From positions 90,694 through 154,693 of the forward strand of contig CALSUG010000005.1 in the NCBI GenBank assembly GCA_943789475.1: a stretch of DNA of 64,000 bases. Direction: 5' to 3'. Of this stretch, positions 1-64,000 are shown one piece after another; within the stretch, counting starts at the first letter, position 1, and every line of letters starts with the position of its first letter. The translations under genes and the position numbers were made by a program. The notes beneath the pieces are model-generated. The model worked only from the letters and a program-made list of their open reading frames with translations, was not told the origin of the DNA and made no database searches. This DNA comes from an uncultured Alphaproteobacteria bacterium. GTDB taxonomy: Bacteria > Pseudomonadota > Alphaproteobacteria > Micavibrionales > UBA1664.

Positions 1-2280
1 GATTTGCATGGTGTTGTTTTTATCAACATCGGTGATGATGAATATTTTGGATTGTTTTTCGTATTCAAATGGCGATGGTAAATCGATTTTTGTAGGGGCG
101 AGGGATGTGATGTGTGATGCACCTAAGGCTTGTTCAGCCTCGACCCATGTCTGTTCCGTGTCACCCTTTTGTGCGCGGATGGTGGCCGATGTCATGACAA
201 TACCGTGTGTTGTATGGCGGATGGAATTGCCAAATGGTTCCATCGGGTTTTTGTAACGGCGGAACATACCAACATCATAATTTTTACCCTCTATGCGCGT
301 AATTTCGAACCAATCAACATGGTCGTCACGTTTTATAGACACATCAATAACACCGTCTAACATTGATATCCATGCGGCCAACATTAACGTCGACCTGCGC
401 TCAATCGAGGCGGATAAATTATCCAATCGCGCCATTGTGTCTTTGTCCAGTGTATCGGCTTTATCTTCTAATATAGCTTTTAAATTTTCGGATAAATCTT
501 GTAATGGTGTGCGAAGTTTATTAAGCGCGGCACGAGTTTTTGTCGCCAATTCAACAATATCATCGGTGATGGGTGTCGTGCCACATTCGATAGAATAGGG
601 GGTGTTTTGCCCATTCGTTCGTGTTTGTGTGTGGGCGGATAAGGCGGATAATAATTTTTCAAGTTGGCCAAACGGATCGGCGATAAAAACACGCTTGCGC
701 CATCCTGGACCAGGTAAGGCTTCTTTTGCCGCAACAAGGATTTTCCCAATGTCATTGAATGCGGGGGAATCTTCATCGACTAATCCTTCTAACCTTTTTC
801 GTATTCCACGACCACGCGATATGCCTTGCCCTTTGCGACGCTCATCTTCGGGACCAACGAGCCATCTTCGTAAATCGGCGGTTTCTAAACCCGTTAAATT
901 TGCGCCATAGGCACTGTCGGCCGCGTGAAATAAATGATGCGCCTCGTCGAAAATTATAAATGGTGTGACCGCGTCCGAACTTTCCGTTGCTGCGCGGATC
1001 ATAGTCAGAGCATGATTGTTAATCACAATTTCGGCGCGTTTGGCCTTGCGGTTCATGCCCTCGATAAAGCATTTGTGGTAATGGTCGCACGCGGCATAAA
1101 TACATTCACCACGACGGTCGGCCAACCCCAATGTATTGGGTAGCCCTAATATACCCGATAACCATCCGGGAAAGCTGTTCCCGCTTAAATCTCCATCATT
1201 GCTATGCATTGCCCATCGTGCCATGAGGCCGGCGGCGATTAAATTACGCGAGCTTTGCGCCAATGCCGATGATGCAATCATGTCTTGAAGGTTGAGAAGG
1301 CATAGGTAATTTTCACGACCTTTTTGAATGACGGTTTTACGTTTTCGATCTTCATTATCGGGATAAAGCGTGTCTAAATCTTGTTCAATTTGTCGTTGTA
1401 GGTTTTTTGTATAGGTGGAAACGGTAATACGGCCTTCATTTTTTTGCGCCCATAATTGCGCAGGGGCAAGGTATCCATATGTTTTACCAATGCCTGTACC
1501 TGCCTGTGCGATCAATAGGTGAGGGGAATCGTCTTGTGATTTTGGTGCCAAATGATCGGTTATGCGTGTTGAGTAATTGGCTTGTTGTGCACGAATTTCG
1601 GTTTTGCGACCGGCAAATTCACGACGTTGTAAAATGGTTTTTAAATGATCACGTGTTTCATCACCACTGATCAAATCAAATTTACTAGGAGGCAGGGGGG
1701 CGTCTTCCGCCCATTCCGGTAATTCCTCAAAAATGTTCATGTCGCGTTGTGGATTTGTGGGGAGGCGTGGGTCATACCTAACGCTTAATGCCTCTAAAAC
1801 ATAAGGTGTCCATGCCCATCCCTCGCCACCTCGTCCCATGGATTGGGCAATGGTTATGCATTGTGCTTTGTCCTTGTCAGGCAAATTTTGTAGGGATGAT
1901 AATATGGATTGCGCGAGTTCGATAAGCAAGAACGGTGCGTCTTCGTAATCATCAGGTATGGGGTGTGATAAAAATTGTGCAATACCGTGCAGGGTGGGGG
2001 TAACAAATTGCGCGGGGTATGCAAATGCAAATAATTCCAAAACATCAAATGCGGGGTAGGTGCCAAGATTTAATTTTGAACTCATCCATGGGGCATGACA
2101 TACCAATGATGGTGCGGTTTTGATAAGAGGGGCAATGTCGAAACGATCGCCAATGGGATGGGCGATAATCTCACCTTCCGCGCTCATCACGCACACATGC
2201 GCATCCATCATGGTGATGACATTCACGATGGGGAATGCTAATGGCGGTGCGCTTTGTTGGGATGGTTCGTTCATTATCAT
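1..2280 (-). CDS. DinG/Rad3-family ATP-dependent DNA helicase (first 760 codons; C-terminus lies beyond the left window edge)
   Basis: Missing from the ORF track only because no stop falls inside the window. Hand translation from the ATG at 2280 (MIMNEPSQQ...) stays open to base 1; every in-frame triplet in 1-840 was checked for tta/cta/tca. Walker A AQAGTGIGKTYGYLAP and DEAH box IIFDEAHHLF are present. Confidence 0.75.
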   Translation of the reverse strand, partial: MIMNEPSQQSAPPLAFPIVNVITMMDAHVCVMSAEGEIIAHPIGDRFDIAPLIKTAPSLVCHAPWMSSKLNLGTYPAFDVLELFAFAYPAQFVTPTLHGIAQFLSHPIPDDYEDAPFLLIELAQSILSSLQNLPDKDKAQCITIAQSMGRGGEGWAWTPYVLEALSVRYDPRLPTNPQRDMNIFEELPEWAEDAPLPPSKFDLISGDETRDHLKTILQRREFAGRKTEIRAQQANYSTRITDHLAPKSQDDSPHLLIAQAGTGIGKTYGYLAPAQLWAQKNEGRITVSTYTKNLQRQIEQDLDTLYPDNEDRKRKTVIQKGRENYLCLLNLQDMIASSALAQSSRNLIAAGLMARWAMHSNDGDLSGNSFPGWLSGILGLPNTLGLADRRGECIYAACDHYHKCFIEGMNRKAKRAEIVINNHALTMIRAATESSDAVTPFIIFDEAHHLFHAADSAYGANLTGLETADLRRWLVGPEDERRKGQGISRGRGIRKRLEGLVDEDSPAFNDIGKILVAAKEALPGPGWRKRVFIADPFGQLEKLLSALSAHTQTRTNGQNTPYSIECGTTPITDDIVELATKTRAALNKLRTPLQDLSENLKAILEDKADTLDKDTMARLDNLSASIERRSTLMLAAWISMLDGVIDVSIKRDDHVDWFEITRIEGKNYDVGMFRRYKNPMEPFGNSIRHTTHGIVMTSATIRAQKGDTEQTWVEAEQALGASHITSLAPTKIDLPSPFEYEKQSKIFIITDVDKNNTMQI

Positions 2281-2359
2281 CAATCAATAGCATGATTCGA
2301 GTTGCATAAAGGTGAGAATTAACTCTTTCCCCACAAGATGATTCTGATAATATTTAGCC

Positions 2360-3019
2360 ATGTGGTTGTTTTTATGGCTTGTTTTTGTTTTGGCGATGGC
2401 TGGATTTTTTGTCTGGTCCTATCATGCGACATATGAACAAAAACGTGCGTGGAAAACATACGCCGCCAAATTTAATCTAAATTATGTGCCAAATAAATTG
2501 ATGCAACCGCCGACAATGTCGGGTGATATCAAAGGGCGATTGGTTAATTTTTATCCGCAAATTGTTGAAAATGCGCAGGGGCAAAGATCAACCCAAACGG
2601 TGGTTGAGGTTTTTCTCAATAATGTTCCAGATACGTTATGTGTTGTGGCATCACATGGATTTGGTGATTTTGTGCAAGTATTGGATTTGCCAGAACCATT
2701 TGATGTTAATCATCCCAAATGGCCTAAAAATGCATTGGCACGCACATTTGATAATGAAAATCCTGTCGCGTGGTTTTTGAATAATGAAGATCGTGTGAAC
2801 GCGATATCGGATCTTTCAAAATTGCCGTTTGCAGTTGCGTTTTTATGTGATGGTGATCAGGCGTTTTTGGCCATACGCACGCCCAATACATTGGGTAATC
2901 CAAAACGCATTAATCAGGTTGTTGGAAAATTATTTGATATCGCGACCAAATTGGAAAGTGCAGATGTAGTGGTTGAAACACCACAAGAAGAACAAGAAAA
3001 GACAGACACAGATGAATAA
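2360..3019 (+). CDS. hypothetical membrane-anchored protein
   Basis: 219-aa ORF with an N-terminal hydrophobic helix (MWLFLWLVFVLAMAGFFVW). Its stop overlaps the dgt start (gATGAATAA). No recognisable motif. Confidence 0.5.
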   Translation: MWLFLWLVFVLAMAGFFVWSYHATYEQKRAWKTYAAKFNLNYVPNKLMQPPTMSGDIKGRLVNFYPQIVENAQGQRSTQTVVEVFLNNVPDTLCVVASHGFGDFVQVLDLPEPFDVNHPKWPKNALARTFDNENPVAWFLNNEDRVNAISDLSKLPFAVAFLCDGDQAFLAIRTPNTLGNPKRINQVVGKLFDIATKLESADVVVETPQEEQEKTDTDE

Positions 3020-4205
3020 TCAAGATCCATCCTATAATTGTTGTGCCGTGCCATTGGCATCATATGCATGTCGTCCAGATCAATCGATTGGTCGTGTTTT
3101 TGAAGAGAATGAAAGTGAGCATCGTACATGTTTTCAACGTGATCGTGATCGTATTATTCATGCATCGGCCTTTCGTCGGTTAAAATATAAAACACAAGTT
3201 TTTGTGTATTCACACGGTGATAATTACCGCACACGACTGACCCATACATTGGAGGTGTCACAGGTGGCACGTACATTGGCACGAGCATTATTTGTGAATG
3301 AGGATTTGGCAGAGGTCGTTGCACTGGCTCATGATTTAGGCCATGCACCATTTGCCCATACGGGTGAGGATGCCTTGGTTGAATGCATGGCAAAACACGG
3401 TGATTTTGAACATAATGATCAATCGTTGCGTGTTGTAACGGCGTTAGAAGAAAAATATCCTCAATTTGATGGGCTTAACCTAACATGGGAAACCTTGGAA
3501 GGGATCGTAAAACATAATGGTCCTGTTAAGGGTAAATTGCCGTATATGTTGAAAAAGGTGCAAAAGGAAACTGATCTTCGCCTTAAAACATACGCGACGT
3601 TAGAGGCACAAATTGCCGCCATTTCCGATGATATTGCCTATAACAATCACGATGTTGAAGATGGCCTGCGTGCGGGATTGTTCAAGTTGGAGGATTTGGT
3701 TGTTGAAGTGCCATTGATGCACGAAATTATCGCGGATACGATGAGTAAGTGGCCTGACATAAATGATACAAAACTTCACGCCGAAATCGTACGGGAAATG
3801 ATTGGTGTCATGGTGGATGATGTTTTGGTAGAAACACGGAAACGTTTAAAGGTGAATAAAATTGAAACGGTCGAAGATATCCGTGGTGCAAAACAACAAA
3901 TGGTGGCGTTTTCACCCGATATGTTTGAAAAGGTACAAGCGCTTCGAAAATTCTTATTCGAACATATGTACAAACATTATACGGTGAACCGTATGCGATA
4001 TAAGGCAGAAAAAATCGTATGTGATTTGTTTGATGTGTTTATGAAACGCCCTGAATGTTTGCCCGATGAATGGCAAGATAAGATTGAGGGTGTGAAACGT
4101 GAAAAGAATGGTCACGCGCGTGTTGTGTGTGATTATATCGCGGGCATGACCGATCGTTATGCGGTTATCGAACATAATCGTTTATTTGATTTAAAAGAGG
4201 AATAG
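3012..4205 (+). CDS. dgt: dGTP triphosphohydrolase-like HD-domain protein
   Basis: Shows RTRLTHTLEVSQVAR, ALAHDLGHAPFAH and DDIAYNNHDVEDG, the dGTPase-family HD signature. I prefer the ATG at 3012 (MNNQDPS) over the track start at 2973 because it removes a 47-nt overlap. Confidence 0.8.
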   Translation: MNNQDPSYNCCAVPLASYACRPDQSIGRVFEENESEHRTCFQRDRDRIIHASAFRRLKYKTQVFVYSHGDNYRTRLTHTLEVSQVARTLARALFVNEDLAEVVALAHDLGHAPFAHTGEDALVECMAKHGDFEHNDQSLRVVTALEEKYPQFDGLNLTWETLEGIVKHNGPVKGKLPYMLKKVQKETDLRLKTYATLEAQIAAISDDIAYNNHDVEDGLRAGLFKLEDLVVEVPLMHEIIADTMSKWPDINDTKLHAEIVREMIGVMVDDVLVETRKRLKVNKIETVEDIRGAKQQMVAFSPDMFEKVQALRKFLFEHMYKHYTVNRMRYKAEKIVCDLFDVFMKRPECLPDEWQDKIEGVKREKNGHARVVCDYIAGMTDRYAVIEHNRLFDLKEE

Positions 4206-4606
4206 AGTGTTGACATATTTTTATTCCATTGTATGGTTACTAACATGAAATTGGAAGCTAGTGAAATATCCGCTGTTTTGGCGACACAAGTAAGTGAAAC
4301 AGGAGAACCTGATATTGGAGAGGGTGTTTCTAAAATTTTTCAAACTTCTGGAATTTCGTGTCACTACCTGACGCAGGCGATGAAATTTCTGCAATTACAG
4401 ATTTTGATTCTCCGGTAGTTATATCAGATGAGCTTACAGAAAGATTTAAATTTTGGGAATTTTGTTCTCAATCCTCTGTTTCTATTTCTGAATTGTTAGA
4501 AAAGGGAACTAAAACAGGTCGTCTTACTATAGGTTCTCCCAAATAATCTTTATATAATCGAAAAAAATTCCTGTAACTCTTTATCACTCTCGTTTAAAAG
4601 AGAGGG

Positions 4607-6367
4607 ATGAATATATTTAATGAATTTGAAAAAGACATAAAGGCGATGATCGCCGAATTGGCAAACGACGGCACATTACCAAACGCAATGGATGTGTCGA
4701 AATTAACGGTGGAAAGCCCACGCGATCCATCACATGGTGATTTGGCAACAAATGCCGCGATGGTGTTGTCGAAACAAGCGGGAATGAACCCACGCCAATT
4801 GGCCGAAATATTGGCACCAACGATTGAATCTATTCATGGTGTTGAAAATGCAGAAATAGCAGGGCCTGGTTTTATCAATATTCGTTTAAATGGAATATGT
4901 TATTTAAATTTGTTAAAGCAAATTCTTGCGGATGATATTTCGTTTGGGGCGTCCAATATTGGTGCAAAAACCCCTGTGAATGTTGAATATGTATCGGCCA
5001 ATCCAACAGGGCCGTTAACTGTTGGTCATGCGCGTGGCGCGATCGTGGGGGATAGTCTTGCCAATCTGTTGCTAAAGGCTGGGTTTGCAGTTCGTAAAGA
5101 ATATTACACCAATGATGCGGGTAATCAGGTGAATGTATTGGGTGAAAGCGCATATTTGCGCTATCGCGAAGCATTAGGGGAAGAGATCACGATTCCTGAG
5201 GGATGTTATCCAGGTGAATATTTAAAAGACGTCGGGCAGGCGATCGCAAAACAAGAAGGTGATAAATGGCTAAGTGAGGATGAATATTTGCCGTTTTTCC
5301 GTGATTTTGCTGTCAATTATTTGATGGATGAAATTCGTGCGGATCTGGCCAAGGTTGGTATTAAGCATGATTTATTTTATTCGGAAAAATCAGCCGTTGA
5401 AAATGGTTCAGTTGATCGTGCGATGGAGTATTTAATGTCCAAGGGATTGATTTACCAAGGTGTTCTTGAACCCCCAAAGGGGAAAAAACCTGAAGATTGG
5501 GAACCACGCGAACAAACATTGTTTAAATCAACCGATTTTGGTGATGATGTTGATCGTCCAATTCAAAAATCAGACGGAAGCTATACTTACTTTGCCAATG
5601 ATATCGCGCATTTCTATGATGTACATACGCAAGGGTATGACGATTTAGTTGTTGTTGTTGGTGCCGACCATGGTGGATATGTTCGCCGTGCGGAAAGTGC
5701 GTTTAAGGCGATGACCGATGGCAAGGGAACGTTGTCGATGCCGTTATGTGCGATGGTGAATGTGTTGAATAATGGTGTGCCCGTTAAAATGTCAAAACGT
5801 GCGGGGACGTTTATTACCCTTCGTGATGTTTTGGATGCTGTTGGTGGTGGTGTGATGCGTTTCATTATGTTGACCCGCCAATCAAACCAAACGTTAGAAT
5901 TTGATTATTCACGTGCATTGGATCAATCAAAGGATAATCCATATTTTTACGTTCAATATGCCCATGCGCGTGCGTGTTCGGTTTTGAATCATGGGGCGGA
6001 TATGTTTGATGATATGGATGTGTCAAAGGCGGATTTGGAAAAATTAAATCGTCCTGAAACTCTATCTGTGATTAAGGCATTATCCGCATGGCCACGATTG
6101 GTTGAACAGGCAGCAACCGCGCGGGAACCACACCGCGTTGCATTTTATTTGCAAGATTTGGCATCGGCATTCCACGGATGGTGGAATATGGGACGTGATG
6201 ATGCGACGCTCCGTTTTTTGATCAAGGATGATCGCGAATTATCAATGGCGCATTTGGCATTGGTCAGTGCGGTTAAAACGGTGATTGCATCGGCATTGGA
6301 CGTGATTGGTGTTGAACCGTTGGATGAATTGCGCGGTGAATTGAAGGATAGTGAGGAGGCGGCGTAA
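4607..6367 (+). CDS. argS: arginine--tRNA ligase
   Basis: 586 aa. Class I HIGH-type motif ANPTGPLTVGHARG, KMSKR loop (VKMSKRAGTF) and a typical ArgS C-terminal anticodon-binding region. Confidence 0.95.
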   Translation: MNIFNEFEKDIKAMIAELANDGTLPNAMDVSKLTVESPRDPSHGDLATNAAMVLSKQAGMNPRQLAEILAPTIESIHGVENAEIAGPGFINIRLNGICYLNLLKQILADDISFGASNIGAKTPVNVEYVSANPTGPLTVGHARGAIVGDSLANLLLKAGFAVRKEYYTNDAGNQVNVLGESAYLRYREALGEEITIPEGCYPGEYLKDVGQAIAKQEGDKWLSEDEYLPFFRDFAVNYLMDEIRADLAKVGIKHDLFYSEKSAVENGSVDRAMEYLMSKGLIYQGVLEPPKGKKPEDWEPREQTLFKSTDFGDDVDRPIQKSDGSYTYFANDIAHFYDVHTQGYDDLVVVVGADHGGYVRRAESAFKAMTDGKGTLSMPLCAMVNVLNNGVPVKMSKRAGTFITLRDVLDAVGGGVMRFIMLTRQSNQTLEFDYSRALDQSKDNPYFYVQYAHARACSVLNHGADMFDDMDVSKADLEKLNRPETLSVIKALSAWPRLVEQAATAREPHRVAFYLQDLASAFHGWWNMGRDDATLRFLIKDDRELSMAHLALVSAVKTVIASALDVIGVEPLDELRGELKDSEEAA

Positions 6368-7275
6368 TGGCACTTCCCATTCGCCTTCGTACTTTGACCG
6401 CTGCGGTCGTCGTTATCGCCAGTGGTTTAGCGATTTTTTATTCGTATCAATCGATTATTAATTCGACGGATGATGGGTTGCAGGCATTGCCGATTATTCG
6501 TGCTGATAAAGAGCCATTTCGCGTTGTGCCCGATGAACCAGGCGGTGCGAAAATCCCAAATCAGGGAAGTAAGTTATTTGAGGTTTTAGATGCTAATCAC
6601 CCGGATGATTTAGCATTGGACGGTGTGAAGATTGAAACACAAGAGAGTGAGCCCGTAACCATCTTGGGTGATGTGGTGGACGCGGATGAAATGACAGGTT
6701 TTGAAATACCTGTTGTGCCTGAAAAACGCACCGAAAGCCTGTATGGCATGATTGATGACCTAAAAGACACCACAGAGGTTGTTGTTGAGGAAGTTACACC
6801 ATCGGTGGAAGATGTCACCGAAGTTGTTGAAATAAAACAGTCTGAGAAAACAAAACCGAGTACAATCAAAGTTGTAGAAGAGCTAAAGGTCGATGATCTG
6901 GCGGTTGATATCATTAAACCATTGCGCAAACCAAAGGTGCCGAGGAAGGTGCAAATTGTAAAAAAAGATGACAAGACAAAATCGTTTTCCCTTGATCGGA
7001 TTTTGAAAGAAGAGCCCGTTAAGAAGCGTCACTATATTCAATTGGCGAGTTTGAAGGGCAAGGATGAGGCGCAAAAATTCTATAACCGTATTCGCGAACA
7101 ATTTCCAAAATTGGTATCGGGCATAAATGTATTTTACCCGCAGGCGGATTTGGGCGCTCGTGGAACATTTACACGGGTGCAAATTGGTCCATTGGATCAG
7201 ACGGACGCAAAATCACGATGTGCGGATTATTCTTCATCGGCAAGAGGAGGGACATGCCTTGTCATCTCGCGTTAA
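6367..7275 (+). CDS. SPOR-domain cell-division/peptidoglycan-binding protein
   Basis: N-terminal TM helix, acidic low-complexity linker and a C-terminal SPOR-like block (HYIQLASLKGKDEAQKFYNRIREQFPKL...TRVQIGPLDQTDAKSRC). The start overlaps the argS stop (TAATG). Confidence 0.75.
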   Translation: MALPIRLRTLTAAVVVIASGLAIFYSYQSIINSTDDGLQALPIIRADKEPFRVVPDEPGGAKIPNQGSKLFEVLDANHPDDLALDGVKIETQESEPVTILGDVVDADEMTGFEIPVVPEKRTESLYGMIDDLKDTTEVVVEEVTPSVEDVTEVVEIKQSEKTKPSTIKVVEELKVDDLAVDIIKPLRKPKVPRKVQIVKKDDKTKSFSLDRILKEEPVKKRHYIQLASLKGKDEAQKFYNRIREQFPKLVSGINVFYPQADLGARGTFTRVQIGPLDQTDAKSRCADYSSSARGGTCLVISR

Positions 7276-8143
7276 TAATAAAAAACCAGTTATTCTTACA
7301 CCGCTTGGTCCTGTGTTAAGTGATGAAGAAAAAGAATTATTTTTAAAACATAAGCCATACGGTTTTATTTTATTCAAAAACCATTGTGAAAATCCAAATC
7401 AGGTTAAAAAATTATGCGCAGACCTTCGTGCATGTGCTGGTGATGATTGTGTGATTTCAATTGATCAAGAGGGTGGGCGTGTGGCGCGTATGCGTGCACC
7501 CCATTGGCCTGAATTTCCTGCCGCGGCCAATATGGATGATGTGTACCAAACATATGTTGATCTGGGTGACATGTTGAAGGCGGAAGGTGTAAATGTTGAT
7601 TTTGCACCATGTTTGGATGTTATTGCCGATGGTGACCAATGTGATGCTATAGGCGACAGATGTTTTTCATCCGATTCAAAAGTTGTTGGAGAAAAAGGTA
7701 TTGCATGTTGCGAGGGATTAATGGATGCAGGTGTGATGCCTGTTATAAAACATATGCCTGGTCATGGTCGTGCGGTTGAAGACAGCCATTTTTTTCTTCC
7801 AGTTGTAAAGGCAAGCGCGGATGAATTGCAGCATGATTTAGAACCGTTTAAGGCGATTGTTGCATCAGGTTTGGATGTTGCAGGAATGACATGTCATGTA
7901 ATTTACGAGGCATGGGATGCACAAAATCCTGCGACCTTATCAAAAAAAATTATTCAAAACATTATTCGTGGTGAAATCGGTTTTAAAGGATTGTTATATT
8001 CAGACGATTTGGCGATGAAGGCTTTGGATCGTTATGGTGATGTTGTGGCGCGTGTTCAGCTATGCCTTGATGCGGGATGTGATATTGCATTGCCGTGCCA
8101 CACGACGTTGGATGAAACACGTGCGATTTTAGAGGCGTTGTAA
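7259..8143 (+). CDS. nagZ: beta-N-acetylhexosaminidase (GH3, NagZ)
   Basis: ISIDQEGGRVARM and KHMPGHGRAVEDSH motifs. The track ORF starts at 7127 inside the SPOR gene. I prefer the TTG at 7259, which is preceded by GAGGAGGG 8 nt upstream. Confidence 0.8.
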   Translation: MSSRVNNKKPVILTPLGPVLSDEEKELFLKHKPYGFILFKNHCENPNQVKKLCADLRACAGDDCVISIDQEGGRVARMRAPHWPEFPAAANMDDVYQTYVDLGDMLKAEGVNVDFAPCLDVIADGDQCDAIGDRCFSSDSKVVGEKGIACCEGLMDAGVMPVIKHMPGHGRAVEDSHFFLPVVKASADELQHDLEPFKAIVASGLDVAGMTCHVIYEAWDAQNPATLSKKIIQNIIRGEIGFKGLLYSDDLAMKALDRYGDVVARVQLCLDAGCDIALPCHTTLDETRAILEAL

Positions 8144-8962
8144 GTGGGATTCCAAGAAGACAAGCCACAATCACATATTCCCGAGGCGTTATCGCCCGAT
8201 GCATTGCTTTTGAAATTTGAAAGTTATGAAGGGCCGATTGATTTACTCCTCACCCTTGCGCGTGATCAAAAGGTTGATTTGGCAAAAATATCGATCCTTG
8301 CTTTGGCGGAACAATATTTAGATTTTATTGATAAGGCGAAAGATTTACGCCTTGAAATCGCGGCCGATTATTTGGTTATGGCGGCGTGGTTGGCTTACCT
8401 CAAATCAAAACTCCTTGTTCCGCAAAGCGATGATGACGATGCGGAAGAAGAATTAAGCGGTGAGGCGTTGGCCGAGGCATTGGCATTCCAATTAAAACGG
8501 TTGGAGGCGATGCAAAAGGTCGCGGAACAATTATTTGATTTGCCTCAATTGGGGCGTGACATGTTTGCGCGTGGTGCATCAGATGGGTTGGATGTGACGA
8601 TATCACCTCAGTGGCAGGCCGATTTATATGATGTTTTGTCTGCATATGGTGCAATTGCACGTAGGCAGGAAAGTGCAAATTACAAACCCAAAGAATGGAA
8701 GTTAATGTCCACGGACGAGGCATATGAACGTCTGTGTGATATGTTAGGTAAATTACCGCGCAAGGGACAAGACAGTGTTTGGGCAATGTTGGATAGTTTT
8801 ACACCCGATGATTTAAAAGATGCCTTGCTTACAAAATCAACACGAGCATCAATGTTTACATCTGCGTTGGAAATGGCAAAACAAGGGGACGTGGATATCA
8901 GACAAGATGGCCTGTTCAAACCCGTATATATCAGGCAAAAAGATAGAGATGATAGAGAATAG
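8144..8962 (+). CDS. scpA: segregation and condensation protein A
   Basis: FESYEGPIDLLLTLARDQKVDLAKISILALAEQYL is the kleisin ScpA N-terminal signature. GTG start directly after the nagZ stop. Confidence 0.85.
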   Translation: MGFQEDKPQSHIPEALSPDALLLKFESYEGPIDLLLTLARDQKVDLAKISILALAEQYLDFIDKAKDLRLEIAADYLVMAAWLAYLKSKLLVPQSDDDDAEEELSGEALAEALAFQLKRLEAMQKVAEQLFDLPQLGRDMFARGASDGLDVTISPQWQADLYDVLSAYGAIARRQESANYKPKEWKLMSTDEAYERLCDMLGKLPRKGQDSVWAMLDSFTPDDLKDALLTKSTRASMFTSALEMAKQGDVDIRQDGLFKPVYIRQKDRDDRE

Positions 8963-9563
8963 ACAAGAGAGCTTAAGATTATTAGAGGCGATGATATTCG
9001 CCGCGGATAAACCGTTGCAAGTCGGTGATATGATGCAATGGTTCCCAAATGTTGATGAAGGTGAAATATTTGAACTGCTCAAAACACTTCGTCAAGACTA
9101 TGACGGACGTGGCATCACGTTGGTGGATAACGGTGGGTATTGGTCATTTCGTACGGCCACTGATTTGAGTGAACAATTAAATATGGAAGTTGAGGTGGAT
9201 AGAAAGCTTTCACGTGCAGCAATGGAAACATTGGCCATTATTGCGTATCATCAACCTGTTACTCGTGCTGAAATTGAAAATATTCGTGGTGTTGCAACTG
9301 GGCGTGGAACGTTGGATATTTTAACAGAATCTGGGTGGGTGAAACCGGGGCGCCGTCGCGAAACGCCTGGTCGCCCACTGACGTGGGTTTCAACATCGGG
9401 TTTTCTGTCACATTTTGGCCTTGAATCTATTACAGATTTACCAGGAATTGATGATTTGAAATCGGCGGGGCTTCTTGATCGTCGTCCGGCGGTGCAAACC
9501 GTGCCATTGTCAGGGGAATTATTTGACGAAGGCGGCGAAGACGCGCAAGATAGTGATGAATAA
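8949..9563 (+). CDS. scpB: segregation and condensation protein B
   Basis: LLEAMIFAADKPL, LAIIAYHQPVTRAEIENIRGV and GRPLTW motifs. I chose the ATG at 8949 (MIENRQES), which overlaps the scpA end by 14 nt; the track start at 8820 lies deep inside scpA. Confidence 0.85.
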   Translation: MIENRQESLRLLEAMIFAADKPLQVGDMMQWFPNVDEGEIFELLKTLRQDYDGRGITLVDNGGYWSFRTATDLSEQLNMEVEVDRKLSRAAMETLAIIAYHQPVTRAEIENIRGVATGRGTLDILTESGWVKPGRRRETPGRPLTWVSTSGFLSHFGLESITDLPGIDDLKSAGLLDRRPAVQTVPLSGELFDEGGEDAQDSDE

Positions 9564-9581
9564 AAATAAAGGAAAAATGAG

Positions 9582-9746
9582 ATGAGTCTTGGAATTTGGC
9601 AAATATTATTAATCGTATTGTTGGTGTTGCTTTTGTTTGGCGCCGGTAAGTTGCCGGCCGTGATGGGTGATTTGGCCAAGGGCGTTAAAAATTTCAAAAA
9701 AGGGTTGGATGAAGATGACGCACCAACCGATAAAAAGAAGAAATAA
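9582..9746 (+). CDS. tatA: twin-arginine translocase subunit TatA/E
   Basis: 54-aa ORF below the track cutoff, found by hand: MSLGIWQILLIVLLVLLLFGAGKLPAVMGDLAKGVKNFKKG... The RBS GGAAAAATGAG lies upstream. Confidence 0.85.
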   Translation: MSLGIWQILLIVLLVLLLFGAGKLPAVMGDLAKGVKNFKKGLDEDDAPTDKKKK

Positions 9747-9860
9747 ATCTGAGGGTGTAAATCGTTTCGCTTTTCTTTTTCACAAGGCATGAAGAGCGAA
9801 GCGTATAGTGCATACACGAGTGATGAATAACGCGGTGAAAAAGGAAATGGGAACGGTTTA

Positions 9861-10178
9861 ATGTTTGATCTTGGTTGGGCAGAATTATTAATCGTCGGGG
9901 CGATTGCGTTATTCGTGATCGGGCCAACGGATATTCCAAAAATTGCCTATCAGGCAGGTAAATTTTTTCGTCGTATAAAATATATGAAATATGCGCTCGG
10001 CGGCCAATTCGATGATTTTATGGCCAAGGCCGAAGAAAAAGAAGAAACACCAGAAGAGCCAAAGCAAGAGCTTGACCATGATCCAATGGACGAGGCCGAG
10101 GCGGACGCCGAGCTCATGGAAATGATGCCCTTGCCTGTTGAAGATAAAGATGTTGATGAAGGTGAAAAGAAAAATTAA
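9861..10178 (+). CDS. tatB: twin-arginine translocase subunit TatB
   Basis: [27 protein letters not shown] followed by an acidic tail; positioned between tatA and tatC. Confidence 0.85.
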
Positions 10179-10939
10179 TGACCCCTGAAACGCTATCTCA
10201 TTTTACTGAACTTCGTAAGCGCCTGATGTTATGCACGGGGTTTATCTTGATTTTGATGGTTGGGGCATATCAATTTGCCGATCAAATATTATCATTTTTG
10301 ATCGCACCATTGGCGAATGTTATGGGGGATGAAAGCACACAACGGTTGATCTTTACCGATTTGACAGAAGCATTTTTAACCAATATCAAGTTGGCGTTTT
10401 ATACATCATTATTTATTGGGTTGCCGATTATATTAATTCAAGTGTGGTTGTTTGTTGCGCCTGGGTTGTATGACCAAGAAAAGGGTGCATTTATGCCATT
10501 TTTTGCCGCGACACCTGTTTTATTTTTGGCGGGTGCGGCGATGGTTTATTATATCATTATGCCCGCGGCATGGGGGTTCTTCCTTGGTTTTCAAACGGGC
10601 GCGGATGAAACGACATTGCCAATTCAACTTGAGGCTCGTATCGCCGATTACCTATCCCTGATTATCACGCTTATATTCGCATTTGGATTGTGTTTTCAAT
10701 TGCCGGTATTGTTGACGTTGCTAGGACGTGCAGGGTTGGTGACGGCGGATCAATTAGCATCAAAACGTAAATATATGATTATTGTGGCGTTTATCGTGGG
10801 GGCGTTCCTCACACCGCCTGACATTATTTCACAAGTCTTGCTCGCACTACCGATCATGGTGTTATACGAGGTGTCGATTATATTGATACGGATGACGGCT
10901 AAATCACGCGATGAAGAATCGATTGAGGAAGCGCGATAA
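10178..10939 (+). CDS. tatC: twin-arginine translocase subunit TatC
   Basis: 253 aa and 6 TM segments, with HFTELRKRL and [10 protein letters not shown] motifs. ATGA overlap with tatB. Confidence 0.95.
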
Positions 10940-11885
10940 GGTTTTGCGCTATATTGCCTGTGAAATGCGATAGGGATTTGGCGCCTTGGTTTGAATAATC
11001 TTGTGCAACTTTGACTGACTGATTAAACGCATCATATTTTTCCAACAAAGCGATAAAGTCATCAATGTTATCCGCGCTTGGATTTTTAATTGCGGTTTGA
11101 ATTTTTTCTTTATCATCGTCACTTGCATTTTCCATGGCGACAATAACGGGCAGGGTGATTTTACCCTCCATAAAATCATCGCCTTTGTCTTTACCCATTT
11201 TCGGGGATGTGTAATCCATAACGTCATCAACGATTTGAAATGCCATGCCAAGGCAATGTCCGTATGCGGTAAAGGCGGTTGCGTCTTGTCCCATTAATAT
11301 GGGGGCGACCTCGCATGATGCAACGAATAGGGCAGCTGTTTTGGCCTCAATAATTTTAAAATATTGTTCGCGTGTGATGTCCGTATTACCAATGAGAGAC
11401 ATTTGCAACACTTCACCTTCTGTAATAATTGAAGATGCTTTTGCCAATGAATTCAGTGCGTTTATGTTGTTTGTTTCAACCATTAATTCAAATGCGCGTG
11501 CGAATAAAAAATCACCGACAAGGACGCTTGCTTGATTACCAAACACTTCGTTTGCAGCAGCTTGTCCACGACGTTGATCTGATCCATCCACGACATCATC
11601 ATGGAGTAGGGTGGCCGTGTGAATGAATTCAACCGCGGCGGCTAATTTTTTTTGGTTATCACTCTCATTACCACATAATGATGCACAGGCCAATGTGAGG
11701 AGGGGGCGAATGCGTTTCCCGCCCGCGGCGATTAAGTATCCTGCCAATTGAGGGATCATCGGTACATGTGATTGCATGCGATCCAAAATAACCGCGTTCA
11801 CGTCGATCATTTGATCGTGAAGGGTATCACCAATCGATTCTATTGGTGATGTTTCGGCTTTTTCTTGCATGGCGGCGTTTGTCAT
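10899..11885 (-). CDS. ispB: long-chain polyprenyl (octaprenyl-type) diphosphate synthase
   Basis: Two aspartate-rich motifs, [15 protein letters not shown] and [10 protein letters not shown], with 328-aa trans-IPPS architecture. Confidence 0.85.
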
Positions 11886-11926
11886 GGTTTAAACATGATG
11901 GAATAGGATTTGAAAAGCAAGACGTT

Positions 11927-12649
11927 ATGAAGGCTGAACACACAACTTTACTGAATGGACGGGTAAAATTGAAGCAATCGCAAGATGGCTTGCGTGCAAG
12001 TATGGATAGCGTGCTTTTGGCATCTGCTCTCACGGTTAAAATTGATGAGCGTGTTTTAGACATGGGTTGCGGAACGGGATCTGTTGGACTGTGTGTGAAT
12101 GCTCGTTTTTGGAATTCCAATATTCTTGTAACGGGAATCGATATTCAGGAAAAAATGATTGATTTGGCGAAAAAAAATGCTCAAATCAACGATCTTTTAG
12201 ATCCTCATTATATTTGTGGAGATGTGGCCGATAAAAATATATTTGAACCTGAAGCCTTCAATCATGTTGTGATGAACCCGCCGTACTATGAGGAGGGAGA
12301 AAGATTGCAGAGCCCTGATCATGCACGAGAAAAAGCATTTACAGGTGATCTTGATGTTTGGATTAAGTCGGCAACACATTGGCTTAAGCACGGGGGAAGC
12401 TTGTCGCTTATTCACCGTGCAGATAAATTGGACGATATTTTGAAATGCCTTTATGGACGATATGGTGCAATTGAAATCTGGCCAATTCATTCAAAGTTGA
12501 AGGAGCCCGCTATCCGTGTAATTGTAAAGGCTGTACGTAATCGCAAAACACCACTTAAAATTCACCCAATGGTATGCTTGTTTAATGAGGAGGGAGAGCA
12601 ATCTGTACAAGCTCAATCCCTCTTGCGAGATGTCGAAGGGTTGGTATAG
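11927..12649 (+). CDS. SAM-dependent N6-adenine methyltransferase (tRNA1-Val m6A37 TrmN6/YfiC-like)
   Basis: SAM motif VLDMGCGTGSVGL and catalytic VMNPPYY. The ATG at 11927 was chosen; the track start at 11843 overlaps the divergent ispB start. Confidence 0.7.
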   Translation: MKAEHTTLLNGRVKLKQSQDGLRASMDSVLLASALTVKIDERVLDMGCGTGSVGLCVNARFWNSNILVTGIDIQEKMIDLAKKNAQINDLLDPHYICGDVADKNIFEPEAFNHVVMNPPYYEEGERLQSPDHAREKAFTGDLDVWIKSATHWLKHGGSLSLIHRADKLDDILKCLYGRYGAIEIWPIHSKLKEPAIRVIVKAVRNRKTPLKIHPMVCLFNEEGEQSVQAQSLLRDVEGLV

Positions 12650-12657
12650 TTATTTTC

Positions 12658-13155
12658 ATGGAAAATAAACGTATTGGAATATACCCAGGAACATATGATC
12701 CGATCACAAAGGGGCATTTGCACATTATTGAGCGCGCCAGTAAGCTGGTGGACAAATTGATCATTGGTGTGGCGGAAAACCCAGGTAAGAATCCATTATT
12801 TAGTCTGTCTGAACGCTTGGAAATGGTTCAGACCGATATTGATAATATGCATGAAAAATATTGTCCTATTGAAGTTGTGAGCTTTAAGAACTTGCTTATC
12901 GATTTTGCGCGCGATCATAATGCACAGGCAATGTTTCGGGGGCTTCGCGCATCATCGGATTTTGAATATGAATTTCAAATGACAGGTATGAATTTTCAAT
13001 TAGCACCAGATATTGAAACAGTATTTTTAATGTCATCTGATAAGTGGCAATTTGTATCCTCCTCCTTTATTAAGGAAATTTCAAAACTAGATGGTGATGT
13101 TAGCGGTTTCGTAACGCCCAATGTTTTGAATCGTTTGCAGGCGAAGCAAGGCTAA
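12658..13155 (+). CDS. coaD: phosphopantetheine adenylyltransferase
   Basis: IGIYPGTYDPITKGHLHII (T/HxGH nucleotidyltransferase motif) and SSSFIKEI; 165 aa. Confidence 0.95.
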   Translation: MENKRIGIYPGTYDPITKGHLHIIERASKLVDKLIIGVAENPGKNPLFSLSERLEMVQTDIDNMHEKYCPIEVVSFKNLLIDFARDHNAQAMFRGLRASSDFEYEFQMTGMNFQLAPDIETVFLMSSDKWQFVSSSFIKEISKLDGDVSGFVTPNVLNRLQAKQG

Positions 13156-13488
13156 TTCGTTTTTTCTTGTTTGTGACAAGAGATTTGCGTGCTGATTTAA
13201 TATCTCGGTCCGAAACTGTATCACCAACCATGCTTAAGCCGCTTAAAATGGCAGCGTACTCTAATGATTGTGGTGTTGTTTGTGTTTTGTTGTACATGGT
13301 TTATTCCTTTCTTGTGTTTGTTGTGAGGGTATATATGACAGGGCAATAGGGCAGAAGAATGTAGGAAACATGGCAATAACAAGGTATTGCTATATATGTT
13401 TTTTGAAAAAAGATAAAAAATAGTGCAATTAGGACTTGAAACGATTGTTATAAAAAGGTTATACAGGGCAATCTTTTTTATCAAAGAT

Positions 13489-13564
13489 GACCGCGTAGCT
13501 CAGCTGGTAGAGCAACTGACTTTTAATCAGTAGGTCCAGGGTTCGAATCCCTGCGCGGTCACCA
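13489..13564 (+). tRNA. tRNA-Lys (anticodon UUU)
   Basis: Hand-folded cloverleaf. Acceptor GACCGCG/CGCGGTC, anticodon stem ACTGA/TCAGT with loop CT-TTT-AA, T-loop GGTTCGAATCC, encoded CCA. Confidence 0.9.
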
Positions 13565-13689
13565 CTCAAATTTTCATATTTTATATATTTGGGTATAACA
13601 GTACATTTTTTCTATAAAATTATTTCACAGTTACATAGTATGAGAATCTAAGTATTATTCTAAACATTAGAATCATGTGAGGATTTATT

Positions 13690-16053
13690 GTGAAAAAACT
13701 ATTATTATCTACGGCGATGGCGACTATTTTGTGTGGTTCAGTTGTTTTAAAAGTATCAGCATCAGATCTCTATAAAAGTTATGATCCTTTAATAGAAAGC
13801 AGCAATAAACCTCGTTTTTATAAAACAGGTAACGTAGAAAATGTAGCTGATATACAATCGTCTACTATAGCTTATCCTTCAAAGACGTTACCGGTACATC
13901 ATTCTCAGATTGAACAACTGCAAAATAATGAAGTTGATGAGTTTGTGAAAGAAACAGTTCATCAGTCAGTTTATAAATCTGTCCAAACCAACACAATGGC
14001 AACGGTTTCTCGTGAACCGTTGCAGGCGCGTGCTGAAGTTAATTTACGCCCAGGAACAGAGAGGTCGTTGGGAATGGTCGAATTATGGGCGCCGTTAGTG
14101 CAAGACCATCAGGCCGGTAAAGTTCTTTATGGTGACTTACGTTTAATGGGTGATCTTGATGATAATAGTGAGTTTAATGCAGGTGTTGGATATCGTGAAA
14201 TAATTCACAATGTTTCTGTATTGGGTGATGGGGTTGCAGGTATTCATGCATGGTTTGATAGTCGTTCTACAGAGCGAGGAAGTAAATTTAATCAGGTAAC
14301 ATTAGGAGGAGAATGGAAAGGGGATAATTTTGATATTCTTGCAAATGGTTATGTGCCGCTATCAGATGATGAGATACATACAGATGCAAATCCAACGGCT
14401 TCAAATTCAGGGTTTGTAGGAACGCAGGTACTTGTTAATACGGCGCAAACTGTTAAAGAAGAACCTTTGGCTGGGGTTGATTTAGAATTTGGATATCGTC
14501 TCCCTATTTTTGAGGATAGCCTAGATGTTATTCGTGCATATGCAGGGGGATTTCACTTTTTGGGGGGGGATGCAGAATCTGTAAGTGGTGGGCGTGTGCG
14601 TTTTCAAGCTGATGTAACAAGTGATATTAGTGTTGGAGCTCGTTATCAGTATGATGATGTGCGTGATGATCAGGCATTTCTTGATGTGACGTTGCGTTTC
14701 CCATGGGGGAATAAGAAAACTTACCAAGATCAAGGATTGTATGCCCGCCTTGATGAAAGCCCAGAGCGTGATATTGATATTGTATCAAATGATGTGGTAA
14801 CGGATAACGGTATTGATAAGACATTGGTTGATGCAACAACAGGGCAGGCAATTAATGTGTATCATGTTGATAATACGGCTGCTGGCGGAGGGGATGGTTC
14901 TGCGGAAACCCCATTTAATACATTAGTTGCGGCGCAGGGGGCTGCTGGCGGAGGGGATGTGATCTATGTTCATCGTGGTGATGGAACGTCTGCGGGACAA
15001 AATGCAGGAATTACTTTGGCAAATGATAGTCAAATTTTGACAGGATCTGGAGTAGATTTCACATTTGATTCTTCTCGATACAGAACCTCGAATGGTAATT
15101 CTATTTCAAATAATGTGATGGTTAGTGCTGGTGCCGCGCCTGTTTTAGCGAATGGAGCAGGAAATGGTATAACAGTTACGGCGGATAATGTTTCTATTTC
15201 AGGTGTTACAATAGATGGTGCAACGGACAATGGTGTTTTTGCACAAAATGTTGATAATTTGAACATTAGTCAGGTTACAAGCAACAATAATACCAATGCA
15301 GGATTCCGTATAGAGGCGGACGCAGCAACAATAAATGAGGCTACGTTCTCAGGTAATACTGCAAATGGTAATGGTGGATCTGGATTTTCAGCAATTGCAG
15401 AAAACGTAGGAACGATTACTGCGGTTAATTATAGTAATAATACAGCGGATAATAATACAATCGGTGGTTTTTTCGCTAGCGCCGATGGTACAGGAAGTTC
15501 TCTGAATGTTGATTACGATGGAAATTCAGCGGATACGAATACAACGCATGGTTTTTATGTGCAATCGATTAATGATGCGGTAGTTGGTGATGCATCTTTT
15601 TCTAACAATACATCCACGAATAATACAGGTAATGGATTTTTTGTTCAGGCTAACCAATCTCGGAGTAGTTTAGAGGTAAGCTTTGATGGTAACACTGCGG
15701 ATACAAATGGTAGTCATGGATTTTATATTAACGCTCTGAATGATGCTAATATTAGTAGGGCTTCACTTTCAGGTAATACTGCAACAAACAATACAGGTCA
15801 TGGTGTTTATATTGATGACGATTCTGCTACGGGAAGTGTGCTTGCTGATTTAGGTGGCGGGAGTTCTTCATCAACTGGTGGAAACATTATATCATCTAAC
15901 ACAGCTACGGATATACGAGTTGATATGGATGGAGCAGAACTTAAGGCAGAAAATAACTGGTGGGGTGTTGTTACAGGACTTGCTGGCGGTGAAACAACCC
16001 TTGATGATGCTTCGACTATTGATACTGATCCGTTTTTAACTACCTCTCCTTAA
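13690..16053 (+). CDS. inverse autotransporter (intimin/invasin-type, T5eSS) adhesin with parallel beta-helix passenger
   Basis: Signal peptide (MKKLLLSTAMATILCGSVVLKVSA). N-terminal barrel-like region with alternating motifs (NAGVGYREI...GIHAWFDSRS...VTLGGEWKGDNFDILANGYVPLS...RFQADV...VGARYQYDD) resembling the IAT beta domain. C-terminal half is built of roughly 22-residue NNTxxxNxGxGF repeats (PbH1-like right-handed beta helix). Confidence 0.6.
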   Translation: MKKLLLSTAMATILCGSVVLKVSASDLYKSYDPLIESSNKPRFYKTGNVENVADIQSSTIAYPSKTLPVHHSQIEQLQNNEVDEFVKETVHQSVYKSVQTNTMATVSREPLQARAEVNLRPGTERSLGMVELWAPLVQDHQAGKVLYGDLRLMGDLDDNSEFNAGVGYREIIHNVSVLGDGVAGIHAWFDSRSTERGSKFNQVTLGGEWKGDNFDILANGYVPLSDDEIHTDANPTASNSGFVGTQVLVNTAQTVKEEPLAGVDLEFGYRLPIFEDSLDVIRAYAGGFHFLGGDAESVSGGRVRFQADVTSDISVGARYQYDDVRDDQAFLDVTLRFPWGNKKTYQDQGLYARLDESPERDIDIVSNDVVTDNGIDKTLVDATTGQAINVYHVDNTAAGGGDGSAETPFNTLVAAQGAAGGGDVIYVHRGDGTSAGQNAGITLANDSQILTGSGVDFTFDSSRYRTSNGNSISNNVMVSAGAAPVLANGAGNGITVTADNVSISGVTIDGATDNGVFAQNVDNLNISQVTSNNNTNAGFRIEADAATINEATFSGNTANGNGGSGFSAIAENVGTITAVNYSNNTADNNTIGGFFASADGTGSSLNVDYDGNSADTNTTHGFYVQSINDAVVGDASFSNNTSTNNTGNGFFVQANQSRSSLEVSFDGNTADTNGSHGFYINALNDANISRASLSGNTATNNTGHGVYIDDDSATGSVLADLGGGSSSSTGGNIISSNTATDIRVDMDGAELKAENNWWGVVTGLAGGETTLDDASTIDTDPFLTTSP
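14562..14569 (+). repeat. G8 homopolymer inside the adhesin ORF
   Basis: tttttGGGGGGGGatgc read directly; currently in frame (HFLGGDA). Confidence 0.9.
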
Positions 16054-16175
16054 ATTACTATAGATATATTTAAGGTTTTTAGAAAAGCAATGTAGTGTAA
16101 TAGTGTTGACTTTCATGAGCTGGAAGGCCTAATGTCCTAATCTTAAATTAAAATATTTAAATAAGAATTTTATAC

Positions 16176-16520
16176 ATGAAACCATTGTTGACAGTATCAG
16201 ATGAAGCAAAAGAATGGCTTGAAGATCGTATTTCAAGTGATGAAGTTATTGGTATTTTCGTCGCTGTAAATTCTAAAGGTTGCGCTGGTGGAGAATATGA
16301 ATTTAAACCAATTACAGCGAATACGGATGTGTCTTACTGTGATAAGGTTGAGGACAATGGGATAAACATCTATTTTCCTCGTACGGATTTATTCAAGCTT
16401 ATTGGATCAGAGTTAATTTTGTTTAAGGATAAGTTCAACACACGATTAGATTTTAAAAACCCAAATGAAGACTCTCGTTGTGGATGTGGGGAATCCGTTT
16501 CGTTTAAAGTTGAACGATAA
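16176..16520 (+). CDS. erpA: HesB/IscA-family iron-sulfur cluster insertion protein
   Basis: 114 aa with GCAGGEYEF and the C-terminal CGCGESVSF cysteine motif typical of the ErpA/IscA A-type carrier. Confidence 0.85.
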   Translation: MKPLLTVSDEAKEWLEDRISSDEVIGIFVAVNSKGCAGGEYEFKPITANTDVSYCDKVEDNGINIYFPRTDLFKLIGSELILFKDKFNTRLDFKNPNEDSRCGCGESVSFKVER

Positions 16521-16522
16521 AT

Positions 16523-16738
16523 TTATTTTTCTTCGTTTTCTTTATGTCGAGAGGATGTAGGACGAGATGAACCATTGATACCAAATTTAGGTGCATTATC
16601 GAGTGTTTTTTGAACACGTAGCCCCAGTTCCTGTGAAATGCGAACCATATGACGATAAGCGTTTGAGGCTTGTTCACGAATTTCTTCAAGGAACTGCTTT
16701 GCTTCTTCGCTAAATTCTTTGCCAGGTTTTTTATCCAT
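16523..16738 (-). CDS. hypothetical small helical protein
   Basis: 71-aa ORF whose start overlaps the stop of the upstream gene by 8 nt. Last gene of a 3-gene overlapping set. Confidence 0.45.
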   Translation of the reverse strand: MDKKPGKEFSEEAKQFLEEIREQASNAYRHMVRISQELGLRVQKTLDNAPKFGINGSSRPTSSRHKENEEK

Positions 16739-17318
16739 GATTTAAATCTCTTTCATAGGCATCAACCAACGCACCGTACCCCATCAACATGAACGCGTCA
16801 ATATATTCAGAATGGTCATGTAATCGACCCATTTCATAGACAATACCTGTTTGCCAGAATAGCTTATCTTCGTGTTTCTGTTCTTCACGGAGAACGTAGG
16901 CATTTTCACTGTTATCAACGCTTAATCTGCGTAAGCGCTGGTCGTATTCTTGCATGGTTTCACGAATTGCACCTGCCATGTGGATTGTAATTTCAGGATC
17001 GCTAATATCCATGTTGGTTCCAACACTAATGAAGACCGCGTTTTTTGATGAGGCATAATCTCGATTTTTACGCCCACGAAGGACGGTAATATCCAAATGA
17101 TGTTCATCAATAAAGCTTAATAAGGCACGTCCCATATCGCAATGTGACAGGTTCGCTAGTGCAATATTAATGATTTCTCGCTCTTGAGGATGGCGGATCA
17201 TACGTTTTTCGGGTGGTTTCTCTTTTTTGAGGAAGCCATTTAATTTTGTGAAGAGATTTACTTTATCTTCAGCTGATTTCTCAAGCATGAGCGGTTCCTC
17301 CAAAATCATGGCTGGCAC
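16731..17318 (-). CDS. hypothetical protein
   Basis: 195-aa ORF with no motif I can name. An alternative start at 17288 (MLEKSAEDK) would cut the overlap with the upstream gene from 38 to 8 nt. Confidence 0.5.
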   Translation of the reverse strand: MPAMILEEPLMLEKSAEDKVNLFTKLNGFLKKEKPPEKRMIRHPQEREIINIALANLSHCDMGRALLSFIDEHHLDITVLRGRKNRDYASSKNAVFISVGTNMDISDPEITIHMAGAIRETMQEYDQRLRRLSVDNSENAYVLREEQKHEDKLFWQTGIVYEMGRLHDHSEYIDAFMLMGYGALVDAYERDLNHG

Positions 17319-17886
17319 TCATGATCATTTCTCGAGGTTGAATATCTAATGAGCCAGAGGGATCAACAATGATCCCTGACTTTAATAAGGTGCCGCCAAA
17401 AAACAAATCCGTAAGAACGATGAAGTTGTTTGTATCTTTATCAATCGCGACTTCAGGATCTTGGTGGCGTTGTTTGAGTTCAATTTGCTGATCAAGGCTT
17501 AATGAATCGAGGAAAGGTAATGTCTCTAAATCTCTAATCATATAAATATCGCCATCTTCACCGTTAATATTGCTGAGATAAAAATCAACATAATCAATAA
17601 CATTTGCTTCTGTGAGATATAAAGATCCTTTGCCGTTGACAATAGAAATTGGAGAAACTGAACCATCAAGCAGATGGTAACTTTCGCCGTCGCTAAGGAA
17701 ATCTAGTGAAAAGCTGGGTAATGTGGCGTAATTTGTAATGCGATAAACCATATAGTCCTGATAAAAAGGAAGTGGTTTAAAATGAGCTTCACTACTGACT
17801 GTTGAAAATAGGTTAGGGTCTGAAACATTTGCAATATGTTCCAGTATGTCTGCTGATTGGTGTCTATCTAATCTATTCCAGTCCAT
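17281..17886 (-). CDS. hypothetical protein
   Basis: 201-aa ORF, first gene of the overlapping trio. No recognisable motif. Confidence 0.5.
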   Translation of the reverse strand: MDWNRLDRHQSADILEHIANVSDPNLFSTVSSEAHFKPLPFYQDYMVYRITNYATLPSFSLDFLSDGESYHLLDGSVSPISIVNGKGSLYLTEANVIDYVDFYLSNINGEDGDIYMIRDLETLPFLDSLSLDQQIELKQRHQDPEVAIDKDTNNFIVLTDLFFGGTLLKSGIIVDPSGSLDIQPREMIMSASHDFGGTAHA

Positions 17887-18043
17887 GAATCACTCAACAG
17901 TTTATGCGTGATATGGCTAAATACAAAGAAAAAAATCACTTTATGCGTAATGGTGTTTTGCGAGTGTTATTTGACAAATAAGTGCCAATATGGTTATATA
18001 AAGATGTTGTTACCTTTATAGGGTTGAGTGCATAAAAATTGCA

Positions 18044-18475
18044 TTGAACCTTACAAAGGAGAAGAAGATGACAAAACAACCACAGACTAAAAAACGTGAA
18101 AAGAAACTATCGTTTCTTAAACTGTTGGCCAAAGGACGTTTTGCCGAGGCCGAGATTTTGTTGACGAATAATCCGCAATTGAAATCCGTTTTATTACACT
18201 TGCCAGGGCTTCGTCATACGAAGTTTTTCAAAGAGCGTATTCGTTTCTATAAAAATTATGCGCGTCACAATAAAATGGCATCTACATTACGAGGTGGTGA
18301 TCGTGATCAATTACGTGATGCATTTGCGCAAAGTCATTGTAAAACACGCGCACTGAAAAAGGCGTGTACTGATTTATTGGATAGCTATGATATTGCAGCC
18401 TTTACAACAAAAATTAGCCGTATTCGTTTTAATCAAATGCTTCGCAGGCGAAGGCAAAGAGCCAATAGGCTTTAA
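18044..18475 (+). CDS. hypothetical highly basic protein
   Basis: 143-aa ORF rich in K/R at both ends (KQPQTKKREKK...RRRRQRANRL). TTG start per track; an internal ATG at 18068 is possible. Confidence 0.4.
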   Translation: MNLTKEKKMTKQPQTKKREKKLSFLKLLAKGRFAEAEILLTNNPQLKSVLLHLPGLRHTKFFKERIRFYKNYARHNKMASTLRGGDRDQLRDAFAQSHCKTRALKKACTDLLDSYDIAAFTTKISRIRFNQMLRRRRQRANRL

Positions 18476-19437
18476 TCATTCGATATCATATCGAATGCAG
18501 GGCGTAATACATCTTCGGCACGTTCAACTTGATGTGCCTTTTCAGAGATAGTCTGTCGCCATTTGCGTGCGCCTTTTACCCCTTGAAACAGATTAATCAT
18601 GTGTTTTGTTACAGTTTTGATTGGTGTGTTATGTTGTTCGTATTGGCCGTTCGCGTAATCTATCATTGACTGGATAATCGTTTCATCATCAATAACCCAA
18701 TCAGGATTATAAAATTCACGTTCAATATCGATGAGAAGGCGAGGGTTATGATATGCCGCACGACCAATCATAAGCCCGTCATAATGGGGGAGGAGGTCGA
18801 CCATTTGTTCAATTGTTGTTATGCCGCCATTTAATTGAATATCTAAATGCGGATATTCCTGTTTAATTGTTTTGACAAGATCGTAATTAAGCGGAGGGAT
18901 GTCTCGGTTTTCTTTGGGACTAAGTCCATTGAGCCAAGCTTTACGCGCGTGAACAATAAATGTGTTACATCCCGATTGTTCAACAGTTGATATAAATGTG
19001 CGGAGCATGGTTTCTTCATCCGCATCATCAATACCAATACGACATTTTACGGTAATGGGGGTGTCAGTGATCGCCTGCATTGCCGTGATGCAATCACGAA
19101 CGGTTTCTTGTTCATTCATTAAACATGCGCCAAATGCACCGCTTTTTACACGATCGGATGGGCATCCGCAATTAATGTTGATTTCGTCATAGGGGTAGGG
19201 GGCGGCGATCTCTACCGCTTGTGCCATCGCCTGAGGATCACTGCCGCCCAATTGTAAAACGACAGGATGTTCTGCATCTTGAAAACGCAAGTGACGATCG
19301 GCGTCACCATGGATCAATGCATTTGCCGTAACCATCTCGGTATATAATGTGACAGAAGGTGCAAGCAAGCGATGAAAATATCGGCAATGCCTGTCTGTCC
19401 AATCCATCATTGGTGCAACGGAAATAATTTTATTCAT
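18472..19437 (-). CDS. dusA: tRNA-dihydrouridine(20/20a) synthase
   Basis: ISVAPMMDWTDRHCRYFHR is the DusA N-terminal signature, with TIM-barrel FMN motifs (INCGCP, VKCRIG). I prefer the start at 19437 (MNKIISVAPMM) over the track start at 19494. Confidence 0.9.
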   Translation of the reverse strand: MNKIISVAPMMDWTDRHCRYFHRLLAPSVTLYTEMVTANALIHGDADRHLRFQDAEHPVVLQLGGSDPQAMAQAVEIAAPYPYDEININCGCPSDRVKSGAFGACLMNEQETVRDCITAMQAITDTPITVKCRIGIDDADEETMLRTFISTVEQSGCNTFIVHARKAWLNGLSPKENRDIPPLNYDLVKTIKQEYPHLDIQLNGGITTIEQMVDLLPHYDGLMIGRAAYHNPRLLIDIEREFYNPDWVIDDETIIQSMIDYANGQYEQHNTPIKTVTKHMINLFQGVKGARKWRQTISEKAHQVERAEDVLRPAFDMISND

Positions 19438-19492
19438 GAATATTGTCATAGCGACTTGGTATCCATTTGTAAAATGCGATATAAAGAGATTC

Positions 19493-19981
19493 ATGAAAAT
19501 TTTGATTATTATTGCTGTTTTGTGTCTTCCTGTTGTGGGACATGCTCAATCGACTGGTGAGGTAACGAAGCTACCAATCCCTCGTTTTGTGTCATTGCGA
19601 GGCGATAAAGTTTATGCACGTACGGGGCCAGGAACGCGTTACCCAGTTAAATGGGTGTATCAACGTAAAAATTTACCTGTTGAGATTGTGAATGAATTTG
19701 ACACATGGCGTAAAGTTCGTGATGTGGATGGGGAGGAAGGGTGGATACATCAGTCATTATTGTCGGGAAAACGATATGTGTCCGTTAATGCAAGTGCGTC
19801 TATACCTCTTTACCAAGATCGTAATGATGCGGCACGCGTTGTTGCCTTGGTTGAATCTGAATCAATTTTTCGTGTAAATGAGTGTGATAATGGGTGGTGT
19901 TTCCTTTCAAAAACAGACTATGAGGGTTGGATTGCCTATAACTCTCTTTGGGGTATTTACGAAGGTGAGCAAATTGAGTAA
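19493..19981 (+). CDS. SH3-like (DUF1058-type) periplasmic protein
   Basis: Signal peptide MKILIIIAVLCLPVVGHA, then LPIPRFVSLRGDKVYARTGPGTRYPVKWVYQRKNLPVEIVNEFDTWRKVRDVDGEEGWIHQSLLS, the alphaproteobacterial bacterial-SH3 pattern. Confidence 0.7.
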   Translation: MKILIIIAVLCLPVVGHAQSTGEVTKLPIPRFVSLRGDKVYARTGPGTRYPVKWVYQRKNLPVEIVNEFDTWRKVRDVDGEEGWIHQSLLSGKRYVSVNASASIPLYQDRNDAARVVALVESESIFRVNECDNGWCFLSKTDYEGWIAYNSLWGIYEGEQIE

Positions 19982-20075
19982 CAATTAAGTATGTTGATTC
20001 ACATCAGTTCTGGTGTGGATGTCTTTGTAAAAATATAACTTTGTCACGTTTCGTGACGTATTCAGGATTAAGATT

Positions 20076-21014
20076 ATGGTGAATGTCGTATACGGGCATT
20101 TTGATTCCGCGGGTTCATTGCACAAGCAAATAGCATCATTTGCGCGTGATGAAAAAGGATTTCACGATAATGATCGCCTTGTTCGTCTATATGCAGGTGT
20201 TATCGCGGAATGCCTGCTTGATTACGATGATTGGAAAGATGGTCTGGATATGTATTTCGGGTTCTCTCGAACATTGTCCCAAGGGTTGGATACGACAAAA
20301 TGGAAGCGTGATGATTACGCTATTCAATCATTTATATTAGATAAAGATACAGAGCTTGGCCGATCTGTTATTCGCTCGTATTTGGATGACACACCAGAAA
20401 CATCATTTTTGATGTTGCGCAATATTAGATCGTCACTTCGTTCACTTTTGGCTAAGGATGATGAGTTTTGGGAACATCTTTATGATATGACACTTGTCGC
20501 GCTGGTTGGGGAACAGTTTATTCATTTGTTATGTGATCAAGCCATTGATGTTTGTATCGGTGGTGAAGGGTGGAGTCTTGGTGATTGTGTGCAAGCGTTG
20601 GCATCGCTATCTGGTCAGTATCATGCAAAAGTTATCGAAGTTCATAATTTAGGTGTGTCTAAACAAGCTGTCATCGAGCATGACTTTGATTATATGATTC
20701 ACACAATGATTAACGAAGCTATGCGTCTTGGTATGCCCGATAATGCAGGATTATATACGATGTTGGCGGCTAATGATATGCAACCATATGTTCCATTTCA
20801 TAAGGCAAATGAAATAGATGTTTTGGCTCAACCATTATTTAAAATATTTTCGATTGCCGATAGTGATTTGCGATCAATGATGATTGCCAAGGCCACAGGG
20901 CGAATGATGGCGGTTGCCACCGCAGGTGATAACCCAGACATGGATTCATGTGTTGTTACACCTCTTGCGCTATCATCAATGCAAGGTAGCTATATTTCAT
21001 CACTGAATAGTTAA
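20076..21014 (+). CDS. hypothetical protein
   Basis: 312-aa ORF with core-like composition and no motif recognised. Confidence 0.45.
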   Translation: MVNVVYGHFDSAGSLHKQIASFARDEKGFHDNDRLVRLYAGVIAECLLDYDDWKDGLDMYFGFSRTLSQGLDTTKWKRDDYAIQSFILDKDTELGRSVIRSYLDDTPETSFLMLRNIRSSLRSLLAKDDEFWEHLYDMTLVALVGEQFIHLLCDQAIDVCIGGEGWSLGDCVQALASLSGQYHAKVIEVHNLGVSKQAVIEHDFDYMIHTMINEAMRLGMPDNAGLYTMLAANDMQPYVPFHKANEIDVLAQPLFKIFSIADSDLRSMMIAKATGRMMAVATAGDNPDMDSCVVTPLALSSMQGSYISSLNS

Positions 21015-21055
21015 TAAAAGAGTTTCATTGTTACGGCAGTGTGGTAACAATATTC

Positions 21056-21850
21056 ATGGCTAAAGTATTTGCAGTTTTGAAATTGTTTGGGTTTGTTTTT
21101 GGAACCCTTGTTCTCGTTCTTATTCACACTATTTGGTATTTATTGACGCGTCGTTTGGATGTGACAATGTTGTTTCATAAATGGTGTTGTGTTGTTTTTA
21201 ATATAAAAATTAAGGTTGCTGGTGAAACGGCACATCGTAAAAATCATCCTGTAATCTATCTTTGTAATCACATTTCTTATTTAGATGTTTTGGTTTTGGG
21301 ATCAATGTTGGATGGATGTTTTGTTGCGAAAAGTGAGGTTGCTAGTTGGCCTGGATTTGGATTTTTGGCGAAATTACAAAAAACAATTTTTATTGTTCGT
21401 GAGCGAAGGGCGTTAAAGCAATCACGCAAATCAATCGCCGATGCGATGCAAAAAGATCATGATATTATTTTGTTTCCTGAGGGGACATCAACTGATGGTT
21501 GGGATGTGATGCAGTTTAAAGCAGGATTGCTTGGAATATTTTTTCCAGATGAAAAAGGGGCCGGTGGCGAATTTGATGTTATCGATAATGCTCTTATTCA
21601 ACCAGTTGCAATTAAACATGCAAAAACAAATGGAATTGAAGTTACGAAAGACCACCAAGATTTGCGTGATTTATATGCATGGTATGCGGATATGGAACTT
21701 GTCCCACACTTATGGGGATTGGCACAAACGACATCGACGGTAGTTGAGGTGCATATGTTAGACACATTATCGCCTAATGATTTTGTTCATCGATTTGATA
21801 TTGCAAATGCCGCGCAAGAACGCGTTGCCAAAGTGATCAAAGGGGCGTAA
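21056..21850 (+). CDS. plsC: lysophospholipid (1-acyl-sn-glycerol-3-phosphate-type) acyltransferase
   Basis: HX4D motif CNHISYLD, FPEGTSTDG block and an N-terminal TM helix. The ATG at 21056 is preferred over the GTG at 21041. Confidence 0.75.
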   Translation: MAKVFAVLKLFGFVFGTLVLVLIHTIWYLLTRRLDVTMLFHKWCCVVFNIKIKVAGETAHRKNHPVIYLCNHISYLDVLVLGSMLDGCFVAKSEVASWPGFGFLAKLQKTIFIVRERRALKQSRKSIADAMQKDHDIILFPEGTSTDGWDVMQFKAGLLGIFFPDEKGAGGEFDVIDNALIQPVAIKHAKTNGIEVTKDHQDLRDLYAWYADMELVPHLWGLAQTTSTVVEVHMLDTLSPNDFVHRFDIANAAQERVAKVIKGA

Positions 21851-21861
21851 AACGTCCCAAC

Positions 21862-23235
21862 ATGTCACAAACAACAAGTAAAATACAAAAACGTGATTTA
21901 ACGAAGGGGCCAATATTTGGTCATGTCATTCGAATTGCATTGCCTATGGTGATTGGTATTGGATCAATCATCAGTTTTTCATTGGCAGATAGTTATTTTA
22001 TAGGTCAGTTGGGTGCAACAGAATTGGCCGCAATTGGGTATACGTACCCTGTCACCACGATTTTTTTCAATTTGATATTTGGGATGGCTATTGCAATGAG
22101 CGCGGTTGTGTCGCGCAAAATCGGTGCAGGACTTGCTGATGATGTGCGCAAGGTTGTGACTATTGGATTGCTTATGGTCACTATTTTTTCATGTTTTTTG
22201 GCATTTGTAGGTTATGTATTTCTGGATCCTATATTTGATTTGATTGGTGCAGGTGATGATGTGATGCCCTATATTCATGATTATATGCCGATATGGTTTA
22301 TCTCTGGAATATTTATATCTATTCCTATTGTTGCTAACTCGGCTATTCGGGGAATGGGGGATGCCTTTTGGCCTGCTGTGGTGATGGTGACCGTGGCCGT
22401 TGTGAACGTGATATTAGATCCTATATTGATTTTTGGTCTTTGGGGGGCACCTGCGATGGGTATGAAGGGGGCGGCAATTGCCTCTTTGATTGCGGATATG
22501 GTGGCGACATGCACGGCGCTATTTATAATTATATACCGTGAAAAATTATTAGCACCATTATGTATGGTGTGTTCGACTTCTTGGAAATTTGTAGCGAAAC
22601 TATTGCTAGTGATTGCAGTACCTGTATCGTTGTCGAGTGTTATTGCACCAATAGTCAGCTATGGTTACACAATGATTTTGGCAGACGTGGGGAATGAGGC
22701 TGTTGCTGGTTTTGGCGTTGCAATGCGTTTTGAAGCTTTTGCGCTTATCCCTATTATGGCTGTGGCGGGGGGGATGGCGCCACTAATTGGACAAAATTAT
22801 GGTGCAGGATTAAATTCACGGGTAAATGAAGCGTTATCAAAGGCTTTAAGATTTGGAATATTTTATGGAGTAGGAAGTGTTGTTATCCTTTTCTTTATTG
22901 CCGAACATGTGTCTCCTCTCTTTAGTGAAGATGATGCCATTCGTAGTTTTGTATCATCGTATTTAATTTATGTTCCTCTTTCATTTGTTGGGGTGAATAT
23001 TTTTGCAATAACAACGTCGTCAATGAATGCAATGGGACGGGCAAAAACGGCATTGGGATTAAATATAATTAAATCATTTTTTGTGGCACTTCCTTTAGCC
23101 TATGGATTGACATTATTTTATGGCGAAAATGGTTTTATTGGATCTATTATTGCTACGAATATTATTGCGGCAATGTTAGCCTTTTATTACCTGAAATCGC
23201 TTTATTGCAAGGATGCTTCGAACGCATTACAGTAA
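21862..23235 (+). CDS. MATE-family efflux transporter
   Basis: 457 aa, about 12 TM segments, with the duplicated 6-TM pattern and length typical of MATE (NorM-like) proteins. Confidence 0.8.
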   Translation: MSQTTSKIQKRDLTKGPIFGHVIRIALPMVIGIGSIISFSLADSYFIGQLGATELAAIGYTYPVTTIFFNLIFGMAIAMSAVVSRKIGAGLADDVRKVVTIGLLMVTIFSCFLAFVGYVFLDPIFDLIGAGDDVMPYIHDYMPIWFISGIFISIPIVANSAIRGMGDAFWPAVVMVTVAVVNVILDPILIFGLWGAPAMGMKGAAIASLIADMVATCTALFIIIYREKLLAPLCMVCSTSWKFVAKLLLVIAVPVSLSSVIAPIVSYGYTMILADVGNEAVAGFGVAMRFEAFALIPIMAVAGGMAPLIGQNYGAGLNSRVNEALSKALRFGIFYGVGSVVILFFIAEHVSPLFSEDDAIRSFVSSYLIYVPLSFVGVNIFAITTSSMNAMGRAKTALGLNIIKSFFVALPLAYGLTLFYGENGFIGSIIATNIIAAMLAFYYLKSLYCKDASNALQ

Positions 23236-23268
23236 TCCCATATTAATAAAAATAAGGGTGAGTACATT

Positions 23269-24891
23269 ATGAGTGACAATAAAAACGACATCGATCTGGA
23301 CAAAGAAATAGAAAGTTTAGAAGGGTTGTTGAATGATCATGATGAATCGTTGGACGATACATTTCCACTGGATGATGATTTCGATGATGAACTAAGCGCA
23401 ACACCACGCACTCAAAAATCTAAATCAGGGGCAGGAAAATATATTGCCTATTTTGCGTTTCTAGCAGTGATTGGCGGCGGCGGTTACACAGCATATAAAT
23501 ATTTACCGAATATGTTGCAAAATGACACGTTGATGGCTTTGCAAAGTAATGTGAATGGTAGATCTGCGACGGTTGAACCTCAGGCAATCGTTCCAGATAC
23601 ATCGTCACTTGCGCTAAATACAAATGAACCAATGCAGATTGTCGAACCATTGCAAGTGACAGATGATCTGCCAATTGCAATGGATGATAATGCGGATGAT
23701 ATCATCGTAATTGATGTAGATAATGATCGCGGTTTTGGAGAAGTTATCTCTGAAGTTGAAGAAGAGGTTGCGTTTGAAGAAAAACCAGCAGAAACAATTG
23801 CCGAGGCTTTAGAAATTGCTCAAACAGCAGAGGAAGAAAAAATTGTAATTGAGGATGATGTCGCAGATGCGGTAACTGAAATTGAAGATGATACGCAAAG
23901 TATTGTTGATAACAATTTTGGAACAAGTTTTGAACGTGTGTCTGCTATGCCGATTCTCAAAGGTGGAAACCAAGAAAAATCTATGTCCTTACCACTAGGA
24001 GACGCAGTTGAAGAAAAACAACCTTCCCCTCCATCCGTGCAGACATGGACGACAATTGATGAAAATGGAAATGAGACACATGATTTTGCCGATGATAGTG
24101 TCTATGATGGTATTAGTGAGGCAGGAGAAGACGTATCCGAAGTAGAAACAATGGAAGTCACACCTGATCTTGAAAATGTGAACCAAGAGATCTCTGGAAA
24201 AATTGAAAGTGTAATTGTCAATGATACGGTGATAGAGTCTTCGGTAATTGAAGCACCACAAGTCAATGAAACAGAGATTGATGTGATTGAGGAGCTGGTT
24301 GAGGAAGTTAAAATTCCTACAGCACCTGTTGTTGAAGAGATGGTTAAAGTTGAAGAAAAAATAGTAAAGCCTGTTTCTGTTAAAAAATCAAAATCAAAAT
24401 CAAAAGAAATTGTTGTAAATAATAAACCGTTATCAAAGGTAGATGATCGTGTAACGCAAGCTCGTCGGGCAATGGAAAACAATGATTTGCAAGCAGCATT
24501 AAACCTATATCAAGCGGTTTTAGCGGATAATCCATCATCAACGGCGGCGCTGACAGGAATGCAATTGGCAAAGGCAAAATTGCGTTTATCAGGGCAAGCG
24601 AAACCTTCACAGCCAGTTGTGAATGGAAGTCCAAATGTTGAGGTATTTCCTGTATCTGCACCAATGATAGAAAATAAATCGATTGTTAACAATGAAACAT
24701 CTGTTATGGCGCAAATGGCGGCAAATCCACGTGATGCATTGTTGGCGGTGAAGGTTGCGGAAGAATATGCCACACAAGGAAATAAAGCTAAGGCTGTGGA
24801 ATATTATCGCAAGGCATTACAGTTGGATGTGATTTATAAATCAGGGTTGGATCGTATGGCGGTCTATGATGCGCTTTCAACCTTGCAATAA
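23269..24891 (+). CDS. acidic membrane-anchored protein with C-terminal TPR-like repeats
   Basis: One TM helix (YIAYFAFLAVIGGGGYTAY), a long D/E/V-rich low-complexity region, and a C-terminus with TPR-like helices (ALNLYQAVLADNPSS...AVEYYRKALQLD). Confidence 0.5.
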   Translation: MSDNKNDIDLDKEIESLEGLLNDHDESLDDTFPLDDDFDDELSATPRTQKSKSGAGKYIAYFAFLAVIGGGGYTAYKYLPNMLQNDTLMALQSNVNGRSATVEPQAIVPDTSSLALNTNEPMQIVEPLQVTDDLPIAMDDNADDIIVIDVDNDRGFGEVISEVEEEVAFEEKPAETIAEALEIAQTAEEEKIVIEDDVADAVTEIEDDTQSIVDNNFGTSFERVSAMPILKGGNQEKSMSLPLGDAVEEKQPSPPSVQTWTTIDENGNETHDFADDSVYDGISEAGEDVSEVETMEVTPDLENVNQEISGKIESVIVNDTVIESSVIEAPQVNETEIDVIEELVEEVKIPTAPVVEEMVKVEEKIVKPVSVKKSKSKSKEIVVNNKPLSKVDDRVTQARRAMENNDLQAALNLYQAVLADNPSSTAALTGMQLAKAKLRLSGQAKPSQPVVNGSPNVEVFPVSAPMIENKSIVNNETSVMAQMAANPRDALLAVKVAEEYATQGNKAKAVEYYRKALQLDVIYKSGLDRMAVYDALSTLQ

Positions 24892-24902
24892 GGGCAGGGT
24901 GA

Positions 24903-25220
24903 ATGTCTGATATTACATTATATTTTGAAATATTCCCGTGGTTGCGTTATGTGATCGCGGGTTTTTTTGGCCTAATATTTGGCAGCTTTTTGACGTTTTT
25001 ATTCTATCGTATTAAAAATGGGCAGCCGTGGTTGTGGGGACGGGAAGCCACACGTTCAAAGTGTCCATCGTGTGATCATGTGTTGAGTGTAGGTGATCTT
25101 ATGCCTGTTTTGTCGTGGGTGTTTTCTAAGGGGAGGTGTCGTTACTGTGGGGATGCTATATCAATACGTTATCCATTGATTGAGGTTGGATCATGTATGT
25201 TTTTTGTATTGATATTTTGA
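24903..25220 (+). pseudogene. prepilin peptidase (PilD/GspO-type) N-terminal domain only, lacking the A24 peptidase domain
   Basis: GLIFGSFLTFLFYRI...CPSCDHVLSVGDLMPVLSWVFSKGRCRYCGDAISIRYPLIEV matches the Cys-rich N-terminal (DiS-P-DiS) domain of type IV prepilin peptidases. The ORF stops after 105 aa and is followed directly by a terminator and a convergent gene. Confidence 0.65.
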
Positions 25221-25226
25221 TAATAA

Positions 25227-25249
25227 AAAAGGCGCTTAATGCGCCTTTT
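25227..25249. terminator. bidirectional rho-independent terminator
   Basis: AAAA-GGCGC-TTAAT-GCGCC-TTTT between convergent genes. Confidence 0.7.
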
Positions 25250-25256
25250 AAAATAA

Positions 25257-25991
25257 TTATTTACCAACCATTTTGGCCAAAATATCAGGTATCGGCATAA
25301 CAATCGTATTTGTTTTCTCGTTTGATATTTCTTGTAATGTTGATAGATAACGCAGTTGCATTGTTTCAGGGCGTTTTGCCATGATTTCGGCTGCTGCGTC
25401 CAATTGTTTGGCTGCTTGAAATTCACCTTCGGCACTAATGACCTTTGCACGACGTTCACGCTCTGCCTCGGCTTGTTTACCAATGGCACGGATCATCGAT
25501 GGGTCAATATCAAGGTTTTTAATCTCAACATTCACAACCTTGATTCCCCACCCTTCGGTGGCCTTATCAAGTATCATTTGAATGTCACCATTTAATTTGT
25601 CGCGTTGCGCCAACATATCATCTAATTCGTGTTTACCAAGAACAGAACGTAATGTTGTTTGTGCAAGTTCGCTTGTTGCTTGGAAATAATTTTCTACCTT
25701 GTTGATGGCATTCGCTGGCTCAACTACGCGATAATAAACAACGGCAGATACACGGACAGAGATATTGTCCTTTGAAATAACATCTTGTGCGGGAACATCC
25801 TCTGTCAAAACACGAAGGTCGACAGTTGTCATTTGTTGAACAATTGGGATAAGGATGATTAATCCTGGCCCTGTTGTATGTGTATAACGACCAAGTGTAT
25901 AAACAACACCACGTTGATATTCTTTCATAATGCGAACAGATGTCGCAAAGAAAAAGATAAGAGGGATTGCGAGTACGAATAAAAATTCCAT
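25257..25991 (-). CDS. SPFH/band-7 (stomatin/slipin-like) protein
   Basis: N-terminal TM helix, then IMKEYQRGVVYTLGRY...DLRV...VPAQDVISKDN...AEAERERRAKVISAEGE, the typical stomatin-family core. Confidence 0.85.
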   Translation of the reverse strand: MEFLFVLAIPLIFFFATSVRIMKEYQRGVVYTLGRYTHTTGPGLIILIPIVQQMTTVDLRVLTEDVPAQDVISKDNISVRVSAVVYYRVVEPANAINKVENYFQATSELAQTTLRSVLGKHELDDMLAQRDKLNGDIQMILDKATEGWGIKVVNVEIKNLDIDPSMIRAIGKQAEAERERRAKVISAEGEFQAAKQLDAAAEIMAKRPETMQLRYLSTLQEISNEKTNTIVMPIPDILAKMVGK

Positions 25992-25994
25992 GGT

Positions 25995-26429
25995 TTAGTC
26001 TTTCTTTTTAACGGTTAATGTCATTTTATTAATGTTTGTAATTGTGACGATATCGCCCTTGTTGAGTGAGGATTCAGATGTGGCTTGCCAATCTTCACCA
26101 TCGTAAAACACTTTTCCTTTGGTTTTTGTCCATGATGTTACTTCGGCTTTTTGGTTGATCATGGCATCCATACCTGTCTTTGGGGCACGTTTATATGTTT
26201 TAAGGATATAAAACCCGAATGTTGCAAATGTTACAAAAATTAATAAGCCAATGGCGATAACGATCTCTATACTTAGGCCGTAAAATTCGCCGGCCCCATC
26301 AAGAAGAAGGATTACAATGCCAGCACAAAAGGCAGTAAATCCACCAAAGGTAAGAAGACCTGCGGATGGAACAAATAGTTCCATTAATAAAAGGGTTACT
26401 GCGGTGATAAAGAGGGCTTCGACTGACAT
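25995..26429 (-). CDS. NfeD-family membrane protein
   Basis: Three N-terminal TM helices plus a C-terminal OB-like soluble domain (GKVFYDGEDWQATSESSLNKGDIVTI). Classic NfeD-SPFH gene pair. Confidence 0.75.
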   Translation of the reverse strand: MSVEALFITAVTLLLMELFVPSAGLLTFGGFTAFCAGIVILLLDGAGEFYGLSIEIVIAIGLLIFVTFATFGFYILKTYKRAPKTGMDAMINQKAEVTSWTKTKGKVFYDGEDWQATSESSLNKGDIVTITNINKMTLTVKKKD

Positions 26430-27040
26430 AATTTAAACTCCTTAAAAATTTGTAAGATATCTGAGTCAAATTGCCCAGCCTTTTCTGTTTCCATCCTGTG
26501 TATAACTGCGGAGGGAGAAATATCTCTATCGTCAAAATGAGGTCGAGAAACGGACCATCCATCAAATGCATCACAGATACAAACCATGCGTACTTCTTGA
26601 GATAAGGTGTTAGCATCGATTCCAAGAGGACCTTTTTTGTCTAATGTCTCGTGATGATGTAATGTGATGTCATTGCATAGTCTAAGGAATGGATCTGTTC
26701 CACAATCACTTCCAAATTCGTTGTGTAAGATGTTAACGCCTAGTTGTGTGTGTGTGCGTCGTTCAGCGCGTTGTTCGTTTGTTGGTTTGTTTTCCAAATC
26801 CCAAATGGCAATAGGCAGAGAAGTTTTACCAATATCATGGGGAAGGGTTGCCCAATAAAGTGCTTCACACATGCTGTCATCATAGTTCATCGCTTGCGCA
26901 AGATCTTTCACTGATTGTGCAACACGTTTGGAGTGTGTGTGAAATTTATAGGGGTGCCCATCGGGACGATGAGAGTCATAGCGACCTAATTTTTCAATTA
27001 GGTATGAAATAATATTTTTATGTGTGTCTAATACAACCAT
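26396..27040 (-). CDS. HD-GYP-like metal-dependent phosphohydrolase (degenerate GYP)
   Basis: LPHDIGKTSLP (HD motif) and HHHETLDKKGPLG (HHExxDGxGYP-like, with GPLG replacing GYP). Overlaps the nfeD start by 34 nt. Confidence 0.65.
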   Translation of the reverse strand: MVVLDTHKNIISYLIEKLGRYDSHRPDGHPYKFHTHSKRVAQSVKDLAQAMNYDDSMCEALYWATLPHDIGKTSLPIAIWDLENKPTNEQRAERRTHTQLGVNILHNEFGSDCGTDPFLRLCNDITLHHHETLDKKGPLGIDANTLSQEVRMVCICDAFDGWSVSRPHFDDRDISPSAVIHRMETEKAGQFDSDILQIFKEFKLCQSKPSLSPQ

Positions 27041-27196
27041 TAGTTCGAATTTGAAACATTATTCACTTTTTAGCAAGGAAACTTTCGTATTCTGATGATG
27101 TTGAAACATGGAGACGAAATAAAAATGACACAAGGATTTGCGGGCGGCGGTGTTGTCGTTCCCGTAAAAAAGTAAAAACAAAAATTTAAAATGACC

Positions 27197-27223
27197 TAAA
27201 AAATCCCCTGAGAAGGGGATTTT
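27197..27223 (-). terminator. rho-independent terminator after rplS
   Basis: AAAAAATCCCCT-GAGA-AGGGGATTTTT about 25 nt beyond the rplS stop. Confidence 0.75.
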
Positions 27224-27248
27224 TATTGCTCTTAATTTAGAAATTAAA

Positions 27249-27644
27249 TCATTTCTTAGTGTCGTCTTTTTTCGGGATGCCGTGTCCTGTTTTACGTTCA
27301 GCGATACGCGCTGACTTACCGCGACGATCACGCATGTAGTATAGTTTAGCACGACGAACAGAACCGCGACGGATCAATTCAATTGATTCTAGACGAGGTG
27401 AATATAGTGGGAATACACGTTCAACACCTTCACCATATGAAATTTTACGCACTGTGAATGATGCATGGATGCCGTGTCCACCACGTGCAATACATACGCC
27501 TTCATATGCTTGAACACGTTCACGTGTTCCTTCCTTAACTTTCACGTTCACTTTTACAGTGTCACCTGGTGAAAATTCAGGGATATTTGTTTCTGCTGTT
27601 AAGGCTTCAAGTTGTTTTGCCTCAAACTTTTGTAATGTATTCAT
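27249..27644 (-). CDS. rplS: 50S ribosomal protein L19
   Basis: [33 protein letters not shown]...[18 protein letters not shown] is the canonical L19 sequence. Confidence 0.95.
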
Positions 27645-27783
27645 TTTATTAATCTTTCTTTGTCTCTAAAAACCCGAATTCCATGGCACAGGGGTGTATC
27701 ATAATGCCACAGGCGGTCTTGTTTATTCTTTTTCCGATTAACGGTTTGACATGTTATGCCCTAAAACTACTATGTAATGCAAG

Positions 27784-28479
27784 TTATTTTTTTAATAGGT
27801 CAGGGCGACGAGATTGAGTGAGTGCAAGGGATTGCCCGTGCCGCCATTCATTAATTTTGGCGTGATTTCCTGATTTTAAAATATCAGGCACATCGCGGGC
27901 ATTGTTTTGAGTGTCTGTCCATGTTGCGGGTTTTGTATAATGGGGGTATTCCAACAAATCATTGGAAAAACTTTCATCGCCTGCCGTGTCTTCGTTTCCC
28001 ATCACGCCATCAAGTAAACGGATGCACGCATCCATCACGATAATGGCCGCGGGTTCACCACCACTTAATACATAATCACCAATTGAGATTTCCTCAATAT
28101 CATATGCATCAAGGAATCGTTGATCCACGCCTTCATATCGTCCGCATAAAATGGTGAGGTTGTCTTCTGTCGTTAATTCTTCAACTAATTTTTGATTTAA
28201 TACACGTCCACGTGGGGACATATATATAAGTCGACCTCGTTTTTCAGGTTTTATAGAGAGTAGGGCGTTTTCCAAAACGTCTGGACGCAATACCATACCC
28301 GCACCGCCGCCATATGGTGTGTCATCGACGGTTTGATGTTTATCCGTTGCAAAATCACGAATGTTAATGGCATCGTATGACCATTTTCTTTGCTCCAGCG
28401 CGCGTCCGCTTAATGATTGTCCAAGTGATCCTGGGAACATGTCGGGGAATAGGGTGAGGAGGTTGCAATGAAGTGTCAT
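27784..28479 (-). CDS. trmD: tRNA (guanine37-N1)-methyltransferase
   Basis: TLFPDMFPG, DDTPYGGGAGMVLRPDV, GRYEGVDQR and SIGDYVLSGGE are TrmD signatures. Confidence 0.95.
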   Translation of the reverse strand: MTLHCNLLTLFPDMFPGSLGQSLSGRALEQRKWSYDAINIRDFATDKHQTVDDTPYGGGAGMVLRPDVLENALLSIKPEKRGRLIYMSPRGRVLNQKLVEELTTEDNLTILCGRYEGVDQRFLDAYDIEEISIGDYVLSGGEPAAIIVMDACIRLLDGVMGNEDTAGDESFSNDLLEYPHYTKPATWTDTQNNARDVPDILKSGNHAKINEWRHGQSLALTQSRRPDLLKK

Positions 28480-28607
28480 TGTTCATTTAATAACCTTAAG
28501 AATGTGTAACGCCAAGGGAAAAATAAAAAAGCATATTTTTCACACTTGTACATTTTTTTGAAATGGATTAGTTTCGGCTTCGTTAAACAAGGTAATTGTT
28601 TTTATTA

Positions 28608-28682
28608 GGGTTGTTAGCTCAGGGGTAGAGCACTTGCTCGACACGCAAGGGGTCACTGGTTCAATCCCAGTACAACCCACCA
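28608..28682 (+). tRNA. tRNA-Val (anticodon GAC), integration site of the downstream element
   Basis: Hand-folded. Acceptor GGGTTGT/ACAACCC, D arm GCTC-AGGGGTA-GAGC, anticodon stem CTTGC/GCAAG with loop TC-GAC-AC, T arm ACTGG-TTCAATC-CCAGT, encoded CCA. Position 33 reads C rather than the near-universal U. Confidence 0.8.
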
Positions 28683-28713
28683 TTTAAATCAAGGCTTTCA
28701 GGGGAATAAGAGT

Positions 28714-28732
28714 AAGGGGTCGTTGGTTCAAT
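28714..28732 (+). repeat. degenerate partial copy of the tRNA-Val variable/T-arm region
   Basis: AAGGGGTCgtTGGTTCAAT versus tRNA 28647-28665 AAGGGGTCacTGGTTCAAT (17/19 identical). Confidence 0.6.
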
Positions 28733-28743
28733 TTGAACCATGT

Positions 28744-29697
28744 TTAAAACTCCAAGGCTTGTGCGGCTTCCGATAAATAATCGGGTGAGTGATGTGCGTA
28801 ATGCTTATATGTGACCTTGGTTGATGTATGGCCAAGGTATTTGGAAACAGTTTCTAAAGGTATTTTATTTTGAACCATCCATACTGCGGCCGTGTGTCGT
28901 AACACATGTGCGGTTACTTCTAATCCACTACGTTCCGCAACACGCTTAATCCCTTTTTTAATGGATTTAATGGGTTTTGATCCGTATTCAATGACGTGTT
29001 GGCAGGTTCTAAATTTAAAGGCATCTTCTAAGGCTTCACGGCAACGTGTATTCATGGGAATTGTTGCTCTCCCCTTTATTCGATGTTCGCCCGTGGCAAG
29101 TTTAATAATACCTTTATCAAAATCTACTCTATCCCACGTTAATTCAAGAAGGGCTGTCATGCGACCTGCCGTTGTTAAAGCTAGAACCATAAATAATTTT
29201 ATATGATATGCATCAGCACAGTCTAAGGCTTTGTAAAATTCATCTTTTGAGAGGTAATAATCCCGAGGTAAACCTTCTGGCGGTAACTCAATAACGGCTA
29301 ATGTATTTTTATCTTTCCACATAAGGGCGGATCTTAATATCCCCAGGTGCCGACGTATCGACCAATCAGATAATGTTTTGCGTTTAAAGGCTGTATATTC
29401 GCGACATTTATCTTTGGTGATTTGATCAGGCCTGTATGCGCCGAACCAAGGTAACAGATGCTTATTGATAATCATGCAGGATGTTTCAAAAGAAGCTAAA
29501 TTTTGTTTGTCTTTTTTCCATGCCTTAAAAATTCCAGACACAAACTCTGAATTTTCAGTTTGGGCGCTATTGAAATCGTCAAACCGTCTTAGTGCCTCTT
29601 CATGGTCTGATGTTTTAAGGGATTTTCTTTTCGATTTTCCATCTTCAACCCAGTAAACACACCACTTATTTCGAAATTTTTTGAGTTTGTAATTCAT
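28744..29697 (-). CDS. int: tyrosine-type site-specific integrase
   Basis: 317 aa with catalytic-fold motifs ALTTAGRMTALLELTW (Arg), HVLRHTAAVWM (H-x-x-R) and LGHTSTKVTYKHYAH (His/Tyr). Confidence 0.85.
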   Translation of the reverse strand: MNYKLKKFRNKWCVYWVEDGKSKRKSLKTSDHEEALRRFDDFNSAQTENSEFVSGIFKAWKKDKQNLASFETSCMIINKHLLPWFGAYRPDQITKDKCREYTAFKRKTLSDWSIRRHLGILRSALMWKDKNTLAVIELPPEGLPRDYYLSKDEFYKALDCADAYHIKLFMVLALTTAGRMTALLELTWDRVDFDKGIIKLATGEHRIKGRATIPMNTRCREALEDAFKFRTCQHVIEYGSKPIKSIKKGIKRVAERSGLEVTAHVLRHTAAVWMVQNKIPLETVSKYLGHTSTKVTYKHYAHHSPDYLSEAAQALEF

Positions 29698-29887
29698 TGA
29701 TTGTATCCTCTACAAAGGCAATAGGAATCCTATATTCCTTTCCTAGCTTTAAATGCGGTATTTCGCCTTTTTTACACAAATTTTTAATATGAACATCTGA
29801 GCAATCAAATATTTGTGCAACTTGTTTTGGTTTATACATGACTGGCTTAAGCTGTTCTTGTGGTTTTTTAATACTTACAACTTCCAT
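29666..29887 (-). CDS. xis: excisionase-family / AlpA-like HTH DNA-binding protein
   Basis: 73 aa. YKPKQVAQIFDCSDVHIKNLCKKGEIPHLKLGKEYRIP is the excisionase-type winged HTH pattern. Sits immediately upstream of int. Confidence 0.6.
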   Translation of the reverse strand: MEVVSIKKPQEQLKPVMYKPKQVAQIFDCSDVHIKNLCKKGEIPHLKLGKEYRIPIAFVEDTINELQTQKISK

Positions 29888-30234
29888 TTTTATACTCCTC
29901 TCTAAATCCCCTTGATGAAGCCAGAACGCAAAAGGGAAGATTGTTCTGACTTCATGAAAGGGACGGTGTTATTCGTCTTTTTCCTCTACGGAATAAGTAT
30001 AATTTCCGTATCTAAGTATTTTCGTTTTTCCATCATCAATAATTTGTCCAAACATTACGGCCTGAAAGGTTCTTTTGAACATCGTGTATGAGATGACGAA
30101 CGATATTTTGAGTGCGTAAAATAACCTCATTTAAAGCACTCCCAACCCTGTCCAAAATCCCTTGAAAAATTCCTGCACGATAGGTGTGAAAACAACAAAT
30201 AAACACCACCAAATAACAATTTCAAATCTGCTCA

Positions 30235-30459
30235 TCACTCCCCCGATCCTTTTTGTTTTAACTTAAATGTAATTGGCTCATACATTCCCTTTGCTGTATC
30301 AACAGTGCCATCATTATATAAACGATGATCACAATCGTAAGTCGTTACGTATTTACTCCCATTTGGATCAGTTTTAACTCTTTTGACTTGAAATTTTCCA
30401 TTGAGCTTTATTACCACAAAATGAATTCCAAATAATTTATTTAGTACCTTGTATATCAT
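30235..30459 (-). CDS. hypothetical phage-like small protein
   Basis: 74-aa ORF with a strong RBS (GAAGGAGGTCAGG-ATG). Followed by further short, translationally coupled ORFs that I did not call. Confidence 0.45.
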   Translation of the reverse strand: MIYKVLNKLFGIHFVVIKLNGKFQVKRVKTDPNGSKYVTTYDCDHRLYNDGTVDTAKGMYEPITFKLKQKGSGE

Positions 30460-30754
30460 CCTGACCTCCTTCGATTCGTTGTAGAGATTGTTCGGCGTGC
30501 TGTTTAATTTCTTTGCGGGGATAATCCTGTTCGCATCGTCTTATCGTCTCCTGTAGCGTCTCCGTATCGTGTCATTGTCTTGATCAAGGATTGATGCCGT
30601 AAAATTGTCACGAACCTTACAGAAAATCTGTATGGTCTTTACTTCAACTTGAACTTCTTTTTTAATTGATAATTTCATTCTTCGTGTCCTTCCATATCTT
30701 CACCCCAACAAATCAGGCCGATGATTAGTAAAATTATTATGCTGGCAATCATTC

Positions 30755-31219
30755 TCATGCTGATTGCCTTGAATATGGTGCTTCGTCTCTATCACGACCT
30801 TGAGATGAAGCGAGAGGGGGTAACTCGGGCAAGGGGGACTGTTCCGATTTCGTGACCCTATTCTGTTTCGTTCCGTTCATTGCAAGCTCATACGCATCTG
30901 GAAACGTTAGACCTGCGCCACGGGATAGGAATTCAGCTTCTATCTGCATGAGATAATCCGTAAATTCCTTTGTTGTTAGTTTTGTTGTGCTTTTCATTGG
31001 GGTTACATATGTTTTTCCCGCCACGTCAAAGCTCTTAACGCCAATGAATTTCAATCCGCATAAGTAGTGCCATTCTTCCTTATCCAAAAGCTTGCCATCT
31101 GCTGTTTTTATCTGGCTGGATATCTCGGTTAACCAAAGCCAATACAGCGAATTTTGGGCAAGGCTTCGTTTTGATTTGAAAGGGCGTAAAACCACTTCAT
31201 ACAAAACATCGCCTTGCAT
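30755..31219 (-). CDS. NinB/Orf-family recombination-mediator-like protein
   Basis: KSKRSLAQNSLYWLWLTEIS and STTKLTTKEFTDYLMQIEAEF parallel lambda NinB (RSLDQNRKLWACLGDVS ... STSRMRVGEFAELLELIQAF), recalled from memory. Start set at the internal ATG at 31219, because the track N-terminus (to 31267) is antisense to an integrase remnant. Confidence 0.55.
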   Translation of the reverse strand: MQGDVLYEVVLRPFKSKRSLAQNSLYWLWLTEISSQIKTADGKLLDKEEWHYLCGLKFIGVKSFDVAGKTYVTPMKSTTKLTTKEFTDYLMQIEAEFLSRGAGLTFPDAYELAMNGTKQNRVTKSEQSPLPELPPLASSQGRDRDEAPYSRQSA

Positions 31220-31221
31220 AT

Positions 31222-31437
31222 GGCAAAGACACTGTTGCCCATGGTTTTCGTGCTCTTGCGAGAACAACCATTCGAGAAAAATTAAAATATGATAGCGAAA
31301 TTATAGAAAAACAGCTTGCTCACAAAACATCAAACCCCAATGGCGAGGCGTATGATCGCACGCAATTTTTAGAGGAGCGTGTCGTTATGATGCAGGATTG
31401 GGCGGATTATATTGAGGAATTGAAATGGCGGAGATAA
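31222..31437 (+). pseudogene. C-terminal remnant (about 72 codons) of a second, P4-type tyrosine integrase
   Basis: Hand translation gives GKDTVAHGFRALARTTIREKLKYDSEIIEKQLAHKTSNPNGEAYDRTQFLEERVVMMQDWADYIEELKWRR*. It carries the HGFR, xQLAH, AYxR and RxxMMQxWADY blocks of P4/CP4-57-like integrase C-termini. No N-terminal part exists upstream. Confidence 0.7.
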
Positions 31438-31727
31438 AAGATCTTAAAACCACTATTGATGGTGTGATAGTTTTATTTGATAGTGCACTTGGTAGTGATG
31501 TTGAACTAGCACCTCCTTTAAGAGGAAGAAAAAAGGGTTCGATACAATATTCTGATGATGAAAAAGCAGTTGATTGGATTATACAAGAAATAAATATATG
31601 TGATCTGGCGAGAGCTATCCATATACGAAATGCAATCGAAAAATTTTCCCTCAAAGGCGCTTCTCAAGAGGCTGTTTATGATCGTATTCGCAGAAAAGTG
31701 AGGATACGCATAAAAAGTGGGAATTAA
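31425..31727 (+). CDS. hypothetical protein
   Basis: 100-aa ORF whose start overlaps the integrase-remnant stop. No motif recognised. Confidence 0.4.
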   Translation: MAEIKDLKTTIDGVIVLFDSALGSDVELAPPLRGRKKGSIQYSDDEKAVDWIIQEINICDLARAIHIRNAIEKFSLKGASQEAVYDRIRRKVRIRIKSGN

Positions 31728-31838
31728 TAGAAGTCCATTTATTTCCATTTAGACCCAATGCGTAACAATATTTTATATGCTTTGATATTCCTATCGGCAC
31801 ATAGCCATTCATTTGAAACTGAATAAAGGAATATAAAA

Positions 31839-32015
31839 ATGACGAAAGCATACTCAATAGATGAATTTTGTAAATCATACGGAATTTCAAAAAGCTTTTT
31901 TTATAAACTAAAAAAGCAAGGTAAAGCTCCTGCAATAATGTCTGTCGGAAAGCGCACACTGATATCCAACGCATCGGCAATGGAATGGGAAAAACTTATG
32001 GAAGTTAGATCATAG
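31839..32015 (+). CDS. small HTH (excisionase/AlpA-like) DNA-binding protein
   Basis: 58-aa ORF found by hand: MTKAYSIDEFCKSYGISKSFFYKLKKQGKAPAIMSVGKRTLIS... RBS AAAGGAATATAAAA-ATG. Confidence 0.5.
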   Translation: MTKAYSIDEFCKSYGISKSFFYKLKKQGKAPAIMSVGKRTLISNASAMEWEKLMEVRS

Positions 32016-32037
32016 GTTTCCCCATTGAAAATTTTTC

Positions 32038-32205
32038 ATGCGATATTTAACTACAAAAGAAACAGCCCAATATTTGGGTGTTTCTATTCCCACACTTGCG
32101 AGGTGGAGAAAAAATAAAACAAGCCCTCCATATTTCAAAAAAGGTGGAATTATTCGTTATAGGCAGGATGATTTAGATGATTGGGCAACCGCTCACATGA
32201 GATAA
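32038..32205 (+). CDS. small HTH (excisionase-family, MerR-like) DNA-binding protein
   Basis: 55-aa ORF found by hand: MRYLTTKETAQYLGVSIPTLARWRKNKTSPPYFKKGGIIRYRQDDLDDW, the canonical excisionase-family HTH pattern. Confidence 0.6.
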   Translation: MRYLTTKETAQYLGVSIPTLARWRKNKTSPPYFKKGGIIRYRQDDLDDWATAHMR

Positions 32206-32320
32206 TAGACTATCAAGGCATATCAAATTGAACGGAAATTTTTCGCACATCAAAAATCGTTAAACCCCACGATATGCGGTCAATACAGAACCCTCTCGAA
32301 AACAACACTTATATAGTAAA

Positions 32321-32869
32321 ATGAAAACATCATATATTCACTCCACAAATCATTTAAGCAAAACTCAAGTCGAAAAATTATTTAAGGCTGGTGAAAAAGC
32401 ATTCGAATTAGATTGCCCATTGAGCCGCTTTATAACAATTCACTTTGATGATTATGCAGATCAAAAAAGACCACAAAAGTTTATTGTCGAATTTTTAAGC
32501 CATGCTCGAAAATGGTTAAAACGGCGCAATATTCCTGTTGCATATTTATACACTTTGGAAAATGGAAAAATAAAAGGGCTTCATGCTCACTTGCTAATAC
32601 ACATCCCCAACGGTTACCAAATCGAATTTAAAAGGGCTATGGCAGGCTGGCTTCCGTTTGAAGTAAAAAAACCTAAAGTAAAATTTAAAGGCATCCAATA
32701 CCCCCTCTATGATAAATTAACGCCATTTAATGGTTGTTACGGAACGCTACAATATATTTGCAAGGGGGTTGACCCGAAAGACACAACGTACGGAATAAAA
32801 CCTAAATACCAAAGAAAAATTATGGGTAGGCGTTGGGGGATATCTGAATTATTACTCACAAAGAAATAA
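32321..32869 (+). CDS. HUH-type rolling-circle replication/relaxase-like protein (putative)
   Basis: The three RCR motifs appear in the correct order: I RFITIHF, II GLHAHLLIHIP (HUH) and III GTLQYICKG (YxxK). Confidence 0.5.
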   Translation: MKTSYIHSTNHLSKTQVEKLFKAGEKAFELDCPLSRFITIHFDDYADQKRPQKFIVEFLSHARKWLKRRNIPVAYLYTLENGKIKGLHAHLLIHIPNGYQIEFKRAMAGWLPFEVKKPKVKFKGIQYPLYDKLTPFNGCYGTLQYICKGVDPKDTTYGIKPKYQRKIMGRRWGISELLLTKK

Positions 32870-33310
32870 TGACTTATCGGCTATCTGTAGGCGGGGGCAT
32901 AAAATTTGAGTTTTGATCATTTTTAGAAACCCTTATTTCTAGCCATTTTTGAGTTTTCTGATATCTTGAGAGGGGTATCAAAAAATGTACTTTTCGGACA
33001 TCTGTAGACCTCTATAAATTATGGGTTTGAAAATTTTATAAAAAATCTATCTCTTGCTATTCAAAACCACATGTCAGATACTTCATTTGATTGTTCTATA
33101 TTGGAATGATTGAGGCTTAAGAACCTCTTCAAACGCGGTTTATGACACTACCGTAAATGTGTCGCTACTCGATCTTTTGATCGGGTGGCGATGTCATGTC
33201 CAAGGCGTTAGCCCAAAAGCATCGCGCCATATCGTTTGAAATGGTTCTTAACACCCGATCACCATCGCAGAACATGCTTTGGTGATTTTTTTGTAATAAG
33301 GAGATTGGAA

Positions 33311-34237
33311 ATGGATGATACGACATCAAAAAATAAAAAAGCTAATAAAATTAATTGGACAATAGGAATCATATCATTACTCATTGCATCGTCGATGGTT
33401 GCTCCATCCAATGAAAGTGGTTCAATCATTAGTGCTATTTTCTTTTATCTGGTTGCTTTCATGACCATTCCTCCAATAGTCAAGTTTATTGAAGAGCGCA
33501 GAAGGCCAATTTTAAAAGGCAAAGCAAAAATTGGTGCAATTGTTATTTTTATACTTGCAGGCATTATCACAAGTCAAAATGCAAGTGATCTATCACCTTC
33601 ATTAAACGGACGATCTCTCAATGACAATCAAATAAAACTTATGAATCTCTTTTTAATAAATGACTATAACACGGCATGGTTGGGAGGCGATTCAGGCTTT
33701 AATAAAGATACTTGGGATAAAATTCTCGAAATAAATGGACGTGTTACAGCAAAATCAATTTTAAAAGATTTTAAACAAAATGAGGTTTCAGCTGTCAAAA
33801 AATATCAAGGTTTGTGGCGCGTTTCTGGAATAGTACAGGATATTGATGATAATATAACGGGTTCAACCGTTGCCTTGGATGGTGAGTTTTCATGGAGTGC
33901 ATTTAATGCCAAAATAAAAGATAAAAATACCGTCACCAATTATAGCAAAGGCGATAATGTTAAACTCATCTGCTCTGGAATTGATGAAACGATCTCTATT
34001 GTTTATGGCAATAACTGTAATGATTATGGTTCTTGGGTTAGCGAACAACTTCGAAAAATCAGCCAAAATCCAAAGCGTTACACTTCACACATATCTGATT
34101 CAAAAATTCATAGTGCTATAAATAAAATATTTGGATCAATTTCCTATATTGATGACACAAGTGAGTGCTACGTAAATGTACAATCGGATGGATGCCGTGC
34201 AGATTTATTATCTTCTTCTAAAAAAATAAGCGAATAA
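33311..34237 (+). CDS. membrane protein with OB-fold (tRNA_anti-like) extracytoplasmic domain
   Basis: RBS AAGGAG 8 nt before the ATG at 33311. Three TM helices, then ILKDFKQNEVSAVKKYQGLWRVSGIVQDID, which resembles the tRNA_anti-like OB-fold family. Confidence 0.5.
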   Translation: MDDTTSKNKKANKINWTIGIISLLIASSMVAPSNESGSIISAIFFYLVAFMTIPPIVKFIEERRRPILKGKAKIGAIVIFILAGIITSQNASDLSPSLNGRSLNDNQIKLMNLFLINDYNTAWLGGDSGFNKDTWDKILEINGRVTAKSILKDFKQNEVSAVKKYQGLWRVSGIVQDIDDNITGSTVALDGEFSWSAFNAKIKDKNTVTNYSKGDNVKLICSGIDETISIVYGNNCNDYGSWVSEQLRKISQNPKRYTSHISDSKIHSAINKIFGSISYIDDTSECYVNVQSDGCRADLLSSSKKISE

Positions 34238-34261
34238 AGTGAGCGTGGATTATTAAAAATA

Positions 34262-34780
34262 ATGTTACGTATTTTTTTATTGTTTACTCTTTTTTACTCA
34301 TTCTCATCTCATGCTGAAACAATGCCATACACCACCCAAATAAGAGGCAAACTGGATCGCGTTGTAGATGGCGACACTATTCGTATTCAAGGATATAAGG
34401 ATAGTTTTAGATTATATGGAATAAATGCTATTGAAGTTAATCAAACCTGTATATCTCATCATGGTAATGGCGAAAGAAAAGAAATTAATTATGGTCGAGT
34501 TGCCACAGAATTTTTAAAAAAGGAAATTCTGCACGATGATATGGATACAATAATAACATGTGATTTTAATGCTACTGGATATTATCAACGTCCATTGGCG
34601 ACGTGTTATGCACAAAATCAAATCTATAAGAAACTCAACCTCAACAAACTCATGGTCTTTCGTGGTCGTGCATTTGCTGATCATAAATATGCTAAAGATA
34701 GAGAATATTTGGCATTAGAGGCCATTGCAAAAAAGAATAATTGGGGTATGTGGCGTGGTAATATGAGGTGTAAAAGATAA
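34262..34780 (+). CDS. secreted staphylococcal-nuclease (SNase/thermonuclease) homologue
   Basis: Signal peptide MLRIFLLFTLFYSFSSHA. VVDGDTIRIQG...FRLYGINAIE...YYQRPLATCY...AIAKKNNWGMW follows the SNase pattern. The Ca-ligand Asp of GIDAPE is Asn here. Confidence 0.65.
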   Translation: MLRIFLLFTLFYSFSSHAETMPYTTQIRGKLDRVVDGDTIRIQGYKDSFRLYGINAIEVNQTCISHHGNGERKEINYGRVATEFLKKEILHDDMDTIITCDFNATGYYQRPLATCYAQNQIYKKLNLNKLMVFRGRAFADHKYAKDREYLALEAIAKKNNWGMWRGNMRCKR

Positions 34781-34877
34781 ATTAAGCCAGTAACTTTTAG
34801 AGCCTTTGTTCGCTTTTTTAATATTAACCAATAATGATAAATTTGACTTTTTGCACATCTGTATGGCATAAGAAAGC

Positions 34878-35126
34878 ATGACTAATAAGTATTTCAATGC
34901 TGTTAAGGGAGCTCTTGCTTATGAATTTAAGGGGGCTAATGAACCCGTAGGTGTTAATGTTGGTGATATGATCGCTATTCTTGCTGTTGCAGGCGCAATA
35001 ACGGCAGGTGCTTATTATTTAGCCACAAACAAGGATTCAATCATAGATGGGGTTCAAGAAACGTTTTCTATGGACGCGCAACAGGGCGCAAAGACGTTTT
35101 CGGCGCATACTCTGACCCTTGGATAG
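34878..35126 (+). CDS. hypothetical small membrane protein
   Basis: 82-aa ORF with one Gly/Ala-rich TM helix. Its 3' end overlaps the convergent 35068..35658 ORF by 59 nt, so one of the two ends is doubtful. Confidence 0.3.
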   Translation: MTNKYFNAVKGALAYEFKGANEPVGVNVGDMIAILAVAGAITAGAYYLATNKDSIIDGVQETFSMDAQQGAKTFSAHTLTLG

Positions 35127-35658
35127 ATTCGGGCTCTAAATCCTCTGGCCTTGTCACCGTCGTAACTTTATTGTTCTCACTTGGAAGTGTATATGCCAAT
35201 ACCGCGCCACCGATAACAGCCCCAATAAATCCAGCGCGGAAGTGAAATATAGCTTTTAAGGCATTTGATTTTTTATATTGATTTGCAAATTTCTTATTTT
35301 CTTTATCAAAACGAGGCAACGTTCTCATATCCATGCTATCTGCAATTAATTCGATATTATCTTTCTGGTCTAATGCATGTGATGAAAAGGCGTTGTAATA
35401 GTCTTTTTTAATTGTGTGCTTCACATGTGAATACAAAACCCCCGATACAGCAGAAAAAGCCAAAAATAGAGATGAAATAGTACCGCCGTTGAGTGCGCTT
35501 ATTACACTTCCGCCAATAACTGTCATTCCACCAACATAAACAGCATCTGCACGAAAATCTGTTTGGCACTCATTTGCTTTTTTAATGGCGTCATCTGAAA
35601 TTTTTTGCCATTGATCGGCAATATCTTTTTGTGTGTATTCATTCCCCATGAATAACAA
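35068..35658 (-). CDS. hypothetical membrane protein (glycine-zipper-like helices)
   Basis: 196-aa ORF with TM segments VYVGGMTVIGGSVISALNGGTISSLFLAFSAVSGVL and FIGAVIGGAVLAY. Confidence 0.45.
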   Translation of the reverse strand: MLFMGNEYTQKDIADQWQKISDDAIKKANECQTDFRADAVYVGGMTVIGGSVISALNGGTISSLFLAFSAVSGVLYSHVKHTIKKDYYNAFSSHALDQKDNIELIADSMDMRTLPRFDKENKKFANQYKKSNALKAIFHFRAGFIGAVIGGAVLAYTLPSENNKVTTVTRPEDLEPESIQGSEYAPKTSLRPVARP

Positions 35659-35868
35659 TTTAATATGTAAAAATTAAAAAATGATTAATAGGCGTAAAAA
35701 TTTAATTTGATAAAAAATTCACTACACTATAATCTTTAGTTATACATGCAATATCACATAGGAAATCGACTAAAGAAAATACACTTGGGGGCATAATTAG
35801 GGGCATAAAGTTAAATTTCTTTTAGTTAATCCATTTAAAATCAAATAAATAAAATAATTATTCGGTAG

Positions 35869-35885
35869 CAGTACAACCACCATTT
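35869..35885 (+). repeat. attR-like imperfect direct repeat of the tRNA-Val 3' end
   Basis: CAGTACAACC-ACCATTT versus CAGTACAACCCACCATTT at 28668-28685, differing by one base deletion. Confidence 0.6.
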
Positions 35886-36015
35886 TACTAAAATTTAAAA
35901 AAATATAATTGGAAAACTTTTTATTTGATTTGAGCCACTGTGAGTTATCTACAGGGAAAATATATTTTTGTTTTTGCTCTTCACGGGTGTTTGAAAAGCG
36001 CTTACACTTTTGACC

Positions 36016-36387
36016 ATGAATAGTGGTGAGTTTTTATCAGAGTATTTTCCAATACTTGTTTTTATTGCAATTGCGGCGGGGATTTCTATCGCAATGATTG
36101 TTGGGTCGTGGATATCGGGTATTCGCCGTCCAGATCGGGAAAAATTAACACCGTACGAATGTGGGTTTGATGCTTTTACGGATGCTCGTCATAAATTTGA
36201 TGTACGATTTTATTTGGTAGCAATTTTATTTATTATTTTTGATTTGGAAATCGCGTTTTTATTCCCTTGGGCAGTGTCTCTTGGCGAGACAGGCGTTTTT
36301 GCCTTTTGGTCAATGATGGTCTTCCTTGGCGTTTTAACCATTGGATTTATCTATGAATGGAAAAAAGGAGCGTTAGATTGGGAGTAA
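36016..36387 (+). CDS. nuoA: NADH-quinone oxidoreductase subunit A
   Basis: [32 protein letters not shown]. The ATG at 36016 is preferred over the TTG at 36010. Confidence 0.95.
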
Positions 36388-36519
36388 GAGGGCAGTTTTA
36401 TAGTACAACGGCAATGTATGCATCTTTAGTTTTTAGAATGACTTTAGAATTAGAAGGGTTTGCACGGCATTGTGATAAAGTTGCAACTCATAATGTTCAA
36501 CAAAGGTATATAATTTGAT

Positions 36520-37101
36520 ATGTCGCATGATAGACACACAACAAACGCACCAAGCGTTGATTTAACATCGAATATAACAATCCCTCAGGATAAAAAGGGC
36601 TTGATGGATTTGTCCGCGCATAATATTGCGCAAGAGGTAAAGGATAAAGGTTTTGTCCTGACATCCGCGGATAAGTTATTTGATTGGGCGCGTGGGGGAT
36701 CAATGTGGCCAATGACATTTGGTTTGGCATGTTGTGCGGTGGAAATGATTCATGCCTATATGCCACGTTATGATCTTGACCGTTTTGGTGTTATTCCAAG
36801 ACCCTCTCCACGTCAATCCGATGTGATGATCGTGGCGGGGACGCTGACGAATAAAATGGCACCTGCATTGCGCCGTGTTTATGATCAAATGCCAGAACCC
36901 CGTTGGGTGATTTCGATGGGATCATGTGCCAATGGAGGAGGGTATTATCACTACTCCTATTCCGTTGTGCGTGGGTGCGATCGTATTGTGCCTGTGGATA
37001 TTTATGTCCCGGGTTGTCCGCCAACTGCCGAAGCGTTAGTTTACGGTATTTTGCAATTGCAAAAGAAGATTCAACGTGAAGACACAAGGATGATGAGGTA
37101 A
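36520..37101 (+). CDS. nuoB: NADH-quinone oxidoreductase subunit B
   Basis: [23 protein letters not shown] and CPP are the N2 cluster ligand motifs. Confidence 0.95.
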
Positions 37102-37106
37102 TAATT

Positions 37107-37775
37107 ATGACACCAAAACAACTTGGTTCTCACCTTAAAAAACAACTTAAAAAGTCATTTTTGTCTTATACGATTGAAAATGATGAATACGTTTTGACCG
37201 TTAAACGTACGGACATTTATCATGCGCTTCACGTTTTGCGTGATGATCCAACATGCCTATTTAAACAATTGAGCGATATCACGGCCGTTGATTGGCCAGA
37301 ACGAGTGTCAGACCGTTTTGATGTTGTGTATCACCTACTATCCATGCGTCATAACAAACGTATTCGTGTGAAGATTTCGACCGATGACGCAACACCGGTG
37401 GCCAGCGTGACCGATTTATTTGATGCCGCACATTGGGCGGAGCGTGAAATTTTTGATATGTATGGGGTGTTGTTTGAGGGTAATCCAGATTTACGTCGTA
37501 TTTTGACTGATTATGGGTTTGAGGGGCATCCGCTTCGTAAAGATTTCCCATTAACTGGTTTTAAAGAAGTACGATATGACAGCGAAAAACAAGCCGTTGT
37601 TTATGATGATGTGAAATTGCAACAAGATTATCGTAATTTTGATTATGAAAGCCCGTGGGAAGCATTGGAAACAGTGCAATTGCCAGGCGATGAAAAGGGT
37701 ATGACGCAAAAAATTGGGACAATCGATTATCGTAAAAAAGCAAAAGAAACGATGAAGAAGATCGGATCGAAATAA
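37107..37775 (+). CDS. nuoC: NADH-quinone oxidoreductase subunit C
   Basis: [42 protein letters not shown]. Confidence 0.95.
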
Positions 37776-37778
37776 ATA

Positions 37779-39008
37779 ATGACACAAGCACATCAACCAA
37801 CATCTATTCAACCTGACGAAACAATTGTAACGGACGAAGAACATATCAAGCCGTATATGTTGAATTTTGGTCCACAACATCCTGCCGCGCATGGTGTGTT
37901 ACGCCTGATTCTTGAAATGAATGGGGAAACGGTTGAACGTGCCGATCCGCATATTGGATTGCTTCATCGTGGTACGGAAAAATTAATCGAACATAAAACA
38001 TATACGCAAGCGTTACCATATTTTGACCGCCTTGATTATGTGGCACCGATGAATCAGGAACACGCATTTGCACTGGGGATTGAAAAATTACTGGGTATTA
38101 CGGCGCCGGAACGCGCGCAATATATTCGCGTTTTGTTTTGTGAACTTGGCCGTATTTTAAACCACATTCTAAACATTACGACATATGCCTTGGACGTAGG
38201 AGCGATTACGCCTGCGCTTTGGGGATTCGAAGAACGTGAAAAGGGGATGGAATTTTACGAACGTGTGTGCGGTGCGCGTCTTCACGCGAACTATTTTCGC
38301 CCAGGTGGTGTGCGTTATGACATGCCAAAAGGTTTGGCTGAAGACATGTGGGCATGGACGGAAACATTCCCCAAATGTATTGAAGATTTAGAAACATTAT
38401 TGACCAATAACCGTATTTTCAAACAGCGTACGGTTGATATTGGAAAAGTGTCCGAGGAAGACGCCATTAATTGGGGATTCACAGGGCCAATGTTACGTGC
38501 ATCGGGCGTGCCGTGGGATCTGCGTAAAAGCCAACCTTACGAAGTTTACGCGGATATGGATTTTGACGTGGCTGTTGGTAAAACGGGTGATTGTTATGCA
38601 CGTTATTTGGTTCGCATTGAAGAAATGAAACAATCATTACGCATTATGCGTCAATGTTTGAATGCAATGCCAGGCGGTGATGTATTGGCCAATGATTACA
38701 AGGTTACACCACCACCACGTGGTGAGATGAAACAATCGATGGAGGCATTAATCCATCACTTTAAATTATATACCGAAGGTTTCCATGTGCCTGCGGGTGA
38801 GACATACACCGCGGTTGAAGCGCCCAAAGGAGAATTTGGTGTCTATCTGATTGCTGATGGATCAAACAAACCTTATAAATGTCACATCCGTGCACCAGGA
38901 TTTTATCATCTATCTGCGCTTGATTTCATGTCGAAAGGTCACATGTTGGCCGATACCGTGGCGATCATTGGGTCAATGGATGTTGTTTTTGGAGAGATTG
39001 ATCGCTAG
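37779..39008 (+). CDS. nuoD: NADH-quinone oxidoreductase subunit D
   Basis: [23 protein letters not shown] and a C-terminus ending VFGEIDR. Confidence 0.95.
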
Positions 39009-39011
39009 GGA

Positions 39012-39578
39012 TTAATATCCATTGCCGCTTAACATCGCGAGCGTGTCAAAAATGCTTAATCCTACGATGTTAGAATATGATCCATTGATGGATGGGATAA
39101 AGCGGCTGGCTAATCCTTGTACGGCATAACCGCCAGCCTTGCCCTCCCACTCCTTAGAATCAACGTAAAATTGTTTTTCTTCATCAGATAGTTTTTTAAA
39201 TTTTACGGATGTTTCCACAATTCGCGTAATTGTTTTTCCCGTCGGAGTAATCAGGCAAATGCCACCCATCACGGTGTGACGACGGCCAGACATCATGGAT
39301 AGGAATTTGAGAGCTTCAGTTTCGTTTTCAGGTTTTTGCAAAATACGGCGCCCCATGACAACGACGGTGTCGGCGGCAAGAATGAATGATTCTGCATGCC
39401 CTGTAACGGCTTGTGCCTTTTTAATCGCCATACGTTTGACGTATGGGCGAGGCATTTCACCTTTTAACGGTGTTTCATCAATATCGGTGGGGATAATAGC
39501 ATCGGGTATGATGCCTTGTTCTTCTAATAAATCCTTCCGCCTCGGTGAGGCGGAAGCGAGAATAAGTTTATTTTTCAC
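39012..39578 (-). CDS. maf: Maf-like nucleoside-triphosphate pyrophosphatase
   Basis: [18 protein letters not shown] and [10 protein letters not shown] motifs. Confidence 0.9.
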
Positions 39579-39786
39579 GGAAAATAATACGACCTTTAGT
39601 TAGGTCATATGGTGTCATTTCAACGACAACTTTGTCACCCGCCAAAACACGGATACGGAATTTTTTCATTTTACCTGCCGCGTGCGCGATGATTTCGTGA
39701 TCGTTTTCCAATTTCACACGGAACATTGAATTAGGAAGCACTTCCTCAACGATACCGTTAAATTCCATTAATTCTTCTTTAGCCAA
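39568..39786 (-). CDS. infA: translation initiation factor IF-1
   Basis: [53 protein letters not shown]. Confidence 0.95.
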
Positions 39787-39854
39787 AATAAAATCTCCAA
39801 TAATTTTGTATTATGGAGATTTATATAAGATATTTATGTCATGAAGTCAAAGGT

Positions 39855-40310
39855 CTACACGATTATTCTTGGCCCTTTAGGTTTTTTGAAGTGATCTCTT
39901 GTTATTGTATAAAGTTTCTTCTGATCAAAAAGTTCACTTGCCATCGTTCTGATGAAGGATGTTTTTGCACCATCATTGCGATCTCCTGTGATTTTTTCAG
40001 CGACGTTAGCGTTAATATGATCATCTTCTGTTTTTCTTATTACAGTAGAGAGTAAGGCGCATGTAGCATAACCTAGGGCGGCCATTCCAAACACAGTAGA
40101 TAATGGAGAACCAACAGCGGCTACATAAGCTCCAAACGCTGCGGCTAGAGCATATTTTCCTAATTTCGTACCAACATAAGCTCCATCTATGATGCCGTCT
40201 CTTGATGCATTTGCTGTTTCGTCTGCTGTGGCTTCAATTTTGCATGGATTACCATGTTCGTCATGCGTTCTGTGAAATGCTTCGTCAAATGGTGGTGGTG
40301 TGCGTTTCAT
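39855..40310 (-). CDS. hypothetical membrane protein
   Basis: 151-aa ORF with a central Gly/Ala-rich double TM segment (YALAAAFGAYVAAVGSPLSTVFGMAALGYATCALL). Confidence 0.45.
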   Translation of the reverse strand: MKRTPPPFDEAFHRTHDEHGNPCKIEATADETANASRDGIIDGAYVGTKLGKYALAAAFGAYVAAVGSPLSTVFGMAALGYATCALLSTVIRKTEDDHINANVAEKITGDRNDGAKTSFIRTMASELFDQKKLYTITRDHFKKPKGPRIIV

Positions 40311-40372
40311 ATCTTAGCTCCCTTATTGTATTGTTGGACGTCATTATACAATAATTTACAAAATATGTCAAT

Positions 40373-41692
40373 TTAATTTTCTCGGCGAATATTTGCTCCT
40401 ACCGCTGAAAGTTTACCTGCGATGTCTTCATATCCACGTTCAAGGTGGTAAATACGGTTAACCGTTGTTTCACCCTCGGTTGCGCAAAGGCCCGCAATCA
40501 CAAGTGCGACGGATGCGCGCAGGTCGGTTGCCATCACTTGTGCACCTTTCAATGTGTCAACACCACGTACAATCGCGCTGTTGCCCTGTACCGTAATATT
40601 TGCCCCCATACGTACCAGCTCAGGAACATGCATAAAGCGGTTTTCAAAAATTGTTTCTGTTACCATGCCAGCACCATCACAAAGGGTGAGCATTGTCATG
40701 GCTTGTGCTTGCATATCGGTTGGAAAACCAGGGTAGGGTTCGGTCATAATGTCAATGCCACGCATGGATTTGAGATCATCTTGGCGACGAACGCGAATTT
40801 TATCGCCTGATATTGTGACGTCAGCTCCAGCTTTGCGGAGGAGGGCTGTTACGCTGTCTAACGTATTTGCACGTGTGTTTGTTAATGTCACATCGCCACC
40901 TGTTAATGCAGCGGCAATCATGAATGTTCCTGTTTCAATACGGTCGGGGATAACACTGTGTTCGGCACCTTTTAACGTTTCAACGCCGTGGATGATCAGT
41001 TTGTTTGTGCCGATACCTTCAATGTAAGCGCCCATTTTAACTAAACACTCAGCAAGATCGGTAATTTCGGGTTCCATCGCGGCATTGGATAATGTTGTTG
41101 TGCCGTTTGCCAATGTTGCGGTCATTAATAAATGTTCTGTCGCACCGACGGATACTTTTGGGAATAGAATTTCTGCACCTTTTAAACCACCTTCGGGTGA
41201 TTTTGCAATGACGTATCCATCTTCTATTTTGATATCCGCACCCATGGTTTCTAACCCCATAAGGTGAAGGTCAACAGGACGTGACCCGATGGCACATCCT
41301 CCAGGAAGGGAGACTTTTGCCTCGCCATGACGTGCAAGCAATGGTCCTAAAACAAGAATAGACGCACGCATTTTACGAACAAGGTCATAAGGCGCGAGTG
41401 TTTTGTCAACGCCGCCAATCGCACGGATAGACATTGTTTTTGCATTGTCATCCATATCAACATCCGCACCAAGATAGCGGAGGAGGTCGGCCAATGTCGT
41501 CATATCACGTAATGACGTGGGAACATTCGTTAATTTTAATTCGTCAGATGTTAGTAAACCTGCACAGACCAATTTTAAGGCTGCGTTTTTTGCACCACTA
41601 ATTTGAATTTCACCATGAAGTGGATTACCACCAATGATTTTAATTTTTGGCATGCCATCATTGGCAAGGTCTGTGTCGATTTGATCTGTCAT
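40373..41692 (-). CDS. murA: UDP-N-acetylglucosamine 1-carboxyvinyltransferase
   Basis: ISGAKNAALKL, LPGGCAIGSRPVDLH (catalytic Cys loop) and YPGFPTDMQAQ. Confidence 0.95.
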   Translation of the reverse strand: MTDQIDTDLANDGMPKIKIIGGNPLHGEIQISGAKNAALKLVCAGLLTSDELKLTNVPTSLRDMTTLADLLRYLGADVDMDDNAKTMSIRAIGGVDKTLAPYDLVRKMRASILVLGPLLARHGEAKVSLPGGCAIGSRPVDLHLMGLETMGADIKIEDGYVIAKSPEGGLKGAEILFPKVSVGATEHLLMTATLANGTTTLSNAAMEPEITDLAECLVKMGAYIEGIGTNKLIIHGVETLKGAEHSVIPDRIETGTFMIAAALTGGDVTLTNTRANTLDSVTALLRKAGADVTISGDKIRVRRQDDLKSMRGIDIMTEPYPGFPTDMQAQAMTMLTLCDGAGMVTETIFENRFMHVPELVRMGANITVQGNSAIVRGVDTLKGAQVMATDLRASVALVIAGLCATEGETTVNRIYHLERGYEDIAGKLSAVGANIRREN

Positions 41693-41700
41693 GTTTTTTC

Positions 41701-42627
41701 TTATCTATTATCGTTTATGAGGCGCAAAATAGGACGTAATGATGGATGTTGCAACTCCATTTCTAAACGGGTTGTAATATCGCCATAATATTGCATTAAA
41801 TCATCGCGTCCTTTTTCTTGCGCTAAAAATTGAATCTGTCCCAAGATGCGCGCATGAAATTGTGCGGTTATAACGGGATACCATGCGTTAAATATCGCCT
41901 TTGTTTCGGGCGATAGTGTGGCGCAATAATGGTCTTTGCATGATTGTTTTATATCATCTGGAATATCACGGCGAATGTCTTCTAATAAATTCACAAGGTC
42001 GTAAACGAACGGGCCATTACACGCGGCCTGAAAATCAATAACACCGATTTTATTATCAACCCACATGAGGTTCATCGCGGCAAAATCAATATGCGTGAAT
42101 ACACGAGGGCAGGGTGGAAGGTCAGCTATAACCTCATACCATGCATCAAACCATGTCGATTCTAATTCTGGCTTGTTTAATACATGTGATGGGTAAAAGC
42201 GAAGAGCTTTGTAAACATGCGTGTCTTCGTAATTAACTAAATCGGTATTGAGCGCGTTGGGATGATCGCGCATGGTGATAAGGATATCTGTTGCTTTCAT
42301 GTAAGCATCGATACCTCTACCAGCAATCGTATCATCACCAAAGTCATCCATAAGGATGAGGCCCTGCGCTAAATCTTCCTTTATAATCGTTGGAACGTTC
42401 ACACCAATGGATTTGAAGTGTTTGTTCATATTTGACCATGGTGTAATTAAATGTCCGATCATAGCGTCAGGTGAATTATCAGGCGGGGATTTAAGCAGGA
42501 TAGCCGTGTCACCGTTTTTGTTTGTTAAACGGGCGTAATCACGCACGGACCAATCCGCCGAAAACCATTGTGTTTCCGCGTCATGCCAGTCGGTATCAGA
42601 TAAAAAAAGGTGTAGTTGTTTGCTCAT
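41701..42627 (-). CDS. aminoglycoside-phosphotransferase-fold kinase (possibly an AmgK-like MurNAc/GlcNAc anomeric kinase)
   Basis: APH/choline-kinase catalytic loop FTHIDFAAMNLMW and DFQAA (DxD-like). Sits immediately downstream of murA. Confidence 0.55.
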   Translation of the reverse strand: MSKQLHLFLSDTDWHDAETQWFSADWSVRDYARLTNKNGDTAILLKSPPDNSPDAMIGHLITPWSNMNKHFKSIGVNVPTIIKEDLAQGLILMDDFGDDTIAGRGIDAYMKATDILITMRDHPNALNTDLVNYEDTHVYKALRFYPSHVLNKPELESTWFDAWYEVIADLPPCPRVFTHIDFAAMNLMWVDNKIGVIDFQAACNGPFVYDLVNLLEDIRRDIPDDIKQSCKDHYCATLSPETKAIFNAWYPVITAQFHARILGQIQFLAQEKGRDDLMQYYGDITTRLEMELQHPSLRPILRLINDNR

Positions 42628-42730
42628 TCACTAGTTACTATAAAGTAATCATTGTTTTTCAAAAGAGAGAAAGTGTAAGGATTCATTTTTGTCATTGGAT
42701 AAAAGGTGAAACCCATTTATATATTGTCGT

Positions 42731-43609
42731 ATGGAATTATCCGCGACTGAATCAACCGTTAAAGATTTTTATCTATTGCTTAAGCCTCGTGTTATTTCGC
42801 TTGTGGTTTTTACAGGTGTATGTGGTTTTGTTTTGGCGCCAGGCGCTTTTTCGGTTCATCCATTTTTGGCGATCATTGCCGTGTTGTCCTTGGCTATTGG
42901 TGCTGGAGCCTCGGGTGCAATTAACATGTGGTATGACCGTGACATAGATTCGATCATGAATAGAACGAAAAATCGTCCTATACCATCGGGGCGTGTTCCG
43001 GCTGCGGAGGGGTTGGCTTTTGCTATTATTTTAACTCTGCTATCTATTATGATTTTAGGATTGGCGCTTAATTGGGTCGCTGCAGGAATACTGGCATTCG
43101 CAAATTTTTTCTATAGCGTGATTTATACAATGTGGTTGAAACGACACACACCACAAAATATCGTCATTGGGGGGGCAGCAGGTGCATTTCCACCAATGAT
43201 AGGTTGGGCCGCGGTAACGGGTGATGTGTCGATTGATTCCGTTGTTTTATTTGCAATCATCTTCTTTTGGACACCACCACATTTTTGGGCTTTGTCATTG
43301 TTTGCAAATGAAGATTACAAGCGTGCGAATATTCCGATGCTAACGGTGACGCATGGTGAGCGTGTTACAAAAATTCAAATGTTAATTTACACGGTAATCT
43401 TGTTTCCTGTTTGTCTTGTCCCTGTTTACACAGGGTTGGTTGGATTGGATTATGCTGTTGTATCAATCATATTGAACGGGTTGTTCCTATTGAGTGCTAT
43501 AAAAACATATTTTGAAAAACAGGGGCACAAAAATGCTCGCCGAATGTTTGCGTATTCTATTTTTTATTTATTCGCGATGTTTTCAGGGTTGGTAATTTGT
43601 AGTTTTTAG
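42731..43609 (+). CDS. ctaB: protoheme IX farnesyltransferase (heme O synthase)
   Basis: YLLLKPRVISL, NMWYDRDIDSIMNRTKNRPIPSG and WTPPHFWAL are UbiA-family CtaB/CyoE motifs. Confidence 0.9.
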   Translation: MELSATESTVKDFYLLLKPRVISLVVFTGVCGFVLAPGAFSVHPFLAIIAVLSLAIGAGASGAINMWYDRDIDSIMNRTKNRPIPSGRVPAAEGLAFAIILTLLSIMILGLALNWVAAGILAFANFFYSVIYTMWLKRHTPQNIVIGGAAGAFPPMIGWAAVTGDVSIDSVVLFAIIFFWTPPHFWALSLFANEDYKRANIPMLTVTHGERVTKIQMLIYTVILFPVCLVPVYTGLVGLDYAVVSIILNGLFLLSAIKTYFEKQGHKNARRMFAYSIFYLFAMFSGLVICSF

Positions 43610-45549
43610 GCCTTTAATTCTTTTAAATCGCGATAATAATCTAACGATTCAGGGTTGGCGAGAGCTTCTACATTTTTAATCTCTTTTCCATGCACGATAT
43701 CACGTACGGCAATTTCCGTTATTTTTCCGCTTTTTGTACGTGGAATGTCATTAACAGCGACAATTTTTGTAGGAACATGCCTTGGTGATGCTCCATTTTT
43801 AACCTGTAGTCGGATTACATTCTTAATATCATCAGTCAAAACTTCACCATCTTGCATAACGACAAACAAAACAACACGAACGTCGTCATCCCATTTTTGT
43901 CCAATAGCAATAGATTCTCGTATTTGAGGTATTTTTTCGACTTGGCGATATATTTCAGCGGTACCAATGCGGACACCGCCAGGGTTTAGTGTTGCATCAG
44001 AGCGTCCGTGAATGATCCATCCATTACTTTCTGTTTTTTCAACAAAATCGCCATGGCACCATATATTATCAAAACGGTTGAAATAAGCCTTGTGATATTT
44101 TGCACCGTCATCATCATTCCAAAATGATACGGGCATAGATGGAAACGGTTTTGTGCATACAAATTCGCCCTTTACGCCTGTTTTTACAGGTTGACCACTA
44201 TCATCAAATGCATCCATTGCGTATCCTAATCCTGCACATTGTATTTCACCGCGATGGACAGGGGATATTGGATCTCCTATAACAAAACAAGATACGATGT
44301 CTGTTCCACCAGATATAGATGCCAGGTGAACATCTTCCTTTATGTCTTTGTAAATATAATCAAAACTTTCATGGACAAGAGGTGATCCTGTCGATGTTAT
44401 GGTGCGGATTGTTGATAAGTTGTGCGTTTCGCGTGGCTTAATGTTATGTTTATTAAGGGCGTCAATGTATTTTGCGGCGGTTCCAAATAAGGTCATATTT
44501 TCAGCATCAGCATAATCCCATAAAATATTAGGTGATGGATAAAATGGTGATCCATCATAAAGGAGAAGGGTGGCGCCACTTGCGATTGCGCTCATTTGCC
44601 AATTCCACATCATCCATCCACATGTTGTAAAATAAAATACACGGTCATTGGGTTTAATGTCACAATGTAACTGATGTTCTTTTAGGTGAGTAAGAAGGGC
44701 GCCACCTTGCCCATGTACAATGCATTTTGGCACGCCGGTTGTTCCTGATGAAAACATGATAAATAACGGGTGATCGAATGGTAATTGTTCAAAATTTATA
44801 TCTGTAGCCCTATAGTTTTCTTGTATGCTCGTCCATAATGTCATGTCATTGGTTATATTAGGTGACGTGTTGGCATAGGGCACAATAATGCATTCTTCAA
44901 CGCTGGGCAGTTGTGGTAAAAATTCGTTTATTTTATTCATACAGTCGATGGTTTTACCGTTGTAGTAATATCCCTCAACGGCAATTAATACTTTTGGCTC
45001 TATCTGCCCAAAACGATCCAAAACGCCTTGTACGCCAAAATCGGGTGACGCAGATGACCAAATAGCACCAATGGAGGAGGTTGCCAACATGCCGATCAGA
45101 GCCTCTGGCATATTGCTAACAAATCCTGCAACGCGATCACCTTTTGTAACGCCTTTAGCGATTAAATGTTGTTGTAACCGAGAGACGGCATTATAGAGTT
45201 TCTCCCAGCTCATTCGGGTTTTAACTTGATCTTCCCCCCAAAAGATAACAGCATCACCGTTATCCCGACGTTTGAGGCAATTTTCAGCATAATTAAGTGA
45301 TGCATCTGGAAAAAAACGACAATCTTGCATTTTATCCGCATTAGCAATAATCGCTTCACCCTTGTGCCCAGTGACATCGCAATAATCCCACAATGTAGAC
45401 CAAAATTCGTCACTATGATCGCAAGACCATTGCCAGAGCTCGGGGTAAGATTTATCTGCTTTGCCAATTTTCGACATAAAATCAGATAAAGTTGTGTTTT
45501 CTATATTCTTTGGTGACCAGAGTAAAAAGTTATCCATAGGACTATTCAA
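43606..45549 (-). CDS. acetoacetyl-CoA synthetase (acetoacetate--CoA ligase)
   Basis: 647 aa. AMP-binding motif FSSGTTGVPKCIVH, SGGTD, and a C-terminal PRTKSGKITE. Length and N-terminus (LLWSP...) fit the acetoacetyl-CoA synthetase subfamily. Confidence 0.8.
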   Translation of the reverse strand: MNSPMDNFLLWSPKNIENTTLSDFMSKIGKADKSYPELWQWSCDHSDEFWSTLWDYCDVTGHKGEAIIANADKMQDCRFFPDASLNYAENCLKRRDNGDAVIFWGEDQVKTRMSWEKLYNAVSRLQQHLIAKGVTKGDRVAGFVSNMPEALIGMLATSSIGAIWSSASPDFGVQGVLDRFGQIEPKVLIAVEGYYYNGKTIDCMNKINEFLPQLPSVEECIIVPYANTSPNITNDMTLWTSIQENYRATDINFEQLPFDHPLFIMFSSGTTGVPKCIVHGQGGALLTHLKEHQLHCDIKPNDRVFYFTTCGWMMWNWQMSAIASGATLLLYDGSPFYPSPNILWDYADAENMTLFGTAAKYIDALNKHNIKPRETHNLSTIRTITSTGSPLVHESFDYIYKDIKEDVHLASISGGTDIVSCFVIGDPISPVHRGEIQCAGLGYAMDAFDDSGQPVKTGVKGEFVCTKPFPSMPVSFWNDDDGAKYHKAYFNRFDNIWCHGDFVEKTESNGWIIHGRSDATLNPGGVRIGTAEIYRQVEKIPQIRESIAIGQKWDDDVRVVLFVVMQDGEVLTDDIKNVIRLQVKNGASPRHVPTKIVAVNDIPRTKSGKITEIAVRDIVHGKEIKNVEALANPESLDYYRDLKELKA

Positions 45550-45629
45550 AACTATCCTTAAGGCTTTGTTAAGCCCAAAATGCTATGATAATGTGTTAAG
45601 TGAGCTATTTTTAGGGGATTAGATTCATC

Positions 45630-47825
45630 ATGAAGTCGGTATTTTTACGTGTAAAAAAATCAAAAGGTAATATTTTTGCTATGCTATTTGCAGCTGTCGG
45701 AATGACAGGTGTCCTTGGTGTCGTGGGGATGCAGACAGTGTCTGGACCGATTACCACGATCACAAAGGTAACGCAAAAAAATATTGTTGATACTGATTTG
45801 ATGACAAATGCCCGTATCGTTATTTTGAACGCAGGAATACAAGCCGCGGGCGGAGATTCAGATGGTGATAATTACGTTGAACCAGCGGCGCATAATACAA
45901 CATGTACGGCAAATCCAACGGGTGGTGGGTGTTTGCCAACGGATATTGGTGCGATTCAAACCGACCCATGGGGGACGTCATACGGATATTGTGTATGGGA
46001 TCATGGTTTAACAACAGGCTCCGCAAACAGATTAGAAGGTAAAGATAGTACCTCAGAACCCGTTATTGCGATTATTTCTGCGGGACGTGATAAAACATTC
46101 CAGACATCGTGTGAACCATTTGATGGTAGTGCACCAGAAGGATTACAACAAGTCGCAGGAAGTGACGACAGTGTTCGTATTTATTCGTATGACGCCGCGG
46201 TTGCAGGTGCAAATGGCCTGTGGCAATTAAAAACAAATGATCCAACAACGGCCGAAATCGTGAAGGATTTGGAAATTGGTACATTTGATGATGTTGCGGG
46301 TACAGGTTTTGGTTTTGATATTGGATCGGGTGAAAGTAAATTCCCGATTGTTTTTACAGACAATTTAAATGCATGGACATCGAACCATATTGCCGTGACA
46401 GGTGGCGTTCAATTGGATACACAAGCCAATGTGACCGCATGTGGTGCCGGTGATGCAGGGGCCATTCGTTATAATTCAGTAGCTGAAGTTATCGAGGTAT
46501 GTGACGGTGCTGGTGACTGGGATGGTGCGGATGAAACGGCGATCATTGACGAAGACGGCGATACAAAGGTTCAAGTCGAAGAAGGCGCCGACGACGACAC
46601 AATCCGTTTTGATACCGCGGGTACAGAGCGGATGGTTATTCATGATAGTGGTAAAGTTGGAATAGGTTCTAACAATACAACGAGCCATAAGCTCCTTGTT
46701 TCTTCATCAGGTGCAGATAATACTACTTTAGGGATTGCTGCAACTGGTACTGGTTACGCAGGGTTATATATTGATGCCATGAATGGCGATTTTGTAGGGA
46801 CCGATTATGGGATGTTGAATCAACGTGATGATGGTGTCTTACATCTAACGAATGCCGGCCCTAATAGTCTTCTTTTAAGGACGGATAATACCGATAGGGT
46901 TGATATTCAAGGTGATGGTGATGTTGCCGTTAACGGTACTGATTTATTCGTTGATGCATCTACAAATCGTGTTGGTGTGGGGACGATAACGCCTGAGAGA
47001 ACCTTAGATGTTGCTGGTGATGCACGTTTGCAACAAAATACTTATATTGGTACATCGGCGGATAATCACGGTTTAATTTCATACTCACCTAATATCGGTG
47101 GTGGTGAACCAGGGGTTATTTTACAAGGTGATACGGGTAAAGGCGTATTAATACGTGGTGATAATGGAGCCTCGACAGGTATGATTGTCAAAGTTAATGG
47201 CCGTGTTGGTATTGGAACGGTTTCTCCTGCCACAACTTTAGAGGTACAAGGAGGATCAATTTATCATCTGAACAGTGCTGGTACAGGGAGAGTTCGCCTT
47301 CATCATGGTACTTCATATGGTACAGTTGGTAGTGTTTCTAATACAAAATTTGCACTTAGAACGAATAATACGGATAAATTGACAGTATTGCCGGATGGTA
47401 ACGTGGGTATTGGTGAAATCAATCCCGATACACTTCTTGATGTTGACGGTCCGATCGAAATTGGCTCTGGTACATGTAATGTCAGTGGTCATGGTCGTTT
47501 GCAATATACGGCATTGGACAATATCCAATATTGTAATGGGGCGTCATGGCAAACAATTACGGGTTATGTCGACAGTTTGAATGATATTGGTGACGTTAAT
47601 GTTACGGGTGTTACAATTGGACAAACATTAATGTGGGATGGTACCGATTGGGTCGCGACAAGCACATTGAACGATGTTGGTACGGGTGATACTGACCTGT
47701 TGGTTGATAACGATAATGATACCAAGGTTCAGGTGGAAAAAAATGCGGATGAAGATTATATCCGTTTTGATACCGCGGGAAGTGAGCGTATGCACATCGC
47801 ACCAAAATGGTCGTATTGGTATTAA
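45630..47825 (+). CDS. pseudopilin-headed tail-fibre-like surface protein, N-terminal part (continues in another frame after 47807)
   Basis: N-terminus KKSKG-NIFAMLFAAVGMTGVLGVVGM (pilin/TadG-like hydrophobic leader). Also the GspG-like globular signature DPWGTSYGYCVW...VIAIISAGRDKTF, and the repeated motifs DGDTKVQVEEGADDDTIRFDTAGTERM and G.IRYN......E.CDG..W. Confidence 0.6.
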   Translation: MKSVFLRVKKSKGNIFAMLFAAVGMTGVLGVVGMQTVSGPITTITKVTQKNIVDTDLMTNARIVILNAGIQAAGGDSDGDNYVEPAAHNTTCTANPTGGGCLPTDIGAIQTDPWGTSYGYCVWDHGLTTGSANRLEGKDSTSEPVIAIISAGRDKTFQTSCEPFDGSAPEGLQQVAGSDDSVRIYSYDAAVAGANGLWQLKTNDPTTAEIVKDLEIGTFDDVAGTGFGFDIGSGESKFPIVFTDNLNAWTSNHIAVTGGVQLDTQANVTACGAGDAGAIRYNSVAEVIEVCDGAGDWDGADETAIIDEDGDTKVQVEEGADDDTIRFDTAGTERMVIHDSGKVGIGSNNTTSHKLLVSSSGADNTTLGIAATGTGYAGLYIDAMNGDFVGTDYGMLNQRDDGVLHLTNAGPNSLLLRTDNTDRVDIQGDGDVAVNGTDLFVDASTNRVGVGTITPERTLDVAGDARLQQNTYIGTSADNHGLISYSPNIGGGEPGVILQGDTGKGVLIRGDNGASTGMIVKVNGRVGIGTVSPATTLEVQGGSIYHLNSAGTGRVRLHHGTSYGTVGSVSNTKFALRTNNTDKLTVLPDGNVGIGEINPDTLLDVDGPIEIGSGTCNVSGHGRLQYTALDNIQYCNGASWQTITGYVDSLNDIGDVNVTGVTIGQTLMWDGTDWVATSTLNDVGTGDTDLLVDNDNDTKVQVEKNADEDYIRFDTAGSERMHIAPKWSYWY

Positions 47826-50800
47826 TCAAGATTTTGATACGACAGATAACGAAGCAACGGTTGCGATTACGGCATCGGCCGCAACATCAACAGGCGTTGC
47901 GATTAAAACAACAACGAATACGAATGCTGGTGCGGATCTTCATATGCATGCTTCAGGAGTGATCGCCGCGGATAATAATGTGACAGTGTTGATAGATGGT
48001 GAAAATTCTTCTACAGTTAGATATTTTGAAATTTCGAAAGATGCAAAGTTTAGGGATGGATCGCAAGAGCGTTTAATGCGTATTCAAGAAAATGGTCAAG
48101 CTCGTTTTTATAGTGATAGTTCTGCTATCATTAATTTAGAGCATACTTCGGCATCTGGCCAAAATAGGTATAGTCAATATGAAATGGGAGATCAAGACAC
48201 ACCTGTAACATGGGCTATGGGAGCGTATAGCCAAAACAATTTAACAGCATCAGCTCGAAATGATTTTTATATTTGGCAATATGTAGATCAAGCAAATTCG
48301 TCGGTTAATGTTCCTCGATTTTTGATTGATGATACAGGAAAAATTGGAATAGGAACTAATGCCCCTGCGGCTGCTCTTGATGTTTCTGGTACGGATGCTA
48401 TCTTGTTCCCACGTGGTATTGTGGGTAATCGTCCTGCGGCGCCTGTAAACGGTATGATGCGTTATAATACGGCCACGGGTAAATTTGAGGCGTACCAAGG
48501 TGGCGCATGGCAAGATATTTTGACATCGGGTGCGGGTAATGTTGCACACGCACTTGCCGATGCCGATAATGATACAAAAGTTCAGGTGGAAGAAAGTGCG
48601 GATGATGACACAATCCGTTTTGATACTGCGGGCGTTGAGCGGATGCGTATTGAGTCAAATGGTTGGGTTGAGATTAATAATCCGGCTCTGTCAAATGATG
48701 CAATTCAGTTTGAACCTCAATCTGGGTTTCACAGAATTGCAATGAACGATTTACGTCTTTATGATTGGAACCAAGCGATTTCGGGTGATTTGGCACGATT
48801 TAATAATGGTAAAATCGCATTGGGTGGTATTGACCAAGATGGTAGAGTAACGATTACAGGTGCAGCAGATATTGGCGCGGCAAATACCGTGGGGCAAGGT
48901 GCTCTTGTTATTCAGGATTCTGCTGGAGATGCGTCTGGTTGGAAATTACGCATAGATCCAAATGAAATGCAGGTTTCGAATAATGGTTCTGCATCAAGTT
49001 TACATTTAAATGCATTCGGTGGGGATGTATTGATTGGTAATGGATCTAACAATCTGGATTTGAAATCAGGGAAAATTGTCAATGTGGGTAATCCAACCGC
49101 GGCTCAGGACGCTGCGACAAAAAATTATGTTGATAATGCGATCGCGGGTGGTGATACTGATACAATCGATGGGTTGGATTCAACACAGTTCATTCGCTCT
49201 GATGCAGATGATAATGTGACGGGGCATACCGAATGGCAAGACAATAAAAGTGTCAGATTTGGTAATGGTGCAGATTTTCGTATTTGGCATGATGGTACTA
49301 ACCATGTTATGCGGAGCTATAAACATGGCGCACAAGTTTATCTTCAAGGTGAAGATGCTGGGGGAACAAATCGTACTATGATCTGGTTTGATCCTGATAA
49401 TGAAACACGTCTTTATTATCGAGGTGCTGAAAAGTTGAATACCCGCAGTAATGGTATTGAGGTGACTGGTGAAATATATGGTGCCGGATCGCATTACTAC
49501 GGTGATAATAAAGAAATCATTGGTTATAGTGATAGCTGGCTTCGTTTAAATCAAGCAGGTCATTTTTCAAGTGGTGTGTACACACCAGGTTTGTTCAGAG
49601 CCGACAATGGATTTCAAGTTGACGGCAATACGATTATTAACGGTTCAGGTACTGTAACTGGATCACGTGTTGGTAGTGGTGTTAATGGTGACAATATAAC
49701 TGATGGCACGATTGATAGTTCGGAAATACAAAATAATACGATCACTGAAGACGATATTATTGACAGCTTTAAGGCTAGGGACGCAGATAAGCTTGATGGG
49801 CTCAGTTCTGGTAGTTTCATTCGCTCTGATGCAGATGATAATGTGACGGGGCATACCGAATGGCAAGACAATAAAAGTGTCAGATTTGGTAATGGTGCAG
49901 ATTTTCGTATTTGGCATGATGGTAGTAACCATGTTATGCGGAGCTATAAACATGGCGCACGTTGGTATTTACAGGGTGAACATGCGGGGGGAACAAATCG
50001 TAATATGATTATCGCAGACCCTGATGATAGTGTTTACATGTATTATCAAAATGCCGAAAAACTGAGAACATCGCCCTCTGGTGTAGACGTTAGAAATGCA
50101 GTTAATGTTATTGGCGCGACATCAGGTAACGAAGGTGGTGAAATGCGTCTCTATACTTCTGATCCATATGATAGCACGTATGATTATTATCGTATTGATG
50201 CATTTCAGGATGATTTCCGAATTGGGCGGACATCGATTGGTGATGACTTTGTTTTGAAAAATACTGGTAACATTGGTATCGGTACGGATACGCCAGCAGA
50301 AAGACTTCACGTCAATGGTAATATTCTTGTGTCGCCTCATCATCCATATCTCAGGCTGCATGGCCCTGTAGGTAATGCATCTTTGGATATGAATGGCCCT
50401 AACGCCACAAAATCTTTCAGGATGCACTATGGTAATTCTGCTGACAATGTAGTTCGTTTTGGGCGCTTTTCGAATAATTTTATTTCTTGGGAGGCAAATC
50501 CAGTTGTGTTTGATCTGGATGCACCAAACGCCACCTTGAAATTAAGTGGAACTGGTAATGTCGGAATTGGAGTTATTGGGGCAGCCCCATCGCAAAAACT
50601 TCACGTCAATGGTAATATTCTTGCGTCGTCTTATCTGCACTCATCCGACCGTCGTTTGAAAAAGGATATCCGTGATATCGATAATCCATTTGACTTGTTG
50701 GATGCGATCCACGGTAAACATTTTGGATGGAAAAAGGATGATAAGACAGAATATGGTGTGATCGCACAAGATGTTCAAAGTGTGATGCCAGAAGCGGTTG

Positions 50801-51042
50801 TTGAAAGTGGCGATGGCTTTTTGGCCGTTGAATATGACCAATTGATTGCACCAGTGATCGAGGCGGTGAAACATGTTCGCGATATGGTTGTTGATGTGAT
50901 TGGCAAGGTTGAATCGTTGCTATCTCGTGTTGATGCATTGGAAAAAGAAAATGAGCGATTGCGCTCTGAAATCGATGCGTTAAAGTCATCAAGTGAAACA
51001 ATTTTGAATCGTCTGGAGGCGTTAGAAAAAAATGAAAAATAA
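47674..51042 (+). CDS. tail-fibre-like protein with C-terminal peptidase-S74 intramolecular chaperone domain (C-terminal part of the same gene; the real frame entry is near 47806)
   Basis: From NGRIGIN (47806) the repeat pattern of the upstream ORF continues. There are two T7-like fibre modules (FIRSDADDNVTGHTEWQDNKSVRFGNGADFRIWHDG.NHVMRSY...). The C-terminus reads SDRRLKKDIRDI...GVIAQDVQSVMPEAV...VEYDQLIAPVIEAVK, followed by a coiled coil. Confidence 0.65.
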   Translation: MLVRVILTCWLITIMIPRFRWKKMRMKIISVLIPREVSVCTSHQNGRIGINQDFDTTDNEATVAITASAATSTGVAIKTTTNTNAGADLHMHASGVIAADNNVTVLIDGENSSTVRYFEISKDAKFRDGSQERLMRIQENGQARFYSDSSAIINLEHTSASGQNRYSQYEMGDQDTPVTWAMGAYSQNNLTASARNDFYIWQYVDQANSSVNVPRFLIDDTGKIGIGTNAPAAALDVSGTDAILFPRGIVGNRPAAPVNGMMRYNTATGKFEAYQGGAWQDILTSGAGNVAHALADADNDTKVQVEESADDDTIRFDTAGVERMRIESNGWVEINNPALSNDAIQFEPQSGFHRIAMNDLRLYDWNQAISGDLARFNNGKIALGGIDQDGRVTITGAADIGAANTVGQGALVIQDSAGDASGWKLRIDPNEMQVSNNGSASSLHLNAFGGDVLIGNGSNNLDLKSGKIVNVGNPTAAQDAATKNYVDNAIAGGDTDTIDGLDSTQFIRSDADDNVTGHTEWQDNKSVRFGNGADFRIWHDGTNHVMRSYKHGAQVYLQGEDAGGTNRTMIWFDPDNETRLYYRGAEKLNTRSNGIEVTGEIYGAGSHYYGDNKEIIGYSDSWLRLNQAGHFSSGVYTPGLFRADNGFQVDGNTIINGSGTVTGSRVGSGVNGDNITDGTIDSSEIQNNTITEDDIIDSFKARDADKLDGLSSGSFIRSDADDNVTGHTEWQDNKSVRFGNGADFRIWHDGSNHVMRSYKHGARWYLQGEHAGGTNRNMIIADPDDSVYMYYQNAEKLRTSPSGVDVRNAVNVIGATSGNEGGEMRLYTSDPYDSTYDYYRIDAFQDDFRIGRTSIGDDFVLKNTGNIGIGTDTPAERLHVNGNILVSPHHPYLRLHGPVGNASLDMNGPNATKSFRMHYGNSADNVVRFGRFSNNFISWEANPVVFDLDAPNATLKLSGTGNVGIGVIGAAPSQKLHVNGNILASSYLHSSDRRLKKDIRDIDNPFDLLDAIHGKHFGWKKDDKTEYGVIAQDVQSVMPEAVVESGDGFLAVEYDQLIAPVIEAVKHVRDMVVDVIGKVESLLSRVDALEKENERLRSEIDALKSSSETILNRLEALEKNEK
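49189..49334 (+). repeat. intragenic direct repeat, copy 1
   Basis: 146 nt, identical to 49816-49961 except for one base (c/g). Confidence 0.9.
49816..49961 (+). repeat. intragenic direct repeat, copy 2
   Basis: Offset from copy 1 is 627 nt (209 codons, in frame). Confidence 0.9.
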
Positions 51043-52117
51043 AACATCTTTCTTTTTCCTGTTATGTGGATTTGTGATGATTTTATCACATGGGGTGATG
51101 GCCGCATGTTCATCACCATCTGGCTCTGCATCACAAACACGATATGACTTTGGTGCAAATAAATACTATTTCTGTGATAATACGGATTGGGTTGAAATTG
51201 GCGGCGGCGGCGGCGGTGATGGCGGCAGTGGATCTTGTGGATTGCCATGGGGGGGAACCATTGCAGATGGCGCGAACGTGACCGCGTATCAGCAAGCCTT
51301 ACCAAGTGGAGTAGCATGTGTTTCAGAAACCCGTATTTGCAGTAGCGGTGCTTTGTCAGGGTCTTATTTAAATCCTAGTTGTAACAATGGGTGTGCAGGT
51401 GGAACGATGGTTAGCTGGTCAAATTGTTCTGCAATTCGAATAAATGCAACACATGGCCAGAATAGAAACGTATCAGATCCAAGTCCAGGATATTGTCAGT
51501 CTGGTTGGTATGGTAGTCGTTCGTTTAGTTGTTCTAATGGAAGTTGGAGTGCTACAAATAGTGGAACTTGTTCATACCAAAGCATTGAGAGAGATTGTGG
51601 CAGTTGTTTTGCGGCGGGTAGTACGGTTTTGATGGCGGATGGTACGCATAAAGCAATTGAAGATATCAAAATCGGTGAATATTTGATGGGATCGGATGGC
51701 AAACCAACACGTGTGGTCGAATATGACCGCCCGATTATGGAATATCGCGATGGCGACCCACAACGTTTGATTTCGATCAATGATAAAGGGTATTTAATGA
51801 CGAATAACCACCCTGTTTTAACAACAGATGGATGGAAGGCCCTGTGGGTTGACGGTGCAGAATCCGAAGCCTATGATTTGTTAAAAGGCAAAGTATCTCA
51901 ATTGGATATTGGTGATGAAATCATCATGGCTGGCGATAAAACAATGATTGTTGAAACAATCAATGTTTTACAACATACCGAGGATACACGCCTTTATAAC
52001 TTTGTCTTGGACGGTGACCCTGTGTTTTATGTCGATGGTATGGCGGTGATGAGCTTTGTTCCGGATAAGGCGGGTAAATACACGGCTCACCTCGAACATG
52101 AAGGTGAACCGAAATAG
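51032..52117 (+). CDS. secreted Cys-rich protein with C-terminal Hint (Hedgehog/intein-like) autoprocessing domain
   Basis: Signal peptide MKNKTSFFFLLCGFVMILSHGVMA. Cys-rich N-terminal half carrying the same RY(D/N)...FCD..W motif as the fibre gene, and a poly-Gly linker. Hint block A CFAAGSTVLMADGTHKAIEDIKIGEYL and block B TNNHPVLTTDGW are present, with no terminal HN. The start overlaps the fibre gene stop by 11 nt. Confidence 0.65.
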   Translation: MKNKTSFFFLLCGFVMILSHGVMAACSSPSGSASQTRYDFGANKYYFCDNTDWVEIGGGGGGDGGSGSCGLPWGGTIADGANVTAYQQALPSGVACVSETRICSSGALSGSYLNPSCNNGCAGGTMVSWSNCSAIRINATHGQNRNVSDPSPGYCQSGWYGSRSFSCSNGSWSATNSGTCSYQSIERDCGSCFAAGSTVLMADGTHKAIEDIKIGEYLMGSDGKPTRVVEYDRPIMEYRDGDPQRLISINDKGYLMTNNHPVLTTDGWKALWVDGAESEAYDLLKGKVSQLDIGDEIIMAGDKTMIVETINVLQHTEDTRLYNFVLDGDPVFYVDGMAVMSFVPDKAGKYTAHLEHEGEPK

Positions 52118-52120
52118 GTT

Positions 52121-52151
52121 AAAAAAAGCCCCGTAAAAGGGGCTTTTTTTA
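52121..52151. terminator. bidirectional rho-independent terminator
   Basis: AAAAAAAGCCCC-GTAAAA-GGGGCTTTTTTT between convergent genes. Confidence 0.8.
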
Positions 52152-52550
52152 TTTTAAGATGTTCGTTTCTTCACAATCGCTTTTTGGAAAAGCGCCTTGT
52201 GTTTTTAAAAATTTACCGTCAGAGGAAAAAAGGATCGCGGGAGATTTTTTGTTACCACCAGATCTGCCTGCGGGTCTTTTATAACGCATATTATCATCTG
52301 TAATTTGATCAAGGTACAGGGCCATTAATCCCCAATCATCGGCAGTTGCGTTACACAAAATCATAACAGGAACATTCCCATGCTGTGTTGCAACCGCGAG
52401 TTGGTCAATATTCTTTGTTCCAACGTTACCGCTATAGGTTCTTATCTCTTCTTTAGCGGCTGGTTGCCCTGAAACGTTAAAAGGAGTGAGTAGTGTTAAG
52501 AAAAATGCAGAGAGTAAAATAGGTGAAATATGTTTTGTTAATTTTGTCAT
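52149..52550 (-). CDS. hypothetical secreted protein
   Basis: 133-aa ORF with signal peptide (ISPILLSAFFLTLLTPFNVSG). No motif recognised. Confidence 0.45.
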   Translation of the reverse strand: MTKLTKHISPILLSAFFLTLLTPFNVSGQPAAKEEIRTYSGNVGTKNIDQLAVATQHGNVPVMILCNATADDWGLMALYLDQITDDNMRYKRPAGRSGGNKKSPAILFSSDGKFLKTQGAFPKSDCEETNILK

Positions 52551-52574
52551 ATGGTGTTTTCCTTTTTTGTTGGG

Positions 52575-53510
52575 TTAATAGCTCGAAATATAAGTTGTAT
52601 TGTAATCGAATATTGCCATTTGATGTAATGGTAAATCAAATAATATAAGAAGTATAAAAAGTAGAATGTATATTTTCTTGTATTTAGGGGTGTAATAATG
52701 CGCTAATATTACACCCAAGATACAAAGTAGCATGCCAAAACCTAGAACCTGTGTGGGATAATAGGCAAGCAATATAAATTCACAAATAAAGACATGTGTA
52801 ATGTTCATCCATATCTTGTTTTTTGTATAAAGGAAGAGTCCGAGTGATATTGGGATAATTGTTTGTGTAAACAATGCGATGTAAGTCATTGCTTTTCCTA
52901 GCAACAATAATGTTTCTGTATGGTGGAGTTCAGCTTGTTGTAAGGTGCTATCCGTTTGTAGATTCCTTATCATTTCAGCGTTTGGATTAAGTATGTTTTG
53001 GTATGTTGTTTTAATTGTCGAGGTTTGTGATGTTAGGCCTTCAACAATTGCGGCATAAAAATCAAATATAGATCCAGATAAAACTGTGAACGTTAAAAAA
53101 TCTCCTGAACGAAATTCTGGCAGAGACCATTTCCATATCGATGCACCGATAAAAATTGTAAACAAACAAAGGAACGCGCAAAATTTCATAATGTCGTCTT
53201 TGTGTTGTGTGTAGATTGTCCCCATAAACATGAAAAGCAGCATATATAAGTGAATGAATTTTTGATTGCCGACAAATTGCCACCCTAGAATAACTATTGG
53301 TGCGAATATAAGTATTAGGCCAGCAAAGAATAGGGGGCTGTGTGCAATATTTCGATTTGCGATGAATAAAAGCAGAAAGGGCAGGGTGATAACTTCATAG
53401 ATATTATTTTTATATCCGTATAAGGCGGTTACAAAAACGATAAGGCCTGCAACAAGAGTGCAGAAAGATTCGTTAGATTGATTGGTTAGGGCTTTCATTC
53501 TTAACCTCAT
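52575..53510 (-). CDS. hypothetical polytopic membrane protein
   Basis: 311-aa ORF with about 9 hydrophobic segments; very AT-rich. Confidence 0.5.
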   Translation of the reverse strand: MRLRMKALTNQSNESFCTLVAGLIVFVTALYGYKNNIYEVITLPFLLLFIANRNIAHSPLFFAGLILIFAPIVILGWQFVGNQKFIHLYMLLFMFMGTIYTQHKDDIMKFCAFLCLFTIFIGASIWKWSLPEFRSGDFLTFTVLSGSIFDFYAAIVEGLTSQTSTIKTTYQNILNPNAEMIRNLQTDSTLQQAELHHTETLLLLGKAMTYIALFTQTIIPISLGLFLYTKNKIWMNITHVFICEFILLAYYPTQVLGFGMLLCILGVILAHYYTPKYKKIYILLFILLILFDLPLHQMAIFDYNTTYISSY

Positions 53511-53931
53511 GTGTTGCTTTTAGAATTTTTTTGACGGACTGATTGTTTGGATTATACTTAAAAGTCCAAACTTGTATAATACTGGTATGGTTTTGATGGG
53601 TGATTTTTTTTACTAATTTATTTGCATTTTCCTGGATGGGAAGGCTTAAATAACTTTCATATTCTTTAAAAAATAACGATCTAACGACTGACGAATCAAT
53701 ATGTATTATCCCTCCATTTTGATTGTTTTTTTGTTGTATTGTTAGCCAACGATTGCCGGGATAATCAATATTTGTATACATTCCCATTCCACCAAAATTC
53801 CAGCTAGTTGCATTTAAATTATTATATGCATAAAGGCTAAATAAAATAAAAAATGACGAGATGAGTGACAATATAAATAGTGAGATTTTAAGTGTATTAG
53901 GCATTTTTTGAAATTGTACTTTTTTTGACAT
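53473..53931 (-). CDS. hypothetical membrane-anchored protein
   Basis: 152-aa ORF with one N-terminal TM helix. Overlaps the downstream membrane gene by 38 nt. Confidence 0.45.
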   Translation of the reverse strand: MSKKVQFQKMPNTLKISLFILSLISSFFILFSLYAYNNLNATSWNFGGMGMYTNIDYPGNRWLTIQQKNNQNGGIIHIDSSVVRSLFFKEYESYLSLPIQENANKLVKKITHQNHTSIIQVWTFKYNPNNQSVKKILKATHEVKNESPNQSI

Positions 53932-54001
53932 TTAAAGATTCTTCCCTTTGCCCTAATTCTGTCGTATATAGATGATAATATTTTTTTAAAGGTTATATTA
54001 T

Positions 54002-54583
54002 ATGCGATTATTAACAAGCTTTACTTTCTTTCTGGTGTTTTTTTCACCTTATATCGTTTCGGCTAATTTGGATCCTGCATTGGCAGGTAAAAAGGCTGAA
54101 ATGTTTGTACAATCGTTAGGTGACGAAGCGATTGGTGTTTTAGAAGCATCTCAAGGTGATGATAATGTCGTTCAAAAAGAATTTGAACGCATCCTTAATG
54201 CAAAATTCGATATGACAACTTTGGCGCGTTTTGCAATGGGACGTTATTGGACTGTTGCAACTGATGTAGAAAAAAAGGAATACACTAAATTATTTAATAA
54301 AATGGTTGTTGATGTCTATTCAAAGCGTTTCTCTGATTATTCAGGACAAAATTTTGAAGTTATTGGTAATAAACCTGCAGGACGTAAAGATTTTGTAGTT
54401 AATTCCCTTATTAAGGGGGCAGGAAATCCTGTTAAAGTTGATTGGCGTCTTCGTAAAGGAAAAGTTATTGATGTGATTGTGGCAGGCGTCAGCATGTCTG
54501 TAACACAGAGATCTGAATTTGCGTCAATTATTCAACGTAATGGTGGTCAAGTTGCATCATTGATCACACATTTGCAAAAATAA
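54002..54583 (+). CDS. mlaC: MlaC/Ttg2D-family phospholipid-binding periplasmic protein
   Basis: Signal peptide, then FDMTTLARFAMGRYWTVATDVEKKEYTKLFNKMVVDVYSKRF, the toluene-tolerance Ttg2D/MlaC core pattern. Confidence 0.7.
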   Translation: MRLLTSFTFFLVFFSPYIVSANLDPALAGKKAEMFVQSLGDEAIGVLEASQGDDNVVQKEFERILNAKFDMTTLARFAMGRYWTVATDVEKKEYTKLFNKMVVDVYSKRFSDYSGQNFEVIGNKPAGRKDFVVNSLIKGAGNPVKVDWRLRKGKVIDVIVAGVSMSVTQRSEFASIIQRNGGQVASLITHLQK

Positions 54584-54648
54584 TCAAAACAACCTATTGA
54601 CAAAATGATGTAAAAATTGTCTTTTACACCCAGCCAAAAACATTCCGT

Positions 54649-54734
54649 GGAGGGATGGTCGAGTGGTTAATGGCAGCGGATTGTAACTCCGCCTTCTTCG
54701 GAATACGCAGGTTCGAATCCTGCTCCCTCCACCA
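54649..54734 (+). tRNA. tRNA-Tyr (anticodon GUA)
   Basis: Acceptor GGAGGGA/TCCCTCC, anticodon stem GCGGA/TCCGC with loop TT-GTA-AC, the long variable arm typical of bacterial tRNA-Tyr, T-loop GGTTCGAATCC, encoded CCA. Confidence 0.9.
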
Positions 54735-54768
54735 TTAAGTCTTTGATTTAAGACACATAGAGAATTTT
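54729..54768 (+). repeat. direct repeat DR-L (tRNA-Tyr 3' end plus 34 nt)
   Basis: CCACCATTAAGTCTTTGATTTAAGACACATAGAGAATTTT; 38/40 identical to 59872-59911. Confidence 0.85.
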
Positions 54769-54778
54769 CGTCCCACAG

Positions 54779-54802
54779 CCCCGCCGTCCGCGGGGTTTTT
54801 GT
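54779..54802 (+). terminator. rho-independent terminator after tRNA-Tyr
   Basis: CCCCGC-CGTCC-GCGGGG-TTTTTG. Lies within a 67-nt segment present only in the left repeat copy. Confidence 0.65.
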
Positions 54803-55033
54803 TTGTCTGTGATCTGGGGACACGCGGAGAATTCCATTTTCATGGCGAAAACCATCAATATTCTCCATGGCCATTTCCAACGTGTCTCGAGATTAATTTC
54901 CCTGCTAACAGGGAATTAACAGGGTAAATTTTATTTTTTAATGTGGTTTCGAATAAGCGATAACTTCACACGCATTGATACGCCTGCATTTGAGAGTTTA
55001 ATGCCGTAAAATTAACAGGGAAATAGCAAGGAA

Positions 55034-55627
55034 TTACATCGCCATTAATGTATCGAAACTACGCATGATGATTTGACCAACACTGGCTTTCGAGACACCT
55101 TCACGTTCAGCAATCGCTTTCATAGACAAACCGTTGAAATGTTCATCTCTCCACAAAACACCGCGAACCAAATTTTTGAGTTGTTGAGGTGGTAAATCAA
55201 GAGGGTCATCGATATTATCTGATTTTATAACGACCGCGCCTTTGTATGATTTTTGTGTCTTGAATGATGTTTCAATAGTCATTGTTTCTTGGAAGGCATT
55301 CGTTGGAATATTCATTTTAAATAATGTTTCGAAATAGCTTTTTAATTTTGAAACACTGAGGGTGATGTTAATTTGATCGACGCTAATAACGATCCTGTTA
55401 ATGCATGTTTTAATAATGTCATTTGTATCAATAACATCTGTGTTTTTGACGATGTAGGACAGTGTTTCAGAGTTATCATCATCAATATTGAAAATATCCG
55501 ATAGTAACCTTTCTGACATTATTTTGGCTTCGGTAGATCTTGATACATGTTTTTCAATTTCATGTGCGGGTAGGCGGTTCAAAGTCCTTTCAGGGTGGTC
55601 TTTATCTTGAATGGTGTTTTGGCTCAC
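55034..55627 (-). pseudogene. C-terminal remnant of a large serine recombinase (catalytic resolvase domain absent)
   Basis: RLPAHEIEKHV..., INRIVISVDQINITLSV... and LVRGVLWRDEHFNGLSMKAIAEREGVSKASVGQIIMRS resemble the C-terminal tail of alphaproteobacterial island serine recombinases (from memory). No S-R catalytic N-domain is found in any frame upstream. Confidence 0.45.
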
Positions 55628-55798
55628 ATAATAACGTTATGGCTCAAGTGCTATTAATTTAGGATGCGTTCCTAAAGCCAGTGCAGGATTTGTAGGAACA
55701 AAAATTGCTTTTACACGTGTCCCAGAAAAGAGTGAATTTATCTAGTGATTGCTTTAAGTATTTTCTTGTTAAAATAGCTTGCCCTTTATTCGTCTGTA

Positions 55799-55815
55799 AT
55801 GTTATATCATAACAT
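55799..55815 (+). promoter_or_regulatory. Zur-box-like palindrome abutting the zur start codon
   Basis: ATGTTAT-ATC-ATAACAT is a perfect 7-3-7 inverted repeat of the TGTTAT/ATAACA type, ending 1 nt before the ATG at 55816. Confidence 0.6.
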
Positions 55816-56220
55816 ATGAGTAATTGTGATTTTATAACATCTGCGCAAAAATATTGTTTAAACAACGGTTTGAGGCTTACAGCTCCGAGACTTTATGTTC
55901 TATCTATATTGGGAAACGAAAATGAACCTATGGGTGCATATGATGTTTTAAAAAAATTATCCCTGTATATTAAAACCCCTAAACCACCGACGGTTTATCG
56001 TGCTCTCGATTTTTGGCAAAAACATGGCTTTGTTCATAAGATTGAAAGCCTGAACGCATTTATCACTCGTCACGAAAATTATCAAGATAAAGACACGCAC
56101 TTCCTTGTTTGTGATGGTTGTAATTCAGTTCAAGAATTGCACGATATTAGAGACACTAATCATCATAAAAATATACCAACCGAAAGGGTCATATCCTCAA
56201 AAGGATCCGATACCTGTTAA
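55816..56220 (+). CDS. zur: Fur-family zinc uptake regulator
   Basis: LTAPRLYVLSIL..., GAYDVLKKL, PPTVYRALDFWQKHGFVHKIESLNAFI and FLVCDGCNSVQEL parallel E. coli Zur. The second CxxC pair is missing because the ORF ends ...GSDTC*. Confidence 0.75.
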   Translation: MSNCDFITSAQKYCLNNGLRLTAPRLYVLSILGNENEPMGAYDVLKKLSLYIKTPKPPTVYRALDFWQKHGFVHKIESLNAFITRHENYQDKDTHFLVCDGCNSVQELHDIRDTNHHKNIPTERVISSKGSDTC

Positions 56221-56767
56221 ACCAACAGACAATGATACTAATTCAGATAAAAACCCTAAAGCAGAGGGGCAGAGGGAATCGCCAAAAGATGATGAAGGAA
56301 AGGAAACTCCTCAAACACATGATGGGTGTGGCCCAAACTGTGATTGTGGCAAGGCGTTTGCACAAGCTAATGATCCCGCAAGTAGCTTGCAAAAGTTAAA
56401 AGAAGACATGTTGAATATTTTAGGAAAAGAGGGACATGGGGCAGTGTCACCTAAAGAACTCCAAGATACTCTTATCACAAAAATGAATGAGATGACGCAG
56501 AGTCAGAAAATGGCGCTAACACTTGAGGTTGCACACGATCATTTTAATGGTGATATCGGTAAAGCCAAAGGGCATCTTCAAGGTGTTCAAGACAACTTAG
56601 ATTTGGATAAGAGGCAACAAGGTGCAAATAAAGCGTCTAATAAAACTGAGACTGAATCTTATTTAAGGCAGCATTTTGGGGATTCAAAATCTCCGAATAA
56701 AACATTTGATAAACAAGCAAAAAGCGGTAAAAGACCGCCGCCAAAGGCACAAACACTTGATATTTAA
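56105..56767 (+). CDS. hypothetical charged protein with a Cys/His cluster (start uncertain)
   Basis: The track ORF overlaps zur by 116 nt in another frame. Contains THDGCGPNCDCG. The earliest non-overlapping ATG is near 56408 (MLNILGKEGHG). Confidence 0.35.
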   Translation: MFVMVVIQFKNCTILETLIIIKIYQPKGSYPQKDPIPVKPTDNDTNSDKNPKAEGQRESPKDDEGKETPQTHDGCGPNCDCGKAFAQANDPASSLQKLKEDMLNILGKEGHGAVSPKELQDTLITKMNEMTQSQKMALTLEVAHDHFNGDIGKAKGHLQGVQDNLDLDKRQQGANKASNKTETESYLRQHFGDSKSPNKTFDKQAKSGKRPPPKAQTLDI

Positions 56768-56780
56768 AAAGGAGTAAGAG

Positions 56781-57371
56781 ATGAAATCAAACATGAGGCT
56801 TGTTGGAATAGTTCCAATTACCAGCAGAAATAAAAGTGATGTTGATATTTTAAAAAACTGTGGCGATACCGATGCTGACTCACAGGCTATATCTAAATTA
56901 CGGAATGGTAGTGCAAAACACTTAACCGAGGGTGTTACCTTAATGCCTTATAATGACGGTTTAGGATTGTCCCTATGGTCACCTATCGGAGATGATGACC
57001 CACATAAAATTATAGGCATTTATAACGAGCTTTCATTAAAGGGTGATACTTTGGTTAAAGTTCCCCAAAAATTATTAATTGGGCGTGACGCAAAATTTGT
57101 CGTGATTATCGAAAGCGACTGTACATGCTGTGCAGAAAAACATGTTTTAATTGTTGAGGCAGATGGTGAAAAGCCTGTAACTCATAAAAAATATAGTCCT
57201 CTTGAAAATCCAGATGTTGGTCATGATTTTAATATAGCATTCCCGGGTTCATCATTTGATATTACTGGTGAAGAAATAGCACACGCACTATCAGAATTGA
57301 AGAAAACACCTCAATCACCTATACAAACACCAAGGTCACGAAAAAATTGGTTTAGTTTGGGACGAAAATGA
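56781..57371 (+). CDS. hypothetical protein of the zur operon
   Basis: 196-aa ORF with RBS AAAGGAGTAAGAG-ATG. Contains a CTCC motif. No family recognised. Confidence 0.5.
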   Translation: MKSNMRLVGIVPITSRNKSDVDILKNCGDTDADSQAISKLRNGSAKHLTEGVTLMPYNDGLGLSLWSPIGDDDPHKIIGIYNELSLKGDTLVKVPQKLLIGRDAKFVVIIESDCTCCAEKHVLIVEADGEKPVTHKKYSPLENPDVGHDFNIAFPGSSFDITGEEIAHALSELKKTPQSPIQTPRSRKNWFSLGRK

Positions 57372-57414
57372 ATACACTTAAATTAATCAAAAAATCGTAT
57401 GAAGGATCAATAGA

Positions 57415-58032
57415 ATGATTAGATTGAATTCTATTCACTATGAAATAGATAGTAAGAAGATATTAGAGGATGTTTCTTTATCTTTAACGTCAGAAAATAA
57501 CCATCTTCTTATCCATGGCCCCTCAGGTTGTGGAAAATCAACTCTCATGCACATCATGGCTGGATTGTTAAAACCAACGTCAGGATCCATACAATTTAAT
57601 GAGAAAAAATATGCAGATCTTTCTGCATCCTACCTTGATCGCTTGCGTAGTAAAAATTTTGGTTTCGTCTTTCAAAAAATACACTTAATTGGTCACTTGA
57701 CCGCTAAACAGAATATTCAAATATCAAACTCTCATGAAATAGATTTGAAGATTACGGATGATCTTGGTGTTACCAATCTTCTTGATCAAAAGGCATCTTC
57801 GTTAAGTGTTGGAGAGGCACAGCGTGTTGCTCTTGTCAGGGCTCTTTCAAATAAACCATCGATTATATTCGCTGATGAACCAACATCTGCGCTAGATAGA
57901 AAAAATGCTGATAACATGATGAATATGCTTTTAACGAAAGCGAGCGAATACAAATTCAACCTTATTGTGACAAGTCATGATGAACGCATTCAATCACATT
58001 TTGATAACAAGTTAGATTTAAGCCATGAATAA
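57415..58032 (+). CDS. ABC transporter ATP-binding protein (MacB/LolD-type)
   Basis: Walker A GPSGCGKSTL, signature LSVGEAQRVALVRAL, Walker B IIFADEPTSALD. Confidence 0.9.
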   Translation: MIRLNSIHYEIDSKKILEDVSLSLTSENNHLLIHGPSGCGKSTLMHIMAGLLKPTSGSIQFNEKKYADLSASYLDRLRSKNFGFVFQKIHLIGHLTAKQNIQISNSHEIDLKITDDLGVTNLLDQKASSLSVGEAQRVALVRALSNKPSIIFADEPTSALDRKNADNMMNMLLTKASEYKFNLIVTSHDERIQSHFDNKLDLSHE

Positions 58033-59278
58033 TATGACATACATCCTCTCATCATTACGAAGCCGTTTATTAGGAAGTATATTAACTGTGATGTTAACGG
58101 CATTCGGCGTAGCCATGGCACTAATTATTCTTTTATTTGTAAACCATGTTCAAACACGTGTATTACACGATGCGCAAAATGTAGATATTGTTGTGAGTGG
58201 AAAGGGGAGTCCTCTACAGATAATCCTATCATCCATTTATCACATTGATACTCCCACAGGTAATATTCCATGGGGTGAGGCAAAAATGCTGATGAATCAT
58301 CCTCAGATCAAAAAATCGGCCCCCTTGGCATTGGGCGATAATTGGAATGGACATCGTATTGTTGGTACAACACCTGATTATATAGACTTTTATCAGACGA
58401 AATTGACTGAAGGGCGGTTGTGGAGTCAACCATTTCAAGCAATTATTGGGGCGGATGTCGATTTAAATATGGGGAATACATTTGCCGGTGCGCACGGCTT
58501 GGAACATAGTGGTCATGCCCATGACGAAAACGAAAACAAATATGTCGTTGTTGGAAAGCTGGAATACACAGGAACAGTTTTAGATCGCTTAATTTTAACC
58601 TCGTTAGATAGTGTTTTAGAAATGCATGGATTTGAAAACATTGAATTCCATGATGATCACGAGGAAAAGCATGACGATCACTCTCATCATTCACACGAGG
58701 GACACGCGCATGGTGGAGAAGAAGATCATAAGAAGTTAAATGAACCTGAAGTTACTGCGCTACTACTTCAAACGAAAACTCCGTTGGCGAATATGAGGTT
58801 ACCCAGAATTATTAATAGCAATAGTAATTTACAAGCAGCCAATCCCGCCATTGAAATGGCACGTTTAACATCAATGCTTGGTATTGGGACAAAGACCATG
58901 GCTGCTGTATCTATGACACTTTTAACGATTGCCTGCTTTAGCATATTTTCAGGTATTGCTGGCACTCTTGAAAACCGCAAAACCGACTTGGCGATATTGC
59001 GTGCCTTTGGTTATTCCCGTTATCGTATATTTAAAATTGTTGCGGGAGAAGGGGTATTGTTAACTCTAATCGGTATGAGTTTAGGTGGCCTCCTATCATT
59101 CGTTGGATTTGAGTATCTTACACAAGTTGTTTCATCATTATCGGGTAGCGGTGCAACATATCATTTTATCCCTGAAATGTTGTATATCTACGGTGGAGCT
59201 TTATTGGCAGGATTGTTTGCATCATTGATCCCAGCCTATCGCACAGGAAAGATTGATGTTGCAAAACAACTGAGTTAA
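58025..59278 (+). CDS. FtsX/MacB-type ABC permease with His-rich periplasmic insert
   Basis: 4-TM FtsX-like topology with a large loop between TM1 and TM2. The loop contains LEHSGHAHDENE and HDDHEEKHDDHSHHSHEGHAHGGEEDH. ATGA-type overlap with the ATPase gene. Confidence 0.85.
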   Translation: MNNMTYILSSLRSRLLGSILTVMLTAFGVAMALIILLFVNHVQTRVLHDAQNVDIVVSGKGSPLQIILSSIYHIDTPTGNIPWGEAKMLMNHPQIKKSAPLALGDNWNGHRIVGTTPDYIDFYQTKLTEGRLWSQPFQAIIGADVDLNMGNTFAGAHGLEHSGHAHDENENKYVVVGKLEYTGTVLDRLILTSLDSVLEMHGFENIEFHDDHEEKHDDHSHHSHEGHAHGGEEDHKKLNEPEVTALLLQTKTPLANMRLPRIINSNSNLQAANPAIEMARLTSMLGIGTKTMAAVSMTLLTIACFSIFSGIAGTLENRKTDLAILRAFGYSRYRIFKIVAGEGVLLTLIGMSLGGLLSFVGFEYLTQVVSSLSGSGATYHFIPEMLYIYGGALLAGLFASLIPAYRTGKIDVAKQLS

Positions 59279-59291
59279 ATTAACGACACTT

Positions 59292-59813
59292 ATGAAGTTG
59301 GTTATTTTTATTACCTGCGTATTTCTTTCATTCCAAGCAATGGCTTTGGAGGAACAAACGATCTATTCCAGTGAAATGTTTTCACTTGATGAAATTATTG
59401 GGCAAATAGATAATTTCACGAAAACCCCTGAAGGTGGAATTGATTGGAAACTTTTTTCTGAAACGAAAGAAGTTTCGTATAGCATCACTCGTAATAACGA
59501 TTTGTGGGAAGGTGTAAAACCAAAATTTTCGGATGAACTGAAAAAACTTGATGGCCAAAAAATAAAAATGTCTGGGTATATGTTTCCTCTTGATCAAACA
59601 GAAAAACAAAAAAACTTTTTATTAGGCCCGTTTCCATTAACTTGTCCGTATCATTCTCACTCACCTATCAATTTAACAATTGAAGCATATGCAAAAAATT
59701 CAATTCAATTTAGTTATGACGCTATAACCGTAGAAGGTATATTAGAGCTTGTTCCTCAAGATTTTGAATATAATACATTTTATCGTTTGAAAGATGCTGT
59801 GATTACAAATTAA
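59292..59813 (+). CDS. DUF3299-family periplasmic protein
   Basis: Signal peptide. LDGQKIKMSGYMFPLDQTEKQKNFLLGPFPLTCPYHSHSP fits the DUF3299 pattern found with MacB-like Zur-regulated transporters. Confidence 0.65.
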   Translation: MKLVIFITCVFLSFQAMALEEQTIYSSEMFSLDEIIGQIDNFTKTPEGGIDWKLFSETKEVSYSITRNNDLWEGVKPKFSDELKKLDGQKIKMSGYMFPLDQTEKQKNFLLGPFPLTCPYHSHSPINLTIEAYAKNSIQFSYDAITVEGILELVPQDFEYNTFYRLKDAVITN

Positions 59814-59871
59814 TGCCAGCAATCGTAAGGTTAAGAAGTTGGAGAGAATGCTTGTAGATTGACTTCATACA

Positions 59872-59911
59872 CCACCATTAAGTCTTTGATTGAAGATACA
59901 TAGAGAATTTT
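59872..59911 (+). repeat. direct repeat DR-R
   Basis: CCACCATTAAGTCTTTGATTGAAGATACATAGAGAATTTT. A weaker continuation at 59912-59937 matches 54836-54862. Confidence 0.85.
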
Positions 59912-59999
59912 ATTTTCATGACTAAAGACACCAATATTATTTTTAAGGTGTTCAAAGAGTTAATTACCCTTCTCGAAAGGAACTATATTTGGTTAATTT

Positions 60000-60251
60000 T
60001 TAACCACCGACGATTGCAGAGAAAAAAGATATTTGATCTTCATCATTAATTGTAAACTGAGGCGGTTTGATTTCGTTATTAACGGCGGTGTATATAATAT
60101 TACGTTTTTTAAATACAGTTGCACATTCGGGTTTGTTTTCCTCTAGATAATCCATAAGATTTTCTATGTTTTTTATATGGTTAGGAAGTTTTATTAAATC
60201 TTCATGTTTTCCTGTTTTTTCGTGTAACCATGTTAAATACTGTATTTTCAT
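60000..60251 (-). CDS. MoaD/ThiS-family ubiquitin-like sulfur-carrier protein (C-terminal GG)
   Basis: 83 aa ending ...TAVNNEIKPPQFTINDEDQISFFSAIVGG*. This aligns by eye with the E. coli MoaD C-terminus AAVNQTLVSFDHPLTDGDEVAFFPPVTGG. Confidence 0.7.
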   Translation of the reverse strand: MKIQYLTWLHEKTGKHEDLIKLPNHIKNIENLMDYLEENKPECATVFKKRNIIYTAVNNEIKPPQFTINDEDQISFFSAIVGG

Positions 60252-60263
60252 GTTTTGTGCTCC

Positions 60264-61007
60264 CTATGTTGACGCAGAAAGTTTTTTATCTATTGCGACT
60301 TTTAAATTGTGCCAATAAATGGTGTTTTCGAATTCAAATTTTTTATTATTAGTGTATTGATCGAGTTGAACCGTTTTCAGTAACGAAATAGCGTCTTCTT
60401 TTTTTTGTTCAATTTTATTAAAGGGAAGCCATTTTCGTAGTCCATTTGTTTCACTTTTATAATCTTTTGCGAAGTGACGTATGCCGGTGTCATAGAAACG
60501 TTCTTTATAAAAACAGTTTTTGTAAAAATAATTTAATTTTACTTTCAGTTCACTAGAGATGATGGTTTCATTTTCTGCTTTTTGTAATGTTTTACGAATG
60601 TCGACCATAGCATCAGAGAGTGGTTTATAACCTAATTCCTGTGGAGAATGTAAAATTGCAACTTCATCATCATCTTCAATAACACCATGGGTGTAATCGT
60701 GATATATTTCGCCAACACCGATCATGCCAAAGTTGTCTAATTCAGCAGCACGTAAAGCCCCCATGCTGGCTGCGCCAAATATTTTTATATTTTGGGACAG
60801 GAGATATAGAATTTCCTTGTGCCAAGGAGATGGTATGCGTTCAAAATTACCATCAATTAATCCTATGATTCTAGGTTTATATTTTTTGTAAGCTTGATAC
60901 ATGTCACCTTGCATAGCCGGGGGTAAGTAGGTGGCGTTATTAAGGTGTTTTTGCGCCTCTTCAATTGAAATGCTAGGCCCTCTAAAAATTACTATGTCAC
61001 TTTGCAT
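60264..61007 (-). CDS. tfuA: TfuA-like protein
   Basis: IFRGPSI, LPPAMQGDMY, IGLIDGNFERIPSPWHKEILYLL, FGAASMGALRAAELDNFGMIGVGEIY and DDDEVAILH are the TfuA family pattern. Confidence 0.8.
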   Translation of the reverse strand: MQSDIVIFRGPSISIEEAQKHLNNATYLPPAMQGDMYQAYKKYKPRIIGLIDGNFERIPSPWHKEILYLLSQNIKIFGAASMGALRAAELDNFGMIGVGEIYHDYTHGVIEDDDEVAILHSPQELGYKPLSDAMVDIRKTLQKAENETIISSELKVKLNYFYKNCFYKERFYDTGIRHFAKDYKSETNGLRKWLPFNKIEQKKEDAISLLKTVQLDQYTNNKKFEFENTIYWHNLKVAIDKKLSAST

Positions 61008-62218
61008 GCGCCAACTCCATATTGTTCATAAAATTTTAATCCTCTTGCACCTAATAAACGTTTTCCTGGTGCTGTAATGCCTTCAGCGCCAGGTATAACA
61101 ATTTTTACAACTGGAATATCGTATTTTATTTTTGTTAAATTAGCGTAGAACGCATTGTCTAGTCCTGCCTTTTCGAGTTGGCATAGTGTGTAGTCTTGAT
61201 CCTCTTCTAAACTTTTAAAGTCAGTGCAGAGAATGTCGTTAAATGATTTTAATGTATCTTTGTCGACGTTTTTTAACTCGTTTAACCATGAGTTGTAGAT
61301 ATCGTTAGATGTTTCATTCTCGTAAACTTCATGATATTGATCGTCTCTTGCTCCTGCAATAAAAGTTACACGACTTTGGGCGGCCTCTGTAATCGCTCTG
61401 GAAATGGCGATTATTTTGTTGGGGTGTGTACCACTTCCGTAAGCTGGACGAATACCAGTATTATCATTAGATATAATTTTACAAAGAAAAGTCGGAATGC
61501 CAATGTCATTTGTGATATCCCATATTCCAACCAGAATATTTTTGTCTATTAGTTTACTAAGAATAGTTTTCAAATAGTTATCTGTAATTGTGTCCGTATC
61601 AATTCTATTCTTATTGTGTAACTCTGGTGGAGTTAATTGCCATAGAGCGAGACAATCTCTCTCGATTACTTCATAGAGGCCATGGTTGATGGCCTCTGTA
61701 AGGGTGTTACCAGAGGCTAATCCATTACTGTCTGCAATGAAATATCCAGCATCTTTAGGAGTAGGAATCGTGAATTCAGTATGTATTAGTTCATAGGGAA
61801 GCCAAATAGGTGAATTGTTTCTAACACTGTGACATTCAACCCATTGGATGATTGTTTTTTCATTGAAATCCTTCTGAGAAGATCTAGACAAGAGGTGATA
61901 ATCATATTGGTTTTTTAACGCATCATGACTGTCTGTAATAGTTTTTAATTCTATATTTTCGGAATGAAAACTTTCTATTGATTCCATGATGCCGGATACT
62001 TTTGCGGCATTAACAGAGTGACCTTTTCCTTGTGAGATGGCTAAAGATTTTGAATTTGGACGACAAACACCAATCACGGGAATTCCTATATTATCAAGCC
62101 CTGTAAGATTGGCGACACGTGTGATGCCCATATCTTTAAAAAAGGGGGATATTTTTTTTAATGTTTGTTCCGGGGCACAGTGTCTGTGCGTGCCATTTGT
62201 GTATTGTTTTAATTGCAT
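60992..62218 (-). CDS. ycaO: YcaO-family ATP-dependent amide-activating enzyme (TfuA-associated type)
   Basis: HRHCAPEQTL, GITRVANLTGLDNIGIPV, CRPNS, SQGKGHSVNAAKVSGIMESIESFHSE and SNGLASGNTLTEAINHGLYEVIERD. Overlaps tfuA by 16 nt. Confidence 0.85.
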   Translation of the reverse strand: MQLKQYTNGTHRHCAPEQTLKKISPFFKDMGITRVANLTGLDNIGIPVIGVCRPNSKSLAISQGKGHSVNAAKVSGIMESIESFHSENIELKTITDSHDALKNQYDYHLLSRSSQKDFNEKTIIQWVECHSVRNNSPIWLPYELIHTEFTIPTPKDAGYFIADSNGLASGNTLTEAINHGLYEVIERDCLALWQLTPPELHNKNRIDTDTITDNYLKTILSKLIDKNILVGIWDITNDIGIPTFLCKIISNDNTGIRPAYGSGTHPNKIIAISRAITEAAQSRVTFIAGARDDQYHEVYENETSNDIYNSWLNELKNVDKDTLKSFNDILCTDFKSLEEDQDYTLCQLEKAGLDNAFYANLTKIKYDIPVVKIVIPGAEGITAPGKRLLGARGLKFYEQYGVGACKVT

Positions 62219-62228
62219 AATGGAAGGT

Positions 62229-62263
62229 GCGCACCATATTTCAAAAATAGAAAAATGGTGCGC
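62229..62263 (-). promoter_or_regulatory. 9-bp-stem hairpin between the small ORF and ycaO
   Basis: GCGCACCAT-(17 nt)-ATGGTGCGC is a perfect inverted repeat ending 10 nt before the ycaO ATG. Confidence 0.5.
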
Positions 62264-62271
62264 TTTATTTG

Positions 62272-62364
62272 TTATTTAATGTCCATGGCTTCAAAGCGAT
62301 GTGCAGATGATTCTTGTATATAAGAATTTTTTAGAACAATTTTCTGTGTGTTATTTTTTTTCAT
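62272..62364 (-). CDS. candidate RiPP precursor peptide (30 aa)
   Basis: Found by hand: MKKNNTQKIVLKNSYIQESSAHRFEAMDIK*. RBS AGGAAAG lies 5 nt upstream of the ATG. Same strand as ycaO and 53 nt upstream of it. Confidence 0.45.
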   Translation of the reverse strand: MKKNNTQKIVLKNSYIQESSAHRFEAMDIK

Positions 62365-62498
62365 TTGTCTTTCCTTTTTGTTGTTGCTGGATGCCTTGTT
62401 GCAACCTACAGTTGTATAAAAACATAAAAATAAAATTAACTAAATATGTTTTTTAAAATTTTAAGAAAATGTGAAGGGAAATATAGAAGTGAGGAGAA

Positions 62499-64000
62499 TT
62501 AGTGCATAAATTTGTATGCGCTTCGGCATTTTTCAATTAGAGGTTTTAAGTTTAATTGTTGAGCAATTGAAAAAGATTTTTGTAAATATTCTTTGGGGTT
62601 TTTATGCAATTCATTTTCGTCAATTTCTAGAGAGACTTCACTGATTTGAAACAGATCGTAGTAAATAAGTGCCAGATAATTTTCGTTGTTTTGTTCTAAA
62701 GCTATTTTTTCTGCACTATGTAGAATATCAATGGCAATACGATTCATTCCCATAGAAGAATAAGCCTTTGCCATAAGTATTTTATAATATGGGACGCTCC
62801 CCATATAACCGTTTTCTTCATTGAAAGAGATGCATTCATTAAATAATTCTATAGCTTTTAAAGTCTGGCCAAAGAAGAAGAGGTTATGTGCATATTGTGA
62901 TAATATATGCGGTGAAATAACACCAATTTTGAAATCTCGATTTAAAATGTACGCTTTCTCGATTAAGGGCTTCGCCTCTTTATATTGCCCAAGTCTATGT
63001 AATGATTCAGCAGTAAAGGTTAATGTATGAATTTTTTGAGGACCGTCTTCCATAAGATTTACCTCTTTGATATTCTCTTTGATACATTTTAATGCATTGC
63101 TTTCATCTCCTAGTGCTGCGTAATCTATAGATAACAATACAGAACAAGCAATTCTTGTCGGTGAGAATGCTCGATCTCTCCAGAGTTTTTCTTTTTTAAT
63201 GTCATTTAGAAGATTTTTTGTAGCTTTAATACTTTCAATATGCTCTCCTATGTCGGAAAGCATACCAGACAGACGGGAGCGATCAGTAAAAAAGGATGAA
63301 GTTTGGGGTAATCTTTCTAATAAATCTGTGATGTATTTTTTGCTATAGTTTCCGCTCATCCATTTTATTTGTATTTCTAATCCTAGGATTTGATAATATT
63401 GCTGATCTGTATTTTCTTTTTTATTACTTTTTGTTTGATTAAAAATATCTTGTGCAACATTTAACCTCCCTTGCATAAGCAGAGAGTAACAATAATCAAC
63501 TTGAAGTTTAAAATAAGAAGGATTGTGTGTTAATAAGGATTTTTTAAATGCATCAAAAGCTCTTGTGAAAAATATTTCTGATTTATTTGGTTGTGCATTT
63601 TTTAATAATTTTCGAGCGGTAAACGTTAAATATTGTATGCTTTCTCTATATGATTCAGCGGAATAATAATGGTATCCAGCTAGCCCAATATTCTCGTTGT
63701 TTTTTATATTTTTCTGCTAAAGTTAAGTGCCACGCCCATCGCTCATTCTTTATATTGTTTTGGTAGATGCGATTGTATTGGAGATCATGTTTAAAGAAAT
63801 AATTCTTTTCATCGATACTGTGTTCAATAATGTTTTTATTAGTTAAGTTTGATAACGTGTAATGAATATATTCTTTATATTCTGGCAGTAGACAGAGTAA
63901 ATCGGTGTAGTTAAAAATTTTTCCGATTATGGAAGCCGCCTTTAGTATGGTTTGTTCGATATCACTTAGTGACGATAAAATAATATCATAAAGTTCTTCA
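62499..64000 (-). pseudogene. large ATPase/TPR-type (MalT/LuxR-like architecture) regulator; 5' end beyond the window, frame broken once at a T6 run
   Basis: The track ORF 62499..63476 is TPR-like. The same frame stays open upstream to 63716 with no start codon (…NIGLAGYHYYSAESYRESIQYL…). From 63717 to 64000 a different frame reads EELYDIILSSLSDIEQTILKAASIIGKIFNYTDLL…ERWAWHLTLAEKYKK. The two frames join across the T6 run at 63700-63705. Confidence 0.5.

What the first reader, a model, noticed from the sequence alone, without database searches (positions are those of the whole stretch)
45630..51042. Giant chimeric gene: pseudopilin-like head, phage tail-fibre repeats and an S74 intramolecular-chaperone tail, with no prophage around it
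Seen in the sequence:
- ORFs 45630..47825 and 47674..51042 are one roughly 1,800-codon reading frame interrupted once.
- The N-terminus is KKSKG / NIFAMLFAAVGMTGVLGVVGM, a pilin/TadG-like hydrophobic leader without the canonical Glu+5.
- It is followed by DPWGTSYGYCVW...VIAIISAGRDKTF. This is the DPWG...S.G.DG signature I know from GspG-type pseudopilins.
- Downstream are three copies of D(G/N)DTKVQVE.xAD(D/E)D.IRFDTAG.ERM.I, near 46549, 47706 and 48562.
- There are at least three copies of G..RYN......E.(C/Y).G..W, and two T7-like fibre modules.
- The C-terminus has SDRRLKKDI...GVIAQDVQSVMPEAV...VEYDQLIAPVIEAVK. This is the Ser-x4-Lys self-cleaving chaperone domain of endosialidase and tail spikes (Ser codon at 50644-50646), followed by a coiled coil.

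Established knowledge: S74 domains drive trimerisation and are then auto-cleaved from phage fibres and spikes.

Inference: this is a host-encoded trimeric fibre anchored through a pilin-like helix, either in the membrane or at a pilus tip. I do not recognise that domain combination as a described system. The flanking genes are housekeeping (acetoacetyl-CoA synthetase) and no other phage structural genes are present.
Basis: partly seen in the sequence, partly recalled or inferred. Interest (0 to 1): 0.8.

Follow-up and report, generated by a model that had tools for sequence, protein, structure and literature searches.

The report
Pilin-headed, phage-like bacterial fibre adhesin
A Micavibrio-like bacterium carries a 1,803-codon chromosomal gene for a phage-tail-fibre-like, self-trimerising, self-cleaving fibre, and its unannotated N-terminal "head" starts with the same leader and helix as the pilin-like subunits of a lineage-specific type IV filament machine, which suggests how predatory alphaproteobacteria might display swappable adhesive fibres.

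Summary
The sequence observations hold. The two ORFs are one 1,803-codon gene. The single interruption is one extra A in the run at 47804-47807; another assembly of the same genome reads straight through. The C-terminus is a Peptidase_S74 chaperone domain (E 1e-16; Ser1672/Lys1677 in SDxxxK). The stalk consists of phage tail-fibre modules. No prophage surrounds the gene.

The head (aa 1-225) matches no Pfam or NCBIfam pilin family. Two AlphaFold models, one at pLDDT 94, match nothing in PDB or BFVD. Similarity to GspG is weak. The head defines a large unannotated family (1,079 clusters at 50% identity) found mainly in Micavibrio-type Alphaproteobacteria. It always sits at the N-terminus, is often tandemly duplicated, and carries varied tips (S74, lectins, Lcl_C, Hint).

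Its leader and helix (basic leader, Gly, Asn, conserved hydrophobic helix, no Glu+5) match in register (P 3e-10) those of an abundant family of pilin-sized proteins. Those proteins are encoded in a conserved operon with an A24 peptidase, secretin, ATPase and platform. A homologous operon on a Rhodoferax plasmid ends with a head-fibre gene.

Most likely reading: a fibre adhesin exported or anchored through that filament system. It is analogous to Bdellovibrio MAT fibres and to PilV/CofB tip pilins. It is a new variant of known kinds.

The parts
45630..51042 (+). Whole fibre gene: 1,803 codons plus stop once one A of the run at 47804-47807 is removed. An AGGGGA Shine-Dalgarno sequence lies about 13 nt upstream.
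47804..47807 (+). A4 homopolymer that breaks the frame in the window. It is A3 in the ENA assembly of the same genome. Most likely an assembly artefact.
45630..45668 (+). Short basic leader MKSVFLRVKKSKG ending in Gly13 (100% conserved in 168 family members). Residues before the Gly are unconserved.
45669..45833 (+). Asn14 (88%; Ser 11%) followed by a position-specifically conserved hydrophobic helix that continues into an amphipathic helix (AlphaFold helix aa 15-68). There is no Glu at +5. It matches in register the N-terminus of small G|N pilin-like subunits.
45834..46304 (+). Globular head core (aa 69-225). It carries the motifs GGDxDxDG..VEP, GGG.LP, DPWG..YGYCVWDHG, ISAG.DKTFQT.C and GSDD..Y.Y. 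Cys121 and Cys161 are invariant. The model is an antiparallel sheet packed on the helix, with pLDDT 94. No PDB or BFVD structure matches it.
46458..46520 (+). First RYN...C.G..W-type motif (GAIRYNSVAEVIEVCDGAGDW). Further copies lie at 47493-47549 and 48451-48510.
46554..46640 (+). Repeat 1 of D[GN]DTKVQVE..AD[DE]D.IRFDTAG.ERM.I.
47712..47798 (+). Repeat 2 of the same motif. The frameshift site lies just 3' of it.
48565..48651 (+). Repeat 3 of the same motif.
46965..50607 (+). Stalk of tail-fibre-type modules with six G-[IV]-G-[IV]-G-x(2-5)-P-x(3-4)-L-x-V 'capping loop' motifs at 46965-47012, 47199-47246, 47397-47444, 48337-48384, 50266-50313 and 50554-50607. It matches PHROG tail-fibre families and the Bdellovibrio MAT fibre structures 8OJN and 8OL4.
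   Evidence: motif defined in PMC10769870
49090..49134 (+). NPTAAQDAATKNYVD motif. In relatives this is the segment that gives sub-threshold Phage_T7_tail hits.
49168..49467 (+). Tandem module copy 1 (aa 1180-1279).
49537..49590 (+). WLRLNQ...GVYTPG motif of the kind shared with the constant region of the R64 PilV tip adhesin. In relatives this module gives Shufflon_N hits.
49795..50094 (+). Tandem module copy 2 (aa 1389-1488), 76% identical to copy 1.
50644..50799 (+). Peptidase_S74 intramolecular chaperone domain. The predicted nucleophile Ser1672 is at 50644-50646 and Lys1677 at 50659-50661, in SDRRLK. Cleavage would release a 132-aa, 14.9-kDa fragment.
50863..51039 (+). C-terminal coiled coil after S74. 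Unlike the syntenic orthologues, this protein has no C-terminal membrane anchor.
51032..52117 (+). Downstream gene overlapping the fibre stop by 11 nt, with a GGAGG about 13 nt upstream. It has a signal peptide (possibly a lipoprotein), an RYD...YFCD..W motif, a Cys-rich module and a Hint domain. It probably belongs to the same transcription unit.

Best explanation
The gene encodes a long homotrimeric, phage-tail-fibre-like surface fibre made by the bacterium for its own use.

Shown:
- It is one 1,803-aa ORF.
- Its C-terminus is an S74 intramolecular-chaperone domain with the SDxxxK Ser/Lys motif.
- Its stalk is built from tail-fibre modules and capping loops.
- Its first ~225 residues are the founding module of a large, unannotated, mainly alphaproteobacterial family. 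That family is expanded and tandemly duplicated in Micavibrio-type genomes and carries many different C-terminal tips.
- The head's leader and first helix are of the same G|N class as small pilin-like proteins. Those proteins are encoded next to an A24 prepilin peptidase, a secretin, a GspE-type ATPase and a GspF-type platform.

Inferred mechanism:
1. The basic leader stays in the cytoplasm.
2. The conserved hydrophobic helix inserts in the inner membrane and the rest is translocated.
3. The three S74 domains nucleate trimer folding from the C-terminus and then cut themselves off at Ser1672, exposing the distal tip. In about 20% of relatives a C-terminal tail anchor holds the chaperone in the membrane during this step.
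4. The short A24 peptidase may remove the leader at Gly13|Asn14.
5. The three N-terminal helices are then taken up by the type IV filament machine, as a trimeric initiator or tip subunit like CofB/TcpB or PilV, which carries the fibre through the secretin to the surface.

Function: recognising and holding other cells' surfaces. In a Micavibrio-like epibiotic predator that means prey, by analogy with the Bdellovibrio MAT fibres.

My sub-confidences:
- Intact S74 trimeric fibre: 0.9.
- Export or anchoring through the G|N-type filament system: about 0.5.
- Tip location specifically: about 0.35.
- Prey or cell adhesion role: about 0.5.

The overall confidence given is for the statement as a whole.
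For: Gene integrity.

S74 domain:
- Pfam E 1.2e-16.
- phmmer hits to the phage S16 fibre tip 6F45 and to MyRF 7DC3 across SSDRR[LI]KKDI.

Fibre modules:
- PHROG tail-fibre families down to E 3e-28.
- MAT structures 8OJN and 8OL4.
- Six capping loops.

Head family:
- 1,079 clusters with E<=1e-3 and 729 with E<=1e-30. The head is always N-terminal, on proteins of 216-5,767 aa.
- Found in Micavibrio and other Alphaproteobacteria.
- Tandem arrays of 2-3 paralogues.
- Tips include S74 (21 of 73), Lcl_C, C-type lectin, Gp10_C, Gp34_trimer and Hint.

Leader:
- Sharp conservation boundary at Gly13 (100%) and Asn14 (88%), followed by a conserved helix. A Sec signal peptide would not be conserved in this way.

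Small G|N family:
- At least 3,052 proteins, 119 of 120 with G|N[VA]LFLILIAVALFAALSYAVTQS.
- In three genomes they lie in an operon with Peptidase_A24, Secretin, T2SSE and T2SSF.
- hhalign of the head N-terminus against the small-subunit N-terminus: score 41.6, P 3e-10. The shuffle null is 8.9 +/- 2.1 (max 17.5) and the score against GspG is 18.5.

Rhodoferax plasmid:
- Its operon is homologous gene by gene: ATPase 1e-80, secretins 1e-60, platform 1e-26, small subunits down to 4e-12.
- It ends with a 1,049-aa protein carrying the head core (E 6e-29) followed by a Phage_tail_APC chaperone.

Other:
- Both termini obey the positive-inside rule in orthologues that have a C-terminal anchor.
- Precedents: CofB homotrimer at a pilus tip, CpaL, MAT fibres.
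Against: - No Pfam or NCBIfam pilin, pseudopilin or Tad family is detected in this protein.
- Foldseek finds no pilin for either head model.
- Glu+5 and Phe/Met+1, which are canonical for type IV pilins, are absent.
- No filament-machinery gene lies in the 64-kb window or within +/-6 kb of any of 80 head genes. I could not show that this genome carries the G|N operon.
- The Rhodoferax homologue has an ordinary Sec signal peptide instead of the G|N helix. There the head core could be a docking or secretion module rather than a pilin.
- Similarity between the head and the small subunits is confined to the first ~40 residues. The globular parts score 18.3 against a null of 12.6 +/- 2.6. It could reflect only a shared peptidase or membrane-insertion signal.
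- Passage of a trimer of about 3 x 176 kDa through a secretin is assumed, not shown.
- Predation by this organism is inferred from relatedness to Micavibrio MAGs (56% head identity plus synteny).
Confidence: 0.5

Rival explanations
1. MAT-like surface fibre that does not depend on any pilus machine. The N-terminal helix is just a signal-anchor or a membrane or envelope attachment device, the globular head binds a cell-envelope component, and the resemblance to pilin-like subunits is limited to a shared membrane-insertion or peptidase signal.
For: - No pilin family or fold match.
- No machinery genes near any of 80 head genes.
- Similarity to the small subunits is restricted to ~40 residues.
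- Bdellovibrio MAT fibres also use a conserved N-terminal domain whose anchoring partner is unknown.
Against: - The leader and helix are conserved position by position from an invariant Gly onward.
- They match the operon-encoded subunits in register, far above shuffles and above the GspG score.
- The Rhodoferax head-fibre gene lies inside the filament operon.
- An inner-membrane anchor alone gives no route across the outer membrane.
Confidence: 0.25
2. Secreted cargo of a T2SS-like machine. The G|N operon is a type II secretion system, and the head core is the recognition module of a fibre that is released into the medium or onto target cells rather than remaining a filament subunit.
For: - The Rhodoferax homologue has a cleavable-looking Sec signal peptide plus the head core.
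- The Micavibrio genome paper describes a T2SS lacking annotated GspC/G/H/K.
- The ATPase and platform are GspE/GspF-like.
Against: - In the alphaproteobacterial family the head keeps the subunit-type G|N helix, which a soluble T2SS substrate would not need.
- The secretin is PilN (type IVb)-like.
Confidence: 0.1
3. Mating or cell-contact adhesin of a mobile element, functionally like R64 PilV, rather than a predation factor.
For: - In cultured Hyphomicrobiales the head genes sit beside VirD4/TraG, ArdC, resolvase, HipA, ParB and MmeI genes.
- The Rhodoferax copy is on a conjugative plasmid.
- The single IMG/VR hit is flanked by resolvase, ArdA and Fic genes.
- Some relatives share a fibre module with PilV.
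Against: - This gene and its syntenic orthologues lie between housekeeping genes (AACS upstream in L006, L007 and L012), with no transfer genes nearby.
- In Micavibrio-type genomes the neighbours are housekeeping genes.
Confidence: 0.07
4. Degenerate prophage or tailocin tail-fibre remnant, or a dead gene (the frameshift is real).
For: - The window sequence has the frameshift.
- At another homopolymer site a Logan contig agrees with the window rather than with ENA.
- Strong PHROG tail-fibre hits.
- A small integrase/Rep island lies 10-17 kb upstream.
Against: - An intact ORF exists in another assembly.
- All three differences between the assemblies are homopolymer indels, with no substitutions.
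- 1,078 codons remain open after the shift, with an intact catalytic motif.
- There are no capsid, tail or baseplate genes in 64 kb.
- The head is absent from 50,697 phage genomes.
- The locus is syntenic in related MAGs.
Confidence: 0.05

Closest known systems
Bdellovibrio bacteriovorus MAT (mosaic adhesive trimer) fibres (Caulton et al. 2024, PMC10769870)
   Same: - Host-encoded, multi-copy family of long trimeric fibres in a predator.
- An invariant N-terminal module with variable tips.
- A subgroup ends in an S74 domain with SDxxxK.
- The same G-x-G-x-x-P-x-x-x-L capping loops.
- Direct sequence hits to MAT crystal structures 8OJN and 8OL4.
   Different: - As described, the MAT N-terminal module is a beta-rich ~130-aa domain after a Sec signal peptide. 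Here it is a G|N leader, a long helix and an alpha/beta domain. I did not compare the sequences directly.
- Different phylum.
- The proposed link to a type IV filament operon is specific to this family.
R64/IncI1 PilV, the tip adhesin of the type IVb thin pilus
   Same: - A pilin-type N-terminus fused to tail-fibre-like adhesin modules.
- It is the last gene of the pilus operon, the position the head-fibre gene holds in Rhodoferax.
- Some relatives share a PilV constant-region module (Shufflon_N E 3.7e-16).
- The secretin of the G|N operon is PilN-like.
   Different: - PilV has a canonical prepilin leader with Glu+5, no S74 domain and no head core.
- PilV varies its tip through shufflon inversion. 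Here there is no recombinase, and the repeats are direct.
CofB/TcpB minor pilins of type IVb pili (PMC6048534)
   Same: An N-terminal pilin module plus C-terminal beta-rich domains that homotrimerise and sit at the pilus tip. This is the structural precedent for a trimeric, fibre-bearing tip subunit. They also partner with a secreted protein encoded alongside (compare the coupled Hint-domain gene here).
   Different: No sequence or detectable fold relationship. They have canonical prepilin signals, are much shorter and lack an S74 domain.
Caulobacter CpaL / TadG-type 'minor pilin-like' proteins (PMC11870444)
   Same: Alphaproteobacterial. A predicted pilin-like module (long helix plus a small sheet) is fused to a large functional domain and modelled at a pilus tip.
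   Different: CpaL carries a vWA domain and lies in a Tad locus. No Pfam Tad or TadE match is found in the head.
Phage S74 fibres and spikes (K1F endosialidase, T5 and S16 fibres) and eukaryotic MyRF
   Same: The same C-terminal chaperone/protease domain and motif. Like MyRF, about 20% of family members place a membrane anchor after the S74 domain.
   Different: Here the N-terminus is a cellular anchoring module instead of a virion-attachment or DNA-binding domain. This particular protein lacks the C-terminal anchor.

Membership tests
Peptidase_S74 intramolecular-chaperone fibres | Profile match to PF13884 above the curated cut-off | tested here: met
   61.2 bits against a cut-off of 22, E 1.2e-16, aa 1672-1723
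Peptidase_S74 intramolecular-chaperone fibres | Ser-Lys dyad in an S-D-x-x-x-K motif at the start of the domain | tested here: met
   SDRRLK with Ser1672 and Lys1677. It aligns with SSDRRIKKDI of 6F45. The motif is as defined in PMC10769870.
Peptidase_S74 intramolecular-chaperone fibres | Trimerisation and autoproteolysis releasing the C-terminal fragment | not testable with these tools
   Needs expression of the wild type and S1672A. The predicted fragment is 132 aa, 14.9 kDa.
Type IV pilins / pseudopilins (class III signal peptide) | Profile match to N_methyl (PF07963/TIGR02532) or another pilin family | tested here: not met
   No hit at E<=10 for the head or for its first 71 aa. None recurs among 73 relatives.
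Type IV pilins / pseudopilins (class III signal peptide) | Short basic leader ending in an invariant Gly, followed by a conserved ~20-residue hydrophobic helix | tested here: met
   Gly13 is 100% conserved, upstream residues are unconserved and downstream residues are conserved position by position.
Type IV pilins / pseudopilins (class III signal peptide) | Phe/Met at +1 and Glu at +5 | tested here: not met
   +1 is Asn (88%) or Ser (11%). +5 is Met, Ala or Thr.
Type IV pilins / pseudopilins (class III signal peptide) | Pilin fold (a long alpha1 helix packed on an antiparallel sheet) recognisable against solved pilins | tested here: inconclusive
   The predicted secondary structure fits: helix aa 15-68 plus 5 strands, with pLDDT 94 for aa 36-200. 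Foldseek returns no pilin and nothing with E<0.6 in PDB.
Type IV pilins / pseudopilins (class III signal peptide) | Genetic association with a prepilin peptidase, ATPase, platform and secretin | tested here: inconclusive
   Not in the window, nor within +/-6 kb of 80 head genes. It is met for the Rhodoferax homologue and for the small subunits that share the leader class.
GspG-type major pseudopilin (PF08334 T2SSG) | Profile match over the DPWG...Y...SxGxDG core | tested here: inconclusive
   - Nothing for this protein.
- Sub-threshold hits in relatives (E 0.14 and 0.034).
- hhalign on the globular parts alone: score 30.9, P 1.8e-4, probability 48%, against a shuffle null of 12.4 +/- 2.8.
- The full-length score is explained by the TM helix alone.
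TadG / Tad (PF13400) or TadE (PF07811) pseudopilins | Profile match to the Tad N-terminal domain | tested here: not met
   No hit at E<=10 on the N-terminal 71 aa. It is not among the recurrent families in 73 relatives.
Bdellovibrio MAT fibres | Long trimeric fibre with capping loops, with either an S74 tip or an alternative tip, in a multi-copy family | tested here: met
Bdellovibrio MAT fibres | Conserved beta-rich ~130-aa N-terminal domain directly after a Sec signal peptide | not tested
By description it differs from the helix-plus-alpha/beta head here.
Shufflon PilV adhesins | Shufflon_N constant region and invertible C-terminal segments with an Rci recombinase | tested here: not met
   No Shufflon_N hit in this protein. 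In relatives the hit lies in a fibre module before S74, not in the head. No recombinase is adjacent.
Prophage tail module | Neighbouring capsid, tail, baseplate or terminase genes | tested here: not met
   None in 64 kb. The head is absent from phage genomes.

The most novel reading that the evidence does not exclude
Micavibrio-type Alphaproteobacteria (and some mobile elements) have an undescribed type IV filament subtype. Its subunits use a Gly|Asn leader without Glu+5. The machine is primed or tipped by any one of a genome-wide arsenal of interchangeable 'head' proteins. Each head carries a phage-derived trimeric fibre that is folded by an S74 chaperone, which in some members is tethered to the membrane like MyRF. 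This would be a pilus-displayed, swappable receptor-binding repertoire that determines which cells the predator can grip.
Probability: 0.35. Interest if true: 0.85.

Novelty: new variant of a known kind. Interest (0 to 1): 0.7.

Why it matters
How epibiotic predators such as Micavibrio recognise and hold prey is unknown. The only described predator fibre adhesins are the Bdellovibrio MAT proteins, and how those are anchored is itself unsolved.

This locus offers three things:
- A concrete, testable anchoring route: a pilin-class leader and helix tied to a defined filament operon.
- A family of more than 1,000 sequence clusters with no annotation and no solved fold.
- A natural example of phage receptor-binding modules grafted onto a cellular filament system.

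It also suggests that the pseudopilins reported as missing from the Micavibrio T2SS (PMC3189940) may simply be the unrecognised G|N proteins. That last point is my inference and was not tested on M. aeruginosavorus itself.

Tried and rejected
- **Pfam and NCBIfam on the whole protein, the head and the first 71 aa:** no pilin, Tad or T2SS family.
- **PDB sequence-profile search with the head alignment:** nothing at E<=10.
- **Full-length hhalign to GspG:** it looked colinear, but the score (26.1) equals a null in which only the TM helix is kept (26.2). I rejected it as evidence.
- **Shufflon_N hits in relatives:** they first looked like a pilin link for the head, but they map to a fibre module before S74.
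- **Machinery search:** E. coli Gsp and R64 Pil proteins as queries against the window and the 80 loci found no hits.
- **Canonical G[FM]xxxE prepilin motifs in neighbouring ORFs:** none.
- **Globular head versus the globular part of the small G|N subunits:** not significant.
- **Promoter and terminator scan:** counts are about what shuffles give, except for a modest excess of terminator-like sites. Not informative.
- **Exact-product look-ups of the two half-ORFs:** not on record.
- **R64 under accession AP005147:** absent from the collection. I used NC_005014 instead.
- **Model coordinates:** not available locally, so I could not measure the Cys121-Cys161 distance or the sheet topology.

Full report
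**1. The observation**

ORFs 45630..47825 and 47674..51042 are present as described. They overlap around the run CCAAAAT at 47803-47809. Dropping one A joins them into 1,803 codons and restores the third-repeat context ...IRFDTAGSERMHIAPNGRIGIN. That context parallels the other two copies...ERMVIHDSGKVGIG and ...ERMRIESNGWVEIN.

An ENA assembly of what is evidently the same genome (contig_25129, 64,874 bp) is 99.986% identical to window 41032-62116. It has no substitutions and three single-base homopolymer indels, at 43579, 47804 and 54037. It has A3 at this site, and its called 1,803-aa product equals my corrected translation. Neither half-ORF exists as a product in any indexed assembly.

I therefore treat the gene as intact. 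One caveat: a Logan contig agrees with the window rather than ENA at 54037, so only reads can settle which assembly is right at 47804.

All the listed motifs are present within a few bases of the stated positions. The Ser codon of SDRRLK is at 50644-50646.

**2. The C-terminus and stalk**

Peptidase_S74 matches aa 1672-1723 at E 1.2e-16 (61 bits against a cut-off of 22). Weak leucine-zipper-type hits follow it. phmmer against PDB sequences aligns SSDRRLKKDI... with the phage S16 long-tail-fibre tip (6F45) and with the MyRF ICA domain (7DC3). Cleavage at Ser1672 would release a 132-aa, 14.9-kDa fragment.

PHROGs gives many tail-fibre families. The strongest hits (3e-28) lie over the S74 end, but others extend along the stalk.

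Six G-[IV]-G-[IV]-G...P...L.V motifs match the capping loop that Caulton et al. defined for Bdellovibrio MAT fibres and MyRF. Two MAT crystal structures (8OJN, 8OL4) are direct sequence hits.

The two "T7-like" modules are a real tandem duplication at 49168-49467 and 49795-50094 (76% aa identity). The T7 label itself rests only on the NPTAAQDAATKNYVD motif, which gives sub-threshold Phage_T7_tail hits in relatives.

**3. The surroundings**

Precomputed gene calls and my Pfam scans show housekeeping genes on both sides:
- Upstream: argS, scpAB and tatA, an intimin-type adhesin, nuoA-D, maf, infA, aroA, an APH kinase, ubiA and acetoacetyl-CoA synthetase.
- Downstream: a Hint-domain protein, three unknown genes, MlaC, a MacB-type ABC system and ThiS-TfuA-YcaO.

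A small low-GC island at about 28.7-35.7 kb has split integrase fragments, a rolling-circle Rep, NinB-like and SNase genes, but no structural phage genes. The fibre is not in a prophage.

**4. The head as a family**

The first 302 aa find 28 close relatives. A profile of these finds 1,079 clusters at 50% identity (729 at E<=1e-30) among 1.8 billion representatives. The head is always at the extreme N-terminus, on proteins of 216 to 5,767 aa.

In species-representative genomes the head occurs mostly in Micavibrio and other alphaproteobacterial MAGs. The best match is Micavibrio sp. UBA1664 at 56%. That copy and two other MAGs share the divergent AACS neighbour, so they are syntenic orthologues. 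Their fibres are nevertheless 998 and 1,384 aa long with different module content.

Many loci have two or three head genes in tandem.

What follows the head varies. Among 73 members:
- S74 occurs in 21.
- The others include Lcl_C, C-type lectin, Gp10_C, Gp34_trimer, endostatin/NC10, Hint and Cys-rich modules.

In cultured Hyphomicrobiales (Brucella gallinifaecis, Falsochrobactrum, Hyphomicrobium, Afifella, Methylobacterium) the gene lies among mobile-element genes: VirD4/TraG, ArdC, resolvase, HipA, ParB and MmeI. In Micavibrio-type genomes the neighbours are housekeeping genes.

No source gives the family a name other than "hypothetical protein".

**5. Is the head a pilin?**

The direct tests are negative or weak:
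- Pfam and NCBIfam give nothing.
- The head profile finds no PDB sequence.
- AlphaFold gives a 54-residue N-terminal helix packed on a five-stranded antiparallel sheet (pLDDT 79). A truncated model (aa 36-200) reaches pLDDT 93.6 and pTM 0.88. Foldseek finds nothing significant for either in PDB or BFVD, and no pilin at all.
- A real GspG alignment, seeded from E. coli gspG, aligns end to end with the head. The full-length score (26.1), however, equals a null in which only the TM helix is kept (26.2).
- The globular parts alone score 30.9 (P 1.8e-4, probability 48%) against 12.4 +/- 2.8 for column shuffles. Three relatives give sub-threshold T2SSG hits.

So the DPWG...SxGxD resemblance is more than chance, but it is not a membership.

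The Shufflon_N hits in three relatives (E 3.7e-16) turned out to lie in a fibre module upstream of S74. They are not in the head.

**6. The leader**

Across 168 members the residues before Gly13 are variable and basic. Conservation then starts abruptly:
- Gly 100%, Asn 88% (Ser 11%), [IV], Phe 82%, x, x, Leu 83%, Phe 91%, [GA], Ala 82%, Val 80%.
- Further along: Gly27 93%, then Gly39-Pro40 at 97% and 100%.

This is the layout of a class III (prepilin-type) signal, not of a Sec signal peptide. However, +1 is Asn and +5 is not Glu.

**7. The link to a filament machine**

A 207-aa ORF beside one head gene (L029) begins ...KQRG|NVLFLILIAVALFAALSYAV. Its family has at least 3,052 members of 190-270 aa, with no Pfam domain, from the same lineages. 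After a short variable leader, 119 of the 120 listed members carry the almost invariant G|N[VA]LFLILIAVALFAALSYAVTQS, although they are only 35-45% identical overall. That is the conservation pattern of type IV filament subunits.

In three unrelated assemblies this gene sits in one conserved operon:
- a short Peptidase_A24 (167-174 aa), transcribed divergently;
- a response regulator;
- a secretin (PilN-like);
- an Ig-like ~530-aa protein;
- a T2SSE ATPase;
- a T2SSF platform;
- two unknown genes;
- the G|N subunit;
- a second small subunit.

The head's first 40 residues match those of the small subunits in register. The score is 41.6 (P 3e-10), against shuffles of 8.9 +/- 2.1 (max 17.5) and a GspG score of 18.5. 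The globular parts do not match significantly.

Independently, the only plasmid in PLSDB with the head core (Rhodoferax ferrireducens T118, conjugative) has it in a 1,049-aa fibre protein (E 6e-29). That protein is the last gene of an operon homologous gene by gene to the alphaproteobacterial one: ATPase 1e-80, secretins 1e-60, platform 1e-26, small subunits down to 4e-12. A Phage_tail_APC fibre-assembly chaperone follows it. There the head core follows a Sec-type signal peptide rather than a G|N helix.

**8. Synthesis**

- Shown: an intact S74 fibre gene, a large unannotated head family with swappable tips, a subunit-class leader and helix, and one operon-embedded homologue.
- Inferred: leader cleavage by the short A24 peptidase, uptake of the three helices of the S74-made trimer by the filament machine (as with the CofB homotrimer at a pilus tip, and the CpaL model), surface display, and adhesion to other cells.

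In 12 of 59 S74-bearing members, including both syntenic orthologues, a hydrophobic tail anchor with trailing basic residues follows the coiled coil. With the basic N-terminal leader, both ends obey the positive-inside rule. The fibre is therefore extracytoplasmic, and the released chaperone would remain in the membrane as in MyRF. The window's protein ends with the coiled coil only.

The main weaknesses are these:
- No machinery genes lie near the head genes.
- I have no proof that this genome has the operon.
- The Rhodoferax signal peptide is of the Sec type.
- There is no structural match to pilins.

**9. Comparison and novelty**

Host-encoded S74 fibres (MAT) and pilin modules fused to adhesins (PilV, CofB/TcpB, CpaL, S. 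sanguinis PilB/C) are both known. A 2025 review lists only the Bdellovibrio MAT family as predator fibre adhesins. The Micavibrio genome paper reports a T2SS with no annotated GspC/G/H/K.

I found no description of this head family, of the G|N subunit class, or of an S74 fibre on a pilin-class leader. I rate it a new variant of known kinds, with interest 0.7.

Noticed in passing
window 51032-52117 (+): A 361-aa gene overlaps the fibre stop by 11 nt. It has a signal peptide ending ...GVMAAC (possibly a lipobox), an RYD...YYFCDNTDW motif like the fibre's RYN motifs, a Gly run, a Cys-rich module and a Hint domain (Hom_end_hint E 4.7e-13). A homologue (E 1e-85) follows the head gene in L021. The Cys-rich module recurs as C-terminal tip repeats in head proteins of Afifella marina (L020) and in P0028. 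One family member has a fused Hint domain.
   Followed up: partly
L006 5980-8976, L007 3372-7526, and 12 of 59 S74-bearing family members: After S74 and the coiled coil these proteins end in a hydrophobic tail anchor followed by basic residues (for example ...WMMVLLMGIIGSFITFTVVRRRV). This is a MyRF-like arrangement in which the cleaved chaperone would stay in the membrane. The window's protein lacks it.
   Followed up: partly
L092, L093, L094 (about 600-11,500 in each): A conserved, apparently undescribed type IV filament operon in Micavibrio-type Alphaproteobacteria. It has a short A24 peptidase, a response regulator, a PilN-like secretin, an Ig-like protein, a GspE-like ATPase, a GspF-like platform, two unknown genes and two small subunits with G|N or G|S leaders lacking Glu+5. 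A hybrid histidine kinase lies alongside. These may be the 'missing' pseudopilins of the Micavibrio T2SS noted in PMC3189940.
   Followed up: partly
window 24903-25220 (+): A stand-alone 105-aa ORF with only the N-terminal (CxxC...CxxC) domain of a prepilin peptidase (PF06750). It ends in three stop codons and no A24 catalytic domain follows, so it is a truncated remnant or a separate small protein.
   Followed up: partly
window 13690-16053 (+): A ~780-aa inverse-autotransporter-type adhesin (IAT_beta barrel plus beta-helix). It is a second large surface-adhesin candidate in the window.
   Followed up: no
window ~28700-35700: A low-GC (0.34-0.38) island next to trmD. It has two adjacent Phage_integrase fragments (93 and 149 aa, apparently a split gene), HTH_17, a weak NinB match, a rolling-circle Rep (REP_ORF2-G2P), and tRNA_anti-like and SNase genes. 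It has no virion genes, so it is probably a decayed small integrative element.
   Followed up: no
window 43579 and 54037: Two further 1-base homopolymer differences from the ENA assembly (T4 vs T5, and T7 vs T8). At 54037 a Logan contig agrees with the window. Homopolymer lengths in this record should not be trusted for frame calls.
   Followed up: yes
L092 15848-18886, and about 2 kb upstream of the head gene in 15 loci (for example L062 3536-4345): DotI/IcmL-like genes are present, and in L092 also DotH/IcmK-like and TrbI-like genes. These are type IVB secretion core components, in genomes of a group reported to lack type IV secretion.
   Followed up: no
L010, L011, L015, L016, L020, L023, L044, L095: In cultured Hyphomicrobiales and in one IMG/VR contig, head-fibre genes are cargo of mobile elements. 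A divergent resolvase lies directly upstream, together with ArdC/ArdA, VirD4/TraG, HipA, ParB, MmeI and Fic genes. In L023 a separate 315-aa ORF with an S74 domain follows the head gene, which may be a split gene.
   Followed up: partly
window ~59990-62218 (-): A ThiS-TfuA-YcaO gene cluster, the arrangement typical of thioamide or azoline peptide-modification systems.
   Followed up: no

Follow-up and report, generated by a model that had tools for sequence, protein, structure and literature searches.

A BIL-type Hint domain ends a fibre-associated secreted protein of a marine Micavibrio-like bacterium and probably cuts or transfers off its variable front half

Intein-like domains, phage fibre tips and the present locus

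Bacterial intein-like (BIL) domains were first described in 2003, the A-type reportedly by Amitai et al. in that year. BILs self-cleave in vitro and occupy variable secreted proteins, in whose hypervariable parts they are located, and their role has been described no more specifically than as adding to the variability of proteins (PMC7765530). The protein considered here is encoded within a stretch of 64,000 nucleotides (the window), in which all features given below lie on the + strand except a hairpin to which no strand is assigned. It shares with A-type BILs a predicted Hint fold of about 150 residues, Cys1, the block-B TxxH and a place in variable secreted proteins rather than in conserved enzymes (PMC7765530), and the nearest sequence relatives of its subfamily end in LVHNK without a downstream nucleophile. 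It differs in that the defining His-Asn is absent, both here (Met-Ser) and in 18/18 subfamily members, in that a conserved tail of 19 residues has been added, and in that the Hint domain is always the last domain, so that no C-terminal cleavage is possible.

Two further systems show what a Hint thioester can do for an upstream domain. In the BUBL BIL2 domain of Tetrahymena thermophila (6y75/6tmm), the upstream domain can pass from the thioester to a lysine in a different protein (PMC8616854). BIL2 is the best fold match of the modelled Hint domain (TM 0.83), but it is eukaryotic and intracellular, is flanked by ubiquitin-like domains, keeps its terminal Asn (the crystallised mutant being N143A) and has a sequence identity of only ~16%. 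Hedgehog/Hog proteins share with the present precursor a signal peptide, a secreted cargo, a C-terminal Hint domain with an extension, the lack of a terminal Asn and N-terminal cleavage only, at x|Cys-Phe, which is predicted here. However, the Hedgehog Hint profile (PF01079) stayed below threshold in a Pfam search (24.1 bits, cut-off 29.7), the fold match to 1at0 was weak (E 1e-2, TM 0.59), no sterol-recognition region of comparable size is present, and the lineage is bacterial with BILs as its nearest relatives.

Pretoxin HINT domains (PF07591) are likewise found in Sec-exported proteins whose variable partner is swapped by recombination and which sometimes carry tail-fibre repeats (PMC3482391). 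They free a C-terminal toxin behind the Hint domain, whereas here the variable part is N-terminal to it, and neither a PT-HINT match nor a co-varying immunity gene accompanies it. In T2-type gp37/gp38 loci, a fibre gene is followed by a small gene for its partner, the tip adhesin, which has a Gly-rich linker and a hypervariable segment. By analogy, the present locus has the same order of fibre and then partner, a Gly-rich linker and a hypervariable partner segment, and S74 intramolecular chaperones are also self-removing C-terminal domains on fibres. In contrast, gp38 has no sequence or fold similarity to the Hint protein (no PHROG match), and the present locus is chromosomal without a surrounding prophage, with the Hint domain as its presumed self-removing device. 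A literature search found no work linking Micavibrio with Hint domains and no description of a Hint domain at fibre ends.

The precursor and its Hint domain

The gene (51032..52117) encodes a secreted precursor of 361 aa and 38.5 kDa. The initial annotation had described a secreted, Cys-rich product with a signal peptide, an N-terminal module repeating a fibre motif, a poly-Gly linker and Cys-rich modules, starting at an ATG that overlaps the fibre stop by 11 nt, and each of these elements was recovered. The upstream ORF ends at 51042 (stop codon 51040-51042), giving the overlap of 11 nt, and a GGAGG Shine-Dalgarno-like site (51015..51019) is located 12 nt 5' of the ATG, within the end of the fibre gene. 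The overlap of the two frames suggests that the gene may be translationally coupled to the fibre; gaps of 14-29 nt replace it in two more distant relatives. Downstream, a hairpin (52121..52150) composed of an A-run, GCCCC-loop-GGGGC and a T-run reads as a terminator usable from both sides and common to the convergent gene 52149..52550. Contigs from metatranscriptomes are identical to the locus over 50886-51046, 51184-51467 and 51324-51620 (0 differences), including the junction of fibre and Hint gene, and, as these are assembled from RNA runs, DNA carry-over is possible.

By direct reading, the signal peptide (51032..51106, residues 1-25) consists of MKNK, a hydrophobic core and VMA|A. It could be cut either by SPase I or, in lipoprotein fashion, at the lipobox-like MAAC; LAAC stands at the same place in a paralogue (C6), but the same Cys is the first of the two-Cys module in relatives with plain AxA sites. 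This N-module (51107..51199, residues 26-56) follows the pattern C..P.G...Y.......(Y/F)C.N..W, contains two Cys and is common to the fibre, to the present gene and to genes located 3' of fibres in related genomes. Here CSSPSGSASQTRYDFGANKYYFCDNTDWVEI matches the fibre module CNVSGHGRLQYTALDNIQYCNGASWQTI, alongside a looser copy, CGAGDAGAIRYNSVAEVIEVCDGAGDW. A six-frame genome search with a stricter form of the pattern returned 4 matches, namely the fibre, the Hint gene, the C6 paralogue and a stretch of C2 that is unrelated and matches by chance. Against the strain variants, the N-module has a dN of 0.

The N-module is followed by a Gly-rich linker (51200..51235, residues 57-68), which opens with (GGC)5 at 51200-51214 and forms the left edge of the cassette replaced between strains. 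Module 2 (CGLPWGG...VTAYQ, residues 69-120) has 4 Cys and recurs as a repeat in metagenomic Lcl_C/LCCL proteins, and module 3 (residues 121-191) has 5 Cys plus Cys189. The front half thus counts 12 Cys, an even number, and Cys192 is the sole Cys of the Hint domain. When the front half was modelled alone (mean pLDDT 68), the best match in the PDB search reached only E 0.37 (complement sushi modules, vWC), which is not significant, and no fold was assigned. An adhesin or tip role for this half is a guess from its context.

The Hint domain (51605..52057, residues 192-342) comprises Cys1, T257-x-x-H260 and blocks F/G (LYNFVLDGDPVFYVDGMAVMSF). Its start at the Cys codon 51605-51607 had been predicted correctly, as this codon encodes Cys192, which aligns with Cys1 of PI-SceI. 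In the Pfam search, Hom_end_hint (PF05203) scored 50.1 bits (cut-off 32.1, E 4.7e-13); this match covers block A only (residues 192-232) and is the sole Hint profile above its cut-off. Hint_2 (PF13403), which we take to be the profile for B-type BILs, stayed below threshold (19.1 bits, cut-off 28.4), as did the Vint profile, and PT-HINT had no match to the 51032-52117 protein. Some relatives have faint PT-HINT matches near the cut-off. The sole NCBIfam match, weak and local, was to a radical SAM model with an intein, and no family was available to name the protein.

The AF2 model of the Hint domain has a pLDDT of 80-96 over most of its length, with a dip to 71, and Foldseek returned 30 PDB matches at E<=1e-3, each one a BIL, an intein or another Hint-type (Vint) domain. 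Headed by BIL2 (6y75, E 1e-7), the top matches of this predicted model include 2lwy (TM 0.78) and mini-inteins, and the subfamily profile matches the BIL of Clostridium thermocellum (2lwy) with E 2.3e-7 over blocks F/G. The predicted fold of residues 192-342 therefore agrees with solved BIL and mini-intein structures. Of the initial designation Hedgehog/intein-like, the intein-like part stands, given this fold and the LVHNK relatives, and the Hedgehog part does not, given the sub-threshold profile and the weak match to 1at0. Since the closest relatives beyond the subfamily end in LVHNK, the domain is of BIL type and not of Hedgehog type.

Blocks A and B were found as first annotated. Cys192 is invariant in alignments of 16 and of 18 relatives, and block B is T257-N-N-H260, with His260 and Pro261 invariant and T.NHP as the subfamily consensus. 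The loss of the terminal His-Asn, also noted at the outset, was borne out in turn, with M340-S341 at the aligned position. An Asn ends the Hint domain in 0/18 subfamily members, while the wider family ends in LVHNK. The domain is thus related to A-type BILs but lacks their conserved C-terminal His-Asn. Nor is it equipped for splicing, as Met340-Ser341 is followed only by the 19-residue tail and a stop, with no Cys, Ser or Thr C-extein. It is not placed like an inserted intein either, being terminal and joined to variable secreted modules instead of interrupting a conserved host site; throughout the subfamily it occupies the extreme C-terminus. The earlier proposal of N-terminal cleavage or transfer without splicing fits these residues, as the subfamily retains Cys1 and TxxH and has no Asn in 18/18 members. 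Two of the checks suggested with the initial annotation, a Hint profile above its cut-off and orthologues next to fibre genes, likewise spoke for it.

The predicted scissile junction is Ser191|Cys192 (51602..51607). Position -1 is Ser in 17 of the 18 aligned members and Thr in the remaining one, a Cys lies 2-5 residues upstream of the junction in 18/18, and an Arg is nearby in most of them (a Lys in one). A disulfide between the Cys of Cys189-x-x-Cys192 could in principle keep the Hint domain inactive until reduction, a redox trap known from engineered and natural inteins (PMC4031507). This idea has been weakened, as the five Cys of module 3 together with Cys189 make three pairs, the 12 Cys of the front half leave Cys192 free, and the position of the upstream Cys varies from -2 to -5 in the subfamily. 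Behind the domain, the conserved C-terminal tail (52058..52114, residues 343-361; VPDKAGKYTAHLEHEGEPK; pLDDT 32-62) carries the VPD..G...H..GEP that marks the subfamily, and no known adduct- or sterol-recognition region resembles it.

Fibre neighbours, cassette replacement and selection

The upstream fibre gene (45630..51042) is present in the window as two ORFs split by one base at 47804. The strain variant L011 has the fibre as one intact 2053-aa ORF, and a DNA contig from run X1 has one base fewer at 47804. The fibre combines a hydrophobic head resembling that of pseudopilins with tail-fibre repeats, an intramolecular chaperone of the Peptidase_S74 type (PF13884, E 7e-17, second ORF, residues 991-1042) and, at the C-terminus, a coiled coil. 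Tail-fibre PHROGs match this gene, and the same search found no family for the Hint protein. A prophage origin was considered and dropped, as the surrounding genes are not phage genes by PHROGs and the likeness to tail fibres is confined to the fibre.

Linkage to fibres was followed in a scan of related loci run with six close Hint domains. In two Micavibrio-like MAGs (L001, L002), a fibre gene with an S74 chaperone lies directly 5' of the orthologue, as the initial annotation would lead one to expect, and the L001 orthologue has collagen triple-helix repeats. In two others (L003 and L004), the orthologous Hint domain is fused to fibre modules, and in related genomes the fibres are followed by secreted proteins that start with the same N-module. 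P0065, which belongs to the subfamily but is more distantly related, has no fibre gene beside it. The association with fibres, by gene order and fusions, holds among the closest relatives. The gene is missing from 6/6 sampled genomes of the same genus, which keep the fibre, and from 8/8 other sampled genomes of the same family, and the fibre therefore works without the Hint-gene product.

Comparison of close marine strains (blastn of the window against L011, L013, L015 and L016) revealed a variable cassette (51222..51604) that spans modules 2 and 3. Its nucleotide sequence bears no similarity to that of the corresponding locus in the strain variants, and three alleles were distinguished (blastn; P0002 and P0005 proteins compared). 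Between strains, the sequence running from the Gly linker to Cys1 is exchanged wholesale, with flanks that are 88-95% identical, which fits the published placement of BILs in hypervariable regions (PMC7765530). The Hint domain has a dN/dS of 0.09-0.14, indicating purifying selection, under which the C-terminal tail likewise falls. In one marine lineage (L015/L016), a 1-nt insertion splits the Hint domain.

Proposed release mechanism, alternatives and meaning

Taken together, the residues retained in the subfamily suggest that the Hint domain of this marine Micavibrio-like bacterium probably cuts or transfers off the front half of its protein. The form of this that we favour, and hold to be somewhat likelier true than false, is N-terminal autocleavage only, by which a Sec-exported precursor would free a variable domain that is the partner of the fibre. 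The precursor would consist, in order, of a signal peptide, a two-Cys docking-type module, the Gly linker, the strain-variable disulfide-rich domain and the BIL Hint domain with its 19-residue tail. Following export via Sec, the 12 Cys of the front half would pair and leave Cys192 free. The Hint domain would then perform only the first intein step, in which Cys192, aided by Thr257 and His260, would attack the carbonyl of Ser191 (N-to-S acyl shift), and the resulting thioester would be resolved by water or another nucleophile to yield products of ~17 kDa (residues 26-191) and ~19 kDa (Hint plus tail). C-terminal cleavage and splicing would not follow because neither a terminal Asn nor a C-extein is present. 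The freed domain would most likely work with the fibre encoded upstream as an exchangeable distal or partner piece, mirroring the tip adhesins that accompany phage long tail fibres and have genes of their own. In a relative of epibiotic predators, its probable use would be to recognise cell surfaces, and it might take part in prey contact. A plain cleavage model does not account for the conserved tail.

Ligation in place of release is a reading we consider unlikely but the strongest of the alternatives. Here a specific amine or hydroxyl would resolve the thioester and so become covalently joined to the variable domain via Ser191, and the tail would recruit or activate the nucleophile as the sterol-recognition region of Hedgehog does. 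Possible targets would be the fibre (for example a Lys, or a new end created by S74 cleavage), the envelope of the producer or the surface of a contacted cell. Loss of the Asn was accompanied by gain of the VPD..G...H..GEP tail, which is under purifying selection and not needed for plain cleavage; the best structural match, BIL2, attaches the ubiquitin-like domain on its N-terminal side to lysines in other proteins (PMC8616854); the Hedgehog Hint passes its cargo to cholesterol (PMC7765530); and the gene and fibres are in tight linkage or fused. On the other hand, no candidate acceptor came to light, the tail comprises merely 19 residues modelled as disordered, the bacterial BIL domains tested to date mainly cleave (PMC7765530), and the present results do not tell hydrolysis and transfer apart. 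It is just as doubtful that the Hint domain, rather than simply shedding the variable domain, arms it with a C-terminal thioester to be spent on a chosen nucleophile, so that the exchangeable tip would be welded covalently either to the fibre or to a touched cell's envelope, the tail recruiting the acceptor. If true, the reaction would be the extracellular bacterial equivalent of cholesterolysis by Hedgehog and of conjugation by BUBL, and tip welding would serve the assembly of surface fibres or irreversible attachment by a predator-like bacterium.

Less probable than ligation is a Hint domain that acts as a removable folding, export or timing cap and a counterpart of S74, which would assist folding of the Cys-rich and perhaps oligomeric front half, or keep that half inert, before being shed, with the link to the fibre amounting to no more than shared regulation. 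The terminal position of the domain throughout the subfamily would suit such a part, as would the collagen repeats of the L001 orthologue, which point to a trimer, and the L004 protein, in which Hint and tail stand at the very C-terminus of the fibre protein, the place of S74 in the other fibres of the family. A chaperone role of Hint domains is not known, however, the upstream fibre has its own S74 domain, and the shared N-module and conserved gene order favour a functional link to the fibre. Less probable again is a degenerate domain that lost catalysis together with its His-Asn and is now only a binding or structural domain. The missing His-Asn, the passing of the Pfam cut-off by block A alone and the frameshift tolerated inside the domain in one lineage agree with decay, but Cys1, the Ser at -1 and the Thr and His of block B are kept across the subfamily, Cys192 is unpaired by Cys count, and purifying selection is strong, although this by itself is no proof of catalysis. 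We regard as least probable an effector resembling polymorphic toxins, in which the variable Cys-rich domain would be a small toxin or bacteriocin-like payload and the Hint domain the peptidase that releases it. Replacement of the cassette between strains resembles toxin-tip exchange, HINT releases the payload in Sec-exported polymorphic toxins, some with tail-fibre repeats (PMC3482391), and relatives score faintly on PT-HINT. Yet the Hint domain of polymorphic toxins precedes a C-terminal toxin, where only the 19-residue tail is found here, the protein itself has no PT-HINT match, and the modules recur in Lcl_C/LCCL surface proteins that are not toxins. The neighbouring 133-aa gene is 92-95% identical regardless of the cassette and does not co-vary with it, and there is therefore no co-varying immunity gene.

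N-terminal autocleavage thus remains the favoured reading, and the locus offers a concrete and testable setting for the long-puzzling intein-like domains. It brings together a subfamily without C-terminal chemistry and with a conserved tail gained alongside this loss, the terminal position of the Hint domain on fibre-associated proteins, and a front domain that is cassette-swapped between close marine strains. Should acyl transfer prove true, it would represent a new bacterial way to build or anchor surface fibres and a compact natural module for protein ligation. In this Micavibrio-like family, fibres come with a hypervariable slot for a partner gene, which is relevant to the recognition of other cells.

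Architecture and identity of the secreted Hint protein

The Hint gene (51032..52117, forward strand, 361 residues) opens with an ATG that overlaps the end of the upstream ORF by 11 nt (fibre stop 51040-51042) and has a GGAGG 12 nt upstream. The product comprises a signal peptide (residues 1-25; MKNK, a hydrophobic core and VMA/A), a two-Cys N-module (26-56; CSSPSG...YYFCDNTDWVEI), a Gly-rich linker (57-68) whose DNA begins with (GGC)5 at 51200, a four-Cys module (69-120; CGLPWGG...VTAYQ...C...C...C), a second Cys-rich module (121-191), a Hint domain (192-342) starting at Cys192 (codon 51605-51607) and a tail (343-361; VPDKAGKYTAHLEHEGEPK). A hairpin with flanking A-run and T-run (52121-52150) terminates both this gene and the convergent one on its far side. 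When the ORF, overlap, module order and Cys codon were re-read, every sequence statement of the initial annotation on this gene proved correct.

The C-terminus of this protein is a Hint domain, as judged by profile and by fold match to a predicted model. The profile search suggested in the initial annotation gave PF05203 above its cut-off (50.1 vs 32.1 bits), covering block A only; among the other Pfam models, Hedgehog Hint, Vint and Hint_2 all scored under their cut-offs and PT-HINT was not passed. Cys192 aligned with Cys1 of PI-SceI in a phmmer search against PDB sequences, and a profile from six close relatives matched the C. thermocellum bacterial intein-like (BIL) domain 2lwy over blocks F/G (E 2e-7). 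The AlphaFold2 model of the domain (pLDDT 80-96 over most of its length, with a single dip to 71) had as its top PDB fold matches the Tetrahymena BUBL BIL2 domain (TM 0.83), 2lwy (0.78) and a series of mini-inteins, with Hedgehog 1at0 reaching just E 1e-2. By sequence and fold, the domain thus groups with BILs and mini-inteins. A 16-sequence alignment shows no variation at Cys192, the block A MADG or the block B His260-Pro261 (T257-N-N-H260). The Hint call itself is not new, one relative already being annotated at NCBI as 'Hint domain-containing protein'.

The front half gave a model of pLDDT 68 with no significant PDB match. The CxLPWGG module of this half is repeated in tandem in secreted proteins from metagenomes; these open with the same two-Cys module and close with Lcl_C or LCCL domains. 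This half is thus put together from a common kit of small extracellular disulfide modules.

A Hint subfamily without the terminal Asn

A HMMER scan of 1.8 billion representatives returned 2,682 matches at E ≤ 1e-3, and two Hint groups could be read from the best 150. Most domains among these 150 end in LVHNK, often in tandem (...HNK-GG-SCF...) with up to seven per protein; like A-type BILs, they keep the His-Asn but have no nucleophile after it. In many giant metagenomic proteins (P0057-P0064 and others; the longest 4119 aa, with Laminin_G domains in some), 2-7 such domains are joined by short Gly linkers. The window protein belongs to a smaller group that lacks the Asn, and so does not have the His-Asn that defines an A-type BIL. 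The absence of a terminal His-Asn for splicing, noted initially, is confirmed and extends to the subfamily: Asn occupies its position in 0/18 aligned members, the pair being Met-Ser in 5/18, His-Gly in 6/18 and, in the remainder, a different pair with Gly, Ser or Ala as its second residue. In every subfamily protein among the best 150 matches Hint is the last domain, followed by a conserved VPD..G...H..GEP tail. The residue before Cys1 is Ser in 17 of 18 members and Thr in one; a further Cys lies 2-5 residues upstream of Cys1, usually with an Arg nearby (Lys in one member). The same genome encodes a second Hint protein outside the window (C5:166031-168370, reverse strand; 779 aa, lipoprotein-like signal LSAC), in which a long Gly/Ser linker (GGSGNGGSGGGSGGNN) precedes a divergent C-terminal Hint domain that starts at CFVAGTLIAMADGS and likewise has no His-Asn. 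A literature search did not find an Asn-less, tail-bearing, terminal Hint subfamily behind a Cys-rich cassette described.

Purifying selection acts on the Hint region (dN/dS 0.14 against the allele of strain variant L011 and 0.09-0.12 against that of L015). Cys192 is the only Cys of the Hint domain, set against an even count of 12 in the front half, which fits an oxidising compartment in which this thiol is active.

The fibre gene and its variable partner position

Directly upstream lies the fibre gene (45630-51042), which encodes a Peptidase_S74 intramolecular chaperone domain (E 7e-17) plus a terminal coiled coil and matches phage tail-fibre PHROGs. A one-base frame break in the A-run 47804-47807 splits it into ORFs 45630..47825 and 47674..51042. 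This is probably an assembly artefact or population variant and not a dead gene: a DNA contig of sequencing run X1, a run that contains every sampled word of the stretch, lacks one base exactly at 47804, and in L011 the gene is one intact 2053-aa ORF. An X1 DNA contig also runs from 48632 through 778 other letters back to 47400. Fibre repeat units differ in number and order among relatives, and the middle of the gene (window 49189-49334 / 49816-49961) is structurally variable between strains, as the Hint gene cassette is.

Co-occurrence of the two genes, a check suggested in the initial annotation, held in part. In L001 and L002, loci of Micavibrio-like MAGs, a Hint gene or two tandem copies follow an S74 fibre gene by 14-29 nt, and the L001 orthologue contains collagen triple-helix repeats. 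L003 has two tandem Hint genes, each carrying a fibre-like N-terminal half, and in L004 a fibre protein at least 730 aa long has the Hint domain and tail as its C-terminus. Residues 414-502 of this fusion give a near-threshold match (26.5 bits vs 27.5) to PF04917, the constant region of the pilus-tip protein of the R64 shufflon, another system that exchanges a fibre tip to change partner specificity. The distant subfamily member P0065 (Pseudomonadota MAG) has no fibre neighbour, which indicates that the fibre link belongs to this clade and not to the whole subfamily.

The window genome (1.97 Mb, roughly 40% GC, nine contigs) is the only one sampled from its family with the Hint gene, which was found in 0/6 other genomes of the genus and 0/8 from other genera of the family, and order-wide in 4/151 sampled genomes; S74 fibres occur in 11/15 family genomes. 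Of the named records with the gene, the closest are Micavibrio-like MAGs from the Alphaproteobacteria, and the locus sequence is found in marine metagenomes. Within the genus, G039 and G018 have an mlaC-like gene directly after the fibre, while in G057 and G044 the fibre is followed by a 584- or 1121-aa secreted protein that starts with the same two-Cys N-module and has no Hint domain. Similarly, in G060 of the same family a gene starting with this module overlaps the S74 fibre. Such varied genes with a common start point to a variable 'partner' position after the fibre, with the N-module as its constant part, and the Hint-bearing version is one rare occupant of this position. A stricter N-module pattern has four matches in this genome: the fibre, the Hint gene, an unrelated stretch on contig C2 and a 172-aa paralogue (C6:122782-123300, forward strand). 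The paralogue shares the signal peptide, the N-module and the Gly linker (56% identity over 61 residues); its C-terminal half is unrelated and free of Cys, and it lacks a Hint domain. Here, too, the ATG overlaps the preceding 97-aa ORF by 11 nt, and relaxase-like and transposase-like ORFs lie in the region.

In two metatranscriptome runs of the same study, contigs are identical to 50886-51046 (covering the fibre stop and Hint gene ATG), 51184-51467 and 51324-51620. This points to transcription and would fit co-transcription, with the proviso that such libraries may contain carried-over DNA.

Cassette exchange and predicted processing

The strain variants L011-L016, all metagenomic contigs, have the locus order of the window (acetoacetyl-CoA-synthetase-like gene, fibre, Hint gene, 133-aa gene) and flanks of 88-95% nucleotide identity to it. 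Between 51222 and 51595-51625 no nucleotide similarity is detectable between window and variants; the replaced stretch spans the Gly linker to the first Hint codons, and three cassette alleles were seen (window, P0002 and P0005). The signal peptide and N-module are identical at the protein level across variants (dN = 0). This pattern agrees with a published general rule, by which BIL domains are located in the hypervariable parts of secreted proteins that are not conserved (PMC7765530). The downstream 133-aa gene does not vary with the cassette, which argues against a toxin-immunity pair. In the marine lineage of L015 (4345-4400) and L016 (4106-4160), which carries the third allele, a 1-nt insertion (TTAAAGAAAGGGTAAGG vs window TTAAAAGGCAAAG) splits the Hint domain; the part after the shift keeps a dN/dS of 0.09, so a recent lesion, an assembly error common to both assemblies or a frameshifting site could be responsible. 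The reverse strand of 52149-53931 holds three AT-rich genes without a Pfam match, for the 133-aa secreted, a 311-aa polytopic membrane and a 152-aa anchored protein (GC 34% vs 43-46% for the Hint gene). Strain variants with the Hint gene also carry this trio, and the mlaC-like gene takes the place directly after the fibre in G039 and G018; the Hint gene and trio may thus have been gained or lost as one.

The sequence observation on the Hint gene is confirmed, and its interpretation is supported as far as computation goes. Judged from sequence, Asn cyclisation and splicing are excluded for this domain, and an intein was ruled out, there being neither a C-extein nor the Asn. The chemistry left would be an N-to-S acyl shift at Ser191/Cys192 followed by resolution of the thioester; with Cys192 and block B kept, this favours the initial reading of cleavage or transfer over splicing. 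The precursor would be exported by Sec, after which the front half would be oxidised and fold. Cys192, assisted by Thr257 and His260, would then attack the Ser191 carbonyl, freeing a 16.9-kDa front domain from an 18.9-kDa Hint-plus-tail fragment. The predicted N-cleavage, the secreted cargo and the terminal Hint domain with an extension resemble Hedgehog/Hog proteins. Hydrolysis of the thioester is taken as the default. A live alternative is that the acyl group would pass to a specific nucleophile, since BIL2, the closest solved structure, transfers it onto lysines (PMC8616854) and the subfamily gained its conserved tail when the Asn was lost.

The association of this subfamily with S74 fibres in Micavibrio-like bacteria appears undescribed in the literature searched. 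Phage long tail fibres have separately encoded tip adhesins, and by analogy the front domain, once released, is taken to partner the fibre as an exchangeable piece.

Follow-up and report, generated by a model that had tools for sequence, protein, structure and literature searches.

The window analysed here, 64,000 nucleotides of DNA from an uncultured Alphaproteobacteria bacterium (GCA_943789475.1, CALSUG010000005.1:90694-154693), carries a compact group of genes that a preliminary description had read as four same-strand ORFs, encoding a short peptide, a YcaO enzyme, a TfuA protein and a MoaD/ThiS-like protein. This peptide-ycaO-tfuA-carrier cluster is confirmed: all four genes lie on the minus strand and are spaced as claimed, with 53 nt between the peptide gene and ycaO, a 16-nt overlap of ycaO and tfuA (spacing –16 nt), and 12 nt between tfuA and the carrier gene. 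The cluster is also AT-rich, as had been noted, with a GC fraction of 0.32-0.36 versus 0.41 for positions 1-52000 of the window. The cluster and its surroundings comprise the following features:

62499..64000, minus strand: STAND gene (P-loop NB-ARC/AAA_16 plus TPR), C-terminal two thirds, continuing beyond the window end (tblastn and domain search)
62398..62416, minus strand: near-palindromic motif CAACTGTAGGTTGCAAC, candidate operator/promoter element (conservation in relatives)
62272..62364, minus strand: predicted precursor-peptide gene, 30 aa, MKKNNTQKIVLKNSYIQESSAHRFEAMDIK (ORF with an AGGAAAG Shine-Dalgarno site)
62229..62263, minus strand: stem-loop GCGCACCAT...ATGGTGCGC in the gap between the peptide gene and ycaO (predicted folding energy)
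60992..62218, minus strand: YcaO of the TfuA-associated type, 408 aa (PF02624, E 7.6e-70)
60264..61007, minus strand: TfuA, 247 aa (PF07812, E 7.5e-44)
60000..60251, minus strand: MoaD/ThiS-like beta-grasp sulfur-carrier protein, 83 aa, C-terminal VGG (PF02597, 37.2 bits)
59872..59911, plus strand: distal copy of a 40-nt direct repeat flanking tRNA-Tyr (95% identical to 54729-54768)

The family assignments of the three proteins are supported by the HMM searches that had been called for (PF02624 for YcaO, PF07812 for TfuA and PF02597, ThiS, for the carrier), and the diagnostic motifs are present as quoted, namely GITRVANLTGLDNIGIPVIGVCRPNS at the YcaO N-terminus and GDMY, IDGNF and SMGALRAAEL in TfuA. 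The top NCBIfam model for the YcaO is TIGR03266, the McrA thioamidation YcaO (232 bits versus an equivalog cutoff of 365), whereas the SagD-type model TIGR03604 gives 130 bits (cutoff 219) and the E. coli-type model NF040716 gives 30 bits (cutoff 700); among PDB structures it is closest to MJ1094, a YcaO homologue from a methanogen (6pe3, E 1.8e-31). The S-x3-E-x2-E motif (S75, E79 and E82), which presumably serves in ATP/Mg binding, is invariant in alignment A2, and we propose that the enzyme is an ATP-dependent activator of a backbone amide. TfuA scores 210.7 bits against NF033432 (ThioGly_TfuA_rel, equivalog cutoff 235.2) and finds TfuA 6xp8 as its best PDB match (E 6.9e-33). Because both proteins fall below the archaeal equivalog cutoffs, their function is assigned at family level. 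The 16-nt ycaO/tfuA overlap is kept in the related loci L001, L007, L016, L087 and L088; with the ycaO stop codon lying within it, the overlap suggests translational coupling of tfuA.

The 83-aa protein ends in the Gly-Gly attributed to it, and this pair is invariant in 14 homologues. Its likeness to MoaD is also real, extending to a full-length alignment with the moaD model TIGR01682 (42 bits, equivalog cutoff 66) alongside a score of 37.2 bits against PF02597 (cutoff 22.5). An AlphaFold2 model of the carrier, predicted from a 12-row alignment, reached a pLDDT of 74, and its top Foldseek matches are MoaD chains (TM 0.69-0.75), the closest being E. coli MoaD (1fm0_D, TM 0.73-0.75). The absence of moa and thi genes from the window held in tblastn searches with E. 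coli MoaA-E and ThiCEFSGH, which gave nothing significant; the best match was that of E. coli MoaD to the 83-aa gene itself (E 0.019), and as a positive control E. coli ThiF finds locus L010 at 4e-55. The further claim that moeB is missing is correct within the window and wrong for the genome, since a MoeB/ThiF-type E1 gene, seen on contigs 99.94-100% identical to the window, lies ~0.9 kb past the window end, with the STAND gene standing between it and the operon. A tblastn search for a ThiF remnant 3′ of the carrier gene (E up to 1) found none.

Gene neighbourhoods in relatives place the carrier firmly with YcaO and TfuA. It had been proposed to ask whether the 83-aa gene is paired with moaE in relatives: all 12 database homologues sit in ycaO-tfuA-thiS clusters, and moaE is never adjacent. 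The loci reached through YcaO are likewise ycaO-tfuA-thiS clusters, with an adjacent ThiF/MoeB-type E1 gene in nearly all members of the two sets, and an E1 gene is present in every sufficiently complete cluster whose YcaO is at least 52% identical. The position of ThiF varies, being downstream in L001, L003, L007, L016, L087 and L088, upstream in L090, L094 and L095, and divergent and upstream in L010-L012, the window's own lineage; gene order is shuffled between lineages while the gene set stays together. The L010 E1 (4563-5363 in L010) is 50% identical to that of L001 and scores as a MoeB subfamily member (272 bits, cutoff 266), and the L001 E1 scores only 22 bits against the SagC-type model (cutoff 188). 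Of the idea of a self-contained four-gene cassette, the linkage stands and the count does not: the E1 gene and a conserved STAND/TPR gene also belong.

The 30-codon ORF, described as having a good ribosome-binding site, is present behind AGGAAAG, and its conservation, which had been singled out as a check, was surveyed in the 10 distinct related clusters whose upstream DNA could be inspected. An ORF lies directly 5′ of ycaO in all 10, and each of the 10 distinct variants has a Shine-Dalgarno site. As expected for a RiPP, an encoded precursor peptide, here a predicted one, adjoins the modifying enzyme and is co-conserved with it in 10/10 clusters. Substitution patterns show codon-level purifying selection on the putative gene, with pN/pS values of 0.22-0.95 across the 21 pairs tested, none of which reaches 1, at near-saturated synonymous sites. 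Among 24,914 small ORFs from the loci, the peptide profile matches nothing but family ORFs; a leave-one-out profile recovers the window peptide (E 3.8e-8), and the independently found loci L090 and L095 fit the profile at 3e-10 and 1e-4. The same leave-one-out test returned the L088 peptide as top match at E 0.33 only and did not recover that of L018, and the L018 and L094 peptides, whose sequence similarity is not significant, are counted by motif and position alone. The window peptide itself has no match in Pfam or NCBIfam.

All 10 peptides carry the ungapped motif [IVLF]3-x7-[SAG]3, defined after the sequences had been looked at. In the window peptide, the triad IVL is followed by exactly 7 residues and then by the tract SSA, and 8/10 peptides have a Phe three residues past the small-residue tract. 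Cys is absent from all 10 variants. We propose the IVL triad as a candidate recognition element and the SSA tract as a candidate modification site.

Between the peptide gene and ycaO, the stem-loop has a predicted folding energy of –20.3 kcal/mol (z –6.2), and a hairpin occurs at the equivalent site in 10/10 loci (–14.4 to –24.9 kcal/mol, z –2.6 to –7.4), in most of them starting 7-11 nt past the peptide stop codon. The hairpin sequences are unrelated between loci despite their shared position. We propose that the element is a leaky terminator or a transcript-stabilising hairpin. On the other side of the peptide gene, ~35 nt 5′ of its start codon, the site CAACTGTAGGTTGCAAC is a possible operator or promoter element: CAACyrTArrTTGCAA is common to the window, L016 and L088, where the surrounding intergenic DNA is poorly conserved, and L001, L007 and L003 have a different palindrome at the equivalent site. 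An Rfam search of the window returned no known leader RNA element, three tRNAs being the sole matches.

The STAND gene is kept 5′ of the peptide gene in L001, L003/L092, L007, L090, L094 and L095. When intact it encodes 748 aa with a P-loop (NB-ARC/AAA_16) domain and TPR repeats. In the window, a 1-nt insertion near 63687 shifts the frame, so that tblastn shows two frames; L010-L012 have an intact copy, and the extra base is absent from four near-identical contigs. Should the frameshift be genuine and the STAND protein act as an activator, the window strain might not express the operon. Some variants of the STAND/TPR protein have a nucleotide cyclase domain and an accompanying Crp-family regulator, and a ribbon-helix-helix (RHH_4) gene is found in family clusters. 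A leader protease and/or an exporter is common, not universal, in RiPP clusters; here the related loci share no conserved protease, exporter or immunity gene. A defence system was considered and rejected, as PADLOC returned no match for the STAND, YcaO, TfuA, carrier or RHH_4 proteins and only generic E1-domain similarity for the E1.

Taken together, we consider it probable that the cluster is an operon for RiPP thioamidation in which a protein relay of its own delivers the sulfur. In this pathway, the 30-aa product of 62272-62364 would be the substrate. The MoeB/ThiF-type E1 would adenylate the C-terminal Gly-Gly of the carrier, and a cellular persulfide source would turn the adenylated carrier into a thiocarboxylate. 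TfuA would then hydrolyse this thiocarboxylate and pass the sulfide to YcaO, which with ATP would activate a peptide backbone amide oxygen, so that sulfur would replace oxygen to give a thioamide; the most likely site is the SSA tract, 7 residues past the IVL triad. The hairpin probably holds the peptide mRNA in excess over the enzyme mRNA, and the STAND/TPR protein probably has a regulatory or sensory role. The preliminary description had given ThiS such a role in archaea, and PMC13063428 does name thiocarboxylated ThiS as the donor and TfuA as the hydrolase, attributing a thiocarboxylated ThiS homologue and a TfuA hydrolase to thioamide-forming YcaOs outside high-sulfide niches. An extension in which the thioamidated peptide is a signal rather than an antibiotic, and the STAND/TPR protein its receptor or sensor in a thioamide-based peptide-signalling circuit, seems to us improbable.

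Other readings have to be weighed against the RiPP thioamidation operon. YcaO and TfuA might instead modify a folded cellular protein, as with McrA or uL16, while the small ORF acts as a regulatory leader that controls the hairpin by attenuation. Proteins are established targets of YcaO thioamidation (PMC13063428), neither a protease nor an exporter is conserved, and a hairpin so close behind the peptide stop codon in most loci is one that a terminating ribosome could affect. However, selection acts on the amino acids of a 16-residue block in the peptides, whose spacing is fixed, and typical attenuator leaders need neither; no alternative antiterminator pairing was seen, and the window YcaO scores far below the cutoff of the E. 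coli-type model. We regard this reading as improbable.

Less likely still is that the YcaO makes azoline heterocycles, or some other ATP-dependent backbone change, at Ser/Thr of the peptide rather than a thioamide. Cyclodehydration is the best-known reaction of the YcaO superfamily, the SagD-type model still gives 130 bits, and most variants have Ser within the small-residue tract; in L016, however, the tract is AAA, where the side-chain nucleophile is absent, which fits a backbone reaction and not azoline formation. The family peptides also lack Cys. The cluster has no C-protein, ocin-ThiF partner or dehydrogenase, so that, with its sub-cutoff TIGR03604 and SagC scores, it falls outside the azoline TOMM/LAP class. 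Its E1 is of the MoeB type, and the co-conservation of TfuA, carrier and E1 points to sulfur delivery. Finally, the carrier and E1 could be ordinary molybdopterin or thiamin genes that happen to adjoin ycaO-tfuA, a view that draws on the moaD model and E. coli MoaD as the carrier's best matches and on an E1 above the MoeB subfamily cutoff. Against it, the carrier lies below the moaD equivalog cutoff and is without MoaE, and moaE, moaA-C and thi genes are absent both from the window and from the carrier's neighbourhood in relatives, so that it is not placed with MoaD proper. In addition, the gene set is constant despite its shuffled order, and the carrier start and the tfuA stop either overlap or are at most 12 nt apart. 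Chance adjacency of cofactor genes is accordingly the reading to which we give the least credence, and it is very unlikely.

Among known systems, the archaeal YcaO-TfuA pair that forms McrA thioglycine (Nayak 2017, PMC5589413; Liu 2021 as cited in PMC13063428) supplies the best models and structures for the window proteins (TIGR03266, NF033432, 6pe3 and 6xp8); there, too, the ycaO and tfuA frames overlap and the sulfur presumably comes from a ThiS/MoaD-type carrier, and thiF, moaD and moeB are sometimes near ycaO-tfuA in archaea (PMC5589413). In contrast, the predicted substrate here is an operon-encoded peptide of 23-36 aa rather than McrA, the host is bacterial, the methanogen MCR context is absent, the equivalog cutoffs are missed (232 versus 365 and 211 versus 235), and carrier and E1 are fixed members of the cluster. 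The E. coli-type YcaO that acts on uL16 (PMC13063428) likewise makes a backbone thioamide, as predicted here, in Pseudomonadota; unlike the window cluster, it has a protein substrate, no TfuA and no nearby peptide gene. The carrier and E1 resemble the MoaD-MoeB and ThiS-ThiF pairs in their beta-grasp fold, C-terminal GG, MoeB-type E1 (253-266 aa, with CxxC motifs) and adjacent genes in most clusters. They differ in that MoaE, ThiG or another acceptor enzyme is replaced by TfuA-YcaO as the partner, and the carrier shares 19% identity with E. coli MoaD.

Actinobacterial YcaO-TfuA RiPP clusters comprise thioamitides, thiovarsolins and an uncharacterised ACP/ThiS-like/MoeB family (RiPPER networks 9/11/18, PMC6511847; figure legend in PMC8120280). 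As in the window, their operons open with a precursor gene, after which come YcaO and TfuA, and some of the clusters include ThiS-like and MoeB genes. The window family has unrelated precursor sequences without Cys, no AviMeCys, dehydratase, methyltransferase or ACP genes, Gram-negative or uncultured hosts, and STAND/TPR and RHH_4 genes instead. Nor is it a thioamitide cluster, for the Cys core is missing and decarboxylase, phosphotransferase/HopA1-like and methyltransferase genes are absent from the cluster and its relatives. Thioamitide cores are thioamidated across a small-residue run, Val-Met-Ala-Ala-Ala, resembling the [SAG]3 tract.

A further comparison is provided by uncharacterised proteobacterial ycaO-tfuA clusters such as the one on plasmid AZO_p4 of Azospirillum lipoferum 4B, whose YcaO is 44% identical to that of the window. 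A small hypothetical ORF and then an inverted repeat, identified by eye and not by folding, lie directly 5′ of ycaO, and the neighbourhood includes genes for a ribbon-helix-helix protein, a protein with a cyclase domain and a Crp-family regulator, as in L094 and L018. Its small ORF, however, encodes 65 aa with no significant similarity to the family peptide, and no ThiS-like or ThiF gene occurs within 6 kb. Proteobacterial YcaOs of this type are 41-46% identical, versus 52-80% inside the carrier-linked clade.

The kind of cluster is therefore already known: carrier or E1 genes linked to YcaO-TfuA, ThiS-like and MoeB genes among them, have precedents (PMC6511847, PMC8120280, PMC5589413), and genome mining has catalogued hundreds of TfuA cluster families (PMC8120280). 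If the proposed pathway is correct, peptide, YcaO, TfuA, carrier and E1 would form a self-sufficient five-gene kit for site-specific backbone thioamidation independent of free sulfide, which would help in making thioamide peptides in heterologous hosts. To our knowledge, substrate recognition by TfuA-type YcaOs is poorly understood for bacterial peptides, and the fixed 7-residue spacing between triad and tract offers a testable rule for it. If confirmed, the product would, as far as we know, be the first thioamide RiPP to be characterised from such a cluster in Gram-negative and mostly uncultured bacteria.

The tRNA-Tyr repeat adjoining the cluster (54729-54768 and 59872-59911) is real, as described, although not as a border of a YcaO island: the pair brackets the adjacent 5.1-kb ABC/DUF3299 block, and its distal copy, 88 nt from the stop of the carrier gene, marks the boundary between cluster and islet. 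Since the repeat delimits this neighbouring islet, it bears only indirectly on acquisition of the YcaO cluster. The ABC genes (57415-59813) encode an ABC ATPase, an FtsX/MacB permease and a DUF3299 protein, with a FUR-family regulator in the same islet; a role as peptide exporter was rejected because the transporter lies inside the repeat-bounded islet and occurs in none of the other loci. No relatives of the cluster were found in viral contigs, and no plasmid match reached 60% identity (best ~44%). A scan of a genome collection, whose narrow search patterns make the count a lower bound, recovered at least one species representative, a MAG labelled uncultured Micavibrio sp. The hosts of the relatives are Gram-negative or uncultured, and many of the samples are marine or coral metagenomes.

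The four same-strand genes and the spacing claimed in the preliminary description are all present, and its YcaO, TfuA and ThiS/MoaD family calls were borne out by profile searches:

62272-62364, minus strand: small ORF, 30 codons
60992-62218, minus strand: YcaO, 408 aa (PF02624, E 7.6e-70)
60264-61007, minus strand: TfuA, 247 aa (PF07812, E 7.5e-44)
60000-60251, minus strand: carrier, 83 aa, C-terminal VGG (PF02597 ThiS, 37 bits; cutoff 22.5)

The ycaO and tfuA reading frames share 16 nt, 12 nt separate tfuA from the carrier gene, and the gap between small ORF and ycaO is 53 nt. The best NCBIfam models for YcaO and TfuA are the archaeal McrA-thioamidation proteins (232 and 211 bits, both below the equivalog cutoff), with YcaO scoring 130 bits against azoline-type SagD and just 30 bits against E. 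coli-type YcaO. Among solved structures, YcaO comes closest to its methanogen homologue MJ1094 (E 1.8e-31), and TfuA to the TfuA structure 6xp8 (E 6.9e-33). The carrier is modeled as a beta-grasp fold (pLDDT 74) with E. coli MoaD chains as its top structural matches (TM 0.69-0.75); its identity to MoaD is just 19%, and its moaD model score lies under the equivalog cutoff. As initially described, moaE and thi genes are absent from the window: tblastn with E. coli MoaA-E and ThiCEFSGH as queries gave no match there apart from the carrier gene.

A search of ~5.8 billion protein clusters returned just 12 carrier homologues (63-100% identity), and the carrier gene directly follows tfuA in every homologue with readable context. 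In the related loci L001, L003-L007, L016, L087 and L088, a gene for a ThiF/MoeB-type activating enzyme (E1) begins 3-7 nt after the carrier gene, while L090, L094 and L095, reached via YcaO (52-58% identical), possess the same gene set in another order: ThiF, P-loop/TPR protein, small ORF, YcaO, TfuA, carrier. The constancy of this set despite its shuffled order argues that carrier and E1 function together with YcaO-TfuA. No moaE adjoins the carrier in any locus examined, and given its linkage to ycaO-tfuA the carrier is very unlikely to be a plain moaE-paired Moco gene. More distantly, L017 and L018 (YcaO 48-49% identical) keep the carrier, with a Crp-family regulator gene between tfuA and carrier and no E1 near the latter. 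No linked carrier was found by tblastn for ycaO-tfuA pairs with YcaO 31-44% identical, nor within 6 kb of ycaO-tfuA on the megaplasmids of Azospirillum, the nearest cultured relatives (44% identity).

Five metagenome contigs (L010-L014), 99.94-100% identical to the window and reaching past its end, reveal a 266-aa MoeB/ThiF-type E1 gene (272 bits on the MoeB subfamily model, cutoff 266) at a position equivalent to ~0.9-1.7 kb past the window end, followed by rluA. The activating enzyme missing from the window is therefore present in this genome, and the proposed cassette extends beyond four genes, to this E1 just outside the window and to a conserved STAND/TPR gene. The E1 gene is divergent from that of a 748-aa P-loop (NB-ARC/AAA_16) and TPR-repeat (STAND) protein, whose C-terminal part is encoded by the window ORF at 62499-63476. 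The window copy has a single additional base near 63687, absent from four independent contigs, that shifts its frame. Since single-base indels, largely in homopolymers, account for 9 of the 11 alignment columns that differ between these assemblies, sequencing error is at least as likely an explanation as a real pseudogene. Differences from the near-identical contigs are almost only such homopolymer-biased indels (63687, 55549, 54269, 54037, 52897 and 52808), which suggests long-read assembly errors in one assembly or the other.

An ORF of 23-36 codons with a Shine-Dalgarno sequence occupies the same place upstream of ycaO in 10/10 distinct clusters, these being all that have available DNA upstream of ycaO:

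Window: MKKNNTQKIVLKNSYIQESSAHRFEAMDIK
L016: MKKENTQKVVLTNSSLKDAAAVHFGG
L088: MIENKFRKVVLNAGAMKNSAAVHAPRLNVK
L001: MSQTKKIVLTETYIHTSASPFFYPTKVMK
L007: MSQTKKIVLTETYIHTSASPHFYSIEVLK
L003/L092: MINQRKIILKTSYIQMSASPYFHMMDVMK
L090: MTTRKKIVLTKSYIHKSASPFFEADKALG
L095: MKKTKLKKKIVVLMETYVQKSSAYAFEALKPVKSTA
L018: MKSIEVIFTDDEVEVASASTISRDV
L094: MTELVFINDELEYSGAGRFEPRL

All 21 pairs of the first seven variants give pN/pS values of 0.22-0.95, with synonymous sites near saturation and third-position changes in excess. The family profile matches these ORFs only (24,914 small ORFs across all fetched loci; next best E >3), and the later-found L090 and L095 match at 3e-10 and 1e-4. Leave-one-out profiles recovered the window peptide (E 3.8e-8) and three further groups (E 1e-5 to 1e-7); the peptide of L088 was the top match, yet at E 0.33, and that of L018 was not recovered. 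All ten peptides share an ungapped block of three hydrophobic residues, exactly seven residues and three small residues (Ser/Ala/Gly; AAA in L016), with Phe three positions past the small-residue tract in eight, and none contains Cys. The strict pattern, defined post hoc and hence descriptive, has one background match among 11,894 distinct small ORFs. The conservation anticipated for the small ORF thus holds at codon and motif level, and on sequence evidence it is a real gene under selection. Plasmid AZO_p4 of Azospirillum lipoferum 4B has, directly upstream of ycaO, a gene annotated as encoding a 65-aa hypothetical protein (L098 5637-5900); an inverted repeat, read by eye, follows, and the segment EVQASTVRNL bears a loose likeness to L018 EVASASTISRDV. 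The precursor layout may be common to the wider proteobacterial family.

Between small ORF and ycaO, a strong stem-loop (window 62229-62263) begins 7-20 nt past the peptide stop and finishes before ycaO in 10/10 loci (-14.4 to -24.9 kcal/mol; z-scores -2.6 to -7.4), its sequences unrelated between loci. Its location, together with what is generally known of RiPP operons, suggests a leaky terminator or stabiliser setting the peptide/enzyme transcript ratio; alternatively, it may belong to an attenuator. Besides this putative terminator or stabiliser, candidate elements occur ~35 nt ahead of the peptide gene: a near-palindromic motif kept in the window (62398-62416), L016 and L088, and a different palindrome in L001 (~7842-7860), L007 and L003. 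The latter subgroup has an adjoining ribbon-helix-helix (RHH_4) gene, a position taken by the E1 gene in the window lineage; RHH_4 genes accompany most clusters.

In known systems, YcaO with ATP activates the backbone amide and sulfide then replaces oxygen; outside sulfide-rich niches, the sulfide source is a thiocarboxylated ThiS homologue hydrolysed by TfuA (PMC13063428, citing Liu et al. 2021). By analogy, E1 would adenylate Gly83 of the carrier, a host persulfide source would form the thiocarboxylate (E1 is without a rhodanese domain), TfuA would release sulfide to YcaO, and YcaO would thioamidate the peptide. The [SAG]3 tract is the putative modification site and the hydrophobic triad a putative recognition element, as suggested by the invariant distance between them and by the AAA variant, which offers no side-chain nucleophile. 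No conserved protease, exporter or immunity gene occurs among the related loci.

YcaO-TfuA thioamide RiPP clusters are an already known kind, with 613 mostly proteobacterial TfuA cluster families from genome mining (PMC8120280). Some actinobacterial TfuA clusters contain ThiS-like and MoeB genes (noted in PMC6511847 and a PMC8120280 figure legend), and such genes were noted near archaeal ycaO-tfuA too (PMC5589413); linkage of a carrier or E1 gene to YcaO-TfuA is not unprecedented. New here are the clade itself, a rare one that counts ~14 protein clusters at a YcaO identity of 57% or more; its precursor family, not described before and marked by a motif of fixed spacing; the carrier and E1, constant as a pair; and a STAND/TPR partner. 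Within the literature searched, no paper describing this clade was found.

The P-loop/TPR protein is probably regulatory. Distant members carry an N-terminal adenylate/guanylate cyclase domain (L094 994-3879; Azospirillum, L098 1229-3799), and Crp-family cNMP-binding regulators lie inside or beside the cluster in L094 (8077-8751), L018 (2881-3621) and Azospirillum (L098 8054-8764). This combination hints at cyclic-nucleotide control.

The window comes from the chromosome of a Gram-negative bacterium and encodes dGTPase, ArgS, NagZ, ScpA, TatC, IspB, DusA, NuoD, MurA, AmgK and MlaC. The cluster is indeed more AT-rich, with GC 5-9 points below the rest. The tRNA-Tyr island repeat does lie nearby, but does not bracket the cluster: the 40-nt direct repeat (54729-54768 and 59872-59911, 95% identical), which copies the final 6 nt of tRNA-Tyr and 34 nt of its flank, encloses a neighbouring 5.1-kb block, and the cluster begins 88 nt past the distal copy. 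This block (54729-59911) encodes a FUR-family regulator (55816-56220), two hypothetical proteins, an ABC ATPase, a MacB/FtsX permease with the His-rich loop HDDHEEKHDDHSHHSHEGHAHGGEEDH, and DUF3299, but no integrase. It sits beside the 3' end of tRNA-Tyr and resembles a small islet for metal-related transport. Elsewhere, L003/L092 have a serine-recombinase gene just past the RHH_4 gene (L003 also a weak recombinase match downstream), the L090 cluster adjoins an integrase-bearing element, and the cluster also occurs in a MAG labelled Micavibrio. Along with the low GC, these features are consistent with horizontal transfer but do not prove it. The L090 element (12699-20493, next to the 58%-identical cluster) has the kind of genes that integrated elements usually carry: a tyrosine integrase, GIY-YIG, DUF3631 and an HTH/M78 peptidase pair.

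At 45630-51042 the window has overlapping ORFs of 731 and 1122 aa in two frames, where a single 1803-aa gene is called on the source of contig L011. That gene gives weak PTL_trimer and Peptidase_S74 (tailspike-like) matches and precedes one for a Hom_end_hint protein (51032-52117); another frameshift in the window is probable here. Finally, tRNA-Val has as its immediate neighbour a tyrosine recombinase/integrase gene (28744-29697, minus strand; the two together within 28608-29697), and the ensuing low-GC stretch (~29-36 kb, GC 0.34-0.39) probably makes up with it a second integrated element.
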